From the NCBI GenBank assembly GCA_040876345.1, contig JBBDPM010000001.1, forward strand, positions 192,314 through 256,313: DNA of 64,000 bases. Reading direction: 5' to 3'. Within the stretch, counting starts at the first letter, position 1. Every line of letters begins with the position of its first letter. This document shows, piece after piece, positions 1 through 64,000 of the stretch. A program made the position numbers and the translations under genes. Below the pieces are notes generated by a model. The model did no database searches. It had not been told where the DNA came from and saw nothing but the letters and a program-made list of their open reading frames with translations. The stretch is from Candidatus Woykebacteria bacterium. GTDB taxonomy: Bacteria; Patescibacteriota; Microgenomatia; Woykebacterales; RBG-16-39-9b.

Positions 1-46
1 TCTTTACTTCCGGGGATATAAACAAGGTTTGAGCAAACCCTTCTAT

Positions 47-682
47 CTAAAATAATAAGCTTGCAAAAAAGCCTGCAATTACAGGAAGCAAAAGGTTATC
101 CCACCCTTTTGTAGTAGCTGCTTCAGCAAAAGTCAGAACCAGAGAAAAAACAACAAAAGTAACTAGACTTGATATCGAAATTTCGCCATAGTTAAACCCA
201 AAGAAGCAAAATATAGAAAATGTTGTCAGAAGGAAAGCTAGGCTGCCTTCAGAAGTTACAAAGAAAAGTTTTCTTTTCCCATATTTATAACCAACAAAGC
301 CAGCTACAGAATCTGAAATAGCTAGTACCAGCACCGAAAGTTTAAAGGCAGTCAAATTAGAGTCCCAAAATAAGAGTCCTGAAGTAACCAAACCTAGTGG
401 GAATAGGATTGATCCTAAAGAACTACGATTCACTCTTGTTACGCTCGGTAATAGCTTAAAGACTTCTGAGAACGCCAAGACCAATGTGAATAGAATTCCC
501 AAAGCTACAGCCTGTCCTAAAGTTAGGTGATAAGGCATCATAAATGCAACTAAGCCGCTAAGAAGATGAGTAGATCTTCTGGTTATCTCGGAGTTTAAAC
601 GAAGATACTTAAAAGAAATCTCCCCAATTAGAAATATTGTTACAAACAAAATAAGGAAGCTAATTAAAGGGACATCCATCAT
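47..682 (-). CDS. polytopic membrane protein of the CTP-transferase superfamily (CdsA / dolichol-kinase / CarS-like)
   Basis: 211 aa, about 6 TM segments. C-terminal DSVAGFVGYKYGKRK-type motif and overall topology resemble phosphatidate cytidylyltransferase/dolichol kinase family. Last gene of the lipid operon (overlaps the upstream gene by 4 nt). Confidence 0.45.
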   Translation of the reverse strand: MMDVPLISFLILFVTIFLIGEISFKYLRLNSEITRRSTHLLSGLVAFMMPYHLTLGQAVALGILFTLVLAFSEVFKLLPSVTRVNRSSLGSILFPLGLVTSGLLFWDSNLTAFKLSVLVLAISDSVAGFVGYKYGKRKLFFVTSEGSLAFLLTTFSIFCFFGFNYGEISISSLVTFVVFSLVLTFAEAATTKGWDNLLLPVIAGFFASLLF

Positions 683-1191
683 TTATTTTTTCTCAGAAAG
701 TAGGCAAATCCTTTATTTTTAAGTTTTAAAAGCTTAAATAAACTTCTCAGATTAAAGTAGCGAAGTAAAAGTAGTCTAGTTTTAACCATAAGAGGTAAGG
801 TATTGAGACTGACTTTTTTAAATCCTATATCGAAAAGCATGGATTGAATTAGGTTATTTGTTGTCGCTGCAAATATATTCTTTCCGACTAATTCTTTTGC
901 TGCTGAAGAGATTAATAGTTTCTTACTAATTTTCTTGCCTCTATACTCAGGGAAAACATAAAGGGTAGATAGCCCCCACCAGTTATTCCAGATTTTATAC
1001 TTTTCTACCCACCCAAGAATTTTACTGTCCTCGTTTGTGGCGATAAGAAAGTCGCCTTTCTTAAAAGAGTTTGTTATCAAACTTGTTGATCTGTAGCTTA
1101 AGTTCTCATCTTTAAGGCTAATCTCTGAGATTTTTTGTATAAGTTTATGATCTTGACTCATTGCCTTTCCGTTAACAACTAAAATTTTCAT
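679..1191 (-). CDS. GNAT family N-acetyltransferase
   Basis: YVFPEYRGKKISKKLL...AAKEL matches acetyl-CoA binding motif A of GNATs. Likely start MKILVVNG at 1191, forming an ATGA overlap with the upstream CDS stop; the track ORF extends to 1251. Confidence 0.55.
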   Translation of the reverse strand: MKILVVNGKAMSQDHKLIQKISEISLKDENLSYRSTSLITNSFKKGDFLIATNEDSKILGWVEKYKIWNNWWGLSTLYVFPEYRGKKISKKLLISSAAKELVGKNIFAATTNNLIQSMLFDIGFKKVSLNTLPLMVKTRLLLLRYFNLRSLFKLLKLKNKGFAYFLRKNK

Positions 1192-1793
1192 TTTAGTCCT
1201 AAGTAAAACATGTAAAGTGCTATAAGTAATAAAAATGTTACGATCGGCCAAATCCTTTGGGGTTTAGGGAATGCAAAAGTACCTATCATTAAAGAGCTTT
1301 GCAGAATTATTAAAAGCCACGAGGCCAATCTTAAAGAGAGGCCACTTATGGCAAGTGAAATAACTGAAACGGAAAAAATGGTAAGATAGCTGAAAACTAC
1401 TGGCAGGCCTGGGTATCCCATCTTGGTTTTCTCTCCGACATAACCCACAATGTTAAACCTGACTAGTCGAAAGACGCCAGCTAAGACAAAGATGTAAAGT
1501 ATCACAACTGATGTTAAGTCTTGCAATTTAAAATGTAGATAGAAAACAAGGGATGGGTAAATAAGATAAATAAAGGCGTCGACAAAACTATCCAATTGTC
1601 TACCAAATTCTGACTCCTGCTTAAACCTTCGTGCTAAAAAGCCGTCAAACGTGTCGGCTATAAAAGCAACCAAGGCAGTTCCAAGTGATAAGTGAAACCT
1701 ACCGTTGATTAGGAGAAGAATAGAAATCCAAGCAAGGAGAAGAGCTAAGTATGATACAAGGTTTGAAATACTAAAAGGTTTTATTTTATCCAT
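1188..1793 (-). CDS. CDP-alcohol phosphatidyltransferase
   Basis: DTFDGFLARRFKQESEFGRQLDSFVDAF matches the D-G-x2-A-R-x8-G-x3-D-x3-D signature. 201 aa, multi-TM. Confidence 0.75.
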   Translation of the reverse strand: MDKIKPFSISNLVSYLALLLAWISILLLINGRFHLSLGTALVAFIADTFDGFLARRFKQESEFGRQLDSFVDAFIYLIYPSLVFYLHFKLQDLTSVVILYIFVLAGVFRLVRFNIVGYVGEKTKMGYPGLPVVFSYLTIFSVSVISLAISGLSLRLASWLLIILQSSLMIGTFAFPKPQRIWPIVTFLLLIALYMFYLGLK

Positions 1794-3519
1794 TTAATGC
1801 AACTAATCCAGTTTCAAGATCCATTTTAATTTCCTTGTCGTTAGGGATTATCTTAGTAGCATTGCTAGCATTAATTATGCAAGGGATACCAAATTCTCGA
1901 GCCACTATTGCTGCATGAGATAATGACCCGCCCCGTTCCACTACTAGACCTCTTAATGAGGGGAAAATGATTGTCCAGCCAGGATCTGTTTGTTTGGTAA
2001 CAAGTATTTTGTTTGAATAATCTTTATTAGGATCAAAATCTACAACCACCAAAGATCTTCCTTCAATTACTGTGCCAAACTTACCTTGCGAGGCTAGGTC
2101 TCCTTTGACTGATTTTTCTTTAGTCTCAGTCGTTAATTTACGGGTCTGATTCTTAAGTAAGGTTTTATTATAAATTTCTGGTGTAAAGTTGGTAGTAATT
2201 CTTCTTGGCAGATCAATACTTTTCCAAGACTTTTCTTGACTTTTTCTTTCCGCAACAGTCTTGATAAACGAAGTTTTTTTACTTTGGTGGGATCTAAAAA
2301 AGGTAAATATTTCTTCCACTTCTAGATAGAAAACATCACTGCGGCTCTTTAATGCCTCTCGTTTTTCTAATCTTTTCCCAAACTCTCTAAAAACTTTTCT
2401 AGCAATGCCAAAAATTAATGATCTTTTAAATCGAGTCTCTTCGCGCATCTTTATTGAAGATTCCGACCAGTTTAGAATAAAGTTAAACACTAGGCGCTTA
2501 AAAAGTTGAAGATTTTTCACTTCTATTTCCAGATATCTAGTCGAGATGATTTTGCGGGGTTTTATCTCACTTCTTAAACTATTTTTTAGCAATTTTATTA
2601 AAACCAGAGGATCGTCTTGAAAACTTATTGACTCAAGTTTTAGTTCCCCGGGCATTCGTGAACCAAAATCTTCTATGTAACGGCGAATCTTTTTTCTTAT
2701 CTCGGCTAACTGACGGTCTGAATTGATTTCCGATAGTATTTTTTGGGAAGACTGAGATTTAAACAGACTTTTGGCTTTTTCGTCATTAAAAATTGTTCTG
2801 GCTATTTCCTGCATAGCTTTGCCTGGCTCGGCACTTTTTAAACCTATACCACCGGAGATAAAGTAGTTTGCTTTTGAATTATCTTTGTCATCAAGCCATT
2901 TTTTGGTTAATTTCTTCAAAATACCGACACTTATCATTACTGCAAAGTCGTTAGCAATCGGAGTACTGAAATCTTTTGTGAGAGTTTCCTCAAAACTTTC
3001 GTAAAATTCTACCAACTCTTTATCATCCTTGACGTCATAGCGCACTTTATTTAAATAGGAAAAGTTTCTATCAAAAGTCTCATTGAATCGCCTAATTAAA
3101 AGCTTCATAAACACGAACGAAATAGAGATTCGAAAGATACGATAAAAAAGATTGGCCAGATCGAATAGCCTTTCAATTAAATGGGTTTTTTGCCCGGCTT
3201 CGTAAAAATACTCTTCATCTACTCCAAGCATTTGCTCCAAGAACTTACCGTTGAATCTGTATCCTGGTAGCAAGGCGATGAGTCGGTGCCAGTTAATTAG
3301 ATGGTAATACATACTCCCGCCAATAAATGCCAACATATTTGGAAAAAGATCGGCATTTTCTGTTAAATCCTTATTACTTACGCCAAACAATTTACAGAAG
3401 CTCACATAAACTTTTTCGTAGGCTCTCTTAGCAAATGAATAAGTTAGAGGTGTAGTTACGCCTGAGTAGCTTTCATTTAAGTTTGAGTTGTCGAAAATAA
3501 AGCCTATTTTGCTAGCCAT
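1786..3519 (-). CDS. PEP-utilising-enzyme mobile (phosphohistidine swivel) domain protein with an unrecognised ~480 aa N-terminal region
   Basis: C-terminal GGSLSHAAIVAREFGIPCI is the conserved phospho-His motif of PEP synthase/PPDK/rifampin-phosphotransferase swivel domains. No ATP-grasp motifs recognised N-terminally. Confidence 0.55.
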   Translation of the reverse strand: MASKIGFIFDNSNLNESYSGVTTPLTYSFAKRAYEKVYVSFCKLFGVSNKDLTENADLFPNMLAFIGGSMYYHLINWHRLIALLPGYRFNGKFLEQMLGVDEEYFYEAGQKTHLIERLFDLANLFYRIFRISISFVFMKLLIRRFNETFDRNFSYLNKVRYDVKDDKELVEFYESFEETLTKDFSTPIANDFAVMISVGILKKLTKKWLDDKDNSKANYFISGGIGLKSAEPGKAMQEIARTIFNDEKAKSLFKSQSSQKILSEINSDRQLAEIRKKIRRYIEDFGSRMPGELKLESISFQDDPLVLIKLLKNSLRSEIKPRKIISTRYLEIEVKNLQLFKRLVFNFILNWSESSIKMREETRFKRSLIFGIARKVFREFGKRLEKREALKSRSDVFYLEVEEIFTFFRSHQSKKTSFIKTVAERKSQEKSWKSIDLPRRITTNFTPEIYNKTLLKNQTRKLTTETKEKSVKGDLASQGKFGTVIEGRSLVVVDFDPNKDYSNKILVTKQTDPGWTIIFPSLRGLVVERGGSLSHAAIVAREFGIPCIINASNATKIIPNDKEIKMDLETGLVALNG

Positions 3520-4421
3520 AAAGAAGTAGACATACCTATGTTTAACAATATTGCGTAAATGATAGAACAGAAAAATACCTTTTTAGAAGTCTTAACATTT
3601 GGCTTTTCTTTGAACTTATTAATTACTACAGCCAAATACAAAAAACAAACTAGCGCTGGAAGCAGTGGTATGAGGCTTGTACTTTTGGCCACTATAGATA
3701 TAAAAACTGAAAAAATAAGACTTAAAGCAGATAAACCAGCTAGCAATTTACTGGCGCCGTCGATGCCGTATTGAGCTGTGTATGTGTCTTTTGATGGAAT
3801 CTCTAAAGTCTTTGGTCTTATTTTCCTGGCAACTTCTAAGCTGAAAAACGAAGCCGTTAAAAGGAGGGAGTGAGCCGTAAAGAGGTAATTGGTGAGAAAA
3901 TCGAAGCTTTTTATATTTATAGAGTATAGGTAAAAGAATATGGGTATTGCTAGAACCTCATGCACTGCAATATAGACAGTAAAGTGTTTCTTTAGCCAAT
4001 ACTTGGCAAAAAATTCTTTTAATAGGAGTAAGGAATACGAAAGAGCAATAATAAAAAAAACAAAAGCTGCTCCCCCTGAATAGAGGCTTAATATCAACTC
4101 AAGTGCAAAAATAATAAAAACTAGACTTCTTAACTCGGAGAGGGAGATTAATCCTCTTGGGACAGGCCTGGTGGCGTAGTGCTCTTTATCATGCTCAAAG
4201 TCTTTAAATTCATCAAAAAGACGAAGTCTAAATAAAAAAAGGAACAGAGCAAGACAACTGAGTAAACCCCTCTCTAGTTTATAACTACCCTCTGAAAAAA
4301 CTTGAGCGAACAAACTTGCGTGTAAACCAAATATTAGAGATAGCGTAACGAACTGATACAAAGGGAAACGCTCGCTTAGATAAATAAAACCCCTTTTTAA
4401 TAATCCGCTTGTGTTCTGCAT
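3504..4421 (-). CDS. UbiA-family aromatic/isoprenoid prenyltransferase (membrane)
   Basis: D-x3-D-x3-D (LFDEFKDFEHD) Asp-rich motif and ATRPVPRGLIS (compare RPLxSGxIS of UbiA/DGGGP synthases). 8-9 TM helices. First gene of operon. Confidence 0.6.
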   Translation of the reverse strand: MQNTSGLLKRGFIYLSERFPLYQFVTLSLIFGLHASLFAQVFSEGSYKLERGLLSCLALFLFLFRLRLFDEFKDFEHDKEHYATRPVPRGLISLSELRSLVFIIFALELILSLYSGGAAFVFFIIALSYSLLLLKEFFAKYWLKKHFTVYIAVHEVLAIPIFFYLYSINIKSFDFLTNYLFTAHSLLLTASFFSLEVARKIRPKTLEIPSKDTYTAQYGIDGASKLLAGLSALSLIFSVFISIVAKSTSLIPLLPALVCFLYLAVVINKFKEKPNVKTSKKVFFCSIIYAILLNIGMSTSLWLAK

Positions 4422-4616
4422 AAATTTCCCTATTCATAATATACTGACTTAAACTAGGAAACAATCATTTCTTAACACAAGTTGAGTAGTTTTTAATGAT
4501 AATTCCGCGAACTAAGTAACAAATAAGTGGATTGAGTCTTGAGAACGGAAAGATCGATTGTTAATTGTGGAAGTTTGGAACCAATGATACCTAATGATTG
4601 TCTAAAACTAGAAAAT

Positions 4617-5564
4617 TCAATATATCAGGCCAGCTAAATTTTTGCTTACTTTTAAGCCTAAAAAGTTTAAGTTAACGCACCTAAGACTAAATAGCTTATT
4701 AGGTAAGAAATTGAGGGGACTGTTGTAATTGTTTGAAGGATTTGTTTTGTTTTTGGTTTGGTTGTAAGGAATTTGAAGATTGAAACAGTAGTAGCCTTGG
4801 GGATGGTAGTAGGGTTGATCAGTGGAACCGTAAGAGCCTCTATTCTCTGATGAAGAGGTATCAAAAGTAGCACAGAGCTTGTAATAAGTATCTGTTGTTG
4901 GTTGATATTGATATGGTTGCCCAGTCTTAGGATCAGCAACATAACCATAGTAACTTAAAGTTGTGTCGCTTAGTGTTGCCGGCAGTTTACCGTTTTGACT
5001 GTAATAGTTTTCAATCGCGTACTTTAGATTATAGATGTCATTAATCCTTTGTTGATCAGATTGCTTGGCTTTAGATTGAGATCGATTCAGGGCATTAAAA
5101 AAGTAAATACCGCCAACAACTAGAATTAGTATTAGAGCTACTATAATCGCTTTTGTTCTATCAGGTTTAATGGGTTGGGTTTCTTTTTTAGATTCTTGAG
5201 GCGCTGATTCTTTACCTAATGCACTTAAGATTTGAGATTCAGCCCAGCCTTTTTCTCTTAATCTGAGAAAAATGTCACTTTCGGGCATACCATTTTGTTT
5301 TGCTTGATTTGCATAATTAATTAAAGCCGTCTCTTCTTTGGTCAAGGCTTTTTGCGGAATTTGCGTTGGTTTAGGCTTTCCGAACCAAGCATCTACCAAC
5401 CAAAGTGTAAAAGACCCAGTAGCATAGGAGAGCGGAATCCAAATAATTAGGCCAAGCCCAAGGGTGCAAACTACCGAAGCTAAAAAAATAATTGGTCCGC
5501 CAATAGGTAAGAGGACAACCATTAAAACAACAAAACCGATCAAAGTTTTAATAGGTTTAGACAT
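4617..5564 (-). CDS. membrane-anchored protein with C-terminal type-IV-pilin-like domain
   Basis: 2 N-terminal TM helices. Central TM helix followed by QQRINDIYNLKYAIENYYSQNGKLP, the helix-DNG-YP pattern typical of CPR pilin/pseudopilin proteins. No canonical prepilin leader. Pro/Tyr/Gln-rich tail. Confidence 0.4.
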   Translation of the reverse strand: MSKPIKTLIGFVVLMVVLLPIGGPIIFLASVVCTLGLGLIIWIPLSYATGSFTLWLVDAWFGKPKPTQIPQKALTKEETALINYANQAKQNGMPESDIFLRLREKGWAESQILSALGKESAPQESKKETQPIKPDRTKAIIVALILILVVGGIYFFNALNRSQSKAKQSDQQRINDIYNLKYAIENYYSQNGKLPATLSDTTLSYYGYVADPKTGQPYQYQPTTDTYYKLCATFDTSSSENRGSYGSTDQPYYHPQGYYCFNLQIPYNQTKNKTNPSNNYNSPLNFLPNKLFSLRCVNLNFLGLKVSKNLAGLIY

Positions 5565-6586
5565 TATCGTTTGTTATCCAATATAATCTCCCAATATCTA
5601 ATAAAACAGATTATCAGAGCTAGGTAAAATGGAATTGCCAAGGCAACCTCAACTGGCGTGTGCGTAATTGGTGTATTGATCCCCACGAAATTTTCCACCG
5701 CACTTGGGCCATAGATGCGAAGACCACTGGCTATAAACCAAGACTCGAGTGGAAGGAATACAGTTGTCCCAACGATCAGATAAAGAGCGAACCTCTTAGC
5801 AATGTCTAGTTGAATAAAAATTCTATCCACCAACCCTGTAGCAAGCCAGATAATTATTATCCAAACACCGCTCATTAAAATACTAATGTCGCGGTACATA
5901 TACGACCAAGATGGAAATTTGGCATTAACCACCATTGGCTCTACCATTAGTTCAAAGAAAAATACACCAATAAATGCGAGGGCCAAGTTTCTAAGCCAGG
6001 CTCTGTTTTTCACTGGCACAATAGCTTTATCATCAAGTGAAAAGCTCCAATATTTATAAAAGGCTATTACTAAACTAGTAAATACCGGTATGTAATAAAG
6101 AGCCTCGATAGGAACGTTTATTATGAAATAGCCAACCAGAGTATCCAAAACCTCTGGTGAGTAGGCTCTTATACCAAGGCCGACTACGCTAGACTCTGCA
6201 ATAAATACAGCTACAGTTATTAGTAGTAAGTAAACAATAAACCTCTGCCACTCAATATATTTTGAAAAAAACTTATCCACCAAAATTACAGCCGTCAAAA
6301 TCATTGTTGACCAACCAACAGTTAAAATCCAACTCACATCTCTATAAACATACGCCCACCACCCAAGTTTAAAATTGTTCCACATTGGAGCAGTAAAGAT
6401 TTCAAATATTAGGACTCCGGCGGCTACTAGGAAATAACGTTGAGGAATCTTATCCTTAATTCTGGATAGTAGAAAAAGAATAATTATTGTACCGAGTATA
6501 ATAAATATTTCGAAAAAAAGAATTGATAACGTTGGTGTTTTATCAAACTCGTGTAGTAAATTATATGTTATATCTTTTGGTATCAT
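5564..6586 (-). CDS. polytopic integral membrane protein with internal duplication
   Basis: 340 aa, about 10 TM. The two halves share the WW(A/S)Y(V/M)YRD(V/I)S...W...GLVD(K/R) motif. 4-nt overlap with radical SAM gene upstream; start overlaps the stop of the pilin-like gene. Confidence 0.5.
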   Translation of the reverse strand: MIPKDITYNLLHEFDKTPTLSILFFEIFIILGTIIILFLLSRIKDKIPQRYFLVAAGVLIFEIFTAPMWNNFKLGWWAYVYRDVSWILTVGWSTMILTAVILVDKFFSKYIEWQRFIVYLLLITVAVFIAESSVVGLGIRAYSPEVLDTLVGYFIINVPIEALYYIPVFTSLVIAFYKYWSFSLDDKAIVPVKNRAWLRNLALAFIGVFFFELMVEPMVVNAKFPSWSYMYRDISILMSGVWIIIIWLATGLVDRIFIQLDIAKRFALYLIVGTTVFLPLESWFIASGLRIYGPSAVENFVGINTPITHTPVEVALAIPFYLALIICFIRYWEIILDNKR

Positions 6587-7806
6587 TTAGTTATCGGAAT
6601 TCTACTAGGTTTTCTACCGTTGCCGTTGCTAGCCTGTTTTTGAGCGAGTACCTTGTCTAATATGTGTTCACCAGGCGATACTGCGTCTTTCTCTCTAAAT
6701 TCGGAATCTTTTATTTTACACCCACCCCATTTAGCACAGGTAAAACCTTCAGTGGAGGTGAGCCTATCCCAAACCCTGTAAAGAGGCTCCTCAATAGCAT
6801 TACCAAAAGTTGCATGGTTGAAATCACACGACATGACGTCTCCATAGGGCGAAAGATAAAAATAACTTGTACCACAAGAACACCCGACGCTTCGGTGGCT
6901 GGATGCATAGGCCCAAACTATGACGCCTGGGTACGATTCATCCTTATTATATTTCACACTCCGATTGATAATTTCTTCAACCCAGTTTTCATTATCAATT
7001 AAATCTTTTCTGAATTTATATCTTCCCGTTGGCATCGCATCAAATATTACGACCTCATGTATGCCCATCTTCTTAGCAAGATCAAGAATCTTTTCCATCT
7101 CACCTTCAGCAAAAGATTCTGGTGTCAAAGTGGTTGAAATACCAACAGAAAAACCCAATTCCTTTGCTTTCTCAAGGCCCTTCATCGCTTCTTTAAAGAT
7201 GCCCTCTCTGCCACGGAATAAATCATGTTTTTTAGAATCTGCAGAGTCGATGCTTACATAAACACTGTCTAAACCAGCATTTCGCAGGGTCTTTGCTTTT
7301 TTTGCTAGTAAGATTCCGTTGGTGAACATTAGAGTAGTAGATAAATCCTTATTCACCGAATCAATAATTTTTGGCAAATCCTCACGAAGTAATGGCTCAC
7401 CACCGACAAAGTTCATTACTGAGACACCAAGCTCTTGGGCGTCCTTTATCAACTTCTTCGCCTCCTCTAAAGTTAGAACTTTTCTTGATCTATCTTCCAC
7501 GGCAGTAAAGAAGCTGCAGTGTTCGCAATGGGCGTTGCAGATGTCATTTATGGCGTAGCTCATCATATTTGGAAGATTTTTATTTTGAATGGTTCTGTAG
7601 AGTTGTCTCGCGAAAAAATTTGCGGCTGGTTTACTGTATAAAGATGGAGTAGATAGAGAGTAAACAGGCTTACCATCTCGCCAGTGAATAACTTTGTTGT
7701 GGTTTAAATAAATTTTATAAATCTGATCTAAATAATCCGAAGTATAACCAAGCGTTTTAGTAGCAAGAAACCACTTTAGCTTTACTTTATTAAATAGTGA
7801 GTTCAT
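6583..7806 (-). CDS. radical SAM enzyme with C-terminal SPASM/twitch-like Cys cluster
   Basis: CNAHCEHC is the CxxxCxxC motif. FVGGEPLL glycine-rich SAM motif. C-terminal Cys-rich CSCG...C...C...C region. ~100-aa N-terminal extension of unknown type. Confidence 0.75.
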   Translation of the reverse strand: MNSLFNKVKLKWFLATKTLGYTSDYLDQIYKIYLNHNKVIHWRDGKPVYSLSTPSLYSKPAANFFARQLYRTIQNKNLPNMMSYAINDICNAHCEHCSFFTAVEDRSRKVLTLEEAKKLIKDAQELGVSVMNFVGGEPLLREDLPKIIDSVNKDLSTTLMFTNGILLAKKAKTLRNAGLDSVYVSIDSADSKKHDLFRGREGIFKEAMKGLEKAKELGFSVGISTTLTPESFAEGEMEKILDLAKKMGIHEVVIFDAMPTGRYKFRKDLIDNENWVEEIINRSVKYNKDESYPGVIVWAYASSHRSVGCSCGTSYFYLSPYGDVMSCDFNHATFGNAIEEPLYRVWDRLTSTEGFTCAKWGGCKIKDSEFREKDAVSPGEHILDKVLAQKQASNGNGRKPSRIPITK

Positions 7807-7813
7807 TTATAAC

Positions 7814-8285
7814 TAACCTTCTTCTAATATGGTCTTAAGATTTTTAAGCATCTCTTCTGCCGAGTGCTGATTTAGTTTGTCGAGCACAGTTCTGCCAAAC
7901 AACTTTTGTAAAACACCTTCTGGGAGCGCATACTCTACCTCTACTGTAACTTTAGTTCCACCGCCTTTCTCGCCAAATTTATAAGTCCAGGTAGATTCGC
8001 CACCATTCTTTGTTTTTATTTCAACTAGTGTGGTCTTTCAAATTTAGTCCCCTCGGCCCTACCAGTCAAGTCTAAACCTGCAAAGTTGAACCGCCAATTA
8101 AATGTTTGGCCTACCCCAGGCTTTTCTGGATTTATATTCGTATTTTCCATTAAATTAGGAATAAAGGCGGGGCCATTTTGTGGGTCTGCAGTATAATCAA
8201 AAACCTTTTCAAGCGGTTTCTTGATAAATATGGAGGACTTTACTTTACCCAATTTAAATATCTCCTCTGCAAATAATACTAACAT
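7814..8285 (-). pseudogene. SRPBCC (Bet v1-like / polyketide-cyclase-like) ligand-binding protein, interrupted by a 1-nt frameshift
   Basis: Track ORF 8025-8285 encodes the N-terminal half. The C-terminal half (KTTLVEIKTKNGGESTWTYKFGEKGGGTKVTVEVEYALPEG...LEEG) is in the -1 frame from ~8040 to the TAG at 7814-7816. The shift sits in an A-run (tttgaaaga). Stop lies 8 nt upstream of the radical SAM start. Confidence 0.5.
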
Positions 8286-8437
8286 TTAAAAAATTAAAAG
8301 GGAATACAATAGACTTTTTGTCCACAGTCTTACCATCTCAACAAAAAGTATATGGCGCAGCATAGTAGTCTCAAGCACCTAATCGTTATAGTCAGGTCTA
8401 ACTTTGAAGCTAAATGAGGCAAGTATATTTGTAAGTG

Positions 8438-9720
8438 TTAAATTCTTTTGACTCCTATTGTACAGCTACCAAAAAGACCAGTTAGAGTACCTCCTAGGTC
8501 AACGCTAACCCTGTCCCCGGCGGCTATAGTGGTCGGAGAAGAAATTAGCGTTCCACTAACAACTGTATTTATAGTTCCGGAGAGATTTATATTGCTGGTC
8601 AATTGAGATGTACCCGAACCTGGGGATTGTGTTCCCGTGTCAACTGTTAACTGCAGAGTTCCCAACAAGAGAGCTTTTACCGAATAGACGCATTTTACGC
8701 TGGTTAAACTATAGTTTGCATCAGCGATAAAGACAGTGTTATCAAGTAGTGAAGATAGTAGGTTAACACTGACAAAAAGCGTCTGCGGAACTATCGACCC
8801 TCCAACAGTCAAATTATCGGCAGTGGTGACAGATAAAGTCTTTCCAGATGATATTGTAGTGTTACCCGCTAACGTTATCGCCCCAGTTCCCGTATAAAAT
8901 GTGCCGGCTGAAGAAGACATATCAAAGTTTCCGTTGATAGATAAGTTACCAGTGCTGCCCCCATCAGCGATACTGAAAAGCGTGTTGGAACCATCACGGA
9001 AAACAATTGACCCAGTGTTACCCACGTCAATGTTAAAGGTAGTAGCTGTTGTAGTAAGGTTACCACCGTTTATGCCTAAATTTCCAGTTAAGGTACCACC
9101 AGATAAGGGTAGATAATTGGAAACTGTTATTAAATCAGAAATATTACTATCAGTAATGGAGCCAGTTATACTGCCAAATGATCCAAGGGCGAGAGTTAAT
9201 CCTAAATTACCCAGGGTACCCGAATTTAGAGCTGAAGCTGAAATTGAAGATCCGGATCCTAAGGTCAAAGTATCGGAAATATTTGTGTCTCCCATACTGC
9301 CAGGTTATTGACCCGAAACTTCCCAAAGCTAAAGTAACCCCAGCGTTACCAAACGTTCCCGAGTCTATGGCGGTAGACGATAGGGAAGAGGTTGGTCCAA
9401 CTGTTAGCACATTTGGTATATCAGAATCTGTCAAACCGCTAACACCAAAAACAGTCAAACTTCCCAACAACGTTCCACCCGCGAGAGGTAAATAACTCGA
9501 AGCCGTAATATTATCGGCAATATTTGAGTCAGCTAAAGTGCCGGAAACACTGCCAAACGACCCAAGGGCCAAGGTAATTCCGGAATTACCAAGCGTCCCG
9601 AAGAAATGTTTGAAGCGTTAAGTGAAGTAAGATTTGCACCGCTTAAGACTGGCAATAGACCAGAGCCATTAAGCTGAACAAGCTGACTGGCACCATTTCG
9701 GTTGATAATTCTGATGAGTT
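8438..9720 (-). pseudogene. phage-tail-fibre-like Gly/Thr/Ser-rich repeat protein, multiply frameshifted
   Basis: Repeated about 50-aa units (ALNSGTLGN.G.TLALGSFGSI.G...DSNI.D.IT.S.YLPL.GGTLTG.L). The YLPL(S/A)GGT(L/M)TG motif is characteristic of tail-fibre proteins. Reading frame changes at least three times (about 9290, about 9600, about 9720). No intact N-terminus. Confidence 0.5.
9150..9610 (-). repeat. tandem diverged DNA repeats (about 140-240 nt period) inside tail-fibre-like gene
   Basis: actgccaaa(c/t)ga(c/t)ccaagggc...aattacc recurs at about 9165, about 9305 and about 9545, encoding the LALGSFGSI..DSNI..YLPL unit. Confidence 0.5.
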
Positions 9721-9807
9721 ATCAGTTTTTACAAAGATGAAATAAAAGTTTCGTTTATCTACTACCCCTTCTCTCACTCCTTCCCAGTCGAAAAATTAGA
9801 CAATGAA

Positions 9808-10113
9808 TTGCAGCTTTTCTCAGTTAAGGACATAGCGGTTATTAAAGCTTACACCATTGGTAGAAGAGGTGAATATCGAGATTATTTTGATTTATATACG
9901 ATTCTGAAGAATGACTACATTAGGTTGCCCGAACTTATATCCAAAGCAAATAAAGTGTATGGTGGTGTTTTTGAGGAAAAGATATTTTTACAGCAGCTAG
10001 TGTATTTTGGTGATATTTTAAACTTTGGTATTACACCAACTACTGATCCCTCACCTAAAGAGGACGAAGTAAAACGTTTCTTCGAGGAATTAGCCAAAAA
10101 CTACTTACTTTGA
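9808..10113 (+). pseudogene. C-terminal remnant of AbiEii/DUF1814-type nucleotidyltransferase toxin
   Basis: 101 aa containing RDYFDLYTIL (compare the R-D-L-Y-D-L-Y block near the C-terminus of AbiEii family). No N-terminal NTase domain and no AbiEi partner upstream. Confidence 0.35.
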
Positions 10114-10117
10114 ATAG

Positions 10118-10957
10118 TTATTCTACCTTCTGCCAAATATCAGGTTTTATTCCTCTTGATTTGATCTGGTCGATCGTGGTGAGGTAAAAAGAAATGTTTG
10201 CTCCTTCTGAATCCAACTCCTTGACGATGAATTTTGAAAGAAATCCTTTGGTTACATAACTTGGGCAAATCATTAAAATTTTAGGAAAGGGATGCTTTGT
10301 ATTCTCTAGCCACTCATTTGAAAAGTAATATTCAATTAAATCTTTGATACGGCTCCGAAGAGCGTACCTTGGAACTTGCGGGCTGACCATCTCTTGAAAA
10401 TAGCGCCTAATTTCGTTATTTTCCTCCCAGGCGATGTAGGCGTTGGGTAAAGGCTGGGGAAGGTATTTGTGATCCTCAAGGTCAGTTTTAGTGAAAAGGT
10501 GGATTTTGCCTTTTGTTTCTTTTACCGCTTTTTGCAGATTCATAAAAATATCGGCTAGAAACATGCTTTGGTCTCTGAAGTACGGGGAGCGGGTCTTTTC
10601 CCGGTAGATGCGGTTTAATAAGTCTAAATTTATGTTCTTTTGCTCCTTCAAGATACTTCGGCTTTTGTTATCAAGAAAGTAGACTGCCGGTTTTGTGTTC
10701 TCACCAAGCTTTCGGGAGTAGGTTCTCGCTAAGACTCCTTTATCTGTTAACTTGGATAACCATGATCTAATACGACTGTGGTATTTGTGACTGAGCAAAG
10801 TCTGGATCTGTTGTCTGTTTAGAAAACGGAATCGGTAAAGTAGAAGAAGTATTTCAGTTTGTTTGTTAGTTACGGTCGGTGGTTGCACTAGTTTTAGGAA
10901 GGTTAGGACAGAGGCAGAGGTATTATTGATATTCCTCAAGTCGAGAGTATAGCACAC
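10118..10957 (-). CDS. replication-relaxation family protein (plasmid/mobile-element associated)
   Basis: N-terminal LTxxQxEILLLLYRFRFLNRQQI wHTH segment typical of the replication-relaxation (PF13814-like) family. 279 aa. Confidence 0.5.
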   Translation of the reverse strand: MCYTLDLRNINNTSASVLTFLKLVQPPTVTNKQTEILLLLYRFRFLNRQQIQTLLSHKYHSRIRSWLSKLTDKGVLARTYSRKLGENTKPAVYFLDNKSRSILKEQKNINLDLLNRIYREKTRSPYFRDQSMFLADIFMNLQKAVKETKGKIHLFTKTDLEDHKYLPQPLPNAYIAWEENNEIRRYFQEMVSPQVPRYALRSRIKDLIEYYFSNEWLENTKHPFPKILMICPSYVTKGFLSKFIVKELDSEGANISFYLTTIDQIKSRGIKPDIWQKVE

Positions 10958-11027
10958 CTCCCCCCTTCTTTAGAAGGGAAAGAGGTAAGGAAATTTGGAA
11001 AAATAGATTCAAAAATAGCCAAATTAT

Positions 11028-11048
11028 GTGTCAGAGCGCTGACACAAT
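11028..11048. promoter_or_regulatory. 8-bp inverted repeat TGTGTCAG-AGCG-CTGACACA upstream of replication-relaxation gene
   Basis: Perfect 8-bp arms with 4-nt spacer in the 570-bp non-coding region 5' of the 10118-10957 gene. Candidate operator/nick site. Confidence 0.3.
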
Positions 11049-11532
11049 TTGGGAAAACAAAGTAATAAACATCACTTATCGAACTCTATATTAGACCGTT
11101 GTATCAATCAATAATCACCTTTATAACTCCTGGTGTCCACTTTGGTGACCCTAACAACTCTGCAATTAAACACCTTGGTTCAGGTTCTGAAGGAATGGAA
11201 GGGTTTGAATATACTTGGAGGAATTGAGGCTAGTGATAGGTTAGGAAGTAATTACCTAAGTTGATTAGAATCGTAATTACTTTATACTTAAAAGTGAATA
11301 ATGGAAAACTATTTAATCAATTTATGAGGTAGGCTACCGAACGATGTCCGAACCTACTACAGCACATTATCTCAGAAAGATATTGCGTTCTTCAAGCATT
11401 CGTTTCTTCAACTCACTTAATTTTCCCTCGTGTAAAAATGTGAAGAAAATGTTTTTTAGTAACTCTGCGGTTTCTATTTCCTTTTGAATATTAGATCAGT
11501 TGTCAAAGTAGAAATTATGTGACTTTGAAGAA

Positions 11533-11922
11533 CTATTTATTAGGAGAAAATTCAATTATCCACTCAATACCGTATTTATCTCTAAACATACCCATATATG
11601 ATCCCATACCATCAGTCATAGGTACTTCTACATTACCTCCAGATGAAAGGCCATTAAATATTTTTTCTGCCTCTTCTTTACTTTCTGTACTTATTGCAAT
11701 TTTACTTCTATTTTCATTTTCATTTACTTGTCCCATACCTTCTGGAACATTATTTGCAATTAACATATTATCTTTACCAATAGGTAAGGTAATAAACATC
11801 ATTTTATTTTCATCTTTATCATTTAGTACTTTTCTAACATCCCCACCGAAAACCGATTTATAAAAATCAAATGCTTCTTCAGCATTACCGTTAAAGTTGA
11901 TCCAAGGATTTATTTTAATCAT
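11533..11922 (-). CDS. PhnB-like / VOC (glyoxalase-fold) family protein
   Basis: 129 aa. NFNGNAEEAFDFYKSVFGG... pattern of the PhnB/3-demethylubiquinone-9 methyltransferase-like VOC proteins. Markedly AT-rich relative to neighbours. Confidence 0.55.
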   Translation of the reverse strand: MIKINPWINFNGNAEEAFDFYKSVFGGDVRKVLNDKDENKMMFITLPIGKDNMLIANNVPEGMGQVNENENRSKIAISTESKEEAEKIFNGLSSGGNVEVPMTDGMGSYMGMFRDKYGIEWIIEFSPNK

Positions 11923-12011
11923 AGTTTAATAATATCAAATTATTGTAAATTTTAGAAGATGATTTGTATTTAAAAATAAAGAGATATATAAATCCATATT
12001 AAACTATATCG

Positions 12012-12350
12012 ATGGGTGAGGGACCACACAAACCACTTTGGTGGGTTTTAACTCTCACAATTCCAGTAATATTATATGTCGTTCGAAGACTTACAATTAA
12101 TAAAGGTGTAAATAGCTTACTTCCTTCGAATAAAGTCTCCTTTTTTATTATAGTAATTGGTTTGGTTTCATTGATTATTATTTTCTGGATTGGATATCAA
12201 ACTTATATACAAGTGGTTTTGAACAGATGCAAGAGTTATATGACTCAAGATGACAGAAAAGTGGTTAAATTAATTGACAGAACAGTCAAATATGGTGACC
12301 CCGGGGGGATTCGGACCCCCGATCTCCTGGATGAGAACCAGGTATCCTAG
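12012..12350 (+). CDS. small hypothetical membrane protein (3' part doubtful: runs antisense through the tRNA)
   Basis: ORF with 2 predicted TM helices; overlaps tRNA-Glu on opposite strand from 12293 onward. Confidence 0.2.
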   Translation: MGEGPHKPLWWVLTLTIPVILYVVRRLTINKGVNSLLPSNKVSFFIIVIGLVSLIIIFWIGYQTYIQVVLNRCKSYMTQDDRKVVKLIDRTVKYGDPGGIRTPDLLDENQVS

Positions 12351-12369
12351 GCCGCTAGACGACGGGGCC
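12293..12369 (-). tRNA. tRNA-Glu (anticodon CUC), CCA encoded
   Basis: Minus-strand sequence GGCCCCGTCGTCTAGCGGCCTAGGATACCTGGTTCTCATCCAGGAGATCGGGGGTCCGAATCCCCCCGGGGTCACCA. 7-bp acceptor stem (one G-U), D arm, anticodon loop TTCTCAT, T-arm GGGGG-TCCGAAT-CCCCC. Confidence 0.8.
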
Positions 12370-12389
12370 ACGATCATTTTGGCCGAGTA

Positions 12390-12418
12390 ATTATATTAAA
12401 AAATGGTTTGGAATGCAA
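12390..12418 (-). promoter_or_regulatory. sigma70-type promoter for tRNA-Glu
   Basis: On minus strand TTGCAT-17 nt-TATAAT, about 20 nt upstream of the tRNA 5' end. Confidence 0.5.
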
Positions 12419-12465
12419 TCTGAGTTGGGGTAGCGGGCAGACGCTCCGGAGAGAATCTGCCACAG

Positions 12466-13447
12466 CTATACCTCTCCATTCTCTTTCTTTCTTGCGTCTC
12501 CTCCTTTTCCGTTGCCGAGTCGCTCCCGACGCGTCTTACCGTAGAAGCCGGCGTATTCTGGGTGACCATTATCGATCATTAGCCGGGCGATCCTACGCAT
12601 AACTAGATCACATAGAGCCCGGTCTTCGCTAACGCCGTACCTCTTGCTGATCCGCTTGGCGCGCCGATCCCCCTCCTCATATGAGATTGGCTCACCGAAG
12701 ATGACGGTGACCTTGCTGAATGGGTGTGGACGCCAATTTCCAGGCCTCCACATCTTATCCGTTCCTATGAGGGCCATCGGCAGAATGTTCGTGTCAGGGT
12801 GACGTAGAGCAGTGGCTACTCCATCGTGGACCTTCTTCATACCCGGGACCAAGACACGAGTTGCTTCCGGGTAGATAAGTGTCCAGTAGCCCAACTTTAG
12901 AAACCTTCGTAGTTCCGGAAAAGCGGCCGTGTTGATCCGGTCCGCATTTCTCAGATGCTGTTTACGTTCCTTGCTTGTCAGTGTGCGTAGGAATTTCCTC
13001 TCCAGCATCTTTTCGGGGACGATGGGAATATAGTGGCCGCCTTCGGTTAACGAAGATCATGCCGATGACAGAACGGAACAAGTCTTCAGCGAGTTCTACC
13101 TCCCCTAGGAACCTGATGGCGGTTTGAGGGATGAACGCATCAGGCATCGCCTTGTGGTTACCGACCACTTGGGTGCCCCTTCCACTCGCCAAAGCCCCTT
13201 CAACGTTCTCGGCTCCCTTTACCACTAAGTTGCCGAGCCACCACTTTAAGTAGCCCAGCGGGAGGATAGCTGCCTTGGCGATTTGCCAAACGAGCTTATT
13301 ACGAGGATGAAACCCAGCTGGATCATCATCGTCAAGAAGCAGACCGGTCTTTGTATCCATCAACCATCTGCGTGTTAGCTCACCTACCGCGATTGTGAGA
13401 GCGGCGGTGGCAACCACGGATAGCCTGGACGCCGTTTGCTCACGCAT
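12466..13447 (-). pseudogene. PlsC-type (lysophospholipid) acyltransferase, frameshifted, in a GC-rich foreign block
   Basis: N-terminal part (12962-13447) has the HX4D motif (GNHKAMPD). C-terminal part (12466-13008) has YPEATR (compare FPEGTR) and ILPMALIG. The two are in different frames; shift near 13010-13030. G+C visibly about 55-60% versus about 38% elsewhere. Confidence 0.55.
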
Positions 13448-13558
13448 AGTGGCTCTCCCTTCCTTGAACTAACTGCCTGTAGATTTATCGACCCCTCAAC
13501 TAATCTACCATATGAATACTTGCCAGGCAAGATATATCCTAGAGTAAGCACTTATATA

Positions 13559-13587
13559 TTGACAATTTTGAAGCTGGGGAGTAGTAT
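13559..13587 (+). promoter_or_regulatory. candidate sigma70 promoter for greA
   Basis: TTGACA-17 nt-TAGTAT, about 60 nt upstream of greA. Followed by a (TA)7 tract at 13634-13648. Confidence 0.4.
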
Positions 13588-13646
13588 ACGTGCAAGTGTG
13601 CTGGCCTCGTTGTTAAAAGCGGGGTCTTTCTTTTATATATATATAT

Positions 13647-14126
13647 ATGATGCCTCAACTAAACATGAAAAACGAAGCCATTTACCTTACTTCAGAAGGT
13701 TTAAAAAAATTAAAAGACGAGTACGAAGAACTCACTAAAGTGAAAAGAAAAGAAATTACTGAGCGTATCTCCAAAGCTAGGGAATTTGGTGATATCAGTG
13801 AGAACTCCGAGTACGATACTGCCAGAGACGAGCAATCTTTTATCGAAGGTAGAATTTTAGAAATCGAGGAAATTCTTAAACACGCTAAGAAAATTAATGA
13901 AGGGGTAAAACACAGCCTTGTAGAAATGGGATCTCACGTTAAGGTTGAGGTAGATGGACATAATGATGATTTTGTTATCGTGTCTTCGGTAGAGGCTAAT
14001 CCGATCGAGGGCAAAATTTCCAACGAGTCCCCTGTGGGTAAAGCCCTTTTGGGTGCTAAGATTGGGGATGTTGTAACTGTAGCCTCATCGATCAAATCCA
14101 CCTTCAAAGTTCTTGATGTAAAGTGA
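13647..14126 (+). CDS. greA: transcription elongation factor GreA
   Basis: MKNEAIYLTSEGLKKLKDEYEEL...ISENSEYD coiled-coil plus FKBP-like C-terminal domain. True start may be the ATG at 13665. Confidence 0.85.
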   Translation: MMPQLNMKNEAIYLTSEGLKKLKDEYEELTKVKRKEITERISKAREFGDISENSEYDTARDEQSFIEGRILEIEEILKHAKKINEGVKHSLVEMGSHVKVEVDGHNDDFVIVSSVEANPIEGKISNESPVGKALLGAKIGDVVTVASSIKSTFKVLDVK

Positions 14127-14224
14127 GTTCAGGTATTTTGCTTATCAGTCCTCCAAAAATTAATTTCCATCAAGTATTGATTTCAGGTCAATAATTTTAT
14201 AGTATTTTAGTTGTCTAAATTCTT

Positions 14225-14854
14225 ATGAACGATTTAATAAAGTTTTTTGAAGAAATTGGCAGATTGAAACAAACTTCAAGGCGGGGTTGGCTACTGCGTA
14301 AGGTTGAATCACCAGAGAGTATAGCTGATCATAATTTTAGGCTGATTTTAATCGGCTGGATATTGCCAAAAATCAAGAAATACAGAATAAATTTTGGTAA
14401 GCTCACGAAGATGATTTTGGCCCATGATTTGTACCGACTTTATTATGGTGATGACACACCTTACGACTTTATGATAAAGAAGGATGATCAGGTTGATACT
14501 AAAATTTTTGAAAAATGGCCCCCACGGGAGCGTCCAGAGCGTATTGAAAAGGCTTTTGAGGAGAAAAGGAGGAAGTTAAAGGATTTTCTTGCGGATCTTC
14601 CAACAGATGTCAGAAAAGAAGTCTTAAATATGTGGGAAGAATTTGAGTTTGGCGGAAGTAACGAAGCTAAGTTTGCAAGACAATTAGACAGACTAGAGAC
14701 CCTCCTTCAGGCAATTCAATATGAGAGGGAAGGAAAAGAAGTAAATTCTTACCCTTTTTGGAGAGAGGTAAAAGAAACAGTCGACCACCCGATCCTTCTA
14801 GAGTTTATGGAAGAAATAGATAAATATTATTATTCCCCTTCGAAAAAGAAGTAA
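14225..14854 (+). CDS. HD-domain phosphohydrolase (YfbR-like)
   Basis: IADHNFRL...AHDLYRL H/HD/D metal-binding pattern. 209 aa. Confidence 0.55.
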   Translation: MNDLIKFFEEIGRLKQTSRRGWLLRKVESPESIADHNFRLILIGWILPKIKKYRINFGKLTKMILAHDLYRLYYGDDTPYDFMIKKDDQVDTKIFEKWPPRERPERIEKAFEEKRRKLKDFLADLPTDVRKEVLNMWEEFEFGGSNEAKFARQLDRLETLLQAIQYEREGKEVNSYPFWREVKETVDHPILLEFMEEIDKYYYSPSKKK

Positions 14855-14902
14855 CCTACTGCTGATTTCCAAAATAACTTAAATCTATTATACTAAGGAC
14901 GT

Positions 14903-16438
14903 ATGTTTTGGGCAGATATAGTTGCAAAAGAAGCAAAAATAAAAGAGCCAATACTTGTTAACGATGCTAAAACTCCTTCCGGGAAAATTCACGTTGGTTC
15001 CCTGCGTGGTGTGATGATTCACGATTTTGTTTATAAATCTTTTATAGGAGCAAGTAAAAAAGCTAGCTACACGTACCACTTTGATGATTTTGACCCGATG
15101 GATGCTTTGCCTGCAAACCTACCAAAGGAAAAATATGAAAAGTATATGGGGACCCCACTAAAAGATATTCCCGCACCGGAAGGAAGTGTTAGATACTCAG
15201 ACTACTATGCCGAAGATTTTATCAGAGTTTTTAACTCTCTTGGAGCGGAGCCAAAAATAATATGGGCGTTTAAAGACTTGTACAAAGCGGGGAAATTGGA
15301 TGGGGCGATAAAAATTGTGCTTGAAAATGCTACCAAAATTCAAGAAATTTACCATGAGATCTCCGGATCAAAAAAGGAGAAAGATTGGTATCCGTTTCAG
15401 CCAGTGTGCGAAAAATGCGGCAAAATTGGGACCACGAGAGTATTTGCCTGGGACGGCAAGGAAGTCAGTTATAAGTGCGAGAAAGAACTGGTGAAGTGGG
15501 CATTTGGCTGCGGCCACGAAGGTAAAGTGAGCCCTTTTGGTGGAAGCGGGAAAATTCCCTACAAGGTTGAATGGTCAGCAAAGTGGTTTGCACTTGGGGT
15601 TAACTTTGAAGGGGCGGGTAAGGATCACACCTCAAAAGGTGGAACTCGAGACGTGGCTAATCATATCGCCGAAGAGGTTTTTAAAATAGAGCCGCCTGAA
15701 GACCTTCCCTATGAATTCTTTATTTATGGGGGCCGGAAGATGAGCTCTTCTAAAGGGGTGGGTGCAAGTGCGTCTGACGTTGCTCAAATCCTACCACTAA
15801 ATCTATTGCGCTTTTTGATGGCCCGATTCCAGCCGAAAGTTGCTATTGATTTTGATCCAACTCGTTCTGATACAATTCCAAATTTATTTGACGAATATGA
15901 TCGGGCAAGAGAAGAATATTTCCAAGATGTAGAATCTGATTTGGGCAGGACTTTTGAGGCAGGTTACGTTGGCAAACCAGTGAAAGTTTTTACCACCCGT
16001 TTCTCGACTTTAGCCAATTGGTTAAGGCAACCAGGAATAAGTGTTGACGAGGAAGCAAAGAGAGCAAAAGGTGCAGATTTGAGCAAAGAAGAAAAAGACG
16101 CTTTGGAGGAACGCACTCATTATGCTCGGATTTGGTTGGAGAATTTCGCTCCAGATAATATGAAGCCTTTCAAGTTTTCTGAGAAAAAAGAAACTGCTTT
16201 GAGCGAAAAGCAACTAAAATTGCTTAGCGCCTTATCTAAAAGATTGGAAAAAGAGTTAGCAGATGAAGAAGTGCAAAATCAAATTTTCCAATTAGCCACA
16301 AGCTTTGGCTTGTCTCCCAAAGAAGCGTTTCAAACTCTTTATCAGGTTTTAATCGGTCAAACTCAAGGTCCGAGAATCTCGTCATTGATTACTGATCATA
16401 AAGAGAAAACCAAAGAAATTCTGAATAGATATGAGTGA
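14903..16438 (+). CDS. lysK: class I lysyl-tRNA synthetase
   Basis: 511 aa. HIGH-like KIHVGSLRG and KMSKS-like GRKMSSSKG motifs. Overall LysRS-I architecture (archaeal type). Confidence 0.8.
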   Translation: MFWADIVAKEAKIKEPILVNDAKTPSGKIHVGSLRGVMIHDFVYKSFIGASKKASYTYHFDDFDPMDALPANLPKEKYEKYMGTPLKDIPAPEGSVRYSDYYAEDFIRVFNSLGAEPKIIWAFKDLYKAGKLDGAIKIVLENATKIQEIYHEISGSKKEKDWYPFQPVCEKCGKIGTTRVFAWDGKEVSYKCEKELVKWAFGCGHEGKVSPFGGSGKIPYKVEWSAKWFALGVNFEGAGKDHTSKGGTRDVANHIAEEVFKIEPPEDLPYEFFIYGGRKMSSSKGVGASASDVAQILPLNLLRFLMARFQPKVAIDFDPTRSDTIPNLFDEYDRAREEYFQDVESDLGRTFEAGYVGKPVKVFTTRFSTLANWLRQPGISVDEEAKRAKGADLSKEEKDALEERTHYARIWLENFAPDNMKPFKFSEKKETALSEKQLKLLSALSKRLEKELADEEVQNQIFQLATSFGLSPKEAFQTLYQVLIGQTQGPRISSLITDHKEKTKEILNRYE

Positions 16439-16634
16439 ACGAATTATTACAACCGCCTTCAATAACGCGACAGCAAAAATGTTGGTTGAAAAACTGCAAA
16501 AAGCAGGAATTCCGGCTCGTGTAGGAACTGACAGCGCTTGGACCGGTGTAGGTGCAATTGAGCAATCGAGAACAGTGCTCGTGCCCGAAGAATATGAAAA
16601 AGAAGCTAGGGAAATAGTAGGAGAATTAGAGTAA
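16431..16634 (+). CDS. DUF2007-like small protein (putative signal-transducing PII-like fold)
   Basis: 67 aa. ...AKMLVEKLQKAGIPARV...VLVPEEYEKEAREIV pattern. Confidence 0.4.
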   Translation: MSERIITTAFNNATAKMLVEKLQKAGIPARVGTDSAWTGVGAIEQSRTVLVPEEYEKEAREIVGELE

Positions 16635-17867
16635 ATGTTGGACATTAAATTTATCAGGGAGAACAAAAAAATAGTTTGGGACTCGATCAAGAAGCGTCGA
16701 GTTGATATGGATATAGATCGTTTAATTGAAATTGATGATAAAAGACTTGAACTTATCAAAGTTGTCGAGCACTTAAGACGCGACCGTAGAGAGGCGGCTG
16801 AAAAAAAGGATATCGAAAAAGGCCGGAAAGTAAAGGAGAAATTGAATCGAGAGGAAGAATCCCTGCGAGCAGTCGAGCAAGAGCTTGATTTGTATCTTGA
16901 GCAAGCTCCAAACCTTATCTCCGATGAAGTTCCAGAAGGTGAAAGCGAGGCGGATAGCCAAGAAGTTAAAAGTTGGGGTGGTAAGCCTACATTTGACTTT
17001 AAACCAGCCGACCACGTTCAAATTGGAAAAGAGTTGAAAATAATCGATGAAGAATCTGCTGCAAAAGTTTCCGGCCACGGATTTTATTATCTAAAAGATG
17101 AAGGGGCCTTACTTGAGCTTGCGTTAGTTTCGTGGGTAGTTAATTTTCTTGTTAAGAAAGGCTATATGCCGACTATCACGCCCTCCCTTGTCCGGAAGAG
17201 ATTTGTTGAAGGGACTGGTTACCTGCCTCGTCGGGAGGAACCAGATATTTACAAGATTGAAGGTGAAGATCTCTATCTTGTCGCCACAGCTGAGATTACT
17301 TTAGCCGGATTACACTCAGACCAGATTCTAAATGAGGAGGACCTTCCCTTAAATTACGCTGGTTTTTCTCCGTCGTTTAGAAAAGAGGCGGGAAGTTATG
17401 GAAAATACGCTAAAGGAATTTTCCGAGTCCACCAATTTGATAAAGTAGAGATTTTCAAGTTTGTAAAGCCAGAGGATTCCACTAATGCCTTCAAAGAAAT
17501 TGTTTCCTTGGAAGAGGAGATATACCAAGCTTTAAAAATTCCCTATAGAATAGTCAACATTTGTTCTGGAGAGATGAGTGCGGCTGCTTATCTGAAGTAT
17601 GATATTGAATACTGGAGCCCAGCTGAAAAAGTGTATCGGGAAATAACATCAGCATCGAATACTACGGATTATCAGGCGAGGCGGTTGAATATCAAATACC
17701 GTAAAAAAGACGGCTCAACCGAATTTGTCCATACTCTCAACGGCACAGCCGTGGCCGTAAGCCGCACAATTGTTGCAATTTTAGAAAATTATCAATTGGA
17801 AGATGGATCTGTAAAAGTTCCTGAGGTTCTTTGTGATTTTCTTGGAAAAGACACTTTGGGAAGGTAG
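16635..17867 (+). CDS. serS: seryl-tRNA synthetase
   Basis: 410 aa. N-terminal coiled-coil arm and class-II core motifs (FRKEAGSYGKYAKGIFRVHQFDKVE, GSGEMSAAAY). Confidence 0.9.
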   Translation: MLDIKFIRENKKIVWDSIKKRRVDMDIDRLIEIDDKRLELIKVVEHLRRDRREAAEKKDIEKGRKVKEKLNREEESLRAVEQELDLYLEQAPNLISDEVPEGESEADSQEVKSWGGKPTFDFKPADHVQIGKELKIIDEESAAKVSGHGFYYLKDEGALLELALVSWVVNFLVKKGYMPTITPSLVRKRFVEGTGYLPRREEPDIYKIEGEDLYLVATAEITLAGLHSDQILNEEDLPLNYAGFSPSFRKEAGSYGKYAKGIFRVHQFDKVEIFKFVKPEDSTNAFKEIVSLEEEIYQALKIPYRIVNICSGEMSAAAYLKYDIEYWSPAEKVYREITSASNTTDYQARRLNIKYRKKDGSTEFVHTLNGTAVAVSRTIVAILENYQLEDGSVKVPEVLCDFLGKDTLGR

Positions 17868-18480
17868 TTCCCCTTACAATGGAAAAGTTAAGGTAGTAAA
17901 ATCAAGCCGAGGAGTCCGGTTAGTTGCGCAAGGTTATGTGCAATCCTGTACTTTAGACAAAAATGGAAATGCCGGGTTTTACTGGGACTCTTTTACTCAA
18001 GATCTTCCGCCCCTTTCAAAGAATTCAAAAATATTAATACTTGGTTTAGCGGCCGGCACGAGTGCAAAAGTATTCACTAATAAATTTGGACCCATTACTA
18101 TCCACGGGGTTGAAATAGACCCTTTAATTGTCGAGATTGGTAAGAAATATTTCTATCTAACCGAGCCAAATCTAAAAGTCTTTATAGAGAACGCCCAAGA
18201 GTTTGTTAAGAATTTTAAGACTAAGTATGATGTAATTTGTGTTGATCTTTTTCATGGATACAAGTCACCTAAGTTTCTGCTTGAGTCAGAATTTTTGGAC
18301 AATGTTAAAAAAGGTTTAACTAAAAATGGAGTAATCATAATAAATAAAATTTGTAACGATCATCAGGAAGATGTGGACTTTGTGGAATCAGTTGGAAAAG
18401 TATTCCCAGTCAACCAAATTCTGAGGAGTCGCGGAGATATTTATCAACAAAACGTTCTTTTTTACGGAAGCAGACAGTAG
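17833..18480 (+). CDS. spermidine-synthase-like (aminopropyltransferase-fold) protein
   Basis: VEIDPLIVEIGKKYF and DVICVDLF motifs of the SpeE family. Confidence 0.5.
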   Translation: MIFLEKTLWEGSSPYNGKVKVVKSSRGVRLVAQGYVQSCTLDKNGNAGFYWDSFTQDLPPLSKNSKILILGLAAGTSAKVFTNKFGPITIHGVEIDPLIVEIGKKYFYLTEPNLKVFIENAQEFVKNFKTKYDVICVDLFHGYKSPKFLLESEFLDNVKKGLTKNGVIIINKICNDHQEDVDFVESVGKVFPVNQILRSRGDIYQQNVLFYGSRQ

Positions 18481-18483
18481 AGT

Positions 18484-19302
18484 ATGGAAATTTTTCAAGC
18501 GGCAGTTTTAGGAATAGTTCAAGGTTTAACCGAGTTTTTACCAATTTCATCTTCGGGGCATCTTATTTTAGTGCCGGCCGTTTTTGGTTGGAGTGATTTT
18601 TCTAACAACCTAACATTTGATGTAGCCCTTCATGTGGGTACTACTTTTGCGGTCGTTTTATTTTTTTGGAAAGATTGGCTTCAAATGGTGGGATCATTCG
18701 TCAAAAACCTACCCTATCCAAACAAAGTATTAGCTGATTTTAATTCTAAATTCTTCTTAATGATTTTGGTTGGATCTATCCCTGCTGCTATCGTTGGTCT
18801 TAATTTTCAAGATTTAATTGAGGAGAAAATTAGGAGCTCCCAAATTGTTGCAATAATGCTCATTAGTTTTGCTCTTTTGCTTTTTGCGGCCGACAGGGTC
18901 GGTGCTAAGAAAAGAACTCTGGATAATCTTGGTTTTCTTGACTCGGTAGTTGTCGGGATAGCCCAAGCTGTTTCTCTAATTCCAGGGGTTTCTCGCTCTG
19001 GTATTACTATTACGGCTGGACTTTTCAGAGGAATTAACAGGGAAAGTGCTACCAGATTTTCGTTTCTTCTCTCAACCCCTGCGATAGCCGGAGCTGCCGC
19101 TTTGAGATTTAAGGATTTTCTCGAGGTTGGAGTTGCTAATCAAGGCGCTGGAGTATTTTTAGTGGGTTTTCTGACTTCAGCAGTTACCGGCTGGATTGCA
19201 ATTAAGTTTCTATTAAAATATATTGCAAATAATAATTACAATATTTTTGTTTGGTATAGACTAATTGTAGGGATAGGTATTTTGATTTGGTTTTTTCGAT
19301 AA
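18484..19302 (+). CDS. uppP: undecaprenyl-diphosphatase
   Basis: MEIFQAAVLGIVQGLTEFLPISSSGHLIL and PGVSRSGITI signature motifs of BacA/UppP. Confidence 0.85.
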   Translation: MEIFQAAVLGIVQGLTEFLPISSSGHLILVPAVFGWSDFSNNLTFDVALHVGTTFAVVLFFWKDWLQMVGSFVKNLPYPNKVLADFNSKFFLMILVGSIPAAIVGLNFQDLIEEKIRSSQIVAIMLISFALLLFAADRVGAKKRTLDNLGFLDSVVVGIAQAVSLIPGVSRSGITITAGLFRGINRESATRFSFLLSTPAIAGAAALRFKDFLEVGVANQGAGVFLVGFLTSAVTGWIAIKFLLKYIANNNYNIFVWYRLIVGIGILIWFFR

Positions 19303-19304
19303 TC

Positions 19305-19583
19305 CTACGTCTCGTATCTAATTTCCTTATGTTTTATCTTCCGTTCCAGAGCCCAATTCAGAGTATTTACCACAGTGGCACCAATCCTCAGTCCAGTAAA
19401 AGATCCCGGTCCAGGGTTAAAGTCGATATCTTCTAGATCTTCAAGTTTAATTTTTTGCTTTCGCAGCAGCTTGTCGATTGATTCAAGAGGAGAATCGGTA
19501 GTAGCCGAATCAATGGTCTTATCATTATTAATAAACTTGGCTTCAGCCTTTTTTCCAACTGATGTATCTAAAAATAGTCTCAT
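19305..19583 (-). CDS. tsaB: TsaB/YeaZ N-terminal domain protein (short form)
   Basis: GPGSFTGLRIG motif of TsaB. Only 92 aa (minimal form). Confidence 0.5.
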   Translation of the reverse strand: MRLFLDTSVGKKAEAKFINNDKTIDSATTDSPLESIDKLLRKQKIKLEDLEDIDFNPGPGSFTGLRIGATVVNTLNWALERKIKHKEIRYET

Positions 19584-19588
19584 TAACC

Positions 19589-20887
19589 TTACTTCCTTTT
19601 TGCTTTATGTTCGCTTGCAACTGGTAAACTAAACGTGAAAGTTGAGCCTTTACCTTCTTCGCTGTTGATCCAAATTTTACCACCCATTATCTCAACGTAA
19701 TTTTTAGTAATGTAAAGTCCAAGACCGCTTCCTGTGCTTTGAGCAATCGTTGAATAGTTTTTCGCAATTCTACCAAATTTTGTAAATAGCTTTGAAAGAT
19801 CCTCCTTTGATATCCCAATACCAGTGTCTGTTACTGAAGTCTCCACGAAGCCACCCTGCTTTGCAAACGAAACAGTTATCGTACCTCCCTTTGGAGTGAA
19901 TTTCAACGCGTTACCAACTAAATTTACAAGTATCTCGTTTAGCTTCATTGGGTCTGAAGCTACCATAGGGACGTGCTCGTCCTTTTTAATTTTTAGCTCA
20001 ATTTCCTGTTCGGTGGCTCTAGGAGCAAGTGTGTCGGCTACTTCTTGGGCCACTTTGAGGGGTGAGATAGGTTGAGTTTCTACTTGGATCCGCCCAGTTT
20101 CAATATGTGAGACATCTAGCACATCATTTATTAACCCAATTAGGCGCTCGGAGGATTCATAAACCTTGGTGAGGTAATTTTTCATTTGGTCATTAAGCTT
20201 TCCTGCCCTTCCGTTTAGAGCAAGCCAAACATAACTTTTTATCGCGGTCATTGGAGTGCGTAGTTCATGGGAAACGATTGAGACGAATTCATCTTTGGCT
20301 TTGTCGAGGTCATGCAATTGGGCGTTCATTTTATAGACTTCCTGGGTAATTTCGGTTAAAGAAGCCTGAGTATCCTGCAAGCGAAAGCAAAATCCAACCA
20401 GGTTTGTAAAAATCTCGATTAGTTCTTTTGTTTCCTCATCAACGCTAGGTTTACCTGTTGCGAGTGTAATTACACCAGTTAGCTTATTGGCTACGAACAC
20501 TGGGGAGAAAATGCCGATACCACCATCTTGAATATTTTGGTTTGTGTATCCAAAAAAGGCTTCTACCTCAGGAAAAGTAGCTAGTTTGTTGGCCAAAAGA
20601 TCAGTTTTAATCGCACTTCCGTCTTTGAGCATAGCATCTACTTTGTGAACTATTTTTGAGCTGATTTTATCAGGGGAGTTCCCACCCTGATCAGTATAAA
20701 AAGTTTTGTAAACCGCCCCATTTTGATCTAGAAAAACGACACTAATAAAATAGAAATCGAGACCTGCCCCCGAAAATTCGGTAAGAGAGCGGGCAAGCAA
20801 GTTGTCCACTAGTGATTTGTTGTCTTCATTATCAAGAACGACTTGCTGAAGCTTTAGGAAAATTGCTGACTTTTCATTATCAGTCAT
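19589..20887 (-). CDS. sensor histidine kinase with N-terminal GAF-like domain
   Basis: H-box HELRTPMTAIKSY. HATPase_c G1/G2 boxes (GNALKF, GSGLGLYI). No cognate response regulator in window. Confidence 0.75.
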   Translation of the reverse strand: MTDNEKSAIFLKLQQVVLDNEDNKSLVDNLLARSLTEFSGAGLDFYFISVVFLDQNGAVYKTFYTDQGGNSPDKISSKIVHKVDAMLKDGSAIKTDLLANKLATFPEVEAFFGYTNQNIQDGGIGIFSPVFVANKLTGVITLATGKPSVDEETKELIEIFTNLVGFCFRLQDTQASLTEITQEVYKMNAQLHDLDKAKDEFVSIVSHELRTPMTAIKSYVWLALNGRAGKLNDQMKNYLTKVYESSERLIGLINDVLDVSHIETGRIQVETQPISPLKVAQEVADTLAPRATEQEIELKIKKDEHVPMVASDPMKLNEILVNLVGNALKFTPKGGTITVSFAKQGGFVETSVTDTGIGISKEDLSKLFTKFGRIAKNYSTIAQSTGSGLGLYITKNYVEIMGGKIWINSEEGKGSTFTFSLPVASEHKAKRK

Positions 20888-20916
20888 AAAGGCATCGTTA
20901 CCTTACTTTGATTATA

Positions 20917-21195
20917 CTAGGATTTTAGAATATCCGGAAGTTCACCAGAAGGTATTTGATTAATAAGAGGGGCGATTGCTTCTTTGCAGACTTCTACCGA
21001 GGCTCTACCGAAGAATTTTTCATACTGTTCAACTAAGTGTTCGAGGACTTCTTTGCCGTTGCCTTGAATGTTGACATCATCTGTGCTAGTAGCTGCTAAA
21101 CCAGCGACTTTTTTAGCTTGATCCATAGCAAGGGGTCCAATTATGCCTTGTTGTTCTTTAATTATTCTGGCAGCAAGTTGGGCATGAATATCCAT
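20917..21195 (-). CDS. hypothetical protein
   Basis: 92-aa ORF immediately upstream of the kinase; no recognisable motif. Confidence 0.3.
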   Translation of the reverse strand: MDIHAQLAARIIKEQQGIIGPLAMDQAKKVAGLAATSTDDVNIQGNGKEVLEHLVEQYEKFFGRASVEVCKEAIAPLINQIPSGELPDILKS

Positions 21196-21225
21196 TATGT
21201 TCTAATCCTAAAGCATAGTAATTAG

Positions 21226-22053
21226 TTAATTATCGGTTACTATCCTTTGATAAGTGTGCCCCAAGACAATAAGGCTCAAAGCCATTAAGAAGTAGGACAC
21301 TAAGTACATATAATCTACAGCCCCTCCAGGTACATAAGTACCTCGGCTTGATTGGTAAAGAAAGGTGAAATCGGACGAGTATTGGACAACTAACGCGATA
21401 AGAAAAAGTAAAGTGGGCGTTCTTAACATTCCTCCAAGAATCTTACGGGATAGAATGAAGATTAAAACTGCGATAGAAACATATAGAGCCTGACCTAAAG
21501 GATAGCCAAAGTCCAGGAAAGTTTTAATTGGTAGCGACCAGTCAAACTGATACTCCCGAAGGAAAACATAATAAGAAATAGCCAGCATTAGTAGCGGTAA
21601 TATAAGAGCTGATACCTGCTTAGAGTAAGACTTTAAAGAAACGTTAGCTCTACTTGCTTGGCCTAAAAGAACCACCCCGTAAATATAAAACGGAATACTC
21701 CCGAAAAAACCAACGTCACCAAGAGAAGGGTATAAAACTTCTGCCCCTTTATAGAAGTAATAACTGTAAACACTCTGGCCAAATACTTGGGCAAGCAGGC
21801 CACAAGAAAAGGCTAAACTGGCTCTACCGATCACACTTTTAAACCCACCCCAGTGCCTCGAATAATATATCCCACAAATTGCTCCCCAAAGAGCAACTAT
21901 TTGATAGGTTGTTCCCCAGACCAGGGATCGTTCATTGATATCACCAGCGAAAGGTAGGAATAAAATCACAACTCTCCACGCGGTTAAAATGACAAAAAGG
22001 GATATTAGGGTTATGAGTAACCTGTTTTTAATTATACCAGTCACCTCATTCAT
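21226..22053 (-). CDS. hypothetical polytopic membrane protein
   Basis: 275 aa, about 8 TM helices. Confidence 0.4.
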   Translation of the reverse strand: MNEVTGIIKNRLLITLISLFVILTAWRVVILFLPFAGDINERSLVWGTTYQIVALWGAICGIYYSRHWGGFKSVIGRASLAFSCGLLAQVFGQSVYSYYFYKGAEVLYPSLGDVGFFGSIPFYIYGVVLLGQASRANVSLKSYSKQVSALILPLLMLAISYYVFLREYQFDWSLPIKTFLDFGYPLGQALYVSIAVLIFILSRKILGGMLRTPTLLFLIALVVQYSSDFTFLYQSSRGTYVPGGAVDYMYLVSYFLMALSLIVLGHTYQRIVTDN

Positions 22054-22102
22054 TTCCTAAATAAATTATACAAGCGTAAACAAATAAATTCAACAGTTTC
22101 TA

Positions 22103-23014
22103 TTATACTGAAATTAAAATGTATTTTTTCAAGTTAATATGTAAGTCGTAACTATTTTTCCATTTTCTTAAATTGGGCAATCCAAGATCTTGTTCTATGT
22201 TTATAAACTCGCAACCCTTTTCTGATAAAATACGCGCATTCTCTTGCATCAAATATGCATAAAGTCCAGTTGAAATTTCAGGGTTAACTTTCCAAAAGTG
22301 ACTAGTAGCAAAACCGTCATTAAGAACTTCACTAAAGCAAAAGCCTGCGAGTTTATTATCTATATATATTCCAATAGGTATGAATTTTATTTTTTTGGAT
22401 TTATCGATTAGCCTTCTCATAGCTAACAACTCATTGCTAGTTTCTTCTAACTCGGTTAGCTGTTGGTCCTTATGCTTTGACCATTTTTTGAATACTACTT
22501 CAATTTCTTTTCTTTGATTTGAGTCTGAAAGGTCAATTATTCTCGTCTCGCAACTGTGCCTTTCGAGGAGCTGCCTCACGGATTTTTTCCTTGATCTAGT
22601 TTTTTGAGTGTTGTATAGCCTTAGTGGATGGATTAACAAGACATAATCAAAGTTATTTTTATCTTCAAGTATAATGAATTTGTCTTTATCAATACCCTCG
22701 ACTGAAATTTCCGGTAGTAGTTTTAATTCTGATCTAAAACCTTCCGACTTTGCAAGTTTGACCAAGTCATAAGCAGTCTCATTTACATTATTCGTACCGA
22801 TAAAGGAATAAAAAGGTTCGCTAGTAACGTAGTCGGTGAAACGCACTAACAGATTACCATTCAACTCACAAATTCTTATCTCACCCTTAGTGTCCCAAGA
22901 CCACATGCTTATAAAGTTGAAGTCCGAATAAGGTGGGTATTTGCGGGTAATATGTTCAATCTCAGCTTTGTCGGCTAACTCAAGTTTTTTAAAATGTGGG
23001 AATTTGGGGATCAT
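22103..23014 (-). CDS. DUF2156 protein (MprF C-terminal aminoacyl-phosphatidylglycerol-synthase-like domain)
   Basis: N-terminal YPPYSDFNFISMWSW and overall length resemble standalone LPG-synthase-C/FemAB-like acyltransferase-fold proteins. Confidence 0.45.
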   Translation of the reverse strand: MIPKFPHFKKLELADKAEIEHITRKYPPYSDFNFISMWSWDTKGEIRICELNGNLLVRFTDYVTSEPFYSFIGTNNVNETAYDLVKLAKSEGFRSELKLLPEISVEGIDKDKFIILEDKNNFDYVLLIHPLRLYNTQKTRSRKKSVRQLLERHSCETRIIDLSDSNQRKEIEVVFKKWSKHKDQQLTELEETSNELLAMRRLIDKSKKIKFIPIGIYIDNKLAGFCFSEVLNDGFATSHFWKVNPEISTGLYAYLMQENARILSEKGCEFINIEQDLGLPNLRKWKNSYDLHINLKKYILISV

Positions 23015-23124
23015 GGATATTAATTTACTAGAATTTTAACATAGGAAATTGCTTATAGTCGAATATATCTTGCAAATGTATAATAAGCTCCTAGTAACTT
23101 ACTTTATCGAAATTTGACCAATCT

Positions 23125-24036
23125 ATGAACTGGTTTTTGATTGCTTTACTTTCCCCAGCCCTGCACGGTCTTACCAACCACATTGATAAATACTTGTTAA
23201 GTAAGTATTTCAAGGGTAGCGATAGTGCAGCGCTACTAATATTTTCTTCTATCTTTGGAGTTTTTATCCTGCCGCTCATAATTTTAATTGAGCCTGATGT
23301 TTTTAACATAGAAGCCAGTCATACATTTTTACTACTTGTTGGGGGTGTTATGTATACAGTGTGTCTTATTCCTTATTTTTACGCTTTGAGTAAAGATGAG
23401 GCTTCGGTGGTAGTGCCATTATTCCAAACAGTACCAATTTTTGGGTATATTCTTGCTTTTTTGGTGTTAGGTGAGACTTTGACACGTGAGCAAATTTTAG
23501 CATCTTTTTTGATCATCTTAGGAGCAATAACCTTATCACTTAATCTTGATGAGAGAAGACCAAAACTTAAAAAAACAATTTTCTTTTCTATGCTTATTTC
23601 ATCACTCCTTGCTGCATTTGGCGGTTTAATTTTTAAATTTGTTGCCATCGAAGAGGGCTTCTGGACATCTAGCTTCTGGATTTATATCGGTTATGCAATT
23701 GTTGGATTGTTTTTACTAATATTTACCAAAGTTTACAGGTTAAAATTTTTGAAACTGATCAGAACTAACAAAATCTCAATACTTGCCGTCAACTCACTAA
23801 ATGAAACCCTTTTCATTATTGGGGCTTTGGGGCTAGCTTTTGCTTCGTTACTAGCACCACTTGCTCTTGTTTTGACAGTAGATGGATTACAACCCCTCTT
23901 CGTTTTTACCTACGGTGTAATTATTACCTTATTTTTCCCAAACTTGGGGAAAGAAAGCTTGGTGAGAAAGAATCTAATTCAAAAAACGATCGCCCTCTCT
24001 GCGATACTTCTAGGCGCCTACTTGTTAAATACTTGA
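23125..24036 (+). CDS. EamA/DMT-family transporter
   Basis: 303 aa, 10 TM helices in two EamA repeats. Confidence 0.7.
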   Translation: MNWFLIALLSPALHGLTNHIDKYLLSKYFKGSDSAALLIFSSIFGVFILPLIILIEPDVFNIEASHTFLLLVGGVMYTVCLIPYFYALSKDEASVVVPLFQTVPIFGYILAFLVLGETLTREQILASFLIILGAITLSLNLDERRPKLKKTIFFSMLISSLLAAFGGLIFKFVAIEEGFWTSSFWIYIGYAIVGLFLLIFTKVYRLKFLKLIRTNKISILAVNSLNETLFIIGALGLAFASLLAPLALVLTVDGLQPLFVFTYGVIITLFFPNLGKESLVRKNLIQKTIALSAILLGAYLLNT

Positions 24037-24063
24037 GCTGTCTAGATAACCTTTCAGAGTAAC

Positions 24064-24561
24064 TTAAATCCAGTCCTGGGATTGATAGACTGCAGCGACT
24101 AAGACGCAAGTGGGTCTGTTTTTTACCTCTGCGGAAGTAATCAAAGTTTGGTAATTCTTTTTTCTGAAAGGATAATTTCTATTTGCACAAAGATCTCGCA
24201 CAGTTGCCCTAAGCTTTTTAGCCACATTTCTTTCGGCTTCTTTTGCATTCAAGTTTTCGATTATGTCATGCTGTTCGGCGAAAACACCCCGGCCGTCTTC
24301 TGACTGGTACCAACCTATACCAGCAGCAATAGAACGACCAAGTTGATCAGTTCTAATCTCGGCAAGTACAGTGTAAAGCTTTTTCCCATGTTCTGTTGGA
24401 GAATTTTTCCACTTTTCGATAACCACCTCACTACCCGGAGGTATAACCGAGGAAAGTTTAATTATATTGTAGTTGTGGATTCCTGCAGGTTTTAAGGCTG
24501 CATCAAACGCAGAGAGAGTGGTGTTGCCAGCCCCACTCCCTGCTGTCACAGTTATTCTCAT
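24064..24561 (-). CDS. pdaD: pyruvoyl-dependent arginine decarboxylase
   Basis: MRITVTAGSGAGNTTLSAFDAALKPAGIHNYNIIKLSSVIPP, including the self-cleavage Ser-Ser site (LSSVIP). 165 aa. Confidence 0.75.
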   Translation of the reverse strand: MRITVTAGSGAGNTTLSAFDAALKPAGIHNYNIIKLSSVIPPGSEVVIEKWKNSPTEHGKKLYTVLAEIRTDQLGRSIAAGIGWYQSEDGRGVFAEQHDIIENLNAKEAERNVAKKLRATVRDLCANRNYPFRKKNYQTLITSAEVKNRPTCVLVAAVYQSQDWI

Positions 24562-24652
24562 AAATCTTAATTTATATCACATTAAAGTGTGATATCTCTA
24601 CGATTATATTATATCCTAGAGTATCAAGTAAGAGCAATTAAAATGGGTAGTT

Positions 24653-25378
24653 TTAAGAAATCACCGTTCCTTCAAACTTCTTTCCAGAAAGAAAATTTTC
24701 AAAGTTCCCCAAATTTTTCCCATCCATTACAACCACTCTTAGCTTTAATTTTTCGGCTTCTTTAGCGGCGATTGGGTCAAAGGGGTGATTGGCACCTGGA
24801 TCCCAGGTGTCTCCGACGAGTTTTCTGAAGCTCGCCCAGCTGATTTCCTGAAGAGGTTTAGCACCCTCATTTTTATTTGGATCCGAATCATAAACGTAGG
24901 GTATATTGGATAGATTGATTACAGTATCGGCTTCGTAAAGTTTTGCCTGGCGCACAGCGTCAAAATCAGTGGAATGGCCTGGTTTCCAACCAGCCGCAAT
25001 TAAAAGAGGCTCGTCGAACTCTTCTTTTTCGGTGTAGTGGGTAACTACTTTTAAGTGGGCGTAGTCTCGGAAAATAGTTCTAAGGAGATGAGCGTTGAGG
25101 TGGGTGACATGAACTCCAATCCAATCTACATCTTCTGGGTTCAGCGGACCCACGTCTTGAGCTGCCTTTTGGTAGTGTCGACAAATTGCCCCGCCACCAG
25201 CAACTATAATGAAGCGTTTACCTTCTTCTATTTTCGATATAATGCTTGCTCGAAAACGTTTTAAAAAAAGGTGGTCAACGCCACCATTTGGGATAATTAA
25301 AGATCCGCCGAGAGATATTACAATTGGAGTTGTGTACATCCAAGAAGATATTATATAACAAAGCCCAAATATTTGCAT
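24653..25378 (-). CDS. pyrH: UMP kinase, archaeal type (amino-acid kinase family)
   Basis: IVISLGGS, IVAGGGAICRHY, IGVHVTHLNAHLL and KPGHSTDFDA blocks align with archaeal UMPK. Isopentenyl-phosphate kinase not fully excluded. Confidence 0.6.
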   Translation of the reverse strand: MQIFGLCYIISSWMYTTPIVISLGGSLIIPNGGVDHLFLKRFRASIISKIEEGKRFIIVAGGGAICRHYQKAAQDVGPLNPEDVDWIGVHVTHLNAHLLRTIFRDYAHLKVVTHYTEKEEFDEPLLIAAGWKPGHSTDFDAVRQAKLYEADTVINLSNIPYVYDSDPNKNEGAKPLQEISWASFRKLVGDTWDPGANHPFDPIAAKEAEKLKLRVVVMDGKNLGNFENFLSGKKFEGTVIS

Positions 25379-25417
25379 TCTTAGGAAATTTTAGATAACA
25401 TACTGATTCGCGCTATT

Positions 25418-26548
25418 ATGCAAGAAATACCACAAATCGCCCCGTATAGTTCGGATCTAGTCTTTAGAGAAGAATCTCTTGGAGAGGAGGCTGAAAAACT
25501 TCTTTCTTGGTTTAAAAAAGAAATTGACCACCACATCTTAATTTTCCTTAAAGAAAAAGAAGGGCAAGCAAATGAAATCTCAAAGGAAGCAGCCGATCTT
25601 GTAAAAGAGGTCGAAAGGTTTATTTTGCAGGGTGGAAAAAGAGTGCGTCCGGCCTTTCTTTATTCTGGTTATATAGCCAGTGGTGGTATGGCGCATGATG
25701 CTGCCCTTTACGCTTCAATGTGTGTTGAGTTTTTACACACCTTTGCCCTGATGCATGATGACATTATTGATCGCTCAAACACAAGACGAGGAGCCCTGAC
25801 AACTCACAAGAGCTTTGAAGGACTTTTTAGCAAAAGGAGGCTTCTTGGTAACAAAGTGCAGTTTGGTCTTTCAGCAGCAATTTTAGCCGGCGACCTCTCT
25901 TACAGTTTTGCTGAGGAAATATTAAGTACGGCGCCTTTCCCCCAGGAGAGAATTAAAAGAGCGCGCCATGTTTTTGATCAAATGAAATTTCAGGTTATAT
26001 CAGGAGAGTATCTCGACGTTTTGGGTGGCTATAGGAGAAGTCTTTCAGAGGAGGAGATACTAAACATTCTTGAGTACAAGACAGCAAAGTACACAGTTGA
26101 GCGCCCGCTTCATTTAGGGGCAACTCTTGCAGGCGCGGAAGTTCATATATTAGAGACCTTTACCGCCTACGCTATTCCTTTAGGTCAAGCATTTCAACTC
26201 CAAGATGACATTTTTGGGGTTTTCGGTGATAAAGAAAAGATGGGTAAGCCAATTGATTCTGATATTCGAGAAGGTAAAAAAACAGTTTTGATTGCAAAGG
26301 CTTATGAGTGGGCAAGACCAGATCAAAAAAAAGTTTTGAAAAAATTGGTCGGTGCTTCCCACGCAAATAAAGAGGAAATAAATGAAGTTAGAGATATCAT
26401 TTATAAGACGGGAGCCTACGATTACGCCGTATCCCTCTCCCACAGATTAATTGAGCAGGCGGTTAAAGCAGCCGAAAGTGCAAAATTAAATGAAAGAGGT
26501 AAGGAATATCTTTTGGCAGCTGCAGATTATTTATTGAACAGGGTATAG
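25418..26548 (+). CDS. polyprenyl diphosphate synthase (GGPP/FPP synthase family)
   Basis: First Asp-rich motif LMHDDIIDRS and second FQLQDDIFGVFGD. Confidence 0.8.
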   Translation: MQEIPQIAPYSSDLVFREESLGEEAEKLLSWFKKEIDHHILIFLKEKEGQANEISKEAADLVKEVERFILQGGKRVRPAFLYSGYIASGGMAHDAALYASMCVEFLHTFALMHDDIIDRSNTRRGALTTHKSFEGLFSKRRLLGNKVQFGLSAAILAGDLSYSFAEEILSTAPFPQERIKRARHVFDQMKFQVISGEYLDVLGGYRRSLSEEEILNILEYKTAKYTVERPLHLGATLAGAEVHILETFTAYAIPLGQAFQLQDDIFGVFGDKEKMGKPIDSDIREGKKTVLIAKAYEWARPDQKKVLKKLVGASHANKEEINEVRDIIYKTGAYDYAVSLSHRLIEQAVKAAESAKLNERGKEYLLAAADYLLNRV

Positions 26549-26570
26549 GGGCGAAGGTCGCGGAGGTCTT

Positions 26571-27053
26571 CTAAACAATTGTAATTTTGCGTTTGTTTTC
26601 TCCATTACTTTGTAGCCTTACTACGGTTATGTTCTTAGGGAGGAATTCCTCAATCTTCTCGGGCCATTCAATTGCAACTATTGCATTTTTGTCCTCCAAA
26701 ACTTCCTTAAGACCGATGGCCTCTATATCCTTCTTAGAATCTAATCTATAAAGATCCACATGGTAGAAGATAGCTTGCTGTTTTTCTAACTTGTACTGTC
26801 GTATGAACACAAAGGTTGGTGAAAGGACTCTTTTGGTAATTCCCAATCCTTTAGCCAAGCCTTGAATAAAAGTAGTTTTTCCAGCACCAAGGTCACCATA
26901 TAGAGCGATCACTTTTGGAAGGCTCAGTTTATGAGCAAAATCAAAGGCAATTCTTTTAGTTTGATCTGCAGATTCAGTTGTTATCGTTTTTGTCGCCATT
27001 ACTTGTGAAGATATTAGTAGATAGAGTCTGTAACAAAGGCAAGCTAAAAGCAA
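26571..27053 (-). CDS. tsaE: tRNA t6A biosynthesis ATPase TsaE
   Basis: Walker A GDLGAGKTTFIQG and LSPTFVFIRQY motif. Confidence 0.8.
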   Translation of the reverse strand: MLLACLCYRLYLLISSQVMATKTITTESADQTKRIAFDFAHKLSLPKVIALYGDLGAGKTTFIQGLAKGLGITKRVLSPTFVFIRQYKLEKQQAIFYHVDLYRLDSKKDIEAIGLKEVLEDKNAIVAIEWPEKIEEFLPKNITVVRLQSNGENKRKITIV

Positions 27054-27092
27054 TTACCGCCGATTTTATTAATAGGAACTTGGAGCCAATTG

Positions 27093-28244
27093 CTACTTGA
27101 TATGCCAATAGATGGACTTGAGGCCACCGCCATGGTCGATTATTACCCCTTTTCCTACGGTTCCAGTGAGCCAACATGGAGAAGAATCCGAAGCGGCATA
27201 AGCTATACCAGAGGAGGCTGCATAAATTGGGGCACCAAAACCGGCTGTCATATCAATGGCATTGTGACCGGGAAGACCGAAATTCTGAATATACCAATCA
27301 TAATTTGCGCCAAACTCCTGGGTGATTCGGAAACCTTTTAAAGGCCAAGAAAGACGTCCATTGTTTATATAAATCCTTGGATTTACGGCTACTCCATTAA
27401 CATATACACCAAAATGAAGATGAGTTCTCGTGGAACATCCAGTGTTGCCTTGGAAGGCGATTACCTCACCTTTTCTAACAGGTCCAAGTCTAACTGCCCC
27501 ACCACCCAGAGCGCGGGAGATGGACTCAAGCTCAATCTGTACTTGGGCGAGCAGGCGCTGGTAGTTTTCCTCCTGATTTTGAGTAACTCCAAGCAGATAT
27601 TGCTTACTATTGTTTTGGCTTACCAAGGAAGAGCGTTTGTTGCTAAGATCTTTTCTTAGCTTCTCTTCTTTGGCTTTTTTATCTTCTAGATTATCTTTTT
27701 GGTCAGCGAACAGCTCTTTAGTTTTTTTCAACTCTTCTAGCAGGGAAATGTCTTGAGCTCGTATAGCCTCTGTATAAACTTTTCTTACAAGATAATCGTT
27801 GAAACTGTTGCTTGATAAGAATTCTTCTGTGGGTTCAATGTAGCTTTGACGGTAGATGTCCCTTATACGAGTGCTTGCAACTTCTGTAGTGAAGTCCAAT
27901 TCCTCCTTGGTATTACTTAGTTTTTTTGAAACGTCGCCTATGTCTATCTTTAGTTGGTCAAGTCTATTTTCGGCTTCTTCTATCTCTAGTCTTGTCAGCT
28001 CTATTTGGTTTTCGAGATAACCTATTTGGTTTTTAAGGGTGTTTTCCTGATCCTGGGCAGAGGTGATCTTATCTCTTAATTCATCTTGCCTTTTGATGTT
28101 GTCGTTCAATCTTCGAACAAGATCACTGTAGCTAGCACCAGATTTTTCCAGGCTGCTACTACTTTTTACTTCAGCAACTGAAGCAAAAAGCGAAACTAAT
28201 ATGAAAATAGAAATTACAACAAAGCTAGAGATTTTTCTAAACAT
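27093..28244 (-). CDS. M23 family metallopeptidase with N-terminal coiled coil (EnvC-like)
   Basis: Signal/TM then long coiled coil. C-terminal HLHFGVYVNG M23 motif. Located downstream of ftsEX. Confidence 0.7.
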   Translation of the reverse strand: MFRKISSFVVISIFILVSLFASVAEVKSSSSLEKSGASYSDLVRRLNDNIKRQDELRDKITSAQDQENTLKNQIGYLENQIELTRLEIEEAENRLDQLKIDIGDVSKKLSNTKEELDFTTEVASTRIRDIYRQSYIEPTEEFLSSNSFNDYLVRKVYTEAIRAQDISLLEELKKTKELFADQKDNLEDKKAKEEKLRKDLSNKRSSLVSQNNSKQYLLGVTQNQEENYQRLLAQVQIELESISRALGGGAVRLGPVRKGEVIAFQGNTGCSTRTHLHFGVYVNGVAVNPRIYINNGRLSWPLKGFRITQEFGANYDWYIQNFGLPGHNAIDMTAGFGAPIYAASSGIAYAASDSSPCWLTGTVGKGVIIDHGGGLKSIYWHIK

Positions 28245-28245
28245 C

Positions 28246-29127
28246 TTACACCTTGAGGTATTTTCGCGTCGCTATTAAAGCACCTATCGACCCGATAATA
28301 ATACCGAAGGTTATCTCGGCAAGTAGGAGATATAAAAATATGACTTGGTTGATAGGAAAAATTGGTATATCTGCTAAAAATTTGTCCAAAAACGGACTAA
28401 TCCAGTAGACCCCAAGCCATACAAATGCTGTCGCCAAAATAGCAGCAGACACCCCGTAAAAAATTCCTTCCATAATAAATGGGGTACGAATATACCATTC
28501 AGTCGCACCGACCAAACGCATTGTTTCTATCTCATCTTTGTGTAGGGAAATGTTTAGGCTAATCACAATAAGAGTTGTGAGAATACTTGTGATAATTAAG
28601 AATACTACAATAGAGGCTCCGACGTTACGAATAGCTTTTGTCCAGGAAGAAAGAGTTTTCACCACGTCTTTTTGGAAAACTACGTCTTCCACAATTTGTT
28701 CTTTAGATACAATATCGGCAATCTCTTCCAAGTCGTTGATATCTTTAGTAGATATTTGGAAAGATGCGGGAAGTATATCGGATGTTACAAATTCGGTAAG
28801 CAGTGGTTCCTCTTGATTTCTCTCTTTATATATCTTCAGGGCTTCTTCTTTTGAGATAAATTTGATATTTTCTATTTTCCCAGTCGAGACAAGCTTTTGC
28901 TCAAGAGAGTCGATGTCCCCCTGACTAGTCCCTTCTTTAAAAAAAGCATCTATTTGGGGTTTTGATTCAAAATAGGAAAGTGCAGCGTCTGAGCCGAGAC
29001 TTATCATTACAAAAATACCACCGACAAAAAAAGTTAAAAACATGACGAAGACAGCTCCGACTGAGTGATAAGGATTTCGACTTATCCTCTGCGTTGTTGT
29101 TCTTATAAGTCTTGATAGATTATTCAT
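28246..29127 (-). CDS. ftsX: cell-division ABC permease FtsX
   Basis: 4-TM FtsX topology with large periplasmic loop. Immediately follows ftsE with overlap. Confidence 0.75.
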   Translation of the reverse strand: MNNLSRLIRTTTQRISRNPYHSVGAVFVMFLTFFVGGIFVMISLGSDAALSYFESKPQIDAFFKEGTSQGDIDSLEQKLVSTGKIENIKFISKEEALKIYKERNQEEPLLTEFVTSDILPASFQISTKDINDLEEIADIVSKEQIVEDVVFQKDVVKTLSSWTKAIRNVGASIVVFLIITSILTTLIVISLNISLHKDEIETMRLVGATEWYIRTPFIMEGIFYGVSAAILATAFVWLGVYWISPFLDKFLADIPIFPINQVIFLYLLLAEITFGIIIGSIGALIATRKYLKV

Positions 29128-29843
29128 TTATGGATTTTTTCCTTTGCAGAAACGTTTTTCTTAGAATCTGAGAAAACTCTTCCTTCTTTAATTTCTAGTT
29201 TCCGGTGGGGAAGGTTTGAACTTATGTCCAAATTATGAGTCGCCATTAATATAGTAGTTCCAAGGCTGTTGAGTTTTGCAAGAAGCTGCATTACCTCCCA
29301 GGCAGATTGCGGATCAAGGTTTCCAGTGGGCTCATCTGCCAACAGCACGTCGGGCCTCATTATCATTGCTCTTGCAATTGCTGCTCTTTGCTCCTCACCT
29401 CCAGAGAGTTGGTAGGGGAAGTGATAGGCTTTATCACTCAGGCGAACAAGCTCTAACATCTCCTTTGTTGCACGAGAGATTTCTTGATCAGAAAGTCCGA
29501 GAATTTCCATAGGGAAAGAGACATTTTCAAACACCGTCTTTTGGGGTAGAAGCTTAAAATCTTGAAAAATTGTTCCAACTTTACGACGAAGGTGCGGCAA
29601 TCTTTCCATTGGTAGGTGAACAATGTCCCATTCATCTACGTATATTTCCCCGTGTGTTGGGAACTCCTCACGAATTAAAAGTTTAAGGAGTGTTGATTTA
29701 CCGGCTCCAGATGGACCAGTCAAAAAAACAAACTCAGAATCATCTATCCCAAGATTTACGTTGGAAAGGGCGAAGATCCCATCGTATTTTTTAGAAACGT
29801 CTTTAAACTCTATCATGGCAGTTGCCAGATTCAAGGATAGCAA
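29124..29843 (-). CDS. ftsE: cell-division ATP-binding protein FtsE
   Basis: Walker A GPSGAGKST, ABC signature LSGGEEQR, Walker B LLADEPTGNLD. Confidence 0.9.
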   Translation of the reverse strand: MLSLNLATAMIEFKDVSKKYDGIFALSNVNLGIDDSEFVFLTGPSGAGKSTLLKLLIREEFPTHGEIYVDEWDIVHLPMERLPHLRRKVGTIFQDFKLLPQKTVFENVSFPMEILGLSDQEISRATKEMLELVRLSDKAYHFPYQLSGGEEQRAAIARAMIMRPDVLLADEPTGNLDPQSAWEVMQLLAKLNSLGTTILMATHNLDISSNLPHRKLEIKEGRVFSDSKKNVSAKEKIHK

Positions 29844-29943
29844 AATTGAATCACAAAATCAAACGAAGGGGATTTAGGGAGTCATGAATTACCAATATGA
29901 GGTATTAATTACGATGTTACATAAAAGTACCCGGCACCCGTAA

Positions 29944-31092
29944 CTAATCATTTGGAGTTAATCTGATTTCGGCTTCGATGAACTCGGTTAGTTCTCCATT
30001 TAAAACTTTTTCGGGATCTTTCGACTCTAGACCTGTCCGCAAGTCTTTGACCATTTTATATGGGTGCAGTACATAAGATCTAATTTGTGTTCCCCAAGAG
30101 GCAGATATGCGTCCTCCTTTTAGTTTTTTCTCCAAATCCTGTTGTTCTTGCTCCTTGATTTTTGATAGTTTTCCCAGAAGTACCTTCATAGCATTTTCTC
30201 TATTTTGGGCCTGGGAGCGCTCGGATTGACAAGTAACAACTATACCAGTTGGTTTGTGACGCAGTCTTACGGCAGAGCTAACCTTTTGAACATTTTGTCC
30301 ACCAGGAGCAGAAGCACGAAAAGTTTCAAGCTCTATATCGTCTGCTTTTACGCCCACTTCACCTGTGCCCTCAATAACCGGTAAAACTTCAACCAAAGCA
30401 AAAGAAGTTTGACGTAGCGAGTCGGCGTTAAATGGCGATTGTCTTACTAGTCGGTGAGTGCCTGCTTCGTTCTTCAAAAACCCGTAGACCTTGAGTCCTT
30501 CTATTTCTACAGTCGCTGATTTTACACCAGCCTCTTCGCCTTTGGTTTCATCCAACAGTTGTGTATACCAGCCCTTATTTTCCGCAAAACGAAGGTACAT
30601 GCGAAGCAATATCGCCGCCCAATCCATCGCTTCCACACCGCCTTGACCGGCGTGGATTGAAAGTATGGCAGAATTAGTATCATATTTTCCAGAAAGAAAG
30701 AGACTATCTTCTAACTTAGACAAACGTTGTTCGATATTATAGAGTTCGGATTTAAAATCCTCGGTATTGTCTTCTGTTTCTTCAGAACGATGTTGAAGAT
30801 CGACAAGTTCTTTTGTAGCGGTAAGACTTTCCTTCAACTCATTAATCTCATTTATTTCTTTTTGAAAGTCTGAAATTTTTTGCATGGTTTTTTGAGCCGA
30901 AAAAACGTCTGCCCAAAAATCACTTTTCATACTTTCTGCTTCAAGTTCTCTTAAGTTTTTTCTTTTTTCCTCTAAATTAAGCTTTGCAACTAAGGCAGAT
31001 AGTCTCTCATTAAGATCTTTTATTCTGGTTTTTATTTCTTCCATAGGCCTCATTATACTAAAAAGCGAGCTGTTGTGATGCTGTTTTGACAA
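29944..31092 (-). CDS. prfB: peptide chain release factor 2
   Basis: SPF tripeptide (RF2-specific), GGQ motif ([10 protein letters not shown]). No internal in-frame stop/+1 frameshift site. Probable true start at MEEIKTRI (31044), 7 nt downstream of a TATAAT. Confidence 0.85.
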
Positions 31093-31104
31093 TTAGAACT
31101 TATA

Positions 31105-31797
31105 GTGGTTAAATACCCTCAACTTATGCCTTATTCTAGATTTGGTGAAAAAGTTTATATAGGAGGGCAGTGGGAGTCGAAAAAAAAGTATAACTCTTTG
31201 TCCAATGTTTTTCCAAAAATTTTTACCGCCTTCGGATTGGCGGTACTTCTAGGGTTTTTTGTGAGTCTGGGAGTTTTTTTCAGCGCCTTTTCTAGTTGGT
31301 TTGGAGAAAATCCCAAAAGTTCAAAACAAACTTCTGCTTCTCTTCTCAGATTTAATGATGAGGTCCAGGCAAGCCAAGCTTCTGGGGAGGAGATAGCGTT
31401 TTCCAGGAGCAGTGTTGATCCGAGCGCTCTGCGCGTAAATAGAAAAATCCAATGGCCGATTAAAGGTTACGTAACGGGCGGTTTCAATAGTTACCATCAG
31501 GGTATTGATATAGGTGCACTTTACAACACCCCAATTTATCCCTTTATGGAGGGCAAAGTCTTAAAGGTAGTCTATAATGGCGCGAATCTGGGCAGATATG
31601 TTGAGATACAACACGAAGGCTCTCTTAAATCACTCTACGCCCACATGAATTTCATCGCCGTAGAGAAGGGCCAGAAAGTAACTCTTCGCACCAAGATTGG
31701 AAGCGTCGGGTTGACAGGTTACACAACCGGTCCACACCTTCACTTTGGTCTTTTCGACCACACTAGGGCAGTCAATCCCCTGTTGTTTTTACGCTAG
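31105..31797 (+). CDS. M23 family peptidase
   Basis: N-terminal TM. GIDIGALYNTPIYPFMEGKV and GPHLHFGLF motifs. Confidence 0.7.
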   Translation: MVKYPQLMPYSRFGEKVYIGGQWESKKKYNSLSNVFPKIFTAFGLAVLLGFFVSLGVFFSAFSSWFGENPKSSKQTSASLLRFNDEVQASQASGEEIAFSRSSVDPSALRVNRKIQWPIKGYVTGGFNSYHQGIDIGALYNTPIYPFMEGKVLKVVYNGANLGRYVEIQHEGSLKSLYAHMNFIAVEKGQKVTLRTKIGSVGLTGYTTGPHLHFGLFDHTRAVNPLLFLR

Positions 31798-31805
31798 ACA
31801 AATCT

Positions 31806-32204
31806 CTATCTAGATTCATGGAGCAGTCCTAAAGAAGCGCCCCAAACAACGTGGAGAATCAAAGTTAAAAATATCACTTGACCAGCTCTAGCTTCTGGAT
31901 AGGTTGCTTCCTTGAAAAATACTGAAACACCACCTAGTATTAACATTAAAACCCACACCAGCACTCCGTAAATAGCACCTCGGGCGGTCGGAGTTCCAGG
32001 AAGGAAAGAATTAAACCAAGAGCTATAAATATAAGCAAGAGCTACGGATAAGACTACTGCGATTATCCAGGAACCAAATTGGGCACTGGAAAGTTGGAGA
32101 ACTGCACTCCAACCACCATAAGTTCCGAGTACACCGCCAACAATAAGAGCTAAGATAGCCGAGCCAAAACCAGATTTAAGTACACGAAGATCCATTTTTA
32201 CCAC
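31806..32204 (-). CDS. hypothetical membrane protein
   Basis: 132 aa, 4 TM helices. Confidence 0.35.
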   Translation of the reverse strand: MVKMDLRVLKSGFGSAILALIVGGVLGTYGGWSAVLQLSSAQFGSWIIAVVLSVALAYIYSSWFNSFLPGTPTARGAIYGVLVWVLMLILGGVSVFFKEATYPEARAGQVIFLTLILHVVWGASLGLLHESR

Positions 32205-32290
32205 CCCCTTTCACTTCGAAGTTGTCAGTGTAAAGTTTTGTGAGTCAGAAAAGGACTTTAATATTATATTATCGGCCTAGGAAACATGAG

Positions 32291-33319
32291 TCAAGTAGGA
32301 AGTTGTAGTTCTTTTTTGGGATTGATACGAGAGGGAATAATTATTAGTGACAAGCTTATTATAACAATAACTATAGATTGCGGTATTATTCTTGAAAAGA
32401 CAACTTTTTGGGCTATAACATTTAACAAATTTACCAGAAGATTAGCTGACTGTCCAAGTGTGCCGACCAGAGAACTTGCATACCCAGAAAGGAGATAGAA
32501 AGTTAGACTTACGATAATCAATAATGTTGATGAGATGAGTAAGGACCAGCCGATCCATCTGACTGCCGATCTAAAAGAGCCCCACTTTATAAGTACAATT
32601 AAAGACAAGAGCGCTACTAATGCACCAAATCCTGCATTCAAGGCAATAGGAAGTTTAGAAAGCGGTTTTCTAATGTCAGTAAGAACTTCTCCAGGGGTTT
32701 TGTCAGATTGAATCTTGTTTGGTTCAGGTCTAGTGATAACTTCTTTTTCGGTAAGGATTAATTGGTCTGGTAATTCATCAAGAAGGTTATCGAAATCCCC
32801 ATTAGTTATCTCATTCAATAGCGCCTTTGGTGATGTTTGGGCTGGCCTGCATTCTGGAATTCCCTCCTGACTTTCCTCTTGGAGATTTTTAAATTGGTTA
32901 TTTGTACATTTGGGCAGACTTTCAATTTTCTTTAACAACATTTTTTTAGCTTCGGTCAAAAATGTATTTTTGTACTCCCTCAGATTGTATTCTAGATTCA
33001 TATTGTCTTTTTCCGAGAGTAAGTATGGGTAGGAACCATCGATCGTTTTCTCGACTTCTGTTTTTAAGGTTTCTGGAGGAAAAGTTTTATCAACAAGGCT
33101 TGTTAGATCATCTTCGCTAATAAGTGATATTTTAGCTCCAGATTCAACCAGGTCCGCTATTGCAAATCTGGTTATTTTTTCATAAAAACCGACCCTTTCT
33201 ATCGAGTCTTTCATCGCCTCTTTGTTTAAAACAACAGCTTGTAAGTTGAAGATAAATATGGTTATAACAAAAAGCGGCATGAAAAGAGTTACTATAAGAG
33301 TGCAGAGAAAATTTCGCAT
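32291..33319 (-). CDS. hypothetical membrane protein with large extracytoplasmic domain
   Basis: N-terminal TM, about 200-aa soluble region, C-terminal TM bundle. Confidence 0.4.
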   Translation of the reverse strand: MRNFLCTLIVTLFMPLFVITIFIFNLQAVVLNKEAMKDSIERVGFYEKITRFAIADLVESGAKISLISEDDLTSLVDKTFPPETLKTEVEKTIDGSYPYLLSEKDNMNLEYNLREYKNTFLTEAKKMLLKKIESLPKCTNNQFKNLQEESQEGIPECRPAQTSPKALLNEITNGDFDNLLDELPDQLILTEKEVITRPEPNKIQSDKTPGEVLTDIRKPLSKLPIALNAGFGALVALLSLIVLIKWGSFRSAVRWIGWSLLISSTLLIIVSLTFYLLSGYASSLVGTLGQSANLLVNLLNVIAQKVVFSRIIPQSIVIVIISLSLIIIPSRINPKKELQLPT

Positions 33320-33358
33320 CTAAAGTATATTAAATCAAAAAACCTTGATCCAGGCAAG

Positions 33359-34597
33359 CTAGCGGCCGAATAATGGTACACCAAGGGCTCTAGTGAGCCA
33401 AAAATAAATTAAAAATAGTATTAAGATGAAGGCTCCGTAAAAATACCACACGGCTTTACCAGATTTTGCATCTCTAAAAGTCCAGCGGCTGTTTAGTAAG
33501 TAATTGAAAACAAGGACAATTGGTATGGTCAGAGCTTTTGCCCCGAGGTCATAAATGTTGAAAAACTTATTAAATAATAGCAGGCTAGTTTGTGAAAGTG
33601 CTAGGCCACCTAATGACACAAACTGAAACACTAAAAATCGACTTAAGAGAGATTGTTCCACCTTTCTTTCTGAAAAAGTCCAAATACTATTCCAAGTGAA
33701 GCTCCAAAGTATGGCTAGTTCCACGGCGATTGGGTTTGCCTTGAGAGGATCAAGCCCAAGGATGCGTGTCAGAGCGATAAATATGCCGTAATCTACAAAT
33801 GTATTGGTTGCCCCAACTACAGAAAAACGCCAAAAGGTACGATAGTGGTAGATTAAATAAAAGATTTTGTCCAGCAGTGTCCCTTCTTTTTCTGAATGGT
33901 AAAGTCGGATTTTAAAAAGATCAACAAGCATTTTTAGCGAGTCTTTAACAGGGTGGACGCTACTTCGTGGATCATTGTACCAAAGAGTTGGGACCTCGGC
34001 TATTTTCAGCCCCTTTTTAGAAGCACAGTAAAGTATCTCCACATCAAAGCCAAAATCAAAAATCCTTTGGTTTTCAAAGATCCCATAAGTGGATTCTCTT
34101 TTGAAGAGCTTAAAGCCACACTGCGTATCAACTATTCCTTTAACCGTCAGGGTTTGGACTAAGATATTGAAGGTGCGGCCCATGTATTCTCGGAGGGGAT
34201 TTTGTCTCTTTTGAACAGTGGAGCGCTCAAGGGCTCGAGAGCCGATGGCGACATCATAACCGTCATCGATCTTACTTATTAACTTTTCGATTTCTTCAAT
34301 TGGAGTTGAGCCATCTGCATCAGTGAAAAGGATGAGATTTCCCTTGGAGGCCAAGACACCTTTGTTGACGGCGTAGCCTTTTCCAGCGAATGGAGATTTT
34401 TCTAAGCGTAAAACCTTAAGGTTTTGAATCTTGCCTTCAAAACTTTGGGCGACTTGGCCGGTTCCATCTGTACTTGCATCATCGACAACAATGACTTCGT
34501 AGCCTTCAGGATTTTTATTTACATAGTCGGCAATTTTCCGAAGTGTCTTCGGAAGACGTTCCTCTTCGTTGAATGTGGGTATGATTATGGAAATCAT
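33359..34597 (-). CDS. GT2 polyprenol-phosphate glycosyltransferase fused to GtrA-like membrane domain
   Basis: IIIPTFNEE...VVDDASTDGT DPM1-like GT2 core and C-terminal 4-TM GtrA-type segment. Confidence 0.75.
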   Translation of the reverse strand: MISIIIPTFNEEERLPKTLRKIADYVNKNPEGYEVIVVDDASTDGTGQVAQSFEGKIQNLKVLRLEKSPFAGKGYAVNKGVLASKGNLILFTDADGSTPIEEIEKLISKIDDGYDVAIGSRALERSTVQKRQNPLREYMGRTFNILVQTLTVKGIVDTQCGFKLFKRESTYGIFENQRIFDFGFDVEILYCASKKGLKIAEVPTLWYNDPRSSVHPVKDSLKMLVDLFKIRLYHSEKEGTLLDKIFYLIYHYRTFWRFSVVGATNTFVDYGIFIALTRILGLDPLKANPIAVELAILWSFTWNSIWTFSERKVEQSLLSRFLVFQFVSLGGLALSQTSLLLFNKFFNIYDLGAKALTIPIVLVFNYLLNSRWTFRDAKSGKAVWYFYGAFILILFLIYFWLTRALGVPLFGR

Positions 34598-34682
34598 GAG
34601 GCCTTACCCCTATTATCTTCTAAATGTAAATAATATGTCAACGAATTTTGACATTAATTTGATTTGGGAATAAGATAAAAAT

Positions 34683-35942
34683 ATGAACCCTGCCCAGAGT
34701 GGAAAACCTATTTTGCAGCCCCCCTCCCCATTAGCTCGTCCAACCCTACATGCACCTTTAGCTTCCCCTGGGCGCCCGCAAATTCCTTTAGCTAAACCTA
34801 GTCTTGCTCAAACGCCAGTTTTACAAGAGCGGTCAACATACACACCAGGACAAAGAGACTTGAAGGGAAACCCAAAAGGAAAAATATCAAACCACACCCC
34901 CCTAGAAAATCAAGAGTTAAAAGATCTTTTGGTCGAGGTTGGTAGGGTGCTCTTAATGACCCAGATTTATAGAATTGCCCACCCGATTGTCCAGAATAAA
35001 CTAAATGATCTGTCGGACAACATGATCAGGACCGTAAATAAATATGGACGGTTAGTTATATCAAATCGGGAAGACCAACTTTTTATAAACGGTTTTCTAG
35101 AAAACGTAGGTGCCGGGCCCTTAAGAAAACTTATCGACACTTATAAGTTTTTAAAGGTGTCCAGTTTTGAGTTTGAAAAAGGGGTTACCAGACAGGAGAT
35201 AGCCTCGTTTTTTTCACTTGTTGTAGCTCAGAAAGCTTCAAGAAAAACTGGCAACATAAAGGAGGTTCTTCAGAAAGCGGGGCTTGTCCATATCAAGCCA
35301 ATCTTTCTTCAATATATTGAGGTTGATGATATCCCTAAGGATGTTCCAGAGCCGAAAAACGTAGATGCAGAGGTGTTCAAGAATCTTAAAAAGGGTAGCA
35401 GCGGTGGAGAAGGGGGCGAGGAGCAAGTAATAGCCGATTTCCTTCAAGGCAAAGTTGGTGAAGTTCCAAAAAAAGTAAATAGCTTTCTTTTGGAGCATCC
35501 AAAAGCAGCCGCTTTGACCATCCTTAAATTAATTGATGAGTATGAAGACCAAAACTTAGATAGCTTCAGCGCCTTTCAAGCATTTGTTCAATCCATTAGT
35601 CACTATATGGCCAGACTTTCCAGACTTATTGACAACCCCGATAAAGTGGCAAACACCCTGGAAAAATTGGAGAAACACCTTGTAGTGAGACTAAAATCTC
35701 TAAAGAAAGATCGTAAGTATGTTTATGAAACAAGGAAACAGATAAGTGACGCTCTTTCTTGGGTGGCGGCTGAACAGATACTTTCTCATTATAAATTGGC
35801 AAAAGAAAGTCTTGCTAACGAAGAGATAATTGTAGCGTCGGCAATCGAAAAAAGAAAAGTGCCGAATTTAACCTTGTTCAGAGAGCGTTTAGCCGAGATT
35901 GGATTATTCCAAAGCACACTTGGAGTTTATCTGAAAAAATAG
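34683..35942 (+). CDS. hypothetical protein, Pro-rich N-terminus
   Basis: 419 aa; no recognisable catalytic motif. Confidence 0.4.
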   Translation: MNPAQSGKPILQPPSPLARPTLHAPLASPGRPQIPLAKPSLAQTPVLQERSTYTPGQRDLKGNPKGKISNHTPLENQELKDLLVEVGRVLLMTQIYRIAHPIVQNKLNDLSDNMIRTVNKYGRLVISNREDQLFINGFLENVGAGPLRKLIDTYKFLKVSSFEFEKGVTRQEIASFFSLVVAQKASRKTGNIKEVLQKAGLVHIKPIFLQYIEVDDIPKDVPEPKNVDAEVFKNLKKGSSGGEGGEEQVIADFLQGKVGEVPKKVNSFLLEHPKAAALTILKLIDEYEDQNLDSFSAFQAFVQSISHYMARLSRLIDNPDKVANTLEKLEKHLVVRLKSLKKDRKYVYETRKQISDALSWVAAEQILSHYKLAKESLANEEIIVASAIEKRKVPNLTLFRERLAEIGLFQSTLGVYLKK

Positions 35943-36047
35943 CCAATCTTTTCAGTAAGCATATAACCAATCGTCTGGTTGTCCGTTTACTTTTTTTACT
36001 GAACCGTCTAAATTTAAACAGCCTCCCTACACAAAAACTCACCTTCA

Positions 36048-36368
36048 ATGTTTATAAGATTACTTCTACTTACGACAGGAATCACTTCTTTTATGTACTT
36101 CTTGATGCCCCAAAAATTTGAAAATTTTGACCCAAAGAAAAAGGACGTGCTAGGTATTCAAACAATTAATGCAAATTTGAATATTAGTACTATTGAGACT
36201 ACTCTCATGGCATATTGTATAAGTGAGGGAGTACTGCCTGAAAATCTAAATAAACTTTACGAGGGTTATTTAAGTCAAAAAAGAAGGCTAGATTTAGACA
36301 AACTATTTAATTACGAGGTCAAAAGTAACTCGGATTGCACTTATGATTTAGAGCCTCTCTTTTCCTAA
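36048..36368 (+). CDS. small hypothetical secreted/membrane-anchored protein
   Basis: 106 aa, N-terminal hydrophobic helix. Confidence 0.3.
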   Translation: MFIRLLLLTTGITSFMYFLMPQKFENFDPKKKDVLGIQTINANLNISTIETTLMAYCISEGVLPENLNKLYEGYLSQKRRLDLDKLFNYEVKSNSDCTYDLEPLFS

Positions 36369-36429
36369 CTGTGATCTTGAACTCCTTCGCCAATAGAGTT
36401 ATGATTCTTAAAAGGGAGGTGAAAACCTT

Positions 36430-36915
36430 ATGACTTATTCTGCCAAGGTTAGCCTTTTTCTGCTGAGGCTAGGAATTGGGTGGGTGTTTTTCTATGCTGG
36501 TTGGTCCAAAGTCATTACGTTCTTTACGGATACGAAAAACTGGACGGCCGCGGGATTTCTGATCGGTGGTGCAAAAGACCCAACGCATATTTTTGCTCCT
36601 CTTTTTGAATCACTGGCCGGTAACACCACTATCGATTATCTTAATGCTTACGGACTCTTATTTATCGGAATTGGTCTTTTATCGGGCGGTATGGTAAGGC
36701 TGGCGTCTTTATTTGGGATTATTCTAATGCTTCTCTATTACCTTCCCGGTTACCCACCAGAAAACGCCTTTATAATCGATGATCACATAATTTACTCTTT
36801 AGTCTTAATTTTTCTGGCAGCAGCTGGTGCTGGAAGAATGTGGGGATTGGATAAAAACATAGAAAAATGGCCGATGGTGAAGAAAAATCCCTGGCTAGTT
36901 AAAATCCTCGGATAG
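36430..36915 (+). CDS. DoxX family membrane protein
   Basis: LLRLGIGWVFFYAGWSKV DoxX N-terminal signature. 4 TM. Confidence 0.7.
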   Translation: MTYSAKVSLFLLRLGIGWVFFYAGWSKVITFFTDTKNWTAAGFLIGGAKDPTHIFAPLFESLAGNTTIDYLNAYGLLFIGIGLLSGGMVRLASLFGIILMLLYYLPGYPPENAFIIDDHIIYSLVLIFLAAAGAGRMWGLDKNIEKWPMVKKNPWLVKILG

Positions 36916-36929
36916 GCCCTTACCTTGAA

Positions 36930-38189
36930 ATGAAGAATACTGCCGTATCAAAGGTGGTGATTGTTGGTGCTGGTTTTGCCGGCGTCAGAGTTGCCCTAGA
37001 TCTTGCAAAATCTAAGTATCCTCAAGAAATAATTCTAGTTAACAAAAATTCTTACCACGAGTTTCACGCTGATCTTTATGAGATAGCCACCACCACACTT
37101 CCGGAGCCGCAAAGAAAACAAATATCTCGATTTACCTATGAAAACTTGAAAGGTTCGGTTGCCATACCCTTAGAGCAGATTTTTAAAGGTACAAACGTCA
37201 AAATTATCACCGATACAATAATCTCACTCGATCTAGAAAGTAAGAAGTTAGCGTTAGAATCTAGCAAGCCACTATTTTATGATGTCCTAGTTCTTGCTCT
37301 TGGAAGCGAGACAAACTACTTTGAAATTTCAAATTTGGAAAAATACTCTCTTCCCCTGAAGACAGTAGATGATGCTCTTAATATCAGGGACGAAATCGAC
37401 GAGATCTTCATGAGGAAGAAGAATGGCGATAAAATTTCGATCGTAGTTGGGGGTGGGGGTTTCACTGGGGTTGAGTTTGCCTCAGAATTAGTCGGATTTT
37501 TAAAAGATTTAAGTTTAATTCACGTGCATAAGGGACATGATGTTAAGCTGTCGGTAGTTGAAGCATGCCCAGCTTTGATAAATGGTGTCTCTCCTTCAAT
37601 TCAGGATGAAGCGAGGAAACGCCTTGAGCACTTAGGAATTCGACTGTACTTGGACAGCAAAATTACAAAAGTTACCAAAAAAATCGTTTATGCCGAACCA
37701 CACTTGGCTATCCCTTACGATTTGCTTGTCTGGACAGCCGGTATAAAGGCAAACAGTTTAGTCTCATCTCTAACTGGAGTTCATGTCGAAAAAACTTGTT
37801 TAGTGGTAGATAAGACCTTACGAGTTATACATTTTAGAAATGTTTTTGCGGTTGGTGATCTAGCCTACTGCTTTGATGAGGAGAAAAGCTGCCCAGTTCC
37901 CTCAACTGCCCAAACCGCAATTCACCAAGGCAAACATACGGCAATAAATATCGCTAGATTTCTAAAAAAGGAGGACCTCTTGCTTTATAAACCCAAAATG
38001 CCAAATTTTATTATTCCGCTTGGAGGCAAATATGCAGCCGCCCAAGTTGGCAACGTTATTATCAAAGGTACTCAAGCTTGGTGGTTAAAAAGAGCTGCTG
38101 CCCTTCGTTATTTTTCCTCTATCTTACCAGCTGCGGATGCCCTGAAAGTATGGGCTTCTGGTAACCGCTTCTTTGTAGCCAATGATTAA
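36930..38189 (+). CDS. ndh: type II NADH dehydrogenase / FAD-dependent pyridine nucleotide-disulfide oxidoreductase
   Basis: Two GxGxxG dinucleotide folds (VVIVGAGFAGV, VGGGGFTGVE). Confidence 0.75.
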   Translation: MKNTAVSKVVIVGAGFAGVRVALDLAKSKYPQEIILVNKNSYHEFHADLYEIATTTLPEPQRKQISRFTYENLKGSVAIPLEQIFKGTNVKIITDTIISLDLESKKLALESSKPLFYDVLVLALGSETNYFEISNLEKYSLPLKTVDDALNIRDEIDEIFMRKKNGDKISIVVGGGGFTGVEFASELVGFLKDLSLIHVHKGHDVKLSVVEACPALINGVSPSIQDEARKRLEHLGIRLYLDSKITKVTKKIVYAEPHLAIPYDLLVWTAGIKANSLVSSLTGVHVEKTCLVVDKTLRVIHFRNVFAVGDLAYCFDEEKSCPVPSTAQTAIHQGKHTAINIARFLKKEDLLLYKPKMPNFIIPLGGKYAAAQVGNVIIKGTQAWWLKRAAALRYFSSILPAADALKVWASGNRFFVAND

Positions 38190-38249
38190 ATTTTAGGTAT
38201 TGACATATGCAACTTAGTTGCATTAGTATACTTAGAATAGTAAAAAATT

Positions 38250-38663
38250 ATGCAGCTGACCGATTATCTTAGAAAAATAGGGGCTCGGGTAACCCCGGCC
38301 AGAAGATCTATCCTTGGGGCAATTGCTGAATCTAGTAAACCAATCTCCGCTGATGAAATTGGTGTTAAATTGATCAAAGATGGGTTTGAAGTAAATAAAA
38401 CCACTATTTACCGCGAGCTAGAGTTTCTAAAAACGGAAAATCTAATTCGCGAAATAGATTTTTTGGATGGTAGGAAAAGGTATGAGGCAACCTCCTATGG
38501 TCACCATCACCACGTAATCTGTAAAGCATGTGGTGGTGTCGAAGAGCTAGGATCCATCCCCGAATATTTCATAAACACTTTTTCCAGAAAGTCCCAGTTT
38601 TTAATACAAGATCATAATTTAGAATTTTTTGGTCTTTGTCAGAGTTGTCAAAAGGAGGTCTAA
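38250..38663 (+). CDS. Fur-family metalloregulator (probably Zur)
   Basis: TPARRSILGAI...HHHHVICKACG metal-site pattern. Directly precedes ZIP transporter. Confidence 0.75.
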   Translation: MQLTDYLRKIGARVTPARRSILGAIAESSKPISADEIGVKLIKDGFEVNKTTIYRELEFLKTENLIREIDFLDGRKRYEATSYGHHHHVICKACGGVEELGSIPEYFINTFSRKSQFLIQDHNLEFFGLCQSCQKEV

Positions 38664-39406
38664 TGACTTTAGCTTATATTTTAGTTTTTACGTTTATAGG
38701 TAGTATTTTTTCACTGATTGGAGGATTACTTCTACTACTTAAAAAGGGCTTTGCCGTAAAGATTTCGCACTACTTAGCTGCTTTTGCGGCTGGGGCTTTG
38801 CTTGGCACGGCTTTTTTTGATCTTTTGCCCGAGGCTATCGAAGAATCTGCAGATGGTAGTATTTTTGTCTGGACACTATTTGGAATTTTGCTCTTCTTCA
38901 TTCTTGAAAGGACTCTACATTGGTTTCACCATCATCATCGTGAGCACGGTGAAGAGCAGGAACCAACAGTGCTTTTGCTAAACTTTGGGGATGCTATTCA
39001 TAATTTCCTTGACGGTGTAGCCATAGCGGCTACCTTCTTAGTCGATATAAAACTTGGTATTATTACCTCCTTTGCCGTAGCTGCTCACGAAATACCGCAA
39101 GAAATAGGTGATTTTGGTATTATGCTTCACAAAGGTTTAAGCGGCCGAAAAGTCCTGCTCCTTAACGTTTTGGTTGCCCTGACAGCAATTGCCGGCGCTC
39201 TTATCACCTACTTTTTGGGCGACATGATAAAACCTCTTTTACCAGTTGCTTTATCTATCACGGCAGGATTTTTTATTTATATAGCTTCATCAGACTTGAT
39301 ACCAGAAATACATAATAAAAATGCTCAAAAGTTAGCCGCAATAGAAAGTGGCTTACTTATTCTCGGAGTGGTAGTGATTTACGTATTTGTAAAACTTTTT
39401 GAATAG
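38663..39406 (+). CDS. zupT: ZIP-family zinc transporter
   Basis: HWFHHHHREHGEE His-rich loop, HEIPQEIGDF motif. Start after AAAGGAGGT RBS with TAATG overlap of Fur stop. Confidence 0.75.
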   Translation: MTLAYILVFTFIGSIFSLIGGLLLLLKKGFAVKISHYLAAFAAGALLGTAFFDLLPEAIEESADGSIFVWTLFGILLFFILERTLHWFHHHHREHGEEQEPTVLLLNFGDAIHNFLDGVAIAATFLVDIKLGIITSFAVAAHEIPQEIGDFGIMLHKGLSGRKVLLLNVLVALTAIAGALITYFLGDMIKPLLPVALSITAGFFIYIASSDLIPEIHNKNAQKLAAIESGLLILGVVVIYVFVKLFE

Positions 39407-39455
39407 ACCCCACTATTCGTCTTGCCCAGTTTGTCTAGTCAGTAAATGTGAATGC

Positions 39456-39484
39456 TTGACAAGATATAGTTTAGTTACTATACT
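39456..39484 (+). promoter_or_regulatory. candidate promoter plus imperfect palindrome (AGTTACTA-N7-TAGTAGCT) upstream of MarR gene
   Basis: TTGACA-17-TATACT. Palindrome overlaps -10 and may act as autoregulatory operator. Confidence 0.35.
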
Positions 39485-39506
39485 ATTTAGTAGCTTAACT
39501 ACAATA

Positions 39507-39983
39507 ATGGATAAGAATCGAGAAGAACTACTGGAAAAACTTTTTAAAGAGATGATCTATACTTTCCGCTCTCTTAAGCCGGAAGGCCATAACTTTAGTG
39601 GTTACGATCATCACTGGAGCAAACGCAAATTTGGACGAGGGCACATGGATCTTTTTTTCCGGCTCATGAAAGAAAAGGAAGGGGTCTTTGCCAAAGATCT
39701 AGCCGATTCTTTGTGTGTAACCCCAGGAGCTATTACCCAAATCGTTGATGGAGCAGTCAAGGGTGGTATGGTCACTCGTATGGAGGATCCAGCTGATCGT
39801 CGCTTTCAAAAAATAAAACTTTCCGACAAAGCTAAAAGTAAAATAGAAGGGTTTAAGAAGAATTATTTTGAAAAACTCGAGCCCAGATTTTCCTCATTGA
39901 GTGATGGGGAAATCTCTCAATTATCTAATTTGCTTGCTAAAGTCAACTCTGTATCGGCCGAAAAGGAAGCTGTCCATGAATAA
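39507..39983 (+). CDS. MarR-family transcriptional regulator
   Basis: wHTH block LADSLCVTPGAITQIVDGAVKGGMVTRMEDPADRR. Start chosen at MDKNREEL. Confidence 0.6.
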   Translation: MDKNREELLEKLFKEMIYTFRSLKPEGHNFSGYDHHWSKRKFGRGHMDLFFRLMKEKEGVFAKDLADSLCVTPGAITQIVDGAVKGGMVTRMEDPADRRFQKIKLSDKAKSKIEGFKKNYFEKLEPRFSSLSDGEISQLSNLLAKVNSVSAEKEAVHE

Positions 39984-40932
39984 TTCGGAATCCATAATAT
40001 CTGTAAAGAATATTTATAAAAGCTTTGGGAAAACCAAGGCCCTTTCTGGTGTCAGTTTTGAGGCGGAAAAAGGCACAGTCTTGGGCCTTCTTGGTCCTAA
40101 TGGTGCTGGGAAGACGACTTTAATAAAAATATTAACCACCCTTCTTGTTCCAGATCAAGGAAGTGCAAGTGTAGCGGGCTTTGATGTAGCAAAAGATGCT
40201 AATAAACTGCGAAATGTCATTGGACTAGCCGGTCAATACGCTGCAGTTGATGAAAATCTTACCGGTCGAGAAAATTTAGAGATGGTCGCCCGGCTCTATC
40301 ACTTAGGAAGAAAAGAATCTAGGGCGCGAGCAAGTGCAGTGTTAAAGGAAATGACTCTTGAAGAAGCTGCCAATCGAACTGTAAAAACCTACTCTGGAGG
40401 AATGAGACGGCGTTTGGATGTTGGTGCCTCTCTTTTGTTTGAACCAAAAGTTCTTTTTCTTGATGAGCCAACTACTGGTCTAGACCCAAGGACTAGAAGC
40501 GATCTTTGGAAATTTGTTCGAAGTTTGGTAGAAAAAGGCACCTCGGTTGTTTTGACCACTCAGTATTTGGAAGAAGCAGATGCCTTGGCAGATACTATAG
40601 TGTTACTTGATAAAGGGAAAATAATTGCCGATGGAACTAGTCGTGAGTTGAAGCGCAAAATTGGCGGTAGCATGGTGGAAATTGAACCAAAAAATTGGGA
40701 ACAAGCGAGCCAAATCGAAGGTCTTTTAAAAAATAAATTTAAAGAAAGAATTCACGTGAAAGATAGTCATCAGCTAATCACTCTACCAGCGCCAAATGGC
40801 CCAGCCGATCTTCGGGATGCCCTAAATATTTTGGAAGAAGCAGATATCGAGCTGGTCCATATTAGTTTGGCCCAGCCGACTTTAGACGAAGTTTTTCTCA
40901 CTTACACCGGGAAGGAGGTTGTTAGTGAATAG
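39976..40932 (+). CDS. ABC transporter ATP-binding protein (DrrA-like exporter)
   Basis: Walker A GPNGAGKTT, signature YSGGMRRR, Walker B LFLDEPTTGLD. Confidence 0.85.
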   Translation: MNNSESIISVKNIYKSFGKTKALSGVSFEAEKGTVLGLLGPNGAGKTTLIKILTTLLVPDQGSASVAGFDVAKDANKLRNVIGLAGQYAAVDENLTGRENLEMVARLYHLGRKESRARASAVLKEMTLEEAANRTVKTYSGGMRRRLDVGASLLFEPKVLFLDEPTTGLDPRTRSDLWKFVRSLVEKGTSVVLTTQYLEEADALADTIVLLDKGKIIADGTSRELKRKIGGSMVEIEPKNWEQASQIEGLLKNKFKERIHVKDSHQLITLPAPNGPADLRDALNILEEADIELVHISLAQPTLDEVFLTYTGKEVVSE

Positions 40933-41695
40933 TATATCAAACGCTATAAGCGACGTACTGGTAATTACTGAGCGCAATTTAATTAGATACAGGCGTATTC
41001 CACAACTTTTGATATTTTCCACCATACAACCAGTAATGTTTTTGGTTCTTTTTAACTACGTGTTTGGAGGTGCTATTTCTCAAACGGGCCAAACCGGAAA
41101 TTATATTAATTTTCTTTTGCCGGGGATCATTGTTCAGACAGTACTTTTTGGGGCAAGCCAGGCAAGTGTGGGAATGTCAGCTGATATGGCTTCCGGAATT
41201 ATGGACAGGTTTCGCTCTCTACCGATAGCCCGTTTTTCAGTAATTGCTGGAAGAGTATTGGCAGACACGATAAGAAATATTTTTGTGGTATTGATAATGT
41301 TGGCAGTTGGTTTACTGCTTGGCTTTGAATTTCAAAATGGAATTGGAAACCTAATTATAGGAGTTCTTTTAGCAGTGCTTTTTGGATTTTCTTTCACCTG
41401 GATATCGATCGCAATTGGGCTGATGGTTAAGGATCCCGAGGCTGCCCTGCCAGCTGGTTTTTTGTGGATTTTTCCTTTGGTTTTCGCAAGCGGGATTTTT
41501 GTACCAGTGAAGACCATGCCTGAATGGCTTCAAGTTTTTGCAAGAAATCAGCCAGTTACAAGGGTTGCAGATGCGGTGCGCTCTTACATGATTGGTGGCT
41601 CACACGACAGCCTAGTCCCAGCTCTTTTATGGATGGGTGCCATAACAGCCGTTTTCATATTTTTAAGCATATGGTTTTACCGAAGAGCGAAATAA
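40919..41695 (+). CDS. ABC-2 type transporter permease
   Basis: 6 TM ABC-2 topology; overlaps ATPase gene. Confidence 0.7.
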   Translation: MLVNSISNAISDVLVITERNLIRYRRIPQLLIFSTIQPVMFLVLFNYVFGGAISQTGQTGNYINFLLPGIIVQTVLFGASQASVGMSADMASGIMDRFRSLPIARFSVIAGRVLADTIRNIFVVLIMLAVGLLLGFEFQNGIGNLIIGVLLAVLFGFSFTWISIAIGLMVKDPEAALPAGFLWIFPLVFASGIFVPVKTMPEWLQVFARNQPVTRVADAVRSYMIGGSHDSLVPALLWMGAITAVFIFLSIWFYRRAK

Positions 41696-41725
41696 CGAAA
41701 AAAAAATAAAAGAAAGGTTACTGAT

Positions 41726-42667
41726 GTGAAAGCAGCTCAGATTAATAAATATGGTGGTGTTGATGTTATTGAGATTAATGAAAACGCCCCAAAACCATCT
41801 GTATCAGAAGGCCAAATTCTAGTCGCGGTTCACGAAGCTAGTATTAATCCTATCGATTGGAAGATTAGAGCGGGTTACTTACAGGGTATGAATCTACCGT
41901 TCCCAATGACTTTAGGAGGAGATTTTTCTGGTGTAGTTATAGAAGTTGGTGGAAATGTAACCAATTTCAAAGTGGGAGACGCAGTTTATGGGCAAGGTGG
42001 CGTTTTAAATGAAGGATCCGGATCCTTTGCCGAGTTTGCAGCAGCGAGTGTCAACAAAGTAGCTGCCAAACCAAAAAATTTGGATTTTCGGCAGGCAAGC
42101 TCCCTCCCGCTCACTGGCGTAAGTGCTCTGCAAGCTTTAGAGGGTCACATTAACTTGAGTAAGGGCCAAAAAATTCTCATTCATGGTGGTGCTGGTGGTA
42201 TCGGTACTATTGCTATTCAAATAGCAAAAGCTTTAGGTGCTTATGCCGTGACTACAGTAAATGGTAAAGATATAGACTATGTTAAAAGTTTGGGGGCAGA
42301 CGAAACAATTGACTATAAAAATAATGATTTTGAAAGGAAATTAAAAGACTTTGATGCGGTTTTTGATACTGTTGGTGGTGATACCACAGATAAATCTTTC
42401 AAAGTGCTAAAAAAAGGTGGGACTCTTGTTTCGATGGTTAGGGAACCTAGCCCAGAACTAGCGGAAAAATATGGAATTACGGCCATTCGGCAAGGTACAG
42501 ATTCTAATCCAGAGCGTTTAAGCAGGCTTTCAGAATTAGTTGAGAGTGGAAAAATTAAAGCCCAAATAGATAAAGTATTTCCTTTAGAACAAGTGAGAGA
42601 AGCGTTTAAACACCTCGAAGAAGGCCACCCAAGAGGTAAAGTAGTTTTAGAGATTAAGAAAAACTAA
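41726..42667 (+). CDS. zinc-type alcohol dehydrogenase-like / NADPH:quinone oxidoreductase (MDR family)
   Basis: GTG start. GGAGGIGTIAIQIAK NAD(P)-binding motif. Confidence 0.75.
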   Translation: MKAAQINKYGGVDVIEINENAPKPSVSEGQILVAVHEASINPIDWKIRAGYLQGMNLPFPMTLGGDFSGVVIEVGGNVTNFKVGDAVYGQGGVLNEGSGSFAEFAAASVNKVAAKPKNLDFRQASSLPLTGVSALQALEGHINLSKGQKILIHGGAGGIGTIAIQIAKALGAYAVTTVNGKDIDYVKSLGADETIDYKNNDFERKLKDFDAVFDTVGGDTTDKSFKVLKKGGTLVSMVREPSPELAEKYGITAIRQGTDSNPERLSRLSELVESGKIKAQIDKVFPLEQVREAFKHLEEGHPRGKVVLEIKKN

Positions 42668-42675
42668 CCTTTATT

Positions 42676-42745
42676 CTATGCTGGGGGGCATTTATCAAAC
42701 CGCATTTCTTGAAGTGCTATTTCAAGGGTACGACATTAGATTTGC
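42676..42745 (-). repeat. degenerate copy A of the secA 3' end (encodes ...PLK*HFKKCGLINAPQH...)
   Basis: About 75% nt identity to copy B and recognisable similarity to the real secA terminus (KKCGLVNSPTHQ). Out of any intact ORF. Confidence 0.55.
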
Positions 42746-42769
42746 TGCTATGTTTTTGAAAAAATAGCA

Positions 42770-42802
42770 TTGACAAATTGTACATAAAGTGGTACATATA
42801 AT
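42770..42802 (+). promoter_or_regulatory. promoter and GTACATA direct repeats (candidate Phd operator) upstream of phd
   Basis: TTGACA-17-TACATA (and TATAAT 4 nt further). GTACATA at 42780 and 42792. Confidence 0.4.
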
Positions 42803-42804
42803 AT

Positions 42805-43059
42805 ATGAGTGACTTAGTATCTATCTCTGATGCAAGAACAAACCTTCCCGACCTTGTTGCCAAGGTTAGTAATAGTATGGGTAGAGTAGTAATTACTGTC
42901 AACGGCAAGCCTCGGGCTACACTCGTAAGCGCAGAAGAGTTGGAGTCTCTCGAAGAAACAGCAGAAATCCTTTCTATTCCAGGGGCGAAGAAAAGTATTA
43001 TAGAAGGACTAAGACAAGCAAAAAAAGGACAAGGCATTTCTCTATCCCAATTAAAGTAA
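42805..43059 (+). CDS. type II antitoxin, Phd/YefM family
   Basis: 84 aa, MSDLVSISDARTNLPDLVAKV...VVITVNGKPRATLVSAEELESLEET. Confidence 0.8.
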   Translation: MSDLVSISDARTNLPDLVAKVSNSMGRVVITVNGKPRATLVSAEELESLEETAEILSIPGAKKSIIEGLRQAKKGQGISLSQLK

Positions 43060-43063
43060 GCTT

Positions 43064-43312
43064 ATGGAAGTAATTATTACTCCAAAGGCTAGTAAACAAT
43101 ACGACAAAATTCCCAATACTGAAAAGCTTAAAGTAGAAAAGAAACTTCTTGTACTTAGTCAAAACCCATATGATGGTAAGAAGCTTTCAGGTAATTTCTT
43201 AGGATTAAGATCCTTGAGAGCATGGCCATATAGAATAATTTATTACCTTGATGAGAAGTTACAGAAAGTATTTGTAGTTACTATTGCTCATAGGCAAGGT
43301 GTTTATGAATAA
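43064..43312 (+). CDS. relE: type II toxin, RelE/ParE family
   Basis: 82 aa. LSGNFLGLRSLRAWPYRIIYYLDEKLQKVFVVTIAHRQGVYE aligns with RelE C-terminus. Confidence 0.85.
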   Translation: MEVIITPKASKQYDKIPNTEKLKVEKKLLVLSQNPYDGKKLSGNFLGLRSLRAWPYRIIYYLDEKLQKVFVVTIAHRQGVYE

Positions 43313-43317
43313 ATTAT

Positions 43318-43415
43318 TAAGTTCTAGATTTAGCAATATTTTCTTGATGTGTCGGTATATTTACAAGACCACAACGCTTGAAGTGCTGTTTTAATGGGGC
43401 ACATATAGGTTTAAT
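43318..43415 (-). repeat. degenerate copy B of the secA 3' end (encodes ...ICAPLKQHFKRCGLVNIPTHQENIAKSRT*)
   Basis: 50/63 nt identical to the real secA terminus. Starts 6 nt after relE stop. Not part of an intact gene. Confidence 0.6.
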
Positions 43416-43417
43416 GA

Positions 43418-44386
43418 TTAAGAATCAGTTATTATTCTGATTTTTTCAAAATTCCTTCCTTCTAATCCTTCTATCGCTATTTTTTCTTTGGAAAATTTTG
43501 TTTTTTCTATTTGTTTTGGAGAAAGAATGTATTCGATAAAACTATCCCCCATTTTTTTCAAAGCACCAATTCCAACCCAGAATTTTGCGATAGAAGTTTT
43601 GGTTGTGCCAACGATGATAAATTTTCCAGAAGGAAGAGGCTGGCTAAAAACCGGTATTTTATCCTCTTTGTAGTAATAGCCAATGTCTCTTTTTAGTCCG
43701 ATATAAGCGTCGTGAATAGTGCGTATTTTCTCTCTCCATTTGGGGTCTTTTTTCTGCTCGGGGGTTGGATTTGCATTTAGCTCAACTGCCTGCAAATCTT
43801 CCTCAGAAAACGTGGGATTTGTTTTTGTCAGAGCGTTTGTCCTTTCATCTAATGATTCGTAGAAGTCTTCTACGGATGAAACCTGGTCTTCAAATTTAGT
43901 TATGGTCATTTTGAAGTTTTTTGGTTGGTAGCTTCTCAGGAAGTCTATTATCTTGGTGTATTCGGTGATATAAGATTCGACATCTGCAAGTGAGATATTA
44001 TCCATTTTGGGAAGAATGATATCATCCACAAAATAATCGAACCAAACCCCCGGTGTATAAATTTCACAAATTGGTTTTAGCCATTTTGTATAGTACATTG
44101 CAGCGAAGAGTTCGGCCCAATCCGGAAAGGGAGCTTCTTCTAGACTCCAGAGTTTATAGGCTCCATGAGGAAAAGTGAAGTTTATAGGAAGATTTTTTTC
44201 TACGTTTATTTTTATCGCCCCTCTTATTTGATCGGTGAGCTCTGGGCTCGCAGAATATTTTCTAAACTTTTTTGACATTACTATCCTGTAGATAGCCTCG
44301 ACCAATTCCTGATCGCTTGGTTTTGATATACCGGAGGGTTCCAGTAGGTTTTTTAAACTAGATTCTATGTATTCTTGGACCGTCAT
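43418..44386 (-). CDS. hypothetical protein (322 aa), cargo of secA-3' insertion cassette
   Basis: Soluble, no recognisable catalytic motif. Lies between copy B and the higBA pair. Confidence 0.5.
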   Translation of the reverse strand: MTVQEYIESSLKNLLEPSGISKPSDQELVEAIYRIVMSKKFRKYSASPELTDQIRGAIKINVEKNLPINFTFPHGAYKLWSLEEAPFPDWAELFAAMYYTKWLKPICEIYTPGVWFDYFVDDIILPKMDNISLADVESYITEYTKIIDFLRSYQPKNFKMTITKFEDQVSSVEDFYESLDERTNALTKTNPTFSEEDLQAVELNANPTPEQKKDPKWREKIRTIHDAYIGLKRDIGYYYKEDKIPVFSQPLPSGKFIIVGTTKTSIAKFWVGIGALKKMGDSFIEYILSPKQIEKTKFSKEKIAIEGLEGRNFEKIRIITDS

Positions 44387-44549
44387 ATTGGAGATGCGGA
44401 GTAGTCATTACTCTACTGTCGCAGCTTTGCAATCTGCTGCCTATTCTCGGCCACCGCACCACAGACATTATATCTTTATAGGAAGTGTAATTCTACAGCA
44501 AGGCAGATCATAATCTATGCTAGAATGGCAGCTATAAGGATGAGGGGAG

Positions 44550-44822
44550 TTATTTTATCTGAACTAAAAGTTCTGAATCTGTGGCTTTGGTGACTTTTTC
44601 GAGGAATTCGAGAGAAGGGTTTGAGTTACCAGACTCGAGGCGAGCAATGGCGGATTGTTTTGTCCCCACTTTTTTTGCCAGCTGTTCTTGAGTAAATCCC
44701 TTTTTGAGTCGTGCTTCGATAAGTTGAGACACCAGTTGGTAATGAGGCGTAAGTTTTTCGTATTCTTTAGAGATATTTTTATTTTTTAGTAGTTCTGCCT
44801 TGAGAGTTTTCCAATTTTTCAT
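44550..44822 (-). CDS. higA: HigA-like XRE-family HTH antitoxin
   Basis: 90 aa. FTQEQLAKKVGTKQSAIARLESG HTH. Follows toxin gene with 21-nt gap. Confidence 0.75.
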   Translation of the reverse strand: MKNWKTLKAELLKNKNISKEYEKLTPHYQLVSQLIEARLKKGFTQEQLAKKVGTKQSAIARLESGNSNPSLEFLEKVTKATDSELLVQIK

Positions 44823-44843
44823 AACGCTAATATAACATATACG

Positions 44844-45179
44844 TTATACTAGTGTCAACGTCCCCAATCGTTTCAAGGCTGTGTCTATTTCTTGGCGGGG
44901 AGTTTTCTGTTTCTTTTTTATAAAAGCGTGGAGTAAATAAATATCTTTCTTAGCATAGCCGTAGAGAATACGAATTTCTTGCCTGCCTCTGACTCGAAGT
45001 TCGTATAAGTCTGCTGTTAGCTTCTTAGTATGCGGCATCCCTAACCGAGAACCATAACTTTCCAACAGGTCAATCACGTGGATTACTTTAGCTACTGTTG
45101 GTTCATCTAGAGTTTTAATAAATTCTTCCACGAACTTTTCGCCACGTGATGATTCAAAAAGGACAACATTCCAGGGCAT
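44844..45179 (-). CDS. higB: HigB-like (Gp49/DUF1044) toxin
   Basis: 111 aa. ...LYELRVRGRQEIRILYGYAKKDIYLLHAFIKK pattern of phage Gp49-type HigB. Toxin-first order. Confidence 0.7.
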   Translation of the reverse strand: MPWNVVLFESSRGEKFVEEFIKTLDEPTVAKVIHVIDLLESYGSRLGMPHTKKLTADLYELRVRGRQEIRILYGYAKKDIYLLHAFIKKKQKTPRQEIDTALKRLGTLTLV

Positions 45180-45283
45180 TATGTATTCATAGTACCAAAT
45201 TAGGGGCGATTAGCAAAAAACTATAGTGGTAGTGGCTAAGATTAAAGTCTAAATCAGAGTAATTTCGACTAAACGAGTAAAAA

Positions 45284-45327
45284 TCTTGAGACTCCGCACG
45301 GAGGTCATAAGTACGGAAATCTCAAGA
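45284..45327. promoter_or_regulatory. inverted repeat TCTTGAGA-N28-TCTCAAGA with nested CTCCG-CA-CGGAG hairpin in higB upstream region
   Basis: Perfect 8-bp arms. Lies upstream of a minus-strand TTGCTA-16-TACTAT promoter-like sequence (about 45190-45225). Confidence 0.3.
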
Positions 45328-45362
45328 ATATTGACTTATAGTTTAAGAAAGTTTTGCTGCTT

Positions 45363-45460
45363 CTAGGCTTTAGACTTGGCCATATTTTCTTGGTGTGTCG
45401 GGCTATTTACAAGCCCACATTTTTTATACTTCAGACCTGAACCACACGGACACGGATCGT
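45363..45460 (-). repeat. copy C: functional 3' end of secA (…CPCGSGLKYKKCGLVNSPTHQENMAKSKA*) homologous to copies A and B
   Basis: See copies A/B. Confidence 0.6.
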
Positions 45461-48104
45461 TGCGGCCGATTTTGGTTTTGTGATCACCGGCAAGGCGTTC
45501 TTCTTTGGTGTTACTTTGGACAGGCTGTCCGCTAGTGGTTGATGATAAATGTTCATGACCTTCATGATCTAAAGCCTGCTGTCGAGACGCTGCTTCTTGT
45601 GGGGCCAACTGAATTTTGTAAATTCGGTGGACCACTTCATAGTCAATCGAGTCCATAAGCTGTTCAAAGAGTTTATAAGCCTCTGCTTTATACTCTACCA
45701 GGGGGTCGCGGCCAGCATAGCCCCGTAGCCCAATTCCTTCTCTCAGGTGATCGATATCTTCAAGATGATCTATCCAGAGAGTATCTATAACTGAGAGTAG
45801 AACTAGTTTTTCTACTTGTCTTGTTAGTTCTTTCCCAAATTGCTCTTCCCGCTTTTCGTACACTTCATGAGCGAGCTTTTTCAAAAGCTCTTCAATTTTA
45901 TCGCTCCCAGAAAGTTTATCAATTTGTTCTTTTATTTCCTTTTGGGAAGGTTCATCAAACGGTAGAATTGTGAAAAACTCTTTAGCTATTCTTTCTAGGT
46001 CAGGTTCTTTACTTTCAAGCTCGGATAAACCAACAATCGTCTCTATCTCAGAGTCAATTTTCTCCATCGTCATTTTCTTTAGCTCTTTTTCGGCATCTTC
46101 TTTATCTGGGTTTTCGGGGTTTCCTAGGGAGAGAATTTTCTTGCGCAAAGAGTAAATGATCTCCCTTTGCTTATTCATGACATCATCGTAATCAACTAAT
46201 CTTTTTCGGATATCAAAGTTATGACCTTCGACTCTGGTTTGAGCACTCTCAATCGCTTTGCTTACAATGTTGTTTTCAATTGGAACATCGTCTGGGATTT
46301 TTAGGGTAGTCATTAGGTTAGCAACAGCGTCTCCTCCAAAAAGGCGCATAATGTCATCTTGCAAACTTACGAAAAATTGAGTTGATCCTTGGTCTCCCTG
46401 ACGTCCAGACCGTCCCCGGAGCTGATCGTCAATTCTTCTTGCTTCATGACGCTCACTACCAATAATATGTAGACCTCCGAGCTTTGTGACGCCTTCTCCA
46501 AGCTTTATATCAACACCTCGACCAGCAATGTTAGTAGCAATTGTCACCTGACCTTTTTGGCCAGCCTCAGAAATAATCTGGGCTTCTTTCTCATGGTTTT
46601 TGGCGTTTAATACCTCATGGGGAACACCGCGCCTTTTTAGAAGAGTGGCCAGCAGTTCATTTTTCTCAATTGAGGTGGTACCGACAAGAATTGGTTGCCC
46701 CTTTTCGTGTCGCTCTTTTATATCATCTGTGACCGCTTCAAACTTGGCTGAAGCAGTTTTATATATTCGGTCGGGTAGATCATCCCTCACCATTGGTTTG
46801 TTGGTGGGGATTATTAGGGCGTCAAGTTTGTAGACTTTGTGAAATTCTTCAGCACTTGTGGATGCGGTTCCTGTCATTCCGGCCAGTTTGTTATACAGTC
46901 GAAAATAGTTCTGGAAGGTAACAGTAGCAAGAGTCAGAGATTCTCTTTGGATTTGGACACCTTCCTTAGCCTCAATCGCCTGATGCAAGCCTTCACTATA
47001 GCGCCGGCCAGGTAAAAGCCTACCTGTGAACTCATCGACAATTATTACCTCACCCTCTTTTACCACGTAATCACGATCCTTCTGGTATAAAGTTTTCGCT
47101 TTTAGAGCTTCTTCAATGTGGTGAAGAGTATCAAAATCTTTTTCGTATAGATTATCCACGCCAAGGGATCGCTCAATTTTCGATATTCCAATTTCGGTTA
47201 GATTTGCAGTTTTTAATTTCTCATCAACTTGGTAATCTGTTTTTTCGACTAATTTATCAACTAGCTTTGAGACCTCGTAATATTTTTCGGTTGATTCTTC
47301 GGCTGGAGCAGAAATAATCAATGGAGTACGAGCCTCATCAATTAAAATTGAGTCTACCTCATCTACGATTGCAAAGTGAAGATCACGCTGCGACATTCTT
47401 TTTAAATCGTTCACCATGTTATCGCGCAGATAGTCAAATCCATATTCGTTGTTTGTGCCGTAGGTAATATCAGCTCTATACGCTTCGGATCTGGTGACTT
47501 CTCGGAGATACTTACCAACACCAAGCCCCTCTTGCTCTGGAGAAAGGGAAAGCTCTGGATCCATTTTTATTTCTGCTTCTTCGGTTTTTGGAGTCTGCGG
47601 GTTGGGATCGAATACGTAAGACCTTTCGTGGTTTATAACTCCAACCGACAAACCAAGGGCGTGATAAATTGGGCCCATCCATTCAGCGTCTCTTTTCGCA
47701 AGATAATCATTAACAGTGACAAGATGGGCTCCCTTTCCTTCAAGAGCATTGAGATAAAGAGGGAGAGTAGCAACTAGTGTTTTCCCCTCACCAGTACGCA
47801 TCTCCGCAATTTTTCCCTGGTGAAGAACGGCGCCACCTAAGAGTTGGACGTCAAAATGCCTTTGTCCGATGGCGCGGCGAGAAGCCTCGCGAGTTACGGC
47901 AAAAGCTTCGGGAAGAATATCATCCAGGGTCTCGCCTTTTTCGAGCCTCTTTTTAAATTCTTCTGTTTTGGCGCGAAGTTTTGCGTCGGAGAGTTTTTTT
48001 ACATCAGCTTCAAGAAGATTGATAAGCTCGATGGTAGTGTCTAATTTTTTTAGCTCTCTTTCATTGGAGTCAAAAATTTTTCCAACAGCGTCAAATATCG
48101 ACAT
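45363..48104 (-). CDS. secA: preprotein translocase ATPase SecA
   Basis: 913 aa. DEAD-like motor motifs, C-terminal Zn-finger CPCGSG...C. Extended -10 (TGGTATACT) only 8 nt before ATG. Confidence 0.95.
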   Translation of the reverse strand: MSIFDAVGKIFDSNERELKKLDTTIELINLLEADVKKLSDAKLRAKTEEFKKRLEKGETLDDILPEAFAVTREASRRAIGQRHFDVQLLGGAVLHQGKIAEMRTGEGKTLVATLPLYLNALEGKGAHLVTVNDYLAKRDAEWMGPIYHALGLSVGVINHERSYVFDPNPQTPKTEEAEIKMDPELSLSPEQEGLGVGKYLREVTRSEAYRADITYGTNNEYGFDYLRDNMVNDLKRMSQRDLHFAIVDEVDSILIDEARTPLIISAPAEESTEKYYEVSKLVDKLVEKTDYQVDEKLKTANLTEIGISKIERSLGVDNLYEKDFDTLHHIEEALKAKTLYQKDRDYVVKEGEVIIVDEFTGRLLPGRRYSEGLHQAIEAKEGVQIQRESLTLATVTFQNYFRLYNKLAGMTGTASTSAEEFHKVYKLDALIIPTNKPMVRDDLPDRIYKTASAKFEAVTDDIKERHEKGQPILVGTTSIEKNELLATLLKRRGVPHEVLNAKNHEKEAQIISEAGQKGQVTIATNIAGRGVDIKLGEGVTKLGGLHIIGSERHEARRIDDQLRGRSGRQGDQGSTQFFVSLQDDIMRLFGGDAVANLMTTLKIPDDVPIENNIVSKAIESAQTRVEGHNFDIRKRLVDYDDVMNKQREIIYSLRKKILSLGNPENPDKEDAEKELKKMTMEKIDSEIETIVGLSELESKEPDLERIAKEFFTILPFDEPSQKEIKEQIDKLSGSDKIEELLKKLAHEVYEKREEQFGKELTRQVEKLVLLSVIDTLWIDHLEDIDHLREGIGLRGYAGRDPLVEYKAEAYKLFEQLMDSIDYEVVHRIYKIQLAPQEAASRQQALDHEGHEHLSSTTSGQPVQSNTKEERLAGDHKTKIGRNDPCPCGSGLKYKKCGLVNSPTHQENMAKSKA

Positions 48105-48253
48105 GGCTACCTAGTATACCATTTTAGCCGTAGAGAAACCAGACCGGGCCAATTTATGGGGTTGACAAGAAAAAAATTACTGATAAGATTTTTGCGGGTG
48201 TTACCCTAACCCCGACTCCCTCAAAAGAGCCGGGGTTTTTGTAGAGATAATAA

Positions 48254-49337
48254 GTGTCTAGGACGCGATACATTCCGGGGTAATTAAAGGAAATTATGCC
48301 GGCTGATTGTCGTCGCGCTGTCTACACACTACCCAGGCTTTCAAAGAGAAACTATGATGTTCTCATGAAAACCATTCACACCTCTCTTACTTTTGATACC
48401 TCAGATATTGCTAAGTACCGTTTCCATGTTCTTACAATCTTCTACAAACACGGACTTAAGGCAGTCCAAGATGCCTTTGGAGTCAAGAAAAGTACTTTGT
48501 ATGATTGGCGGAAGACCTATGAGAGTTCTGGTAAAAAGCTCTCTTGTCTAGTTCCTAAAAGCCCAAACCTAAGAGAACCAGAGGGATGGCGATCGATTGG
48601 CGCCTTGAGGTGTTTATTAAGGCTCTCAGAGTTAAGTACGGCCGCCTCTCTAAGTACAAGATTAAAATCTTTCTTGATGAATACGCTAAAAGCCTAGGTA
48701 TTGCCAGTTACGGGGTAACTAAAATTAACAAGATCATTAAAAGAAGACACTATTACTTCTATGGTAAAACTAAGGTAAAAAGAAGGACAGGCGGCGCAAT
48801 TAAACGACTAAGACGAACCCCAAAAGAGACTGTACCCGGTTATCTACAAATGGACTCAATTACTGTCTACGTCACTAGCCAGAAGTATTATTTCGTGTCA
48901 GTGATTGACATTGTGACTAAGTTTGCTTGGTGCTCTTTAGTGGCGAGTTCAACTGCCAAGAACTCCACGGTTACCTTGGAAAAATTCCAAGCTAATTACC
49001 CTTATCCAGTTAGGGTCATCCAAACTGACAACGGTCATGAGTTCTTAGGTGACTTCCAAGCCTACTGTGAAGAGAGGTCGATACCGCCCGAGTTTATTTA
49101 TCCGCGCAGCCCGAAGATTAACGGGGTAGTAGGGAGGTTTAATCAGACTGTCCAGGAAGAATTTATTACCCGCGCCGACGAGCTCTATTACAACCGTTCT
49201 GGGTTTGAGGAGAAACTTACGAAATACTTAACTTGGTACAATAATTCTAGACCACACCATTCCCTGAACCTCCGCACCCCAGTGGCCTACTTAAAGGAGT
49301 TTTAACTAGAATTCCGAAATGTGTCCGTCCTATACAC
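48254..49337 (+). mobile_element. IS481-family insertion sequence (about 1.08 kb)
   Basis: Imperfect terminal inverted repeats GTGTCTAGGACGCGATACATTCCGG (48254-48278) and GTGTATAGGACGGACACATTTCGG (reverse complement of 49314-49337). Encodes HTH+rve transposase. Confidence 0.65.
48296..49305 (+). CDS. DDE transposase (HTH + rve integrase core), reading frame broken by a -1 shift near 48556-48562
   Basis: OrfB-part motifs IQTDNGHEF and YPRSPKINGVVGRFNQT (compare IS481 TRPYSPQTNGKVERFNRT). N-terminal 88 aa and C-terminal 249 aa in frames differing by -1. No canonical A-AAA-AAG slippery site. Confidence 0.6.
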
Positions 49338-49545
49338 TCAAAAGATTTACCAACCAATGGGACTATTAATAGTTTAACGATTTCTACCGGTGGAAAATAT
49401 GTGTTTTTTGAGTTGAGAATTCCTGATGATGAGGGTATCCGTTATAAGACTAGTGAGATTTGGGCGGTTTCCATAGACGGAAAGACGCAAGGCAGGATTG
49501 TAGAAAATGCTGCTTTGACTCCAGTGGTTCCTTGATTTTGACAAC
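49338..49545 (+). pseudogene. C-terminal remnant of a PD40/TolB-like beta-propeller protein truncated by the IS
   Basis: Open frame running out of IRR: ...STGGKYVFFELRIPDDEGIRYKTSEIWAVSIDGKTQGRIV... (the SxDGKxxxF / IWxxxxDG blade motifs). No start codon. Confidence 0.3.
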
Positions 49546-49573
49546 CTCTAATCCTTCATTTATTCTGTAGTAA

Positions 49574-50341
49574 GTGAAAATTGTTGTAATTGTCCCCACT
49601 TATCAGGAGAAAGAAAATATTGGGCTTCTTATTACCGAGCTTCAAAAGGAATTTAGGAAGATTCCTCACGATTGCCATATCCTAGTGGTGGACGATAGTT
49701 CACCGGATGGAACAGCGGAGGAGGTTAAGAAAGTTATCGAGCAATCGAGCAATCGAGAAAATAGTATTCATCTTTTGACTGGAAGGAAGCAAGGGCTTGG
49801 GGCAGCTTATATTCGGGGGATCAAGTTTGCATTAGCTAATCTTCACGCCGACCTTATTGTGGAAATGGATGCAGATTTTTCTCATAAACCTAAAGACGTG
49901 CCAAGGATTCTTGAAGAGATCGACAAAGGAGCCGATTTTGTTATTGGTTCTCGTTACGTGCGAGGTGGTAAAATACCAGATAATTGGAACTTTATACGAG
50001 TTGCAAACTCACGTTGGGGGAATAGATTTGCCCGTTACATTGTTGGTATTGATAACGTTAAGGACTGTACTGCTGGTTTCCGGGCGATTAAGGCGGATTT
50101 GCTAAAAAAAATTGACTTAGATTCCCTTAAAGTGCGTGGTTATTCTTTCCAAATGAACTTACTTTACAGGGCGTATATGCAAGGCGCTAAAATAAAGGAA
50201 GTGCCGGTAGAATTTGTTGAGCGAGAAAAAGGCCATACCAAACTTGGACCAGCCGATATTTTAGAATTTATGGGAAGTTCTTTGATACTTCGCTGGCAAA
50301 GAGGCGTTATAATGCAAAAGCCCAAAGTTAAAAAATTATGA
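49574..50341 (+). CDS. GT2 polyprenol-phosphate mannosyl/glucosyl-transferase (Dpm1/ArnC-like)
   Basis: GTG start. IVVIVPTYQEKENI...VVDDSSPDGT...DADFSH DXD region. Confidence 0.75.
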   Translation: MKIVVIVPTYQEKENIGLLITELQKEFRKIPHDCHILVVDDSSPDGTAEEVKKVIEQSSNRENSIHLLTGRKQGLGAAYIRGIKFALANLHADLIVEMDADFSHKPKDVPRILEEIDKGADFVIGSRYVRGGKIPDNWNFIRVANSRWGNRFARYIVGIDNVKDCTAGFRAIKADLLKKIDLDSLKVRGYSFQMNLLYRAYMQGAKIKEVPVEFVEREKGHTKLGPADILEFMGSSLILRWQRGVIMQKPKVKKL

Positions 50342-51264
50342 AAGTAGTAGTCACTGGTGGGGCAGGGTTTATTGGCTCCCACATTGTAAAAAATTTATTG
50401 GATAAAGGTAACGAGGTTCGGGTGATTGATAATCTTTCAAGAGGATTTGAAGATTTAGTTGACAAAAGAGCTGATTTTCAAAACGAAGATCTTAAAAATC
50501 AAAATGAGATTGAAGGGGCTATCACAGGCTTTGATGCGGTTATTCACCTTGGAAATTATATTGTTGTTCCAGAATCGGTTGATGAGCCAGTAGTTTATAC
50601 AGAAAATAATGTGGTTAATACAGTCCGGCTTCTTGAGGCAATGAAGAGTGCAAAAGTCCAGAAAATAATCTTCTCTTCGTCCGCCACAGTTTATGGAGAA
50701 GCCAAAAACTTACCCTTGAAGGAAGATGAGCCCCTAGGGTTTGCGACTAATCCTTATGGCGCTAGTAAAGTATCCATGGAGCAATTTATCGCAACGTATC
50801 ACAACAGTTGGAGGTTTGATACTGTTATTCTGCGCTACTTTAATCCTTACGGACCAAATGAGCTTCATGAGCCAGAGACTCACGCTATTCCCAACTTTAT
50901 CCAAGCTGTGTTAAAAAGGGAGCCGATTCCTTTATACTGGAATGGAGAGCAAATTCGCGATTTTATTTATGTTGAAGATCTTGCGCAGGCTCACGTGGAG
51001 GTTCTAAATGTTAGTGGTCTTGAGGTGTTCAATATTGGAACTGAATTGGGGACAAAGGTTAGAGATGTTATTGACATTATTTTTAAAATTGTTGGTTATG
51101 AAGTTGAAATCAAGGATTTAGGAGAAAGAGCCGGAGACGCTAAGGCAACTTATGCTTCAGCAAAAAAGATAAAAGAGGCTGTTGGCTGGAGTGCAAAAAC
51201 TAGTCTAGAAGAAGGCCTTTCCCGCACGATCAAATTTTTTAAAGAGCACCAAAATAGCAATTAA
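50338..51264 (+). CDS. NAD-dependent sugar epimerase/dehydratase (GalE-like)
   Basis: VVVTGGAGFIGSH Rossmann motif. YGASK (YxxxK). Confidence 0.75.
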   Translation: MKVVVTGGAGFIGSHIVKNLLDKGNEVRVIDNLSRGFEDLVDKRADFQNEDLKNQNEIEGAITGFDAVIHLGNYIVVPESVDEPVVYTENNVVNTVRLLEAMKSAKVQKIIFSSSATVYGEAKNLPLKEDEPLGFATNPYGASKVSMEQFIATYHNSWRFDTVILRYFNPYGPNELHEPETHAIPNFIQAVLKREPIPLYWNGEQIRDFIYVEDLAQAHVEVLNVSGLEVFNIGTELGTKVRDVIDIIFKIVGYEVEIKDLGERAGDAKATYASAKKIKEAVGWSAKTSLEEGLSRTIKFFKEHQNSN

Positions 51265-51302
51265 TTTGATTTACCATAATTCTACCTTTATACTACAAAC
51301 CC

Positions 51303-52286
51303 ATGGAGAAAAATGATTTAAAAATTGTTGTTGTCGGCGGCGGAACTGGTACTTACACCGTCCTTTCTGGCCTGAAAAGATTTAACAAAAATCTCACGGC
51401 GGTGGTTACTATGATGGACTCCGGTGGCAGTTCCGGCAGGCTTCGGGATGAGTTTGGAATACTTCCGCCAGGAGATGTGCGGCAGTCAATCGTTGCTCTT
51501 TCTGCAGATACTTCAGTGCTTAGGAAACTCTTTAATTATCGTTTCGAAAAAGGCCAAGGCTTAGAAGGCCACTCTTTTGGGAATATCTTCCTCACCGCCC
51601 TCTCCAAGGTTACTGGGGGAATGGATAAAGCTATCCAAGAAACATCTAAAATTCTAAACATTAGAGGTAGAGTACTGCCGGTGACAACAGATCACGCCCA
51701 TTTAGTTGCAAGATATGAAGATGGAAATGTTGTTGAAGGTGAGGGTAATATTGATGAGCCCAAGCACGATGGGAAATTGAAAATAGAAGAGATTTCTTTA
51801 GAACCCTCACCCGCTCCTTATGAAGAGACACTAGAGGCTATTAAAGATTCAAACGTTATCGTTCTTGGTCCTGGTGACCTATTTACGAGTATTATTCCCA
51901 ACCTTCTAGTTCCCGAAGTAGCTAAAGCTATTTGCAGATCTGGCGCAATAAAAATTTATATTGTTAATTTGATGACAAAATATGGGCAAACTTATGGGTT
52001 TTCGGCAGAGAGCCACGTTTCCGCCCTCGAAAAATATCTAGGTAAGGGGTGTTTAAATTTTGTTTTCATAAACAAAACCTCTCTTCCGGATGACATATTA
52101 AAGAAGTATGAAGAAGAACACGATTTCCCCGTAGAAGATGATTTAGAAGATCGAGGTTACAAAGTTGTACGTACTGATTTATTAGCTGAAGGCCCTATTA
52201 AAAAAGCTAAAGGAGACACGTTAAAGAGAAGTCTTATTCGTCATGATTCAAAGAAACTAGCTGAATCAATAATGCGTATTGTTTAA
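51303..52286 (+). CDS. YvcK/CofD-family (UPF0052) protein
   Basis: VVVGGGTGTYTVLSGL and MMDSGGSSGRLRDEFG motifs. Confidence 0.7.
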   Translation: MEKNDLKIVVVGGGTGTYTVLSGLKRFNKNLTAVVTMMDSGGSSGRLRDEFGILPPGDVRQSIVALSADTSVLRKLFNYRFEKGQGLEGHSFGNIFLTALSKVTGGMDKAIQETSKILNIRGRVLPVTTDHAHLVARYEDGNVVEGEGNIDEPKHDGKLKIEEISLEPSPAPYEETLEAIKDSNVIVLGPGDLFTSIIPNLLVPEVAKAICRSGAIKIYIVNLMTKYGQTYGFSAESHVSALEKYLGKGCLNFVFINKTSLPDDILKKYEEEHDFPVEDDLEDRGYKVVRTDLLAEGPIKKAKGDTLKRSLIRHDSKKLAESIMRIV

Positions 52287-54081
52287 TATGTGCGGAATTT
52301 TTGGTTATATCGGCCCTAAAAAAAATGCTGCTGAACTGGTCCTTTCCGGCCTCAAAACTCTCGAATACAGGGGGTATGATTCTTGGGGAGTCGCCTCGGT
52401 AATTCAGAATTCAAAATCTAAAGTTCAGAATGTAAATTTAGTTGTTGAGAAACATGTTGGAAAAATTGGTAAGAGCAAATTAAGCTCAGAACTATCAACT
52501 CAGAACTCATCACTTGCAATAGGTCACAATAGGTGGGCAACTCACGGTGGAGTAACAGATGAAAATGCCCACCCCCATCTTTCTTGTGACGGAAAAATTG
52601 CTTTGGTCCACAATGGAATAGTAGAAAATTTCCAAAAGTTAAAAAAAGATCTAGAAAAAAATCATAAGTTCAAATCTGAAACAGATACAGAAGTTATCGT
52701 TCATTTAATTGAAGAGGAGATTAGGACAAAAGATTTTGTTAGTGCTGTGCGGTCTTCGTTCAATAAATTAGAGGGTCTTAATGCCATTGTTACGCTAACT
52801 TCGGATGGGGAATTGGTAGCTGCCAAAAACGGCTCTCCTTTGGTTGTGGGAATTGGTCGGAGAGAATACTTTGTTGCCTCAGATGCGACTGCAATATCGC
52901 AGCACACAAAAAAAGTAATTTTTCTTGAAGATGGTCAACTTGCCCACCTTAATAATCATGAAGTTTCAATTTTCTCACTTGCCACTGGAGAAAAACTCAA
53001 AGCTAAAAGAGAGACTCTGGAGTGGAAATTTACCCAAGCAAGTACAGGGAACTACCCTCATTTTATGATCAAAGAAATTCATGAGCAGAGAGAAGTGATA
53101 TTAAACGCCGCAGAAAATTTGGTAAATCCTGCCCAGATACTTGCAGAAGCAATCAATAAAGCTAGGGGGACTTTTTTTATTGCCTCAGGTACTGCTTTTC
53201 ACGCATGTCTAGCCGGAACTTATTTGTTTTCCAAAATAGCCAAGCACCACGTTAACACAGCGGTTGCCTCTGAGTTTAACTACCTGGAAGATTTTCTAAC
53301 ACCAAAAAGCTTGATAATCGCTCTTTCTCAAAGTGGCGAGACCATAGATGTAGTTGAGCCGCTTTCCCGCGCTAAGAAAAAGGAGAGTAAGATTGCCTCA
53401 GTCGTCAATAGTTTAGGATCGACGATTTACAGGATGGGAGATATAAAAGTACTTTTAGGGGCAGGCCCTGAGATTGCTGTAGCTTCCACCAAAGCTTATA
53501 TAGCGAAAGTGGCCTTTCTTATTTTGGTTGCTTTTTCCTTGAGAGGAAGGGTCGAAGAGGGCAAAAAACTTTTGGTACTTGCTGCCAAGGAAGTAGAACG
53601 GCTTCTTAAAGATGAGTGCTTAAAGGACATAAAAAAGATAGCCAAAATCTTAGAAAAATCAGAGAATATTTACACAATTGGTCGAGGAGTTTCTTTTGCA
53701 ACCGCTCTCGAGTCTGCACTTAAGATAAAGGAAGTAAGCTACATTCATACCGAAGGGTTGGCCGGTGGTGAACTGAAACACGGAACTATCGCCTTAATTA
53801 GTAAAGGGACTCCGTGTATTGTTTTTGCGCCGGCCGATGAAACTTACGAGGCGATAATATCAAATGCAACTGAGATCAAATCCCGTGGAGGTTTAATAAT
53901 TGGTGTTGGGCCAAAAAAGTCAGAAGTTTTTGATCACTGGATTGAGGTGAAAGATGCAGGTGAAGCCTCACTAATTCCAATGACAATCCCAGCCCAGCTT
54001 TTTGGATACTATCTGGCTTTGGAGAAGGGCTTGGATCCGGATAAGCCTAGGAATTTAGCTAAAGCAGTGACTGTAAAGTGA
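52279..54081 (+). CDS. glmS: glutamine--fructose-6-phosphate aminotransferase
   Basis: N-terminal MCGIFGYIG Ntn amidotransferase. Two SIS domains. 600 aa. Confidence 0.9.
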   Translation: MFNMCGIFGYIGPKKNAAELVLSGLKTLEYRGYDSWGVASVIQNSKSKVQNVNLVVEKHVGKIGKSKLSSELSTQNSSLAIGHNRWATHGGVTDENAHPHLSCDGKIALVHNGIVENFQKLKKDLEKNHKFKSETDTEVIVHLIEEEIRTKDFVSAVRSSFNKLEGLNAIVTLTSDGELVAAKNGSPLVVGIGRREYFVASDATAISQHTKKVIFLEDGQLAHLNNHEVSIFSLATGEKLKAKRETLEWKFTQASTGNYPHFMIKEIHEQREVILNAAENLVNPAQILAEAINKARGTFFIASGTAFHACLAGTYLFSKIAKHHVNTAVASEFNYLEDFLTPKSLIIALSQSGETIDVVEPLSRAKKKESKIASVVNSLGSTIYRMGDIKVLLGAGPEIAVASTKAYIAKVAFLILVAFSLRGRVEEGKKLLVLAAKEVERLLKDECLKDIKKIAKILEKSENIYTIGRGVSFATALESALKIKEVSYIHTEGLAGGELKHGTIALISKGTPCIVFAPADETYEAIISNATEIKSRGGLIIGVGPKKSEVFDHWIEVKDAGEASLIPMTIPAQLFGYYLALEKGLDPDKPRNLAKAVTVK

Positions 54082-54118
54082 TAGCTTTGTTACTTGGGAT
54101 TAGGTTTGGGAGTCTGGG

Positions 54119-55657
54119 TTACTTAGTAGGAGACTTTATAAACACAAAGTAGGATTTGTACTCAGAGAAATTAGACTCATCTGGTAAAAGAGGGTATGTT
54201 TGGTTGAAGTAGTAATTAAATATCTTCCTGAAGCTGTTTACAGGGCTAATTGATTGGTACATAATTTTATCACCTCCGTTTGGTAGGTAGTAGGCATTTA
54301 AAATACCAGTTTTTAACTCAAACCGTTCTTTTGAAACTTGTTCAATTTGCGCCACTGATCCAGGTCCATGGTCACTTTGAATAATTATAATTGGTGGGAT
54401 TTTTGATTTTGAAAGTATAGTGCTCACCGCCTCTTTCACTTTTTTGTTAACAAAAATAAGCTGATTGATATATGCTTCTTCGTTGTACCATGAATCTGGT
54501 TTATCAAATCTTTTGTCATAAGTTTTTAATTTATTTCCGTCTTGGTCAAAGACATATGGAGGGTGTGGTGAGACGATGTGGACAAAAGTAAAAGTTGGCT
54601 CGTTCAATTTGGGAATATCTTTTACTTTATCAAAAGCAAATAATACAGAGTCGGCGTGAAAAAAATCTCGAGTTTCTAGGAGAACAAGGGCGGTTGTTTG
54701 ATACAAAATTTTGGCAAATTCGCTCCTTGCTTTATAACGATATACTAAATCTGCGTAAGGATTTTCTGATGTAACTCCCCAAGATGAACCAATGTTGACG
54801 AATTTATAACCTTTAGACTTAAAAAACTTTGCGACCTCGTTATTCCTTAAAATCTCTATAGCAGTTAATCGTTTTTCCAGTTCAGAAGATTTCATATTGG
54901 CGATATCGTCTAAATACCGCATATTTAGTGATGACGCTAAAGATACAGGGGTCAAAGTGTAATTGGAGTGACTTTTATTCGCTACATAAAAACCACTCTG
55001 TTTTAAGAAATTGATAAAACCACTGTTATCGAATTTATATGTTTTTTGTAAAGAGTTTTGGGATCCATAACCATCCAACATAATATAATAAATATCTGGG
55101 TGTTTATCATCGGTCTTACTCATTACCTTTGATTTGTCTTCATTTCTACTCCTCGTCACTGTTTGGATATCTGATACCCTCAAGCTATTATTTGATGCGT
55201 TGATGCCGATCGATGTTACAGATAGTAAAATTAGCACCAAAACCACAATATTTAAGTATTTTGCTAACACTTTCAAGTTAGTTTTAAGTCTGATTATTAT
55301 AAAAAGAATAATGGAAGACAAAACAGCCATAAAGAGAATGAACTTATTAGGCCCTATTACTAGTTGGCCAATACGTAAGCCATTAACAAGATTAAAAAGA
55401 TGTCCGAAAGAGAAAAATATTATTAAAGCTACCGAAGTTAATAGAGTTGATTTGTAAATATCTTTTAGGATAAATTTAATTGTGTAGAAAACAAATATTG
55501 TCGTTCCTAGTGAAATAAATATGGGTGATATTATTTCTTTAAGAAAAATATCATTGAGGTTATTACTGTATATGAAAAGGATTGGGTATATGGCAAAAAG
55601 AAAAGGGTGTAGAGGCAGATACAGGATCTTAACTAGCCTTTGGGTTAACTGTTTCAT
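54119..55657 (-). CDS. LtaS/sulfatase-like (alkaline-phosphatase superfamily) membrane protein
   Basis: 5 N-terminal TM helices. Extracellular domain with YYIMLDGYG, VSPHPPYVF and IIQSDHGPG metal-site-like motifs. Confidence 0.55.
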   Translation of the reverse strand: MKQLTQRLVKILYLPLHPFLFAIYPILFIYSNNLNDIFLKEIISPIFISLGTTIFVFYTIKFILKDIYKSTLLTSVALIIFFSFGHLFNLVNGLRIGQLVIGPNKFILFMAVLSSIILFIIIRLKTNLKVLAKYLNIVVLVLILLSVTSIGINASNNSLRVSDIQTVTRSRNEDKSKVMSKTDDKHPDIYYIMLDGYGSQNSLQKTYKFDNSGFINFLKQSGFYVANKSHSNYTLTPVSLASSLNMRYLDDIANMKSSELEKRLTAIEILRNNEVAKFFKSKGYKFVNIGSSWGVTSENPYADLVYRYKARSEFAKILYQTTALVLLETRDFFHADSVLFAFDKVKDIPKLNEPTFTFVHIVSPHPPYVFDQDGNKLKTYDKRFDKPDSWYNEEAYINQLIFVNKKVKEAVSTILSKSKIPPIIIIQSDHGPGSVAQIEQVSKERFELKTGILNAYYLPNGGDKIMYQSISPVNSFRKIFNYYFNQTYPLLPDESNFSEYKSYFVFIKSPTK

Positions 55658-57078
55658 TTTTTGATCATTAAGTATAACACCCGATTACTATTTATTATAT
55701 TGGCAGTCTTTTTTATTCTAAAAAGTTTCCTAAACTCTTCTTCAAATTTTTCTTTTGTATAGTTTGGGAAGATGTCCTCCCTTGTAGATAGAAGCTTTTG
55801 GACTTGAGAGTCTTCTTTGGGAACGAATTCAATTATTAAGGATTTACAAATACTAGAAAAAAAGTCCGCCAACTCCCCGAGCGGCAAGTTATTTGATATT
55901 GCTAAGTGATGAATTAAAGCTAAGGCCAGGGCTGCATCGACTGGACCTCGTTTCAAGAGAGAATCTCTTTCGGTGTTTTCCCAGCCTATAGATGGTGATG
56001 GATTGGTGAAATCAATTATTAGGGGTAGAATGTTCTTTTCGGACTTTTCTTTCACTAGTCGATAATTGATTTCGACGGCTGCTGGATCAATATCAAAAGA
56101 AATTGTCCGAATTTCTTTGTCTGCTGCGATGCGGCTGAATAAACCAGTATTTCCACCAACGTCCCACACGGTTTTTGGTCTTTCTTTGTTTAAAAATTCT
56201 TCAACTATTTTTGCCTTTTGCTTCAGAGATTCCGGTATATAATTTAGTTTATTTTCGTAGTAATCTGCCCACTCAGTTCCTTTTGGTTCCCATTTTAGAC
56301 TTTTGACCGCGCCTTCTAAGCTGTCGATCAAACCTAAAAATGATCGTTTGCTCATCTTTCCGCGCATCGCTTCCTTTTTGATGACTTTGTCTTGATACCG
56401 CCTTTGACTAGCAGCGTGCAGATGGAGATGAATAAGGAGAGAGGGTTTGAGTTTAGTTTTTAGAGGTAAGAGACGAGAGGCTAGATCTAGCGGAATTCCA
56501 TCAATATACAACTGAAAAAGGCGAATCAGGCGGATATCTGTGTAGGTCATTAAAGCAAGTGGAGCCAGAAAATGCTGACAAAATTGTTTATACGCAACCC
56601 ATGGATCACCTTCTTTGTACTTTTCAAAAGAAAGAGTGTCGATCAAGACTGGTTTTCCAGCCAAAAATTGAATATTGAAGGCGCTCGCATCCTTGAGGCT
56701 CATGCCATGCTCAAGGGCGATTTTTTGAATCGCAAGGGTTAACAGGGCAGCATCTTTAAGCTGGCTAAAACACCACTCATATGGGTAAGAAATAAAGGGC
56801 ACAGTTTTCGGCTTTATTATTCGATAGGCTTCGGGGCTTTGTTTTTTGTCTGTTGCCACTTCATCGTGAGGGATGAGGTATCCAAGATCAACAAGCTTTT
56901 GGTAAAGGCCCGACTTCATAAGTTGATCGTAGGTTTCCTTGTAAAAAAGATTTATCTGTCGGTAAAGAGTTTTGCCCTCTGAAAACAAAAAACCGCTTGG
57001 GTCCCGAAAGGAAGTAGGTAGCTTACTGCATATCATTGTTTTTAGGGGCAGATTTGGTCTTTTGCTTTTTTCTACCAA
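55654..57078 (-). CDS. class I SAM-dependent methyltransferase with about 270-aa N-terminal domain of unknown function
   Basis: VWDVGGNTGLFS motif I and FDIDP motif II. Overlaps upstream gene by 4 nt. Confidence 0.6.
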   Translation of the reverse strand: MVEKSKRPNLPLKTMICSKLPTSFRDPSGFLFSEGKTLYRQINLFYKETYDQLMKSGLYQKLVDLGYLIPHDEVATDKKQSPEAYRIIKPKTVPFISYPYEWCFSQLKDAALLTLAIQKIALEHGMSLKDASAFNIQFLAGKPVLIDTLSFEKYKEGDPWVAYKQFCQHFLAPLALMTYTDIRLIRLFQLYIDGIPLDLASRLLPLKTKLKPSLLIHLHLHAASQRRYQDKVIKKEAMRGKMSKRSFLGLIDSLEGAVKSLKWEPKGTEWADYYENKLNYIPESLKQKAKIVEEFLNKERPKTVWDVGGNTGLFSRIAADKEIRTISFDIDPAAVEINYRLVKEKSEKNILPLIIDFTNPSPSIGWENTERDSLLKRGPVDAALALALIHHLAISNNLPLGELADFFSSICKSLIIEFVPKEDSQVQKLLSTREDIFPNYTKEKFEEEFRKLFRIKKTANIINSNRVLYLMIKK

Positions 57079-57274
57079 TAAGACTTGTGAAAAAGTCCTT
57101 AATCTGTAGCCAAAATGTTTTCACGGCAAAAAGGGCGCCAACACCAGTGGCAATTAGAATTTGAAGAATGTAACTCCCACTTCCGGGGTCCAAATAAGCG
57201 TGGGCCGGTCGAGCCGAAATTACAAAAAGGGCTAGGAAAAGAAGAAATAAGTTGATGACATTCGATCGCTTCAT
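57023..57274 (-). CDS. small hypothetical membrane protein
   Basis: 83 aa, 2 TM. Confidence 0.3.
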   Translation of the reverse strand: MKRSNVINLFLLFLALFVISARPAHAYLDPGSGSYILQILIATGVGALFAVKTFWLQIKDFFTSLIGRKKQKTKSAPKNNDMQ

Positions 57275-57354
57275 TTTTTAGATTATAGGCGAAAAAATTT
57301 TTTAGCGCAAGTGAATGCTCGTTCGTTGGTTTAGTTTGTGTTAAAATTAAAATA

Positions 57355-57773
57355 ATGAACTGGTTTATTCTGGCAATAATTGCATTTTTTAGTTATGGGG
57401 CGGTTAATCTTTTGTTTAAACTTGCGGAGAGAACTGGATCCAGTGTTGCGGCGATTACAATTGTTCTCTATTTTTTTGGGGGCTCTTTTCGTTAGTTTGG
57501 TTTTGGACTCATAAACAAATAGAACCTTCAGCTTTTCAGTCAAAGGATCTTTTAATTGGAGCTGCTATTGCGGTTGCCAGCCTTAGTGGAAGTATTGCCA
57601 TTCAGCAAGCCTTCAGAGCAGGCCCCGCATCTTTAATATCGCCGATAGTAGCTCTAAATGGAATAATTGTGGTGGCAGCGTCTTTATTAATCTTCAAAGA
57701 GGCGATAACGGCGAAACAATTTTTAGGTTTAATCCTTGCTTTAGCCGCAGTTGTCCTAATCGCCTCGAAATAA
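57355..57773 (+). pseudogene. small EamA/SMR-like 4-TM protein (ArnE/ArnF-size), frameshifted in a T7G5 homopolymer
   Basis: Frame 1 MNWFILAIIAFFSYGAVNLLFKLAERTGSSVAAITIVLYFFGG stops at 57493. The -1 frame continues ...LVWFWTHKQIEPSAFQ...IVALNGIIVVAASLLIFKEAITAKQFLGLILALAAVVLIASK to 57773. Shift at tttttttggggg (57471-57482). Confidence 0.45.
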
Positions 57774-57852
57774 TCAATAATCCAACTAGGTAACTTATAG
57801 GTTTGTTTTACGTTAAATTTGTGTTAGAATTAAGCTCAAATTTTTAATATTC

Positions 57853-59187
57853 ATGCGCGAATTAAAAAAGAAAATTGAAGAAAGAAAAGCAAAAATAGCG
57901 GTTATTGGTCTTGGTTATGTGGGCTTACCAGTCGCCTGCATGCTTGCTAAGGCTGGTTACTCGGTCCTTGGTATAAACCGTGGCCAGGAAAAAGTAGATA
58001 AAATCAACGCTGGTAAATCCCCAATTGAAGGTAAAGAGCCAGGCCTTGAGGATCTTGTGAAGGAGGCAATCGGGACAAAAAGGCTTTTTGCAACCACGGA
58101 GTACGCTGGTCTAAAAGACTCAGACATAATGATTGTGGCCGTAGAAACTCCGGTCGACAAAGCTGACCGCGTGCCTAAATACGAAGCCTTAAGAAGCGCA
58201 CTGACTAGCGTTGCTAAAAACATGAAGAAAGGAAGCTTAGTTATTGTCGAATCGACAATTGCGCCTGGCACCATGAAAAATGTAGTGGCCCCGCTTTTGG
58301 AAGAAGAGTCGGGTCTGAAAGTTGGTAGGGATATTTATCTTGGGAATTGCCCGGAGCGTGTGATGGTTGGGAAGCTCTTGCATAATGTTGCTCATTATCA
58401 CCGGGTGGTTGGCGGTTGGGATAAAGAAACTGCCGCTCTGATGGTCGAGCTTTATAAAACTTACATCGATGGGGATTTGGATCCGGTAGACGTTTCCACC
58501 GCTGAGTTAGTTAAGACAACGGAGAATGCCTACCGTGATTTAGAAGTTGCTTTTGCTAATGAACTTGCTTTAGTAGCCGAAAAACTTGGAGTCAATGTTT
58601 ATGAAGTTCGACGTTTGGTAAACAAAGTTGAGGCGCGTAATGTTCATATGCCGGGAGCCGGTGTGGGCGGGCATTGTATTCCTAAAGACGGGCTTTTGCA
58701 AGTAGCCTTCTTGCGGGGGGATAAGAGTGAAGGGTCAAAACAAGCAATTAATTTGATTGAGACAGTGCGAGCGGTCAACGACTTCATGCCTACCCATATG
58801 ATTGAGCTGTTAGAGGCAGCTTTAAAAGAAGCTGAAATAGAGCCAAAAAAAGCCAATGTTGCCGTGCTTGGGTACAGTTTTTTGGAAAATTCCGACGATA
58901 CTCGCGATACCCCCACCGAGTATCTTTTGAAAAAGTTGGCCAGTAAGGTTGGAAAAATTGTTGTGCAAGATCCTTATGTTGAGTTATACAAAAAGGATTT
59001 AGACAAAGTACTAAAAGAAGCCGATGCTGCGGTTTTTATGGTCGCCCATGATGAATATAAGAGGCTAAGGTTGGAAAAGTTAAGCAAGCTGATGCGTACA
59101 AAAGTTATAATTGATGGGAGAAATATTTTTGATAAAGAAAAAGCAAAAAAATTAGGTTTTGTTTATAAAGGAATAGGTAATGTCTAA
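57853..59187 (+). CDS. UDP-N-acetyl-D-glucosamine/mannosamine 6-dehydrogenase (WbpA/WecC-like)
   Basis: N-terminal IAVIGLGYVGLPVA, catalytic GVGGHCIPKD. UDPG/MGDP dehydrogenase family. Confidence 0.8.
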   Translation: MRELKKKIEERKAKIAVIGLGYVGLPVACMLAKAGYSVLGINRGQEKVDKINAGKSPIEGKEPGLEDLVKEAIGTKRLFATTEYAGLKDSDIMIVAVETPVDKADRVPKYEALRSALTSVAKNMKKGSLVIVESTIAPGTMKNVVAPLLEEESGLKVGRDIYLGNCPERVMVGKLLHNVAHYHRVVGGWDKETAALMVELYKTYIDGDLDPVDVSTAELVKTTENAYRDLEVAFANELALVAEKLGVNVYEVRRLVNKVEARNVHMPGAGVGGHCIPKDGLLQVAFLRGDKSEGSKQAINLIETVRAVNDFMPTHMIELLEAALKEAEIEPKKANVAVLGYSFLENSDDTRDTPTEYLLKKLASKVGKIVVQDPYVELYKKDLDKVLKEADAAVFMVAHDEYKRLRLEKLSKLMRTKVIIDGRNIFDKEKAKKLGFVYKGIGNV

Positions 59188-60214
59188 AAATCCAAAATCC
59201 AAAATCAAAAATCAAAAAAAAATAAAGACTGCGGTGGTCGGTGTTGGTTATATGGGTCAGCATCACGCTAGAATTTACGCAGAGATTCCAAATTCACAAT
59301 TAGTAGCGATCGCCGATTTGAACGAACAGGCTGGAATAGAGATGGCCTCAAAATACAAAGCAAAATATTATAACGACTTTAAAGATATGGTTGAAAAGGA
59401 AAAACCAGACGCTGTTTCTGTCTCAACTCCAACTGCATACCACGCTCCAATAACAATTTGGCTTCTGCAAAAGGGCATAAATGTTCTTCTAGAAAAGCCA
59501 ATCGCCTCTGATATTTTTGAGGCAGCTCAGATTGTAGCAGCAGATCGAGATTCTAGTGGAAAACTTATGGTTGGGCATATTGAATGGTTTAATCCGGTGA
59601 TAATTAAGATTGTAGATTTAATAAAAGAAGGAAAGTTTGGGGAGATACGGGCTCTAGAAGCAGAGCGTCTAAATCCTTATCCACAAGGTAGAGATGATGC
59701 CGTTGGGATAATAAATGATCTTGGTACCCACGATATACACTATCTTCGTAAAATTGCCTTATTAATTGGCAAAAAACCAAATGGAATATTTGCAGTTGGA
59801 GGCACTTCTGGCCTAATTCCAAACAAAAAAGAAAATTATGCCCATATTGTTTTTGACATAGATGATATTGCAATTACCTGTTCTACATCCTGGATTTACC
59901 CGTTTAAGAAAAGAGTCCTTCATGTAGTTGGGGATAAAGGGACTGCGGTTTGTGATTTGGAGCTTAAAAAAATCGAGTTTTTCCCAGCCAATAGTAGGTC
60001 GTATAAAGTTAACTCCCTGCCCTACGATTATGTCGCCCCCGACATGTACACTATTGGTGTCCAGAGAGAGGAGCCATTAAGATTGGAAATTAAAGCTTTT
60101 TTGGACTCAGTTTCAAAGGGCTCTGAAATCCCAATAAGTTCGGAAGAAGCATTTGAGGTGTTAAAAATTGCCAAGGATGCAACTGAGAAAGTTAATGGTA
60201 GAAGTGATGAGTAG
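59180..60214 (+). CDS. Gfo/Idh/MocA-family oxidoreductase (WbpB-like)
   Basis: TAVVGVGYMGQHHA Rossmann start, EKP motif (LLEKPIA). Confidence 0.75.
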   Translation: MSKNPKSKIKNQKKIKTAVVGVGYMGQHHARIYAEIPNSQLVAIADLNEQAGIEMASKYKAKYYNDFKDMVEKEKPDAVSVSTPTAYHAPITIWLLQKGINVLLEKPIASDIFEAAQIVAADRDSSGKLMVGHIEWFNPVIIKIVDLIKEGKFGEIRALEAERLNPYPQGRDDAVGIINDLGTHDIHYLRKIALLIGKKPNGIFAVGGTSGLIPNKKENYAHIVFDIDDIAITCSTSWIYPFKKRVLHVVGDKGTAVCDLELKKIEFFPANSRSYKVNSLPYDYVAPDMYTIGVQREEPLRLEIKAFLDSVSKGSEIPISSEEAFEVLKIAKDATEKVNGRSDE

Positions 60215-60719
60215 GATTCACAAAACTGCAGACATCTCAAAAAAGGTAGTGATAGGGAAGAATACCTTGATTTGGAATAACTCTCAGGTTAGGGATGGAG
60301 CAAAGATAGGTAGAAACTGCGTAATAAGTAAAAATGTATATATCGACCATGACGTCTTTATTGGGGATAATGTCAAGATTCAGAATAATGTTTCGGTTTA
60401 CTATGGTGTGACTGTTGAAGATGGAGTCTTCATAGGTCCGCATGTTTGCTTTACGAATGATAAGAATCCTCGAGCAATTAATCCGGATGAAACGTTGAAA
60501 AAGGGGAGTGATTGGGAAGTGGGTAAGATTTTGGTAAAGAAAGGATCTTCAATCGGAGGCAACGCAACGATATTACCTGGCGTAACCATTGGTGAATGGG
60601 CTCTTGTTGGGGCAGGTAGCGTTGTTACGAAGGATGTAACAGACTTTGGCTTAGTTGTCGGCAACCCAGCAAAGTTGATTGGTTACGTAAACGAAAAAGG
60701 TGAGAAAGTCAAAGATTAA
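60207..60719 (+). CDS. hexapeptide-repeat (left-handed beta-helix) sugar N-acetyltransferase (WbpD/PglD-like)
   Basis: Repeated [LIV]G-x-x-x-x-I hexapeptides. ATG overlaps upstream stop. Confidence 0.75.
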   Translation: MSRIHKTADISKKVVIGKNTLIWNNSQVRDGAKIGRNCVISKNVYIDHDVFIGDNVKIQNNVSVYYGVTVEDGVFIGPHVCFTNDKNPRAINPDETLKKGSDWEVGKILVKKGSSIGGNATILPGVTIGEWALVGAGSVVTKDVTDFGLVVGNPAKLIGYVNEKGEKVKD

Positions 60720-60864
60720 TTTGGATATATATTCTGTCTACCCCCACTCAAACGAATTTTTCATAGCACACGATTTTGTTTAGGATCGAAGAAGTTAATT
60801 ACTTTCTTCGCTTCCCTTAATGTGAAAGAAACCAGCTGATGATTTCTTATCTTGTAACTAGCCT

Positions 60865-60892
60865 TGCTCAATTCAAGTAAAAATAGTAAAAT
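60865..60892 (+). promoter_or_regulatory. candidate promoter for aminotransferase operon
   Basis: TTGCTC-16-TAAAAT, about 12 nt before ATG at 60905. Confidence 0.3.
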
Positions 60893-60904
60893 GTTAGCTT
60901 CACT

Positions 60905-61972
60905 ATGATCCCAATTGCAAAACCTCTTTTAGGTAAAGAAGAAGAAAAAGCAGTTATTGAAGTATTGCGATCCGGTAAACTTGCACAGGGAGAAAAGGTT
61001 GCCGAGTTTGAAGGAGCTTTTGCCAAATATAGTGGTACAAAGTATGCGGTTGCAACCGATAACGGAACAACCGCATTGATGGTTGCTTTGATTGCGGCTG
61101 GTATTGGTTCAGGAGACGAAGTTATAACTAGCCCATTTACATTCATAGCTACCGCTAACTCGATTCTATTTACTGGTGCAAAACCGGTTTTTGTAGATAT
61201 AGATCCAGAAACCTACAATATAGACTCAGCCAAGATCAAGGCAGCAGTTACTAAGAAAACTAAAGCCATTTTGCCAGTTCATCTCTACGGTCTTATGGCC
61301 GATATGCCAGCGATAAATAAAATTGCCAAAAAACACAATTTATTGGTCATTGAAGATGCTGCCCAAGCCCACGGAGCGGATATTGATCGAAAAAAAGCCG
61401 GCAGCTGGGGATTAGTTGGTACTTTCTCTTTTTACCCAACTAAAAATATGACTGCTGGAGAGGGAGGAATGGTTACCACTAATGATGAAACTTTAGCAAA
61501 GAAAGCTAGTATTTTTAGAAACCAGGGAATGGAGAAACGCTATTATCACGACATCCTCGGTTATAACTTTCGGATGACAGATATTGCAGCTGTAATAGGG
61601 ATAGAACAGCTAAAAAAACTAGAGGGCTTTACCAAGAAGAGAATCCAGAACGCTAAGTATTTGACGGAAAAGTTAAAAAATGTCAAAAGCGTTGCTACTC
61701 CGACTGTTCCGGATGGGTATCGTCACGTTTTTCATCAATACACCGTCCGAACAGCTAACCGCCGATATCTAATCTCTAAACTCGAGCAGGCTGGGGTTGG
61801 TTACGGGATTTATTACCCAGTTCCTTTGCACAAGCAGAAGGCGCTCCCTCCTTCTAAACGAGAAACTAAAGCGCCTGTAAGCGAAAAAATAGCTAAACAA
61901 GTGCTTTCTTTACCAATTCACCCAAGTTTGTCTTCGAAAGACTTGGAAACAATCGTTGGGGCTTTAAAATGA
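60905..61972 (+). CDS. DegT/DnrJ/EryC1-family PLP-dependent sugar aminotransferase (WbpE-like)
   Basis: Catalytic-Lys region TFSFYPTKNMTAGEGGMV. Confidence 0.85.
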   Translation: MIPIAKPLLGKEEEKAVIEVLRSGKLAQGEKVAEFEGAFAKYSGTKYAVATDNGTTALMVALIAAGIGSGDEVITSPFTFIATANSILFTGAKPVFVDIDPETYNIDSAKIKAAVTKKTKAILPVHLYGLMADMPAINKIAKKHNLLVIEDAAQAHGADIDRKKAGSWGLVGTFSFYPTKNMTAGEGGMVTTNDETLAKKASIFRNQGMEKRYYHDILGYNFRMTDIAAVIGIEQLKKLEGFTKKRIQNAKYLTEKLKNVKSVATPTVPDGYRHVFHQYTVRTANRRYLISKLEQAGVGYGIYYPVPLHKQKALPPSKRETKAPVSEKIAKQVLSLPIHPSLSSKDLETIVGALK

Positions 61973-62934
61973 GAAAAATAAAGGGTAAAAGTATTTTGGT
62001 TACTGGTGGAGCAGGGTTCATTGGAAGCCACTTGGTGGATGAGTTAATTACAAAAGGGGCGGGAAAAATTATAGTAGTTGATAATTTTTTTCTGGGTAAA
62101 GAAGAGAACTTACAAGAAGCTAAGAAATTTAGAGGTTTTAAGTTGTATCGAGAGGATGCTACAAACTATGGAGTGATGGAAAACATAATCGATAAAGAAA
62201 ATATCGATGTAGTTTTCAATTTAGCTACAAAAGCTCTACTTCATACGTTTGTTGACGCTGATGATGCTTATATAGTAAATGTTGATATAGCTAGTGTTTT
62301 GCTCAGGCTTTTACACAAAAGTAGGTATAAAACCTTAATTCATTTTTCCTCATCAGAAGCTTATGGAACGGCAAAATACGTACCCATTGATGAGAATCAC
62401 CCACTTTTTCCAGAAACGCTTTATGCTGCCGGCAAAGCTTCGGCTGATTTAATGGTCCATTCTTACCACCAAACGTTTGGATTAGATGTTGCAACAGTAA
62501 GACCATTTAATACTTATGGTCCTAGACAAAATGAAGGGACTTATGCTGCAGTAATCCCAATAACAATTAAGAGAATTTTAAATAAAGAAAAACCTGTGCT
62601 CGAAGGAGATGGCAACCAAACAAGAGACTTTACTTTAGTTACTGAAGTTGTTGAAGCAACAATAAAAACATATGAAAATGATAAAACAGTGGGAAAAGTT
62701 ATTAACGTAGCAAGTGGTAAAGAAGCCAAAATAAAGGATATAATTACTACCATTTGCAAGCTTCTTGAATACAAAGGTAGTTGGGAAAAAAAACCAATTC
62801 GCCCGGCCGATGTAAGAAGACATCTAGCTAACATTTCGCTCGCGAGAAAATTGTTGAAATATCAGCCAAAAGTCTCCTTAAAGATAGGTTTGCAAGAAAC
62901 AGTTAGCTGGTATGTAAAAAAATTAAAAAGGTAA
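61969..62934 (+). CDS. NAD-dependent sugar epimerase/dehydratase
   Basis: ILVTGGAGFIGSH. YAAGK (YxxxK). Confidence 0.75.
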   Translation: MRKIKGKSILVTGGAGFIGSHLVDELITKGAGKIIVVDNFFLGKEENLQEAKKFRGFKLYREDATNYGVMENIIDKENIDVVFNLATKALLHTFVDADDAYIVNVDIASVLLRLLHKSRYKTLIHFSSSEAYGTAKYVPIDENHPLFPETLYAAGKASADLMVHSYHQTFGLDVATVRPFNTYGPRQNEGTYAAVIPITIKRILNKEKPVLEGDGNQTRDFTLVTEVVEATIKTYENDKTVGKVINVASGKEAKIKDIITTICKLLEYKGSWEKKPIRPADVRRHLANISLARKLLKYQPKVSLKIGLQETVSWYVKKLKR

Positions 62935-62938
62935 AATA

Positions 62939-64000
62939 ATGATACGATTAGCTTGGCCGGATGTAAAATATGAAGATGTTAAAAATGATTTTAAAGAAAT
63001 TGTCGATTCTGGTCAGCTAACAAGAGGTAAGTTTGTTAAGAGTTTTGAAGAAGGCTTAGCAAGATACATTGGTACGAAATTTGCTGTGGCAACAACTTCG
63101 GCCACTACGTCACTCCATCTCTCCCTAGCTGTTCTAGGAGTTAAAGAAGGGGATGAGGTGCTGGTTTCTGACTTCACTCATCCGGCCACAGGGAATGTAG
63201 TAATAGAAGTGGGAGCAAAACCGGTATTGGTTGATATAAACCCAGAAGATTTTTGTTTGGATTTTGAAGATTTAAAGAAGAAAATAACATCAAGGACGAA
63301 AGCCATTATTCCAGTTCATCCCTTTGGCTACCCGGTAAACATGGAAAAACTAATGTTGATCGCCAGAGAAAAAGGTCTTTACGTAATTGAAGATGCTGCT
63401 ACGGCTATTGGAGCCTCAATAAATGGAAAACTTTGTGGAGCTTGGGGAAATCTAGGCTGTTTTAGTTTTCACCCACGAAAGACATTAACTACAGGAGAGG
63501 GTGGTCTGATCACTACCGATGACAAAAACTACGCCGATGCTGCTCTGGAACTGCGAAACCATGGAGGAAGATTAGAAGGCAAAAACCATGTTTTTACTTT
63601 TCGAAAGGCGGGCTTCAATTATCGAATGACCGAAATGCAAGCAGCTTTGGGACTTAGTCAGATAAACAGACTTGAACAAATTATTGTAAAATTGGAAGAG
63701 TTTGCCCAAGTATATATTGAGAAACTGAGAAGTTTTTCTTACCTTGATCTTCCCAAAGTGCCAACTTATGGTAAAAGAGTTTTTCAGTCTTTTGTGGTAA
63801 CTCTGGACCCTGCCTTAGACCGTGACAAAATCATCGAAAAAATGGCTGAAAAAGGGATTGAGACTACCATTGGTACTTATGCTTTGCATGCCCAAGCAGC
63901 CTACGAAAGTCTTGGTTATAAGAGTGGTGATTTAAAAAACTCCTTTAACGCATTTAGACAGACACTCGCCCTTCCCCTGCATAATCACCTTACGATCAAA
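62939..64000 (+). CDS. second DegT-family sugar aminotransferase (3' end beyond window)
   Basis: CFSFHPRKTLTTGEGGLI Lys region. No stop before window end. Confidence 0.75.
   Translation, partial: MIRLAWPDVKYEDVKNDFKEIVDSGQLTRGKFVKSFEEGLARYIGTKFAVATTSATTSLHLSLAVLGVKEGDEVLVSDFTHPATGNVVIEVGAKPVLVDINPEDFCLDFEDLKKKITSRTKAIIPVHPFGYPVNMEKLMLIAREKGLYVIEDAATAIGASINGKLCGAWGNLGCFSFHPRKTLTTGEGGLITTDDKNYADAALELRNHGGRLEGKNHVFTFRKAGFNYRMTEMQAALGLSQINRLEQIIVKLEEFAQVYIEKLRSFSYLDLPKVPTYGKRVFQSFVVTLDPALDRDKIIEKMAEKGIETTIGTYALHAQAAYESLGYKSGDLKNSFNAFRQTLALPLHNHLTIK

Follow-up and report, generated by a model that had tools for sequence, protein, structure and literature searches.

The five overlapping minus-strand genes at positions 47-4421 of the window, a 64,000-nucleotide stretch of a contig from Candidatus Woykebacteria (CPR), are half of a larger, apparently undescribed gene cluster, of which no description was found in the literature searched. 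Our preferred reading, with a probability of roughly 55%, is that they form the downstream half of a modular and conserved route by which a polar membrane lipid with an isoprenoid tail is built and then modified; this lipid most likely bears a head group of the serine type. An isoprenoid substrate is indicated by four independent components: a UbiA prenyltransferase, a putative cytidylyltransferase of the CarS rather than the CdsA type, a polyprenol-kinase-like protein and a lycopene-cyclase-like membrane protein. The preliminary description of this DNA had seen here an isoprenoid-flavoured lipid operon, which the UbiA and CDP-alcohol transferase evidence bears out; its CarS/CdsA label for the 211-aa protein does not hold, and an archaeal diether route in the strict sense finds no support.

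Extent, distribution and integrity of the cluster

The five ORFs and their overlaps (16, 8 and 4 nt between successive pairs) are as first described, and the family assignments made then hold up against Pfam: UbiA (43.3 bits against a cut-off of 34.2), PEP-utilizers (79.9 bits), CDP-OH_P_transf (66.9 bits) and, for the GNAT, Acetyltransf_1 (29.4 bits against a cut-off of 20.7). The boundaries of the unit were drawn too narrowly: it extends right to 7806-8261, taking in a radical SAM enzyme, a lycopene-cyclase-like membrane protein, a small membrane protein and an SRPBCC gene. On the left it runs past the window edge, where it takes in a true homologue of CarS, an SDR of the thioester-reductase-like kind and, some 2 kb out, an intact PlsC.

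Table 1. Members of the cluster that lie wholly or partly in the window
Feature	Positions	Strand	Basis or remark
CarS-like gene, 3' end (last 17 codons and stop), convergent	2-55	+	remainder past left edge
211-aa membrane protein of the CTP_transf_1 superfamily, apparently polyprenol (dolichol/phytol) kinase-like	47-682	-	hhalign, motifs
Short GNAT N-acyltransferase, 170 aa	679-1191	-	PF00583
CDP-alcohol phosphatidyltransferase, predicted serine-type (Pss/archaetidylserine-synthase-like)	1188-1793	-	PF01066
Rifampin-phosphotransferase/PigC-type dikinase with substrate-binding and phospho-His swivel domains, without ATP-grasp (PPDK_N)	1786-3519	-	NF004881
UbiA-superfamily membrane prenyltransferase, PRK13592 clade	3504-4421	-	PF01040, NF010118
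Small two-TM 'SVCT' protein (residues 1-120) fused to extra TM helix and pilin-like tail	4617-5564	-	clustering, alignment
340-aa polytopic membrane protein, two internal repeats, putative remote lycopene cyclase (CrtYc/d-type) kinship	5564-6586	-	PF18916
Radical SAM/SPASM enzyme	6583-7806	-	PF04055, SPASM
SRPBCC (Polyketide_cyc2) lipid-binding-type gene, one frameshift	7819-8261	-	tblastn

The wide conservation of the whole cluster had been overlooked. A core of UbiA and, directly after it, a dikinase of the rifampin-phosphotransferase type, in most cases with a GNAT as well, is shared by 80 related loci that span nine or more bacterial phyla. Since the loci were gathered via the dikinase and many are closely related to one another (nine from Lachnoanaerobaculum, about 15 from Cryomorphaceae/Schleiferiaceae), their counts are not counts of independent events. 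The dikinase has UbiA as its immediate upstream neighbour in 52 of 68 loci, and 39 of the 43 with flanks of 5 kb or more carry a GNAT. Elusimicrobia have the full nine-gene operon and Patescibacteria an equal gene set.

The preliminary description had recognised only a PEP-utiliser swivel domain in the 577-aa protein and had missed the absence of its ATP-grasp domain. In fact the protein matches positions 323-889 of the 898 in NF004881 (426 bits), its precomputed Pfam domains are Rph_4th and PEP-utilizers, its best PDB sequence match is 5fbs (2e-23), and its AF2 model (pLDDT 86.7) superposes on the Listeria rifampin phosphotransferase 5fbt (Foldseek E 4e-20, TMq 0.67). The modelled fold is that of the rifampin-binding and His domains of Rph, and His535 is invariant. 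The characterised relatives Rph and PigC/RedH phosphorylate oxygen atoms on hydrophobic substrates. Resemblance of the cluster dikinases to RedH and PigC (120-340 bits) could suggest a secondary-metabolite cluster, in which a small molecule would be prenylated or cyclised by UbiA and tailored by the GNAT and an acyl-AMP ligase, with the dikinase activating a carbonyl so that it can condense; AMP-binding, formyltransferase-like and SRPBCC genes beside the cluster in some loci, and its presence in filamentous cyanobacteria, fit this picture as well. We nevertheless give it little chance, as the cluster is kept in minimal CPR genomes of many classes and is constantly coupled to phospholipid head-group enzymes, and the dikinase belongs to the NF004881/NF004882 clade and not to that of PigC/RedH.

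No gene for an ATP-grasp PPDK_N partner was found in the window or in the 10 kb to the left of it, and the dikinase may thus be inactive in this genome. Also counting against the proposed pathway are a truncated GNAT, a frameshifted SRPBCC gene and a non-canonical second UbiA motif. The GNAT ORF spans 679-1251, and its true start is the ATG at 1191, giving a 170-aa protein identical to the NCBI gene call; it is the positional counterpart of a two-domain GNAT of about 340 aa elsewhere, aligns to the C-terminal half at 12-19% identity, and is a truncated, divergent form. For SRPBCC (family match PF10604, 55.9 bits), tblastn with the intact protein of locus L006 places residues 1-78 at 8261-8028 (frame -3) and residues 76-148 at 8037-7819 (frame -2), which means either a pseudogene or an assembly error. 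The lack of a nearby ATP-grasp partner, the SRPBCC frameshift, the half-length GNAT and a mobile-element remnant 0.2-5 kb upstream would suit a cluster that is decaying and non-functional here. That seems to us improbable: the other eight ORFs are intact, with overlapping starts and stops, and catalytic residues are kept (the CDP-alcohol transferase motif, His535, the radical SAM CX3CX2C and the first UbiA motif). Moreover, the short GNAT without an adjacent PPDK_N recurs in five loci (L006, L009, L014, L051 and L007), which makes it a stable sub-variant, and stand-alone PPDK_N proteins are common in Patescibacteria.

Enzymes of the proposed isoprenoid lipid and its head group

The UbiA protein matches NF010118 (PRK13592) over its full length (58.6 bits), as do all 46 of the cluster UbiAs compared. 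The next-best models among these 46 are PRK12884 (40), the DGGGPS models (21 and 16), EboC (21) and the chlorophyll synthase models (17 and 16); haem O synthase is matched by one. The only solved structures that the UbiA profile matches are DGGGPS 6m31 (7.7e-11) and chlorophyll synthase (0.014). Its own clade is uncharacterised; among characterised enzymes, DGGGP synthase and chlorophyll synthase are closest to it. On this point the preliminary description is supported, as the protein does not group with MenA, UbiA(4HB) or haem O synthase. The first motif, RLFDEFKDxxHDx6RPVPRG, is conserved; in place of the second Asp-rich motif there is ExxRK...DTY.

For the 211-aa protein, no Pfam match was above threshold (CTP_transf_1, E = 0.055). 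Its placement in the CTP-transferase superfamily stood: its family (A2) aligns with PF01148-positive orthologues (A4) at an hhalign probability of 100% (E = 9.6e-39). Its equation with CdsA or CarS fell: the probability is 2% against the CarS-like family and 10% against E. coli CdsA, aligned only over the D..A...G...GK/KT.EGS stretch, and the cytidylyltransferase signature is absent. Invariant in the family are E21, R35, H39, G90, D124, G193, D195 and N196, and the motifs TRK..H and E....G.DNL..P, which we take to be those of dolichol and phytol kinases. Going by these motifs, the protein looks like a polyprenol kinase, the kind of result that the preliminary description had itself named as speaking against its reading.

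In Lachnoanaerobaculum, DgkA stands where the 211-aa protein does here, and DgkA is the undecaprenol kinase of Gram-positive bacteria. Polyprenyl-phosphate carriers might accordingly be what the cluster serves, with carriers of the undecaprenol type being recycled by the kinases, and UbiA and the CDP-alcohol transferase putting a phospho-head group on polyprenyl phosphate, in the manner of the Rv3806c-type UbiA, for envelope glycan or teichoic-acid-like synthesis; UppS and BacA are on the same contig. We consider this unlikely, in that the cluster holds no glycosyltransferase or flippase, neither the solved structures nor the NCBIfam models matched by the UbiA profile include a decaprenyl-phosphate phosphoribosyltransferase, and a Pss-Psd pair with a BtaA-like alternative represents the head-group enzymes of diradyl membrane lipids.

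A genuine CarS homologue directly adjoins the five genes outside the window: bases 2-55 of the plus strand encode LYFRGYKQGLSKPFYLK*, the C-terminus of a CarS-like gene (13465-14025 of locus L001). The homologue scores 48 bits with PF01864, its family profile has a single PDB match (ApCarS 5guf, 1.6e-9), and against the signature region of E. coli CdsA the hhalign probability is 92%. A preference of the CarS family for unsaturated isoprenoid lipids has been reported (PMC9385802).

The CDP-alcohol transferase carries an intact D47xxDGxxARx8Gx3Dx3D motif. Its best NCBIfam models, archaetidylserine synthase (83 bits) and PssA (68 bits), are both under cut-off, and its best PDB match is MjPSS 7b1k (1e-8); it is predicted to be serine-type. 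Psd directly follows it in Lachnoanaerobaculum, where the order DgkA-CarS-CDPOH-Psd reads like a pathway; in locus L072 the orthologue is followed by Psd. Across the loci, CarS with the serine-type CDP-alcohol transferase and the BtaA-like DUF3419 are nearly mutually exclusive modules that replace one another: of the 43 loci flanked by 5 kb or more, the CDP-alcohol transferase alone occurs in 18, DUF3419 alone in 20, a DUF3419-dikinase fusion in two more, and both genes, far apart, in one. CarS always accompanies the CDP-alcohol transferase (24/24), and the 211-aa polyprenol-kinase-like protein is found with both modules. The near-exclusivity and the restriction of CarS form a consistent head-group logic.

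An archaeal-type route, in which UbiA would be DGGGP synthase, CarS would yield CDP-archaeol and the CDP-alcohol transferase archaetidylserine, so that the bacterium makes diether lipids, has in its favour that for each of the three proteins the closest relatives yet characterised are the archaeal enzymes, that NCBI names the neighbouring gene 'CDP-archaeol synthase', and that an IPK-like kinase and a short-chain polyprenyl synthase lie at 24.6-26.5 kb of the window. The synthase, placed at 25418-26548 by the preliminary description, is confirmed, as are the frameshifted, GC-rich PlsC fragment at 12466-13447 and the absence of G1P dehydrogenase and GGGP synthase from the window. Neither of the latter (GGGPS being PcrB) was found in any related locus with a Pfam gene list, so that there is no support for such a diether route in its strict archaeal form. 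Scores are far under the equivalog cut-offs (best 1.8e-6 for the DGGGPS models; 60.9 bits against 148 for CarS with NF003114), and the universal partners, dikinase and GNAT, have no archaeal role; we regard the route as quite doubtful.

The putative tail module and a possible order of events

The radical SAM and lycopene-cyclase-like genes also escaped the preliminary description. The radical SAM enzyme (PF04055, 101.6 bits; SPASM, 21.5 bits) has C90x3C94x2C97 and five C-terminal cysteines; no NCBIfam model reaches its cut-off, the best being NirJ2 and AhbD, and the PDB matches are BlsE, MoaA and SkfB, with GDGT-MAS matched in the core only (3e-10). It is always paired with the 340-aa membrane protein, adjacently in 14 loci. 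The family of the latter (mean identity 52%) has PF18916 as its only recurrent Pfam match (9 of 34 members, best 3.1e-5); residues 86-180 of the window protein cover the full 92-position model at E 0.037. The lycopene-cyclase kinship that this suggests is remote and below the Pfam threshold. No solved structural relative was found for its AF2 model (pLDDT 87.5). Residues 1-120 of the next ORF correspond to the conserved 'SVCT' protein, which follows the membrane protein in other loci and has relatives of 125-165 aa in L003, L005, L006, L009-L011, L014, L036, L045, L046, L051, L086 and L088; the fused helix and tail are seen in the Woykebacteria genome.

Family assignments, catalytic motifs, conserved gene order and the exchange of head-group modules are observed; for the proposed isoprenoid-tailed membrane lipid we infer all substrates, the UbiA acceptor and the order of the first three steps as follows. 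UbiA would move an allylic prenyl group from a prenyl diphosphate, which could derive from the IPK-like kinase and the short-chain synthase, to an oxygen of a membrane-bound acceptor, with ether- or ester-forming chemistry as in its nearest relatives (step 1). The Rph-type dikinase, translationally coupled to UbiA, would phosphorylate a hydroxyl of the hydrophobic intermediate through phospho-His535, given an ATP-grasp partner encoded elsewhere (step 2), and the 211-aa protein would supply or recycle the lipid monophosphate (step 3). The adjacent CarS homologue would convert lipid phosphate to CDP-lipid (step 4), the Pss-type transferase would add L-serine (step 5), and the GNAT would acylate or acetylate the head-group amine (step 6). 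The radical SAM enzyme, the lycopene-cyclase-like protein and the small TM protein may then remodel the isoprenoid tail (step 7), and the neighbouring SDR and PlsC may contribute an acyl- or alkyl-derived chain (step 8).

Comparison with known systems

The families of the archaeal series from DGGGP synthase through CarS to archaetidylserine synthase share one neighbourhood in Woykebacteria. Unlike the archaeal route, the cluster has neither GGGP synthase nor G1P dehydrogenase, its UbiA forms a separate clade with a non-canonical second motif, it is obligatorily tied to a dikinase and a GNAT, and a BtaA-like enzyme can stand in for its CarS/Pss module. In FCB-group bacteria (Ca. Cloacimonetes), GGGPS and DGGGPS are co-localised and CarS is absent (Villanueva et al. 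2021, PMC7852524). These are likewise archaeal-like isoprenoid-lipid genes in bacterial genomes, whereas the Woykebacteria cluster has CarS, lacks GGGPS and uses another UbiA clade.

With Rph and PigC/RedH, which are PEP-synthase-like three-domain dikinases, the cluster enzyme shares the helical substrate-binding and phospho-His swivel domains; it differs in that its ATP-grasp domain is on a separate polypeptide (or, for Woykebacteria, was not found), in its clade, and in its setting amid membrane-lipid enzymes. A split dikinase is known from Thauera, whose phenylphosphate synthase (PpsA/PpsB) phosphorylates a hydroxyl with an ATP-binding subunit and a His-domain/substrate subunit, although with another substrate domain and in aromatic catabolism. 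Plant and cyanobacterial phytol salvage, from VTE5 (a CTP-dependent phytol kinase) through VTE6 to VTE2 (UbiA-type), likewise joins a prenol kinase of the CTP_transf_1 type to a further kinase and a prenyltransferase of the UbiA type, but there a DUF92 membrane protein, not a dikinase, is the second kinase, homogentisate serves as acceptor, and no head-group enzymes take part. Finally, the DUF3419 protein of BtaA-type betaine-lipid synthesis replaces CarS and Pss in roughly half of the related loci and would likewise add an amino-acid (homoserine) head group; it is absent from the Woykebacteria window and, unlike BtaA, is fused to the dikinase in some loci.

Extent of the gene cluster

The genes considered here form a lipid-synthesis cluster in which known enzyme families occur in an undescribed and widely conserved combination. 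No description of this combination was found in full-text searches of the literature outside subscription journals, and the UbiA neighbourhood mentioned in the Lipocone paper is different from the present one. The core is as the preliminary description had it: the ORF reading of the window gives five minus-strand genes with end overlaps of 4-16 nt, and Pfam scores are 43.3 bits for the UbiA prenyltransferase (PF01040, cut-off 34.2, residues 48-287), 79.9 for PEP-utilizers in the 577-aa dikinase, 66.9 for the CDP-alcohol transferase (PF01066, CDP-OH_P_transf, cut-off 22) and 29.4 for the GNAT (PF00583, cut-off 20.7). The GNAT is a short, divergent form, and its true start is the ATG at 1191, giving a 170-aa product identical to that of the NCBI gene call. 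The limits first set for the operon, 47-4421, were too narrow, since same-strand genes to the right and convergent genes at the left also belong to it. On the contig to the left of the window are three convergent genes, encoding a CarS-like protein, a thioester-reductase-like SDR and an intact PlsC-type acyltransferase; to the right, all four genes (small TM protein, 340-aa membrane protein, radical SAM enzyme and SRPBCC protein) recur with the five core genes in other genomes. A promoter and terminator scan was uninformative, with fewer promoter-like sites than were seen in shuffles.

Genes of the cluster and further features in and beside the window
Feature	Position	Strand	Remarks
PlsC-type acyltransferase	left of window		intact
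Thioester-reductase-like SDR	left of window		NAD_binding_4, 172 bits; TIGR01746, 127 bits
CarS-like gene	last 17 codons = window bases 2-55		PF01864, 48 bits (cut-off 22)
211-aa protein	47-682	-	core
GNAT	679-1191	-	core
CDP-alcohol transferase	1188-1793	-	core
Dikinase, 577 aa	1786-3519	-	core
UbiA	3504-4421	-	core
Small TM protein	4617-5564	-	fused to pilin-like tail
340-aa membrane protein	5564-6586	-	polytopic
Radical SAM/SPASM enzyme	6583-7806	-
SRPBCC gene	7819-8261	-	frameshifted
Replic_Relax-like ORF	10118-10957
tRNA-Glu	12293-12369
PlsC	12466-13447		frameshifted
BacA/UppP undecaprenyl-diphosphatase	18484-19302	+
LPG_synthase_C (MprF C-terminal-like)	22103-23014	-
AA_kinase-family protein	24653-25378	-	isopentenyl-phosphate-kinase size; divergent from synthase
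Polyprenyl diphosphate synthase	25418-26548	+	short-chain (FPP/GGPP-type)

The SRPBCC (Polyketide_cyc2) gene, which adjoins the radical SAM gene on its upstream side, carries one frameshift near 8030 that puts residues 1-78 in frame -3 and 76-148 in frame -2; the related loci L006 and L022 have the gene unbroken. The small conserved protein, normally of two TM helices, is extended here by one more TM helix and by a C-terminal domain of type-IV-pilin-like character, a fusion seen in no other locus.

Beyond the SRPBCC gene, the block 8438-13447 by the tRNA-Glu holds the Replic_Relax-like ORF, a glyoxalase gene and the frameshifted PlsC, and it appears to be what is left of an integrated element. 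That this acyltransferase is both frameshifted and foreign, as first described, agrees with its motifs being split between two ORFs (HKAMPD in one, YPEATR in the other) and with a GC content of 46% against ~38% around it. A PhdYeFM/ParE toxin-antitoxin pair and an rve-family integrase gene are found at 42805-43312 and 48586-49305. Further lipid-related genes are the LPG_synthase_C and BacA/UppP genes; fatty-acid synthesis genes are absent from the window.

Relatives of the individual enzymes

With the first motif taken as (N/D)DxxDxxxD followed by RPxxxG, the UbiA protein has both elements intact (RLFDEFKDxxHDx6RPVPRG), and D70, D74, D78, R85 and G90 are invariant in 46 orthologues. The second Asp-rich motif, DxxxD, is absent, and in its place stands E196xxR199K200 ... 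D-T-Y214. All 46 orthologues match NF010118 (PRK13592), an uncharacterised "prenyltransferase" model, with 367 bits for the Lachnoanaerobaculum protein and 58.6 bits over full length for that of the window. The NCBIfam matches of these 46 proteins speak against a quinone-type UbiA, a possibility raised in the preliminary description: the MenA, 4-hydroxybenzoate UbiA and COQ2 models are never matched and haem O synthase once, while PRK12884, DGGGPS, EboC and chlorophyll synthases come next after NF010118. Among solved structures, the family profile matches only MjDGGGPS (6m31, 7.7e-11) and chlorophyll synthase (0.014), both enzymes that transfer a prenyl group to oxygen. The window UbiA has no match to the DGGGPS (EC 2.5.1.42) equivalogs PRK12882/PRK12883, and its orthologues reach at best E values of 1.8e-6 to 8e-8, with scores far below the equivalog cut-offs of 296-353 bits.

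The CDP-alcohol transferase has a complete motif, D(x)2DG(x)2AR(x)8G(x)3D(x)3D, readable in the translation from D47 to D72. Its best NCBIfam matches, the archaetidylserine synthase model NF038087 (83.1 bits against 240) and pssA (68 against 107), are both under cut-off, its best PDB match is MjPSS, and in Lachnoanaerobaculum Psd directly follows it. Judged by its sequence, the enzyme is of the serine type.

The 211-aa protein scores below cut-off against PF01148 directly (13.7, cut-off 24), and its family aligns with an orthologous family containing PF01148-positive members at an hhalign probability of 100% (E 9.6e-39); at the level of sequence it is a member of the CTP_transf_1 superfamily. 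The label first given to it, CdsA/CarS-like, has to be dropped on both counts. Against E. coli CdsA the hhalign probability is 10%, with only CdsA residues 164-213 aligned, and against the CarS-like protein it is 2%; the cytidylyltransferase signature (SxxKR...D..DS region) is missing, and the C-terminal motif is E....G.DNL..P. Its invariant motifs resemble those of dolichol and phytol kinases, and in the Lachnoanaerobaculum locus (L072) DgkA stands in its position. On these two grounds it looks like a polyprenol (dolichol/phytol) kinase. Profiles of the family match nothing in the PDB, and the ~220-aa C-terminal extension of the long forms has no Pfam match and no kinship to other families of the cluster.

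The CarS-like neighbour, which falls below the NF003114 equivalog cut-off (60.9 against 148 bits), keeps the cytidylyltransferase signature, with a probability of 92% against E. coli CdsA, and its profile matches ApCarS (5guf) only among solved structures (1.6e-9, residues 37-172). Published work describes a preference of CarS for lipid phosphates with unsaturated isoprenoid chains, as opposed to phosphatidic acid (PMC9385802).

The radical SAM enzyme scores 101.6 bits on PF04055 and 21.5 bits, exactly the cut-off, on SPASM; its CX3CX2C motif is C90, C94 and C97, and further cysteines are C309, C311, C327, C357 and C363. A Tes/GDGT-MAS tetraether synthase was considered and rejected, the match to 7tol (3e-10) covering only the core, residues 83-226, and being outscored by BlsE, MoaA and SkfB. 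From these matches the protein is classed as a generic SPASM-type enzyme, not a specifically Tes-like one. Its 340-aa neighbour, with which it co-occurs across loci, covers the full PF18916 (lycopene cyclase domain) model at 15 bits (cut-off 27); this sole recurrent Pfam similarity, seen in 9 of 34 relatives (best 3.1e-5), is sub-threshold. It is built of two internal repeats, each closing in a P-x-E motif, and its confident predicted model has no solved structural relative.

Occurrence of the cluster and the split dikinase

The dikinase has more than 1000 relatives with the same short architecture, and scanning genomes with an alignment of these relatives gave 80 loci, all annotated by phmmer and clustering of ORFs. 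The named sources among them are many Patescibacteria classes, Elusimicrobiota, Dehalococcoidia, Obscuribacterales/Melainabacteria, Cryomorphaceae/Schleiferiaceae, Vicinamibacterales, Verrucomicrobia, Armatimonadota and Clostridia, the last including the cultured Lachnoanaerobaculum saburreum, L. orale and L. gingivalis; one more is from Oscillatoria princeps. Conservation extends from CPR bacteria with minimal genomes to a cyanobacterial contig of 8.6 Mb. In 52 of 68 loci the UbiA gene immediately precedes that of the dikinase. Of the 43 loci flanked by 5 kb or more, 39 have the GNAT and 33 the polyprenol-kinase-like protein. In the same 43 loci the head-group enzymes are nearly mutually exclusive: 18 have the CDP-alcohol transferase alone and 20 the BtaA-like DUF3419 protein alone, DUF3419 is fused to the dikinase in 2 more, and one locus has both enzymes with the genes far apart. 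CarS was found only alongside the CDP-alcohol transferase (24 of 24 cases). All these counts derive from a single bait protein and have close relatives among them; they show a pattern, not independent events. Other recurrent accessory genes encode an AMP-binding enzyme, a formyltransferase-like protein, an SRPBCC protein, Psd and DgkA. The genes of L. saburreum DSM 3986 and L. orale DSM 24553 run dikinase-GNAT-DgkA-CarS-Pss-Psd-UbiA, and an Elusimicrobiales operon (L003 7129-15349) comprises nine genes. When CPR bacteria are compared with filamentous cyanobacteria, the 340-aa protein shows 55-60% identity (relatives P0129, P0193 and P0194), against ~40% for the dikinase and ~25% for UbiA, which suggests very strong constraint or recent transfer.

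A contig labelled Candidatus Pacearchaeota archaeon (L045, DAOSDI010000014.1, 5521-13768) shares its cluster with L046, a bacterial locus from Paceibacterota; its presence in a DPANN bin would be due to mis-binning or else to transfer between domains.

The 577-aa protein corresponds to positions 323-889 of NF004881. The swivel had been thought its only recognisable part, but the Rph_4th substrate-binding domain precedes the PEP-utilizers domain, in which His535 is invariant, and the predicted model superposes on the Listeria rifampin phosphotransferase (Foldseek, 5fbt; E 4e-20, TM 0.67). Of the three domains of an Rph/PigC-type dikinase, the N-terminal ATP-grasp domain (PPDK_N) is absent, the start lying at model position 323 and being overlapped by the upstream gene. 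In other loci ATP-grasp either forms part of a full-length protein, with NF004881 scores as high as 797 bits, or is the product of a separate neighbouring PPDK_N gene (250-280 aa). An HMM search found no PPDK_N in the window, in the 10 kb to its left or in six related (Microgenomates-type) loci, and of the 3225 stand-alone proteins returned by a PPDK_N profile database search none among the best 120 is labelled Woykebacteria. With the short GNAT and the frameshifted SRPBCC gene, this makes three oddities of the present genome, for which simple decay of the cluster would be one explanation; that the same architecture recurs in related genomes argues against it. In three Obscuribacterales loci (L028, L031 and L047; e.g., L031 9047-13003) a single protein of ~1300 aa unites the dikinase with the BtaA-like DUF3419 domain; this Rosetta-stone fusion connects phosphorylation with head-group transfer and suggests that both enzymes act on the same intermediate.

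A possible pathway and known lipid systems

The combined data support a modular lipid pathway of a core-building pair, a head-group module and a GNAT, with an optional tail module. The core-building pair would be UbiA and the dikinase, helped by a lipid or prenol kinase, and the head-group module in this genome would be CarS with the serine transferase. Since either head-group route would give an alpha-amino acid head group, the GNAT, present with both modules, may act on the head-group amine. The radical SAM enzyme, the lycopene-cyclase-like protein and the small TM protein would together modify the tail. Four independent components (UbiA, CarS, the polyprenol-kinase-like and the lycopene-cyclase-like protein) argue for an isoprenoid tail. 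The prenyl donor could be supplied from within the window by the IPK-like kinase and the polyprenyl diphosphate synthase, the latter already noted in the preliminary description and here confirmed as short-chain. Three points are inferential: the UbiA acceptor, what the second kinase, found with either head-group module, contributes, and the target of the dikinase, which may be one hydroxyl or another or, instead, a prenyl phosphate converted to the diphosphate.

The boldest reading, to which we give a chance of roughly one in five, is that bacteria have a route, so far overlooked, by which isoprenoid-ether phospholipids of archaeal-like or hybrid type are made with neither G1P dehydrogenase nor GGGP synthase. 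By such a route a UbiA O-prenyltransferase and a hydroxyl-phosphorylating dikinase would jointly yield a prenylated lipid phosphate, CarS with the serine transferase, or else the BtaA-like enzyme, would install an amino-acid head group, the GNAT would N-acylate it, and the radical SAM/lycopene-cyclase-like pair would modify the tail. If true, the route would span CPR bacteria, Elusimicrobia, Dehalococcoidia, Melainabacteria, cyanobacteria and oral Clostridia, and the "lipid divide" between bacteria and archaea would be blurred far more widely than documented so far. Because cultured Lachnoanaerobaculum and Oscillatoria carry the cluster, its product should be identifiable by ordinary genetics and lipidomics, and its identity would assign a function to several misannotated or unnamed families, namely the "phosphoenolpyruvate synthase" models PRK06241.2-x, PRK13592 and the 340-aa protein.

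Most lipid synthesis is presumed to be missing from CPR bacteria, and archaeal-type lipid enzymes in bacteria have so far been documented mainly as GGGPS/DGGGPS pairs of the FCB group. Here a UbiA of DGGGPS-like type occurs together with a true CarS homologue and a serine head-group enzyme, and their partners are unexpected ones: the split dikinase, the GNAT and the radical SAM/lycopene-cyclase-like module. There is a resemblance to the archaeal DGGGPS-CarS-archaetidylserine-synthase segment, but the cluster cannot be counted as a member of the archaeal pathway, because its proteins score far under the equivalog cut-offs and GGGP synthase and G1P dehydrogenase are missing; neither was found in the 64-kb window, as noted before, in the 10 kb to the left or in five other loci with Pfam lists. 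The FCB-group bacteria with GGGPS and DGGGPS, in turn, are without CarS (PMC7852524), whereas the present cluster has it.

Follow-up and report, generated by a model that had tools for sequence, protein, structure and literature searches.

The sequence analysed here, a 64,000-nucleotide stretch of a Candidatus Woykebacteria (CPR) contig (the window), contains nine overlapping minus-strand genes that form a single operon from 8285 to 47. We consider it about 50% probable that this operon is a horizontally mobile cassette that builds an amino-lipid, probably of isoprenoid type, and tailors it by radical chemistry, as judged from the gene neighbours. Its evolutionary core is a trio consisting of a twitch-type radical SAM enzyme (rSAM), a pseudo-symmetric membrane protein with nine transmembrane (TM) helices and a small 2-TM protein. 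A literature search found no description of these genes. The features of the operon and of its flank are as follows:

7813..8285, minus strand: SRPBCC / Polyketide_cyc2 pseudogene (Pfam half-matches, DNA alignment); N-half ORF 8285..8025, C-half in the -1 frame, 8037 to 7813
6583..7806, minus strand: radical SAM enzyme, 407 aa (CxxxCxxC, Pfam, AlphaFold2, Foldseek)
5564..6586, minus strand: membrane protein, 340 aa, 9 TM (AlphaFold2, self-alignment)
5190..5564, minus strand: small-subunit part of a 315-aa ORF, residues 1-125 (homology to stand-alone proteins)
4617..5162, minus strand: C-terminal fusion of the same ORF, residues about 135-315 (third TM helix and extracytoplasmic domain)
3504..4421, minus strand: divergent UbiA-superfamily prenyltransferase, 305 aa (Pfam UbiA, 43.3 bits, cut-off 34.2)
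1786..3519, minus strand: rifampin-phosphotransferase-like (RPH-like) protein, 577 aa (Pfam PEP-utilizers and Rph_4th)
1188..1793, minus strand: CDP-alcohol phosphatidyltransferase, 201 aa, PssA / archaetidylserine synthase-like (Pfam, 66.9 bits)
679..1191, minus strand: small GNAT acyltransferase, 170 aa as called in L007
47..682, minus strand: membrane protein, 211 aa, 7-8 TM (alignment motifs)
1..55, plus strand: CarS-like (CDP-archaeol synthase family) gene in convergent orientation, of which only the 3' end lies inside the window (from L007)

Organization and conservation of the operon

An earlier note on this DNA had described a coupled operon of four genes ending at 4617. Four consecutive minus-strand ORFs are present where it had placed them, with the overlaps of 4 nt between the rSAM (7806..6583) and membrane protein (6586..5564) genes and of 1 nt between the latter and the gene of the 315-aa protein (5564..4617). 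The spacing between the SRPBCC stop at 7813 and the rSAM ATG at 7806 is 6 nt instead of 8 nt, and the operon does not end at 4617 but runs on to 47 via the genes for UbiA, the RPH-like protein, the CDP-alcohol phosphatidyltransferase, GNAT and the 211-aa membrane protein. The four genes are the opening of a nine-gene translationally coupled operon. Thus, a co-translated operon built round a non-housekeeping rSAM is supported, but these four genes do not make up the evolutionary unit: the SRPBCC gene and the pilin-like domain are lineage-restricted, and the partners UbiA and RPH-like lie outside it. Positions 1..12000 of the window are 100% identical to the Logan assembly L007, where the complete CarS-like gene encodes 186 aa (Pfam CarS-like, 48 bits).

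Of 73 loci from Cyanobacteria, Chloroflexi, Planctomycetota, Verrucomicrobia and CPR, 70 have the membrane protein gene after that of the rSAM. UbiA and RPH-like genes are found within 7-8 kb of the rSAM in 27 of 37 loci, and about a quarter of the well-flanked loci (about 10/37) have the trio without a UbiA or RPH-like gene. The nine-gene order is repeated in a MAG that is not labelled CPR. One of two alternative head-group sets accompanies the core. The first, in CPR and two MAGs labelled 'Gamma', comprises the CDP-alcohol phosphatidyltransferase, GNAT, the CTP-transferase-like membrane protein and the CarS-like protein; the second, in Cyanobacteria, Chloroflexi and PVC, comprises a BtaA-like DUF3419 protein (227 bits), a protein resembling GNAT, and either a fatty-acyl-AMP ligase (FAAL) or a reductase. 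Neighbours of lipid type also include PlsC-type acyltransferases, NAD_binding_4 reductases and AMP-binding proteins. No isoprenoid-synthesis, GGGP-synthase or G1P-dehydrogenase genes were seen in the cluster.

The core trio

The rSAM carries the CxxxCxxC cluster recognized earlier (C90, C94, C97; Pfam Radical_SAM, 101.6 bits), and its match to Pfam SPASM (21.5 bits) equals the cut-off. It had been credited with a Cys-rich SPASM/twitch-like C-terminus; this is twitch-like but not a full 7-Cys SPASM domain. C309, C311, C327 and C363 are the only invariant C-terminal cysteines of the family (CxC...C...C), and four such residues point to one auxiliary cluster. The N-terminal extension is distinctive, as proposed, with about 80 instead of about 100 aa. 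This family-specific domain ahead of the core is rich in invariant residues and is predicted by AlphaFold2 (mean pLDDT of the model 83) to form a long helix (2-34), a hairpin (41-48) and a second helix (59-73), which we take to differ from the beta3-alpha3 arrangement of RRE domains. Sequence identity within the family is 54-73% over members from Cyanobacteria, Chloroflexi, Planctomycetota, Verrucomicrobia, CPR and MAGs labelled Proteobacteria.

The membrane protein is an almost obligatory companion of the rSAM. Its internal duplication is clear (halves 34% identical over 124 aa, E = 2e-22), but the AlphaFold2 model (pLDDT 88, pTM 0.88) gives 9 TM helices (1+4+4) and not 10, namely a leading helix and two tandem 4-TM units, each with conserved Glu, Asp and Arg residues. 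No matching fold was found in the PDB (best E = 0.2, TM < 0.3). Relatives are rare, with only 120 among 1.84 billion (1.84e9) representatives, some of them being half-size proteins of either the N-type or the C-type. Nothing in Pfam was significant; the one sub-threshold match, Lycopene_cyc, occurs in 11 of 40 members, spans the full profile length and falls onto one repeat (best E = 1.3e-4; window protein 15 bits, threshold 27). The repeat thus bears a weak likeness, including conserved acidic residues, to the CrtYc/CrtYd lycopene-cyclase domain, and a search of distant relatives provided no bridge to bona fide Lycopene_cyc members.

In the third component, a pair of TM helices bearing the conserved motif S..CT.G..L..W.P is followed by a short cytoplasmic helical domain (AL..Y...A...G.....I..RL...GW). 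The family of this small protein is present in 41-55 loci, and the Cys-Thr pair is conserved in at least 90% of 53 sequences. Outside the pilin-fused clade it is a 2-TM protein of 130-170 aa, e.g. 133 aa in L004 and 143 aa in Calothrix (L001). In the 315-aa protein, for which two TM helices had been claimed, we count three. The earlier label "pilin-like" rests on the GspG/pseudopilin-like motifs of the fusion domain (RINDIYNLKYAIENYYSQNGKLP, DPKTGQPYQY, two conserved Cys). Pfam and the PDB gave no match; a prepilin G|FTLIE motif is absent from this domain, and a homologue search with it found nothing. It occurs only in the window, L009 (330 aa) and L010 (323 aa) and therefore cannot be the substrate of the family. 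It is an extracytoplasmic addition to the adaptor that is confined to this clade.

The SRPBCC gene is likewise a lineage-specific accessory, found in Woykebacteria loci only and now decaying. Pfam aligns one half to positions 3-68 of the Polyketide_cyc2 profile and the other to positions 76-142 (22.2 and 24.6 bits). The 1-nt frameshift reported before is real but does not lie in an A-run: DNA alignment with intact orthologues places a 1-nt deletion at 8028|8027 (CAC|TAG), after CCACAC. The orthologues in L004, L008 and L009 are intact (150-155 aa), L007 carries the identical frameshifted sequence, and in L010 a C-terminal remnant is left. The protein may formerly have been a lipid carrier.

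Prenyl-transfer and head-group genes

In the UbiA protein D70, D74, D78 and R85 are invariant, and E196..R199-K200 stands in place of the canonical second Asp-rich motif. Its closest solved relative is DGGGP synthase (27.8 bits), and its second PDB match is chlorophyll synthase. The RPH-like protein has the substrate-binding and swivel-His domains without an ATP-grasp domain and aligns to positions 323-889 of PRK06241.2-2. It matches PDB 5fbs and 5hv1, which were deposited as phosphoenolpyruvate synthase and which we take to be rifampin phosphotransferase. The Rph_4th and swivel-His domains are shared with RPH and the PigC/RedH family. RPH transfers a phosphate from ATP via phospho-histidine to a hydrophobic substrate. 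Unlike RPH, the CPR-type copy wholly lacks the ATP-grasp domain, and no ATP-grasp partner was found within the window; cyanobacterial orthologues have about 855 aa and include PPDK_N.

The CDP-alcohol phosphatidyltransferase stays below the NCBIfam cut-offs for archaetidylserine synthase (83 bits, cut-off 240) and pssA (68, cut-off 107). It occurs together with GNAT, whose longest ORF has a TTG start at 1251, in 6 loci. The family of the 211-aa protein, found in 12 loci, shows the motifs E..R(K/R)..H, D..AG..G, KT.EGS and E..G.DNL..P. It has a weak similarity to Pfam CTP_transf_1 (E = 0.036-0.055 in 3 of 11 members) and no match in the PDB. This weak similarity and the motifs, which we presume to be those of such enzymes, make it a possible lipid kinase (CTP-dependent) or cytidylyltransferase.

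Comparison with known systems

Tes/GDGT-MAS (archaeal tetraether synthase), bacterial Mss, the ring synthases GrsA/GrsB and HpnH (adenosylhopane synthase) are rSAMs whose substrates are hydrophobic lipid tails within or at the membrane. The present rSAM aligns with GDGT-MAS (7tol) over the core only (45 bits; solved chain 526 aa), and GDGT-MAS presumably carries additional clusters. The HpnH model gives 74 bits against a cut-off of 225. None of these enzymes is known to have an obligatory duplicated membrane partner, a small adaptor or the present N-terminal domain. Radical SAM lipid-tail enzymes have a patchy distribution through horizontal transfer (PMC13159169), as in the present family.

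The lycopene cyclases CrtYc/CrtYd and the C50-carotenoid pair CrtEb plus CrtYe/CrtYf consist of paired small multi-TM units, fused or split as here. CrtYc/CrtYd and CrtYe/CrtYf have conserved acidic residues and an adjacent UbiA-family gene (CrtEb is a UbiA-type elongase), which is similar in the present operon. However, the present repeat has 4 TM helices and theirs 3, the similarity is sub-threshold, and neither phytoene synthase nor desaturase is found here. Furthermore, carotenoid cyclases need no rSAM, whereas the present membrane protein is partnered with one.

The archaeal phospholipid pathway, with DGGGP synthase (UbiA family), CarS and archaetidylserine synthase, has also been reported from certain genomes of FCB and Parcubacteria (PMC7852524). 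The cluster resembles this pathway in its UbiA protein closest to DGGGPS, its CarS-like gene and a CDP-alcohol transferase with archaetidylserine synthase as best match. It differs in scores far under the family cut-offs, the lack of the second UbiA Asp motif and the lack of GGGPS and G1P dehydrogenase in the cluster; in addition, cyanobacterial cassettes have a BtaA-like enzyme in place of CarS and the CDP-alcohol transferase.

Alternative substrates

The target of the trio could instead be a common membrane molecule other than a phospholipid (a quinone, carotenoid, hopanoid, polyprenyl-phosphate carrier or prenylated tetrapyrrole), with the UbiA and head-group genes being frequent but functionally separable. 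We regard this as a possible but rather unlikely explanation. It would agree with the loci that have the trio alone (L092 and about 10 of the 37 well-flanked ones), the best curated rSAM matches, to the tetrapyrrole-modifying enzymes NirJ2 and AhbD, and the resemblance of the membrane-protein repeat to carotenoid cyclases; chlorophyll synthase and heme O synthase likewise belong to the UbiA superfamily. However, the NirJ2 and AhbD matches reach 131-141 bits against cut-offs of 500, UbiA and RPH-like genes accompany the trio in the same order across phyla, and the full cassette is kept in CPR bacteria, which to our knowledge lack carotenoid, quinone and tetrapyrrole synthesis.

Less probable still, and in our view improbable, is a protein or RiPP-type system in which the rSAM cross-links or modifies the small 2-TM protein (here its pilin-like extension) and the 9-TM protein is an exporter, protease or scaffold. 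Peptide maturation is typical of SPASM/twitch rSAMs, the structural neighbours include SuiB, SkfB and CteB, the N-terminal extension sits where RiPP recognition elements do, and the small protein with its Cys-Thr pair is nearly always adjacent. Yet this protein is conserved, has two TM helices and a folded domain and shows no leader-plus-core layout, the N-terminal domain is predicted as helix-hairpin-helix, the cluster contains no conserved protease or ABC exporter, and the 9-TM protein is unlike any PDB transporter. The pilin-like protein, considered earlier as the radical substrate, fails since its domain is missing from almost all family members. BlsE, SuiB, MoaA, SkfB and PqqE, the top PDB folds (Foldseek, query-normalised TM-scores 0.49-0.58), share the partial TIM-barrel core and C-terminal auxiliary-cluster domain (E-values 1e-17 to 1e-11), but identity is 16-20% and the non-RRE-like 80-aa domain and membrane/lipid gene context set the present rSAM apart. 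In agreement with the earlier note, we see no conserved precursor-peptide ORF, and no conserved small ORF stands beside the trio. A lipid-type substrate, also suggested before, is favoured over a RiPP by the neighbours: UbiA, RPH-like, CDP-alcohol phosphatidyltransferase, CarS-like, BtaA-like/GNAT/FAAL and acyltransferase/reductase.

A common housekeeping function of the rSAM (MoaA, NirJ/AhbD, anSME, PqqE, HpnH) next to unrelated genes, which would have refuted the earlier interpretation and which its generic core similarity (70-141 bits) and likeness to the MoaA, BlsE and PqqE structures might suggest, is effectively refuted by the subfamily HMM comparison proposed earlier, in which all curated families stayed two- to seven-fold under cut-off (best NirJ2, 141 bits against 500), by the family-specific, invariant N-terminal domain and Cys pattern and by neighbours conserved across phyla in 70 of 73 loci.

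Proposed role

For the lipid cassette that we prefer, UbiA and the phosphotransferases would put together the lipid core, which would be of prenyl type and probably an ether-linked isoprenoid; the polar group attached by the head-group enzymes would be of serine or homoserine type and would be N-acylated by GNAT. The soluble rSAM would dock on the membrane pair via its own conserved N-terminal domain and the cytoplasmic domain of the adaptor, and the duplicated membrane protein would hold the hydrophobic tail. C-H activation by the 5'-deoxyadenosyl radical could then lead to cyclisation, cross-linking or a similar change of the tail. Counted against this reading are the sub-threshold Lycopene_cyc match, the missing second Asp motif of UbiA, the lack of an ATP-grasp partner in the window and of isoprenoid-synthesis genes in the cluster, and the weak kinase assignment of the 211-aa protein.

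Since the trio stands without UbiA or RPH-like genes in about a quarter of the loci, it may act on a ubiquitous membrane molecule independently. Overall, the core recurs from cyanobacteria to CPR beside lipid-building genes and thus probably makes or modifies a membrane lipid, not a peptide.

Results

Organization of the operon

ORF calling located four minus-strand ORFs where an earlier note on this sequence had placed a four-gene block (4617-8285) coding for an SRPBCC protein, a radical SAM enzyme (rSAM), a duplicated membrane protein and a pilin-like protein of 315 aa. As described there, the rSAM gene shares 4 nt with the membrane-protein gene, which in turn shares 1 nt with the 315-aa gene. 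Between the SRPBCC stop (7813) and the rSAM ATG (7806) there are 6 nt, where 8 nt had been given. The unit had moreover been closed too early, as five further same-strand genes with successive overlaps of 16, 8, 4 and 4 nt follow downstream and belong to the same operon.

Genes downstream of the first four genes, and the convergent neighbour
4421..3504, minus strand: UbiA-family prenyltransferase (Pfam PF01040)
3519..1786, minus strand: rifampin-phosphotransferase-like (RPH-like) protein, 577 aa, with Rph_4th and PEP-utilizers matches, without ATP-grasp domain
1793..1188, minus strand: CDP-alcohol phosphatidyltransferase, best matches archaetidylserine synthase and PssA
1191..679, minus strand: GNAT protein
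682..47, minus strand: polytopic membrane protein, 211 aa
ending at window position 55, convergent with the operon: CarS-like gene

A NAD_binding_4-type reductase and a PlsC-type acyltransferase come after the CarS-like gene, just beyond the window edge. A Logan assembly generated separately (L007) matches positions 1-12000 of the window with 100% identity. Promoter and terminator scans scored no better than shuffled sequence, save for one promoter-like site (10/12) at 8374-8347, upstream of the SRPBCC gene.

In the window just 195 nt (4422-4616) separate the small-protein (315-aa) gene from the UbiA gene, whereas Woykebacteria relatives carry an opposite-strand GNAT gene at this place (L004 12670-13236, L009 4144-4650, L010 6119-6631). 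This GNAT gene has thus been lost from the window. Just upstream of the operon, at 10118-12369, lie genes for a Replic_Relax (replication-relaxation) protein (10957..10118), a glyoxalase-fold protein (11922..11533) and tRNA-Glu(CTC) (12369..12293). The genes upstream of the operon are wholly different in the relatives L004 and L008, and the segment may be variable or formerly mobile. On the minus strand at 8438-9572, a 285-aa Gly/Thr/Ser-rich protein (9295..8438) without Pfam match overlaps a 121-aa ORF (9572..9207), which repeats its ...LALGSFGSI.G... motif. The two ORFs may belong to a single, longer gene for a repetitive surface protein whose frame is broken; no DNA repeat was detected here by Tandem Repeats Finder. 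Two overlapping minus-strand ORFs at 12466-13447 (13447..12962, 161 aa, with NHKAMPD, an HxxxxD-like motif; 13008..12466, 180 aa, with a weak match to Pfam Acyltransferase in its C-terminal part) appear to be the two pieces of a single, frameshifted PlsC-type acyltransferase gene, which would be a second broken gene in the window. The GC content of this patch is 46%, against about 36-40% in the adjoining 2-kb windows.

Proposed reading of the cassette as a lipid pathway

From synteny, conservation and domain content, which were seen directly, we infer a substrate, a product and a physical complex. The gene content can be read as a lipid pathway comprising prenyl transfer, phosphoryl and cytidylyl transfer, head-group transfer (alcohol-phosphatidyl or aminocarboxypropyl), N-acyl transfer and fatty-acyl activation and reduction, and the product would be a serine or homoserine amino-lipid, probably isoprenoid-tailed. 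The rSAM enzyme, the duplicated membrane protein and the small membrane protein, as an adaptor, would dock at the membrane as a complex and alter the lipid tail through 5'-deoxyadenosyl-radical chemistry, by cyclisation or C-C coupling. A farther-reaching and more novel interpretation, to which we assign a probability of about 0.3, is tentatively that the cassette makes an undescribed bacterial lipid class, a prenyl (isoprenoid) serine or homoserine amino-lipid whose tail is cyclised or cross-linked by the rSAM enzyme together with a new cyclase-like membrane fold, and that it has spread horizontally between cyanobacteria, Chloroflexi, PVC bacteria and CPR bacteria with their reduced genomes.

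The UbiA protein matches PF01040 with 43.3 bits (against 34.2). Membership also involves two Asp-rich Mg-diphosphate motifs, the first of which is invariant (D70-x3-D74-x3-D78, with R85), while the second is replaced by E196...R199-K200...E. On these residues it is predicted to belong to the superfamily, with an atypical second site; among solved structures DGGGP synthase comes closest (27.8 bits). The RPH-like protein contains Rph_4th and PEP-utilizers, lacks PPDK_N (ATP-grasp) and aligns to positions 323-889 of an 898-position model. Lacking PPDK_N, the window copy was not classed as a three-part rifampin-phosphotransferase-like dikinase. Cyanobacterial orthologues of 855 aa have the ATP-grasp, substrate-binding and swivel-His domains. 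RPH-like proteins of the CPR-type cassette have 559-577 aa and no ATP-grasp domain (window 1786-3519; 13523-15202 in L091, a Gammaproteobacteria-labelled metagenome-assembled genome (MAG)), and tblastn revealed no separate ATP-grasp partner in the window. The 211-aa membrane protein shows weak CTP_transf_1 matches and the motifs D..AG..G, KT.EGS and E..G.DNL..P, which may correspond to motifs of polyprenol and phytol kinases; a PDB profile search with it gave no match.

Distribution and synteny

Close relatives of the rSAM enzyme number in the hundreds. A scan of species-representative genomes yielded 80 rSAM loci at 54-73% identity (Cyanobacteria 45, Chloroflexi 11, Planctomycetota 9, Proteobacteria-labelled MAGs 4, CPR 4, Verrucomicrobia 3, unlabelled 4), the cyanobacterial ones including Calothrix, Oscillatoria, Spirulina, Microseira and Synechococcus. 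Neighbours at these loci were counted by tblastn and ORF clustering. The membrane protein is encoded immediately downstream of the rSAM gene in 70 of the 73 loci with enough sequence, and the small protein with two transmembrane (TM) helices comes next in 41 loci according to tblastn and in 55 according to clustering. Of 37 well-flanked loci, 27 have both a UbiA gene and an RPH-like gene within 7-8 kb. The four-gene block of the earlier note is therefore not the conserved unit: its SRPBCC gene and pilin-like domain are lineage-limited, and the UbiA and RPH-like partners lie outside it. At six loci (L039, L046, L047, L056, L066, L070) tblastn found the rSAM gene and no other cassette protein; some of these contigs are short, though in L046 (Phormidium sp. 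FACHB-1136) the flanks measure 8 kb on either side.

Two alternative sets of head-group genes accompany this core. CPR genomes and two 'Gamma' MAGs have genes for the CDP-alcohol transferase, a GNAT, the 211-aa membrane protein and a CarS-like protein, and cyanobacteria, Chloroflexi and PVC bacteria have DUF3419 (BtaA-like, 227 bits), GNAT-like and AMP-binding or reductase genes. The nine-gene order of L091 is that of the window. The complete CPR-type cassette in window order is present in the Gammaproteobacteria-labelled MAGs L026/L091 and L044, either because the block was transferred horizontally as a whole or because the contigs were mis-binned.

Loci also exist that hold only the rSAM, membrane-protein and small-protein genes, e.g. 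L092. They favour an alternative in which these three proteins work independently of the UbiA genes and on a different membrane molecule; we consider this alternative unlikely.

The radical SAM enzyme

The rSAM protein has 407 aa and is 100% identical to an NCBI protein of Candidatus Woykebacteria (CPR). It scores 101.6 bits against PF04055 (Radical_SAM; cut-off 29.5) and belongs to the radical SAM superfamily. The CxxxCxxC cluster reported before is C90-x3-C94-x2-C97, with all three Cys invariant. Towards the C-terminus only C309, C311, C327 and C363 are invariant across 44 relatives, and Pfam SPASM scores 21.5 bits, exactly its cut-off. A full SPASM domain, with a 7-Cys motif and two auxiliary [4Fe-4S] clusters, was therefore rejected. 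Four invariant Cys point to one auxiliary cluster, and of the Cys-rich 'SPASM/twitch-like' C-terminus noted earlier the second half stands: the domain appears consistent with a twitch-like one. The N-terminal extension likewise exists and is rich in invariant residues, at about 80 rather than about 100 aa. It is predicted as helix(2-34)-hairpin-helix(59-73) with pLDDT 65-84, and in this model does not look like an RRE (PqqD-like beta3-alpha3). The N-terminal helix is not strongly amphipathic (hydrophobic moment along the helix at most 0.41) and so provides no argument for membrane docking.

Membership in a curated NCBIfam equivalog requires a whole-protein score of at least the curated cut-off. 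No rSAM equivalog (including NirJ2, AhbD, MoaA, PqqE, HpnH, BlsE and mycofactocin) was reached, the scores and cut-offs in bits being 140.6/500 for NirJ2 (best), 131/500 for AhbD, 117/325 for MoaA, 84/381 for PqqE and 74/225 for HpnH. The check proposed in the earlier note thus gave no housekeeping assignment, and a housekeeping rSAM was rejected, all curated subfamilies scoring far below cut-off. The nearest solved structures by Foldseek are BlsE, SuiB, MoaA, SkfB and PqqE (query-normalised TM-scores 0.49-0.58). A defence system was dismissed as well, PADLOC giving only a generic viperin-core match for the rSAM and nothing for the partner proteins.

The membrane protein

The internal duplication is borne out (halves 34% identical, E = 2e-22), whereas the AlphaFold2 model, which is confident (pLDDT 88, pTM 0.88), shows nine TM helices arranged 1+4+4 instead of the ten proposed. 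The protein matched no NCBIfam family and no PDB fold, and Pfam only below threshold. Only 120 relatives emerged when 1.84 billion representative proteins were searched exhaustively with a profile, and the weakest of them neither linked to a known Pfam family nor showed informative fusions. Among the 120 are full-length half-size homologues of 177-194 aa, N-type (P0268, P0275, P0291) and C-type (P0272, P0287, P0296), so that split versions exist, and some organisms would encode the nine-helix protein as two genes. The only recurrent weak signal is Lycopene_cyc (PF18916, CrtYc/CrtYd type), at 15 bits against 27 for the window protein (E = 0.037, profile positions 3-92 of 92). It occurs in 11 of 40 relatives, with full-length profile coverage on one repeat and a best, sub-threshold E of 1.3e-4. 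The distant relatives form no bridge to the Lycopene_cyc family; being sub-threshold and unbridged, the match is treated as a lead.

The small membrane protein and the SRPBCC gene

The match between the 315-aa protein and the stand-alone small protein of the family, a 2-TM membrane protein (L004, 133 aa; Calothrix, 143 aa), is limited to residues 1-115 of the former. A third TM helix and the pilin-like domain were found only in the window, L009 and L010. The domain shows the motifs R..D/N I..L..AIE.YY...G.LP and DP..G.PY.Y and two conserved Cys, which presumably resemble GspG and are its sole likeness to pseudopilins. It matched nothing in Pfam or the PDB even at E <= 10, a homologue search with this C-terminal part returned no matches, and the prepilin motif (G|F/M-T-L-I-E) is absent from every frame of the window. 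The pilin-like character proposed earlier thus holds for the GspG-like motifs and is confined to these three loci. A type IV pilin or T2SS pseudopilin was rejected (no class III signal, no pilin or T2SSG Pfam match). If the N-terminus is cytoplasmic, the helical adaptor domain would lie in the cytoplasm with the rSAM enzyme and the pilin-like domain outside.

In a RiPP- or protein-type alternative, the rSAM would act on the small protein itself. This view is favoured by the conserved Cys-Thr pair of the small protein and by the SPASM-class affinities of the rSAM, but the membrane topology of the small protein, the absent leader-plus-core layout and the lipid-gene neighbours speak against it, and we regard it as quite improbable. 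No small ORF conserved across the compared loci accompanies the three core genes, the adjacent small protein being the 2-TM protein, in agreement with the earlier remark that no precursor-peptide ORF is obvious.

The SRPBCC gene is confined to Woykebacteria among the loci surveyed. One frame matches PF10604 (Polyketide_cyc2) positions 3-68 (22.2 bits) and the other 76-142 (24.6 bits), with no whole-domain match in a single frame. The 1-nt frameshift is real; it had been placed in an A-run but is a deletion between 8028 and 8027 (CAC|TAG), outside such a run, positioned by DNA alignment and by comparison with an intact orthologue (...GTKYERPHLAEIKT...). The gene is intact in L004, L008 and L009, frameshifted in the window and a C-terminal remnant in L010. 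With halves in separate frames and intact orthologues carrying the domain, the window copy is, on its sequence, a predicted pseudogene of the SRPBCC/Polyketide_cyc2 family.

Discussion

On the basis of sequence we classify our finding as putative lipid tailoring by a radical SAM enzyme that has a new, obligatory partner in the membrane. The earlier note thus holds for most of its substance, but not for several details or for where the unit begins and ends. Analogies, drawn partly from general knowledge, can be seen in Tes, Mss, Grs and HpnH, as regards the radical step, and in CrtEb plus CrtYe/CrtYf, as regards a UbiA enzyme paired with a two-copy membrane cyclase. The Tes/Mss literature concerns an rSAM family other than that of the cassette. 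GDGT-MAS (7tol) aligns with our rSAM at 45 bits over core residues 81-266 only, with a TM-score, normalised to the query, of 0.40 across about 200 columns (Foldseek). Since there is no full-length homology to the 526-aa solved GDGT-MAS chain, a Tes, GDGT-MAS or Mss enzyme was rejected; GDGT-MAS carries extra cluster domains. A full-text literature search on the genes and phyla found no description of this gene cluster among the papers covered.

In recent years the tailoring of membrane lipids by radical SAM enzymes (Tes, Mss, Grs, HpnH) has accounted for several lipid biomarkers and made the 'lipid divide' between bacteria and archaea less sharp. The rSAM family described here is widespread and uncharacterised, with about 60% identity over at least five phyla; it is almost always found beside a membrane protein of unknown fold and keeps the company of UbiA, CarS-like and BtaA-like genes. 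As culturable cyanobacteria carry it (Calothrix PCC 7103 and PCC 7716, Oscillatoria PCC 10802, Spirulina subsalsa), the lipid prediction is directly testable. CPR bacteria are generally described as relying on other organisms for membrane lipids. If they do carry a complete, transferable lipid cassette, this would inform how they build their envelopes.

What the first reader, a model, noticed from the sequence alone, without database searches (positions are those of the whole stretch)
42676..45460. Two toxin-antitoxin cassettes stacked at the 3' end of secA, each bounded by a copy of the secA terminus
The last about 60-100 nt of secA (45363-45460) recur twice more, in the same orientation and progressively more degenerate, at 43318-43415 and about 42676-42745. 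Their translations are HFKRCGLVNIPTHQENIAKSRT* and HFKKCGLINAPQH, versus the real KYKKCGLVNSPTHQENMAKSKA*. Between copies A and B sits only a promoter plus phd-relE (about 590 bp). Between copies B and C sit higB-higA plus a 322-aa unknown (about 1.97 kb). This is the footprint expected from serial site-specific integrations. Each incoming element carries its own version of the secA 3' end (crossover inside the C-terminal Zn-finger codons), restores an intact secA and displaces the previous 3' end downstream, as tRNA-targeting islands do. No integrase or excisionase lies within either cassette, so the cassettes are either mobilised in trans or are stripped-down remnants. A secA-3' attachment site populated by integrase-less TA mini-cassettes does not, as far as I know, correspond to a named element class.
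Basis: seen in the sequence. Interest (0 to 1): 0.8.

Follow-up and report, generated by a model that had tools for sequence, protein, structure and literature searches.

The report
Mobile gene cassettes stacked behind secA
Two small cassettes without an integrase (one toxin-antitoxin pair alone, the other a pair plus an enzyme-like gene) have inserted one after the other into the last codons of the essential secA gene of a Candidatus Woykebacteria (CPR) genome, and the same repeat-bounded cassette arrays sit behind secA in every member of this group examined, like an integron built on a different kind of site.

Summary
The end of secA (45363-45419, minus strand) recurs at 43317-43373 and 42676-42704, in the same orientation.

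The three copies have a structure that fits serial integration:
- Copies 1 and 2 are alike only 3' of a TGYGG motif (the Cys-Gly codons).
- Copies 2 and 3 are alike only 5' of it, in a non-secA "P arm" of about 45 nt.
- The outermost copy carries the short tail (LINAPQH) found in the window's ten closest SecA relatives. The tail now fused to secA is of a different type.

The same architecture occurs behind secA in all 13 other Woykebacteria lineages examined, with up to six or more cassettes. It was not seen in 79 other secA loci.

Cassettes recur in different arrays and positions. Homology breaks at or next to TGYGG. The Phd/ParE cassette is far less diverged at synonymous sites than secA in the same genome pairs, which indicates horizontal transfer.

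About 30 cassettes carry toxin-antitoxin pairs, NYN, an arsenic-type permease, regulators and unknowns. None carries a recombinase. The sites do not fold as hairpins, no intI is present and the locus is not at the replication terminus.

Best reading: cassettes integrate by site-specific recombination using a recombinase supplied in trans, which remains unidentified. This is a new variant of a known kind.

The parts
45363..48104 (-). secA (913 aa), the target gene. Its last 16 codons plus the stop (45363-45413) are supplied by cassette 2.
   Evidence: ORF. 100% identical to an NCBI 'Candidatus Woykebacteria' SecA. The tail type does not match that of its closest relatives.
45415..45419 (-). Junction A: TGTGG (Cys-Gly codons of the SecA Zn finger), the inferred crossover point between secA and cassette 2 (attL-like).
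   Evidence: Coordinates. Breakpoints of shared cassettes map to this motif.
45277..45414 (-). P' arm of cassette 2: the replacement secA tail (LVNSPTHQENMAKSKA), its stop codon, a conserved spacer and a terminator hairpin with a T-run (45277-45312).
   Evidence: secA homology to L087 runs on to window 45275, past the stop codon.
44844..45179 (-). HigB-like toxin (Gp49/DUF891 family, 111 aa), cargo of cassette 2.
   Evidence: PF05973, E 4.5e-25.
44550..44822 (-). HigA-like HTH antitoxin (90 aa), cargo of cassette 2.
   Evidence: PF01381 HTH_3, E 5e-15. Weak NCBIfam antitoxin-type hits.
44390..44460 (-). tRNA-like cloverleaf leader directly upstream of the 322-aa ORF. It belongs to that gene unit.
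   Evidence: Four-arm fold. A homologous leader precedes the homologous gene in L141. Not called by ARAGORN or Rfam.
43418..44386 (-). 322-aa protein with a PvcA/IsnA (isonitrile synthase)-like fold, from a conserved CPR family. Cargo of cassette 2.
   Evidence: No Pfam, NCBIfam or PADLOC hit. 626 homologs. AlphaFold2 pLDDT 92.8. Foldseek hits 9dhm/3e59, E 1e-9 to 1e-7.
43374..43412 (-). P arm of cassette 2, a conserved non-secA arm (...CCATTAAAACAGCACTTCAAGCGT).
   Evidence: nhmmer site profile, E 1.3e-12. Pattern hit. Coordinates.
43317..43373 (-). Junction B: TGTGG (43369-43373) plus a displaced secA tail (LVNIPTHQENIAKSRT*). This tail is the P' arm brought in by cassette 1.
43064..43312 (+). 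ParE/RelE-family toxin (82 aa), cargo of cassette 1.
   Evidence: PF05016, E 5e-9. TIGR02385.
42805..43059 (+). Phd/YefM antitoxin (84 aa), cargo of cassette 1. A promoter/operator-like TTGACA...TGTACA...TATAAT lies at 42770-42802.
   Evidence: PF02604, E 1.3e-17. Promoter read from the sequence. The same cassette occurs in L087, L120, L133 and L140.
42705..42743 (-). P arm of cassette 1.
   Evidence: nhmmer E 1.4e-11. Coordinates.
42676..42704 (-). Junction C: TGCGG (42700-42704) plus the displaced ancestral short secA tail (LINAPQH...). It abuts the end of the adh gene (41726-42667, +), which is the chromosomal flank.
   Evidence: The tail type equals that of the closest SecA relatives.

Best explanation
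The locus is a two-unit array of small cassettes that lack a recombinase. They entered one after the other by conservative site-specific recombination at the Cys-Gly codons (TGYGG) of the C-terminal zinc finger of secA.

Each mobile unit has three parts:
- a replacement secA tail with its stop codon and terminator (P' arm, about 60-140 nt);
- cargo;
- a conserved non-coding P arm of about 45 nt that ends in TGYGG.

In circular form, the P arm, TGYGG and the tail would make up the attachment site. Integration fuses the incoming tail to secA, which keeps the essential gene intact. It also pushes the previous tail, now preceded by the incomer's P arm, downstream.

In this window the Phd/ParE cassette (669 bp) came first and displaced the lineage's original short tail. 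The cassette carrying HigBA and the PvcA-like gene (2046 bp) came second.

The recombinase is not in the cassettes or in this 64-kb window, so it must act in trans. Its family is unknown. The dsDNA-type site without hairpins, and exchange within a few bases, fit a tyrosine or serine recombinase.

Shown: the anatomy, recurrence across the clade, modular reuse of cassettes, breakpoints at TGYGG, and horizontal transfer of a cassette.

Inferred: circular intermediates, the enzyme, and present-day activity.
For: Anatomy in the window:
- The secA copy and the middle copy are similar only 3' of TGYGG.
- The middle and outer copies are similar only 5' of TGYGG.

Tail types:
- The outermost tail is the short type of the 10 closest SecA relatives. 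The fused tail is the long type.

Distribution:
- An nhmmer profile of the P arm finds one to six or more sites behind secA in the window and 13 other Woykebacteria lineages (L001, L083/084 with the site split by a 32-nt insert, L086, L087, L091/L136, L101, L109, L119, L120, L130, L131, L133, L140).
- It finds none in 79 other secA loci.
- CCATTA, CACTTCAA and TG.GG are invariant or nearly so across 23 distinct P arms, although the cargo is unrelated.

Modularity: the PIN140, Phd/ParE, NYN and VapBC cassettes recur in different arrays and positions.

Breakpoints, using the PIN140 cassette:
- Its own P arm is 91-93% identical in three arrays, but the sequence right after TGYGG is only 33-38% identical in two of the three comparisons (63% in the third, where both downstream neighbours carry short-type tails).
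- On the other side, its own tail is 82% identical while the neighbour's P arm is 60%.

Horizontal transfer: third-codon-position identity at conserved residues is 61-81% for phd/parE against 44-55% for secA in the same genome pairs.

Growth at the secA-proximal end: L087 and L140 (SecA 90% identical) share the distal Phd/ParE cassette but differ in the proximal cassettes.

No recombinase was found among about 30 cassettes or in the window.
Against: - No candidate recombinase was identified anywhere.
- No circular or free attP form was found. There were 0 hits in IMG/VR with three site patterns and two cargo proteins. No small contig had a terminal overlap.
- No presence/absence polymorphism was seen among strain-level relatives (L136-139, SecA 97.6-99.6% identical) or among the contigs carrying the window's exact proteins.
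- Several sites are decayed, being truncated or split by a 32-nt insert. The arrays may therefore be largely fossil.
- Shared cassettes still differ at 19-39% of synonymous third positions, so the transfers are not very recent.
- Some inter-site units hold two modules. Either sites get lost or units are not always single cassettes.
Confidence: 0.7

Rival explanations
1. Decayed remnants (CIME-type). Each unit was once a full integrative element with its own integrase that integrated at secA. It then lost its recombination and transfer genes by deletion, and later elements accreted in tandem.
For: - This is the documented route to integrase-less, att-flanked elements and tandem arrays at gene 3' ends (PMC5704250). 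Tandem islands at ssrA in Dehalococcoides are similar (PMC3146451).
- A Replic_Relax (plasmid-type) gene or fragment sits in or next to arrays in L133 and L120.
- Several sites are visibly decaying.
Against: - None of about 30 cassettes in 14 lineages retains an integrase or a fragment detectable with XerD/Hin phmmer or Pfam.
- The same compact 0.65-0.85-kb units (Phd/ParE, PIN140) occur in 3-5 genomes, each with a site at both ends in most of them. Independent deletions would not produce this.
- No integrase-bearing element with this site was found in the metagenome or viral scans.
Confidence: 0.12
2. Homology-driven exchange without a dedicated recombinase. The repeated tail and P-arm sequences act as portable homology, so that RecA inserts, deletes and swaps units by Campbell-type or double crossovers, for example after DNA uptake.
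For: - No recombinase was found.
- Repeats of 60-150 nt flank every unit.
- Whole blocks including both flanking sites are homologous between genomes (window 43396-42657 against L087 13225-13949).
Against: - Breakpoints coincide with TGYGG rather than spreading over the homologous stretch.
- The P arm has invariant blocks with no coding role across unrelated cargo and diverged genomes, which indicates a protein-binding function.
- Repeats are often only 60-80% identical over 45-60 nt, which established knowledge of RecA-mediated recombination says is a poor substrate.
Confidence: 0.12
3. Host Xer recombinase is exploited, as for IMEX elements or dif modules. The core mimics a dif-like site, so no element-encoded integrase is needed.
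For: - The units lack an integrase, are often toxin-antitoxin modules and are stacked in arrays. Acinetobacter dif modules and IMEX arrays look like this (PMC6449649, PMC13141974).
- By eye, ACTTCAAGAAA-TGTGG-TCTTGTAAATA loosely resembles Firmicutes-type dif. This is my own comparison from memory, a lead and not a test.
Against: - There is no GC-skew switch at the locus, so it is not the terminus or chromosomal dif.
- All sites are direct repeats, not alternating as in dif modules.
- Conservation extends about 45 nt on the P side, well beyond a 28-bp Xer site.
- No Xer gene or dif site of this lineage was available for comparison.
Confidence: 0.12
4. A classical integron or CALIN: the repeats are attC sites recombined by an IntI integrase.
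For: - An array of small cassettes, many of them toxin-antitoxin pairs, is separated by similar repeats.
- The variable end lies next to a fixed platform.
Against: - The sites have no conserved hairpin or palindrome. RNAalifold gives 0-3 pairs with no covariation, and a proposed stem does no better than shuffles.
- No intI-like tyrosine recombinase is present in the window or in about 140 loci.
- The crossover lies inside a coding sequence whose end each cassette replaces.
Confidence: 0.02
5. Mobilisation by a HUH Y1 transposase (IS200/IS605- or RAYT-type) acting on single-stranded ends.
For: - A Y1_Tnp gene (PF01797) sits divergently just upstream of secA in L087 and L136-139, and near the site in L117.
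- A 32-nt REP-like insert occupies the same position in the core in three arrays.
Against: - No Y1_Tnp is present in the window or in most array-bearing loci.
- The sites lack the subterminal hairpins these enzymes need.
- That mechanism does not explain duplicated 60-140-nt target-gene ends.
Confidence: 0.04

Closest known systems
Integron cassette arrays, including sedentary chromosomal integrons and CALINs
   Same: - Arrays of small, mostly single-function cassettes, many of them type II toxin-antitoxin pairs.
- Cassettes are separated by a family of similar repeats.
- The same cassettes occur in different orders in different genomes.
- The variable end lies next to a fixed platform, and the cassettes carry no recombinase.
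   Different: - The sites show no conserved hairpin or palindrome of the attC kind.
- No intI is present.
- The insertion point is inside the coding sequence of an essential gene, and every cassette brings a replacement gene end and terminator.
- The crossover lies in the middle of the roughly 100-190-bp site, not at one end.
- Cassettes point both ways and have their own promoters.
CIMEs and tandem site-specific accretion at gene 3' ends (ICESt1/ICESt3 at fda; IMEs at tRNA-Lys, rpsI and others; PMC5704250)
   Same: - Elements flanked by direct repeats that contain the 3' end of the target gene.
- They lack integrase and transfer genes.
- They stack in tandem, with the newest next to the target gene.
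   Different: CIMEs are sporadic deletion products of ICEs or IMEs whose integrase-bearing relatives occupy the same site. Here every unit seen (about 30) lacks an integrase, is compact and recurs as the same unit across genomes. No parent element was found.
Xer-dependent elements: IMEX arrays at dif and Acinetobacter dif modules (PMC6449649, PMC13141974)
   Same: Small modules without an integrase, often toxin-antitoxin pairs, bounded by short recombination sites and moved by a recombinase encoded elsewhere in the cell. Serial integration regenerates a usable site.
   Different: - The locus is not at the terminus.
- Sites are direct repeats and much longer than 28 bp.
- Sites are embedded in and rebuild a protein-coding gene.
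- Xer involvement was not tested.
Genomic islands at tRNA/tmRNA genes, such as the tandem ssrA islands of Dehalococcoides (PMC3146451)
   Same: The incoming element carries a copy of the target gene's 3' end, restores the gene and leaves displaced partial copies as direct repeats. Tandem arrays form.
   Different: Those islands encode their own site-specific recombinase next to the att site and are many kilobases long. Here the target is a protein-coding essential gene, and the units are 0.65-4.5 kb with no recombinase.

Membership tests
Integron | An intI tyrosine-recombinase gene adjacent to the array | tested here: not met
   No tyrosine recombinase in the 64-kb window (Pfam on all ORFs of 132 aa or more; gene tables) or in about 140 related loci (phmmer with XerD). 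Only an rve-type IS lies next to secA.
Integron | attC sites: imperfect palindromes that fold into a hairpin with conserved R/L boxes | tested here: not met
   RNAalifold on 8 full sites gives 3 pairs with no covariation. On 23 P arms it gives 0 pairs. An explicit 5-bp stem is paired in 51% of cells, no better than shuffles.
Integron | Cassettes accumulate at one primary site next to a fixed platform and are reshuffled between arrays | tested here: met
   Shared distal and differing proximal cassettes in L087 against L140. Cassette families occur in different positions.
Integron | Mostly promoterless cassettes in one orientation, expressed from Pc | tested here: not met
   Cassettes lie in both orientations. 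Phd/ParE has its own promoter-like TTGACA...TATAAT, read from the sequence. The arm next to secA ends in a terminator.
CIME / tandem accretion | Flanked by attL/attR direct repeats that include the 3' end of the target gene, and lacking integrase and transfer genes | tested here: met
CIME / tandem accretion | Derived by deletion from an ICE or IME, with an integrase-bearing relative using the same att site | tested here: inconclusive
   No integrase-bearing element was found at secA in 14 lineages or among 15 true metagenome hits. None was found in IMG/VR. The sampling is not exhaustive.
IMEX / Xer-dependent dif modules | A 28-bp dif-like site with XerC and XerD arms that matches the host dif | not testable with these tools
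Only a by-eye resemblance of the core to Firmicutes dif exists, recalled from memory.
IMEX / Xer-dependent dif modules | Located at the replication terminus (IMEX), or sites in alternating orientation (dif modules) | tested here: not met
   GC skew is positive on both sides of the locus. All sites are direct repeats.
IS200/IS605-type or RAYT-mobilised elements | Subterminal hairpins at the element ends and a Y1 HUH transposase | tested here: not met
   No conserved hairpins. Y1_Tnp is absent from the window and present upstream of secA only in L087 and L136-139, and elsewhere in L117.
Integrative island targeting a gene 3' end (tRNA-island type) | Duplication of the target's 3' end as direct repeats, with the gene restored by the element | tested here: met
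Integrative island targeting a gene 3' end (tRNA-island type) | An element-encoded integrase next to one att site | tested here: not met
Type II toxin-antitoxin modules (cargo) | Adjacent small antitoxin and toxin genes from known families | tested here: met
   Phd PF02604 with ParE PF05016, and Gp49/HigB-like PF05973 with HTH_3 PF01381. All score above the Pfam cut-offs.

The most novel reading that the evidence does not exclude
Candidatus Woykebacteria carry a previously undescribed gene-capture platform that is analogous to an integron but mechanistically distinct. A dedicated, still unidentified recombinase encoded elsewhere in the genome inserts circular mini-cassettes into the invariant Cys-Gly codons of the secA zinc finger. 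It uses a double-stranded site of about 100-190 bp (P arm, TGYGG, replacement tail and terminator). The 3' end of an essential gene thereby serves as a permanent attI-like docking site for a shared pool of toxin-antitoxin, defence and resistance cassettes in a CPR lineage.
Probability: 0.4. Interest if true: 0.85.

Novelty: new variant of a known kind. Interest (0 to 1): 0.68.

Why it matters
CPR/Patescibacteria have tiny genomes and little is known about how they exchange genes. This finding shows a clade-wide hotspot at a fixed address where small cassettes are stacked and shared between lineages. Most carry toxin-antitoxin pairs. Others carry NYN, PIN, arsenic-type permease, regulator and enzyme genes.

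The arrays behave like integron arrays but use a different kind of site and no nearby integrase. The design is unusual because the target is the coding end of an essential gene that every cassette must rebuild.

If the recombinase can be found, the system offers:
- a defined attB/attP pair for a group with no genetic tools;
- a simple sequence signature (P arm plus secA tail) for mining accessory genes of uncultured CPR bacteria;
- a natural record of the order of insertions.

If the arrays are only fossil CIME-like remnants, the result is still a clear example of tandem accretion in a new phylum and at a new target gene.

Tried and rejected
- attC-like or IS200/605-like hairpin sites: rejected. 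RNAalifold on 8 full sites and on 23 P arms found no structure, and an explicit stem did no better than shuffles.
- Terminus/dif location: rejected. There is no GC-skew switch.
Pfam on essentially all window ORFs found only an rve IS next to secA and a Replic_Relax protein at 10.1-11.0 kb.
- Free or phage-borne forms: three site patterns and two cargo proteins gave 0 hits in IMG/VR. Small metagenome contigs with sites have no terminal overlaps and are collinear with known arrays.
- Strain-level polymorphism: four SecA variants 97.6-99.6% identical. The three fetched loci with sequence beyond secA (L136, L137, L139) have the same sites, and the shorter L138 agrees as far as it reaches. The contigs carrying the window's exact proteins were shown as one arrangement.
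- Further decayed sites between site C and the conserved GT-prfB flank (window 33-43 kb): none found, even with nhmmer --max at E up to 50.
- A degenerate P arm between HigA and the 322-aa gene: rejected. That stretch is the promoter and tRNA-like leader, homologous to L141.
- Dyad symmetry or covariation around TGYGG: checked by eye only, inconsistent between cassettes and not used.
- A tRNA-Glu island with Replic_Relax at 8-12.4 kb: no tRNA-end repeat was found.
- Literature: no report was found of secA-targeted cassettes or of integron-like arrays in CPR.

Full report
**1. What is in the window**

secA (913 aa) runs on the minus strand from 48104 to 45363. Its product is 100% identical to a SecA that NCBI assigns to a Candidatus Woykebacteria MAG (Microgenomates, CPR).

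Downstream, between secA and a convergent zinc-type alcohol dehydrogenase gene (41726-42667), the genes are as follows:
- a Gp49/HigB-like toxin (44844-45179);
- an HTH_3 antitoxin (44550-44822);
- a 322-aa ORF (43418-44386);
- on the other strand, Phd (42805-43059) and ParE/RelE (43064-43312).

The end of secA recurs twice in the secA orientation. The segment 45364-45419 matches 43318-43373 at 82% over 56 nt. The segment 43359-43397 matches 42690-42728 at 74% over 39 nt.

A pattern written for the shared arm hits the 64-kb window only at these two places, against 0.00 expected from shuffles. The contigs from separate assemblies that carry these exact proteins were all collapsed by the tool onto one gene arrangement.

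**2. The internal logic of the three copies**

The two repeat families overlap by only 15 nt (TGTGGTCTTGTAAAT in the middle copy).
- The secA copy and the middle copy are alike 3' of the motif TGYGG. The shared part is the tail codons and the stop. Comparison with relatives adds a conserved spacer and a terminator hairpin at 45277-45312.
- The middle and outer copies are alike 5' of TGYGG. This stretch of about 45 nt is not secA sequence. It reads ...PLKxHFK[KR]CG instead of ...SGLKYKKCG.

This is the pattern expected if two related elements integrated one after the other at TGYGG. Each would carry a left arm (P) and a right arm (P', a replacement secA end).

The outermost tail, LINAPQH, differs from the other two. 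It matches the short tail (KCGLINAPQHKG* or similar) of the ten closest SecA relatives (75-85% identity). The tail now fused to secA (LVNSPTHQENMAKSKA*) is the long type, which appears only among SecAs at 75% identity or less (29 long and 29 short among ranks 12-75). The present end of secA is therefore foreign to its body, and the outermost copy is the displaced original.

**3. The same thing elsewhere**

Among 80 secA loci from GTDB species representatives, seven other CPR genomes have a KCGL[LIV]N...H tail, and the peptide scan found no extra tail copy downstream of any. The P-arm profile later found one displaced site in L001, the only Woykebacteria locus among the 80.

Loci fetched through closer SecA relatives and a metagenome scan with the P-arm pattern changed the picture. 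The scan gave 40 hits, of which 15 loci are true sites followed in frame by a secA tail. A profile of the P arm (nhmmer) finds sites behind secA in the window and 13 other Woykebacteria lineages:

| Lineage (locus) | Sites found |
|---|---|
| L001 | 1 |
| L083/084 | 1, interrupted by an insert |
| L086 | 1 |
| L087-089 | 3 |
| L091/L136-139 | 2-3, decayed |
| L101 | 1 |
| L109 | 3 |
| L119 | 1 |
| L120 | at least 2 |
| L130 | 1 |
| L131 | 2 |
| L133/134 | at least 6, over 7.6 kb |
| L140 | 2, decayed |

None of the 79 non-Woykebacteria loci has a site. No Woykebacteria locus with an empty site was seen.

Across 23 distinct P arms, the blocks CCATTA, CACTTCAA and TG.GG are invariant or nearly so, although the adjoining cargo is unrelated.

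Cargo of about 30 units:
- toxin-antitoxin pairs: Phd/ParE, VapBC/PIN, HicAB, BrnTA, Phd/YafQ and HigBA;
- NYN-domain proteins;
- an ArsR, thioredoxin-like protein and ArsP permease set;
- PadR and MarR regulators;
- a methyltransferase and a redox gene set;
- unknowns.

**4. The units are mobile and are cut at TGYGG**

Cassette families recur in different arrays and at different positions (L125/L140):

| Cassette family | Where it occurs |
|---|---|
| PIN140 | L109 unit 2, L133 unit 2, L120 unit 1 (about 95% in tblastx) |
| Phd/ParE | window unit 2, L087 unit 3, L120, L133 unit 5, L140 |
| NYN | L087 unit 1, L109 unit 3 |
| VapBC | L087 unit 2 and L133 unit 3; also L125 and L140 |

Breakpoints are clearest for PIN140.
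- The P arm downstream of the cargo is 91-93% identical in three arrays. The 60 nt after TGYGG are only 33-38% identical when the neighbours differ (63% in the one pair whose neighbours both carry short-type tails).
- On the upstream side, the tail after TGYGG is 82% identical while the neighbour's P arm is 60%.
- The travelling unit is therefore [tail ... cargo ... P arm], and exchange happens within or right next to TGYGG.

The Phd/ParE cassette is younger than the genomes that carry it.
- Between the window and L087, L133 or L140, third-codon-position identity at conserved residues is 63-78% for phd/parE. For secA it is 44-49%.
- L087 against L133 gives 89% nucleotide identity for the cassette and 67% for secA.

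L087 and L140 (SecA 90% identical) share the distal Phd/ParE unit but differ in the units next to secA. This fits insertion at the secA junction.

**5. What it is not**

- The sites do not fold. RNAalifold finds no conserved helix in full sites or P arms, and an explicit stem does no better than shuffles. This excludes attC-type sites and IS200/IS605-type ends.
- There is no GC-skew switch at the locus, so it is not the terminus or dif.
- No tyrosine or serine recombinase is encoded in either cassette, anywhere in the 64-kb window, or in about 140 related loci (and the gene tables). The only transposase nearby is an rve-type IS between secA and the upstream glycosyltransferase gene, and relatives lack it.
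- No free or viral copy of the site or cargo was found.
- No presence/absence polymorphism was seen among strain-level relatives.

**6. Mechanism**

The best-supported model is conservative site-specific recombination between the Cys-Gly codons of the SecA zinc finger (attB) and a P arm-TGYGG-tail site on a circular cassette (attP). An enzyme encoded elsewhere would catalyse it.

Because the incoming P' arm supplies the last 12-19 codons, the stop codon and a terminator, secA stays intact and insulated from the cargo. TGYGG encodes an invariant part of an essential protein, which makes it a stable target.

Shown: the anatomy, clade-wide recurrence, modular reuse, breakpoints and horizontal transfer. 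Inferred: the circular form, the class of enzyme and present activity.

Rivals:
- CIME-like decay of integrase-bearing elements. Against it, no parent element or integrase remnant exists, and identical compact units recur.
- RecA-driven exchange through the repeats. Against it, the breakpoints coincide and the conserved P-arm blocks have no coding role.
- Use of host Xer. It could not be tested, and the locus is not at the terminus.
- A classical integron or a HUH transposase. The structure tests reject both.

**7. Comparison with what is known**

- The principle is classical for tRNA/tmRNA islands and ICE/IME accretion: an element carries the 3' end of its target gene and leaves displaced copies, with tandem stacking (PMC5704250; PMC3146451).
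- Integrase-less att-flanked units have a name, CIME.
- Arrays of integrase-less toxin-antitoxin modules are known from integrons and from Xer-dependent dif modules (PMC6449649, PMC13141974).

What appears new is the combination: a clade-wide array platform of compact cassettes that all lack a recombinase, with a hairpin-free site conserved in sequence, docked inside the coding end of secA, in a CPR lineage. Full-text searches found no description of secA-targeted cassettes or integron-like arrays in CPR. I class it as a new variant of a known kind.

**8. The 322-aa cargo gene**

It has no family hit but belongs to a well-conserved CPR family. A confident model (pLDDT 92.8) resembles the isonitrile synthases PIsnA and PvcA, and more distantly TyrRS and cyclodipeptide synthases.

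A cloverleaf tRNA-like leader precedes it (44390-44460). The homolog in another CPR lineage (L141) has the same kind of leader. There it sits natively right after a secA with a different tail and no tail duplicates.

In the window the gene lies inside the unit bounded by junctions A and B, together with HigBA. That unit is probably a fusion of two modules, as seen for NYN, which is alone in L109 and joined to a 235-aa gene in L087.

Noticed in passing
window 44390-44460 (-) and 43418-44386 (-); L141 about 5926-5998 and 6001-6960: A roughly 71-nt element folds as a four-arm tRNA-like cloverleaf directly upstream of the 322-aa gene. That gene's AlphaFold2 model resembles the isonitrile synthases PvcA/PIsnA, which have a class-I aaRS/CDPS-like fold. 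The homolog in another CPR lineage has the same kind of leader, with a GGTTCAATTCC T-arm. ARAGORN and Rfam call nothing. It could be a tRNA-mimic regulator or a substrate.
   Followed up: partly
L141-L144 (secA 3083-5860 and the 319-aa gene 6001-6960 in L141): In a different CPR lineage (SecA tail KKCHYPD*), the PvcA-like gene is the native neighbour directly downstream of secA, with no tail duplicates. The window's cassette may therefore have picked this gene up from a secA-adjacent position in some donor.
   Followed up: partly
L084 about 12003-12034, L100 about 376-407, L115, L125 about 1079-1110; related motif at L087 10739 and 12426 and L086 6121: A 32-nt REP-like insert (TAGTCCGAAGGACGCAGAGCGCGAAGCGATCT, with two GAA-loop mini-hairpins) splits the core at exactly the same place, between the Leu and Ile codons after TGYGG, in three independent arrays. 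Related copies lie just after the secA stop codon and elsewhere.
   Followed up: partly
L087 7115-7687 (-), L136 8195-8782 (-), also L137-139; L117 7172-7684: An IS200-like Y1 transposase/RAYT gene (PF01797) sits divergently just upstream of secA in two lineages and near the site in a third. This recalls the position of intI relative to attI. It is absent from the window and from most arrays.
   Followed up: partly
window 48296-49305 (+): An IS with two overlapping ORFs (HTH_23 and rve integrase-core) is inserted between secA and the conserved upstream glycosyltransferase gene. The relatives examined lack it at this position.
   Followed up: partly
window 34683-42667: Relatives (L001, L119, L130, L117) have the conserved GT(GtrA)-small protein-prfB block directly after the last site. 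The window instead has 8 kb of extra genes there: an unknown 419-aa ORF, DoxX, Pyr_redox_2, FUR, ZIP, MarR, a two-gene ABC exporter and ADH. In L100 a site directly abuts the Pyr_redox_2 homolog. No decayed sites were found in this stretch.
   Followed up: partly
window 8000-12400: A Replic_Relax (PF13814) protein lies at 10118-10957, with repeat-rich and unknown ORFs around it and tRNA-Glu(CTC) at 12293-12369. It may be another integrated element, but no repeat of the tRNA end was found. Replic_Relax genes or fragments also occur in or beside secA arrays in L133 and L120.
   Followed up: partly
L136 11765-11810 (same in L091, L137-139): A second secA tail copy (KKCGLINSPQHKA*) lies about 30 nt after the real stop codon with no recognisable P arm. 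A P arm without a core or tail lies 700 nt further on. These are examples of site decay by deletion.
   Followed up: no
SecA C-termini, proteins P0001-P0120: SecA of Woykebacteria and some other CPR replaces the usual ...KKC[HC]G zinc-finger end with ...KKCGL[IV]N.P.H. The likely fourth ligand moves 8 residues downstream, and the tails are dimorphic, short or long (THQENMAKAKA).
   Followed up: no
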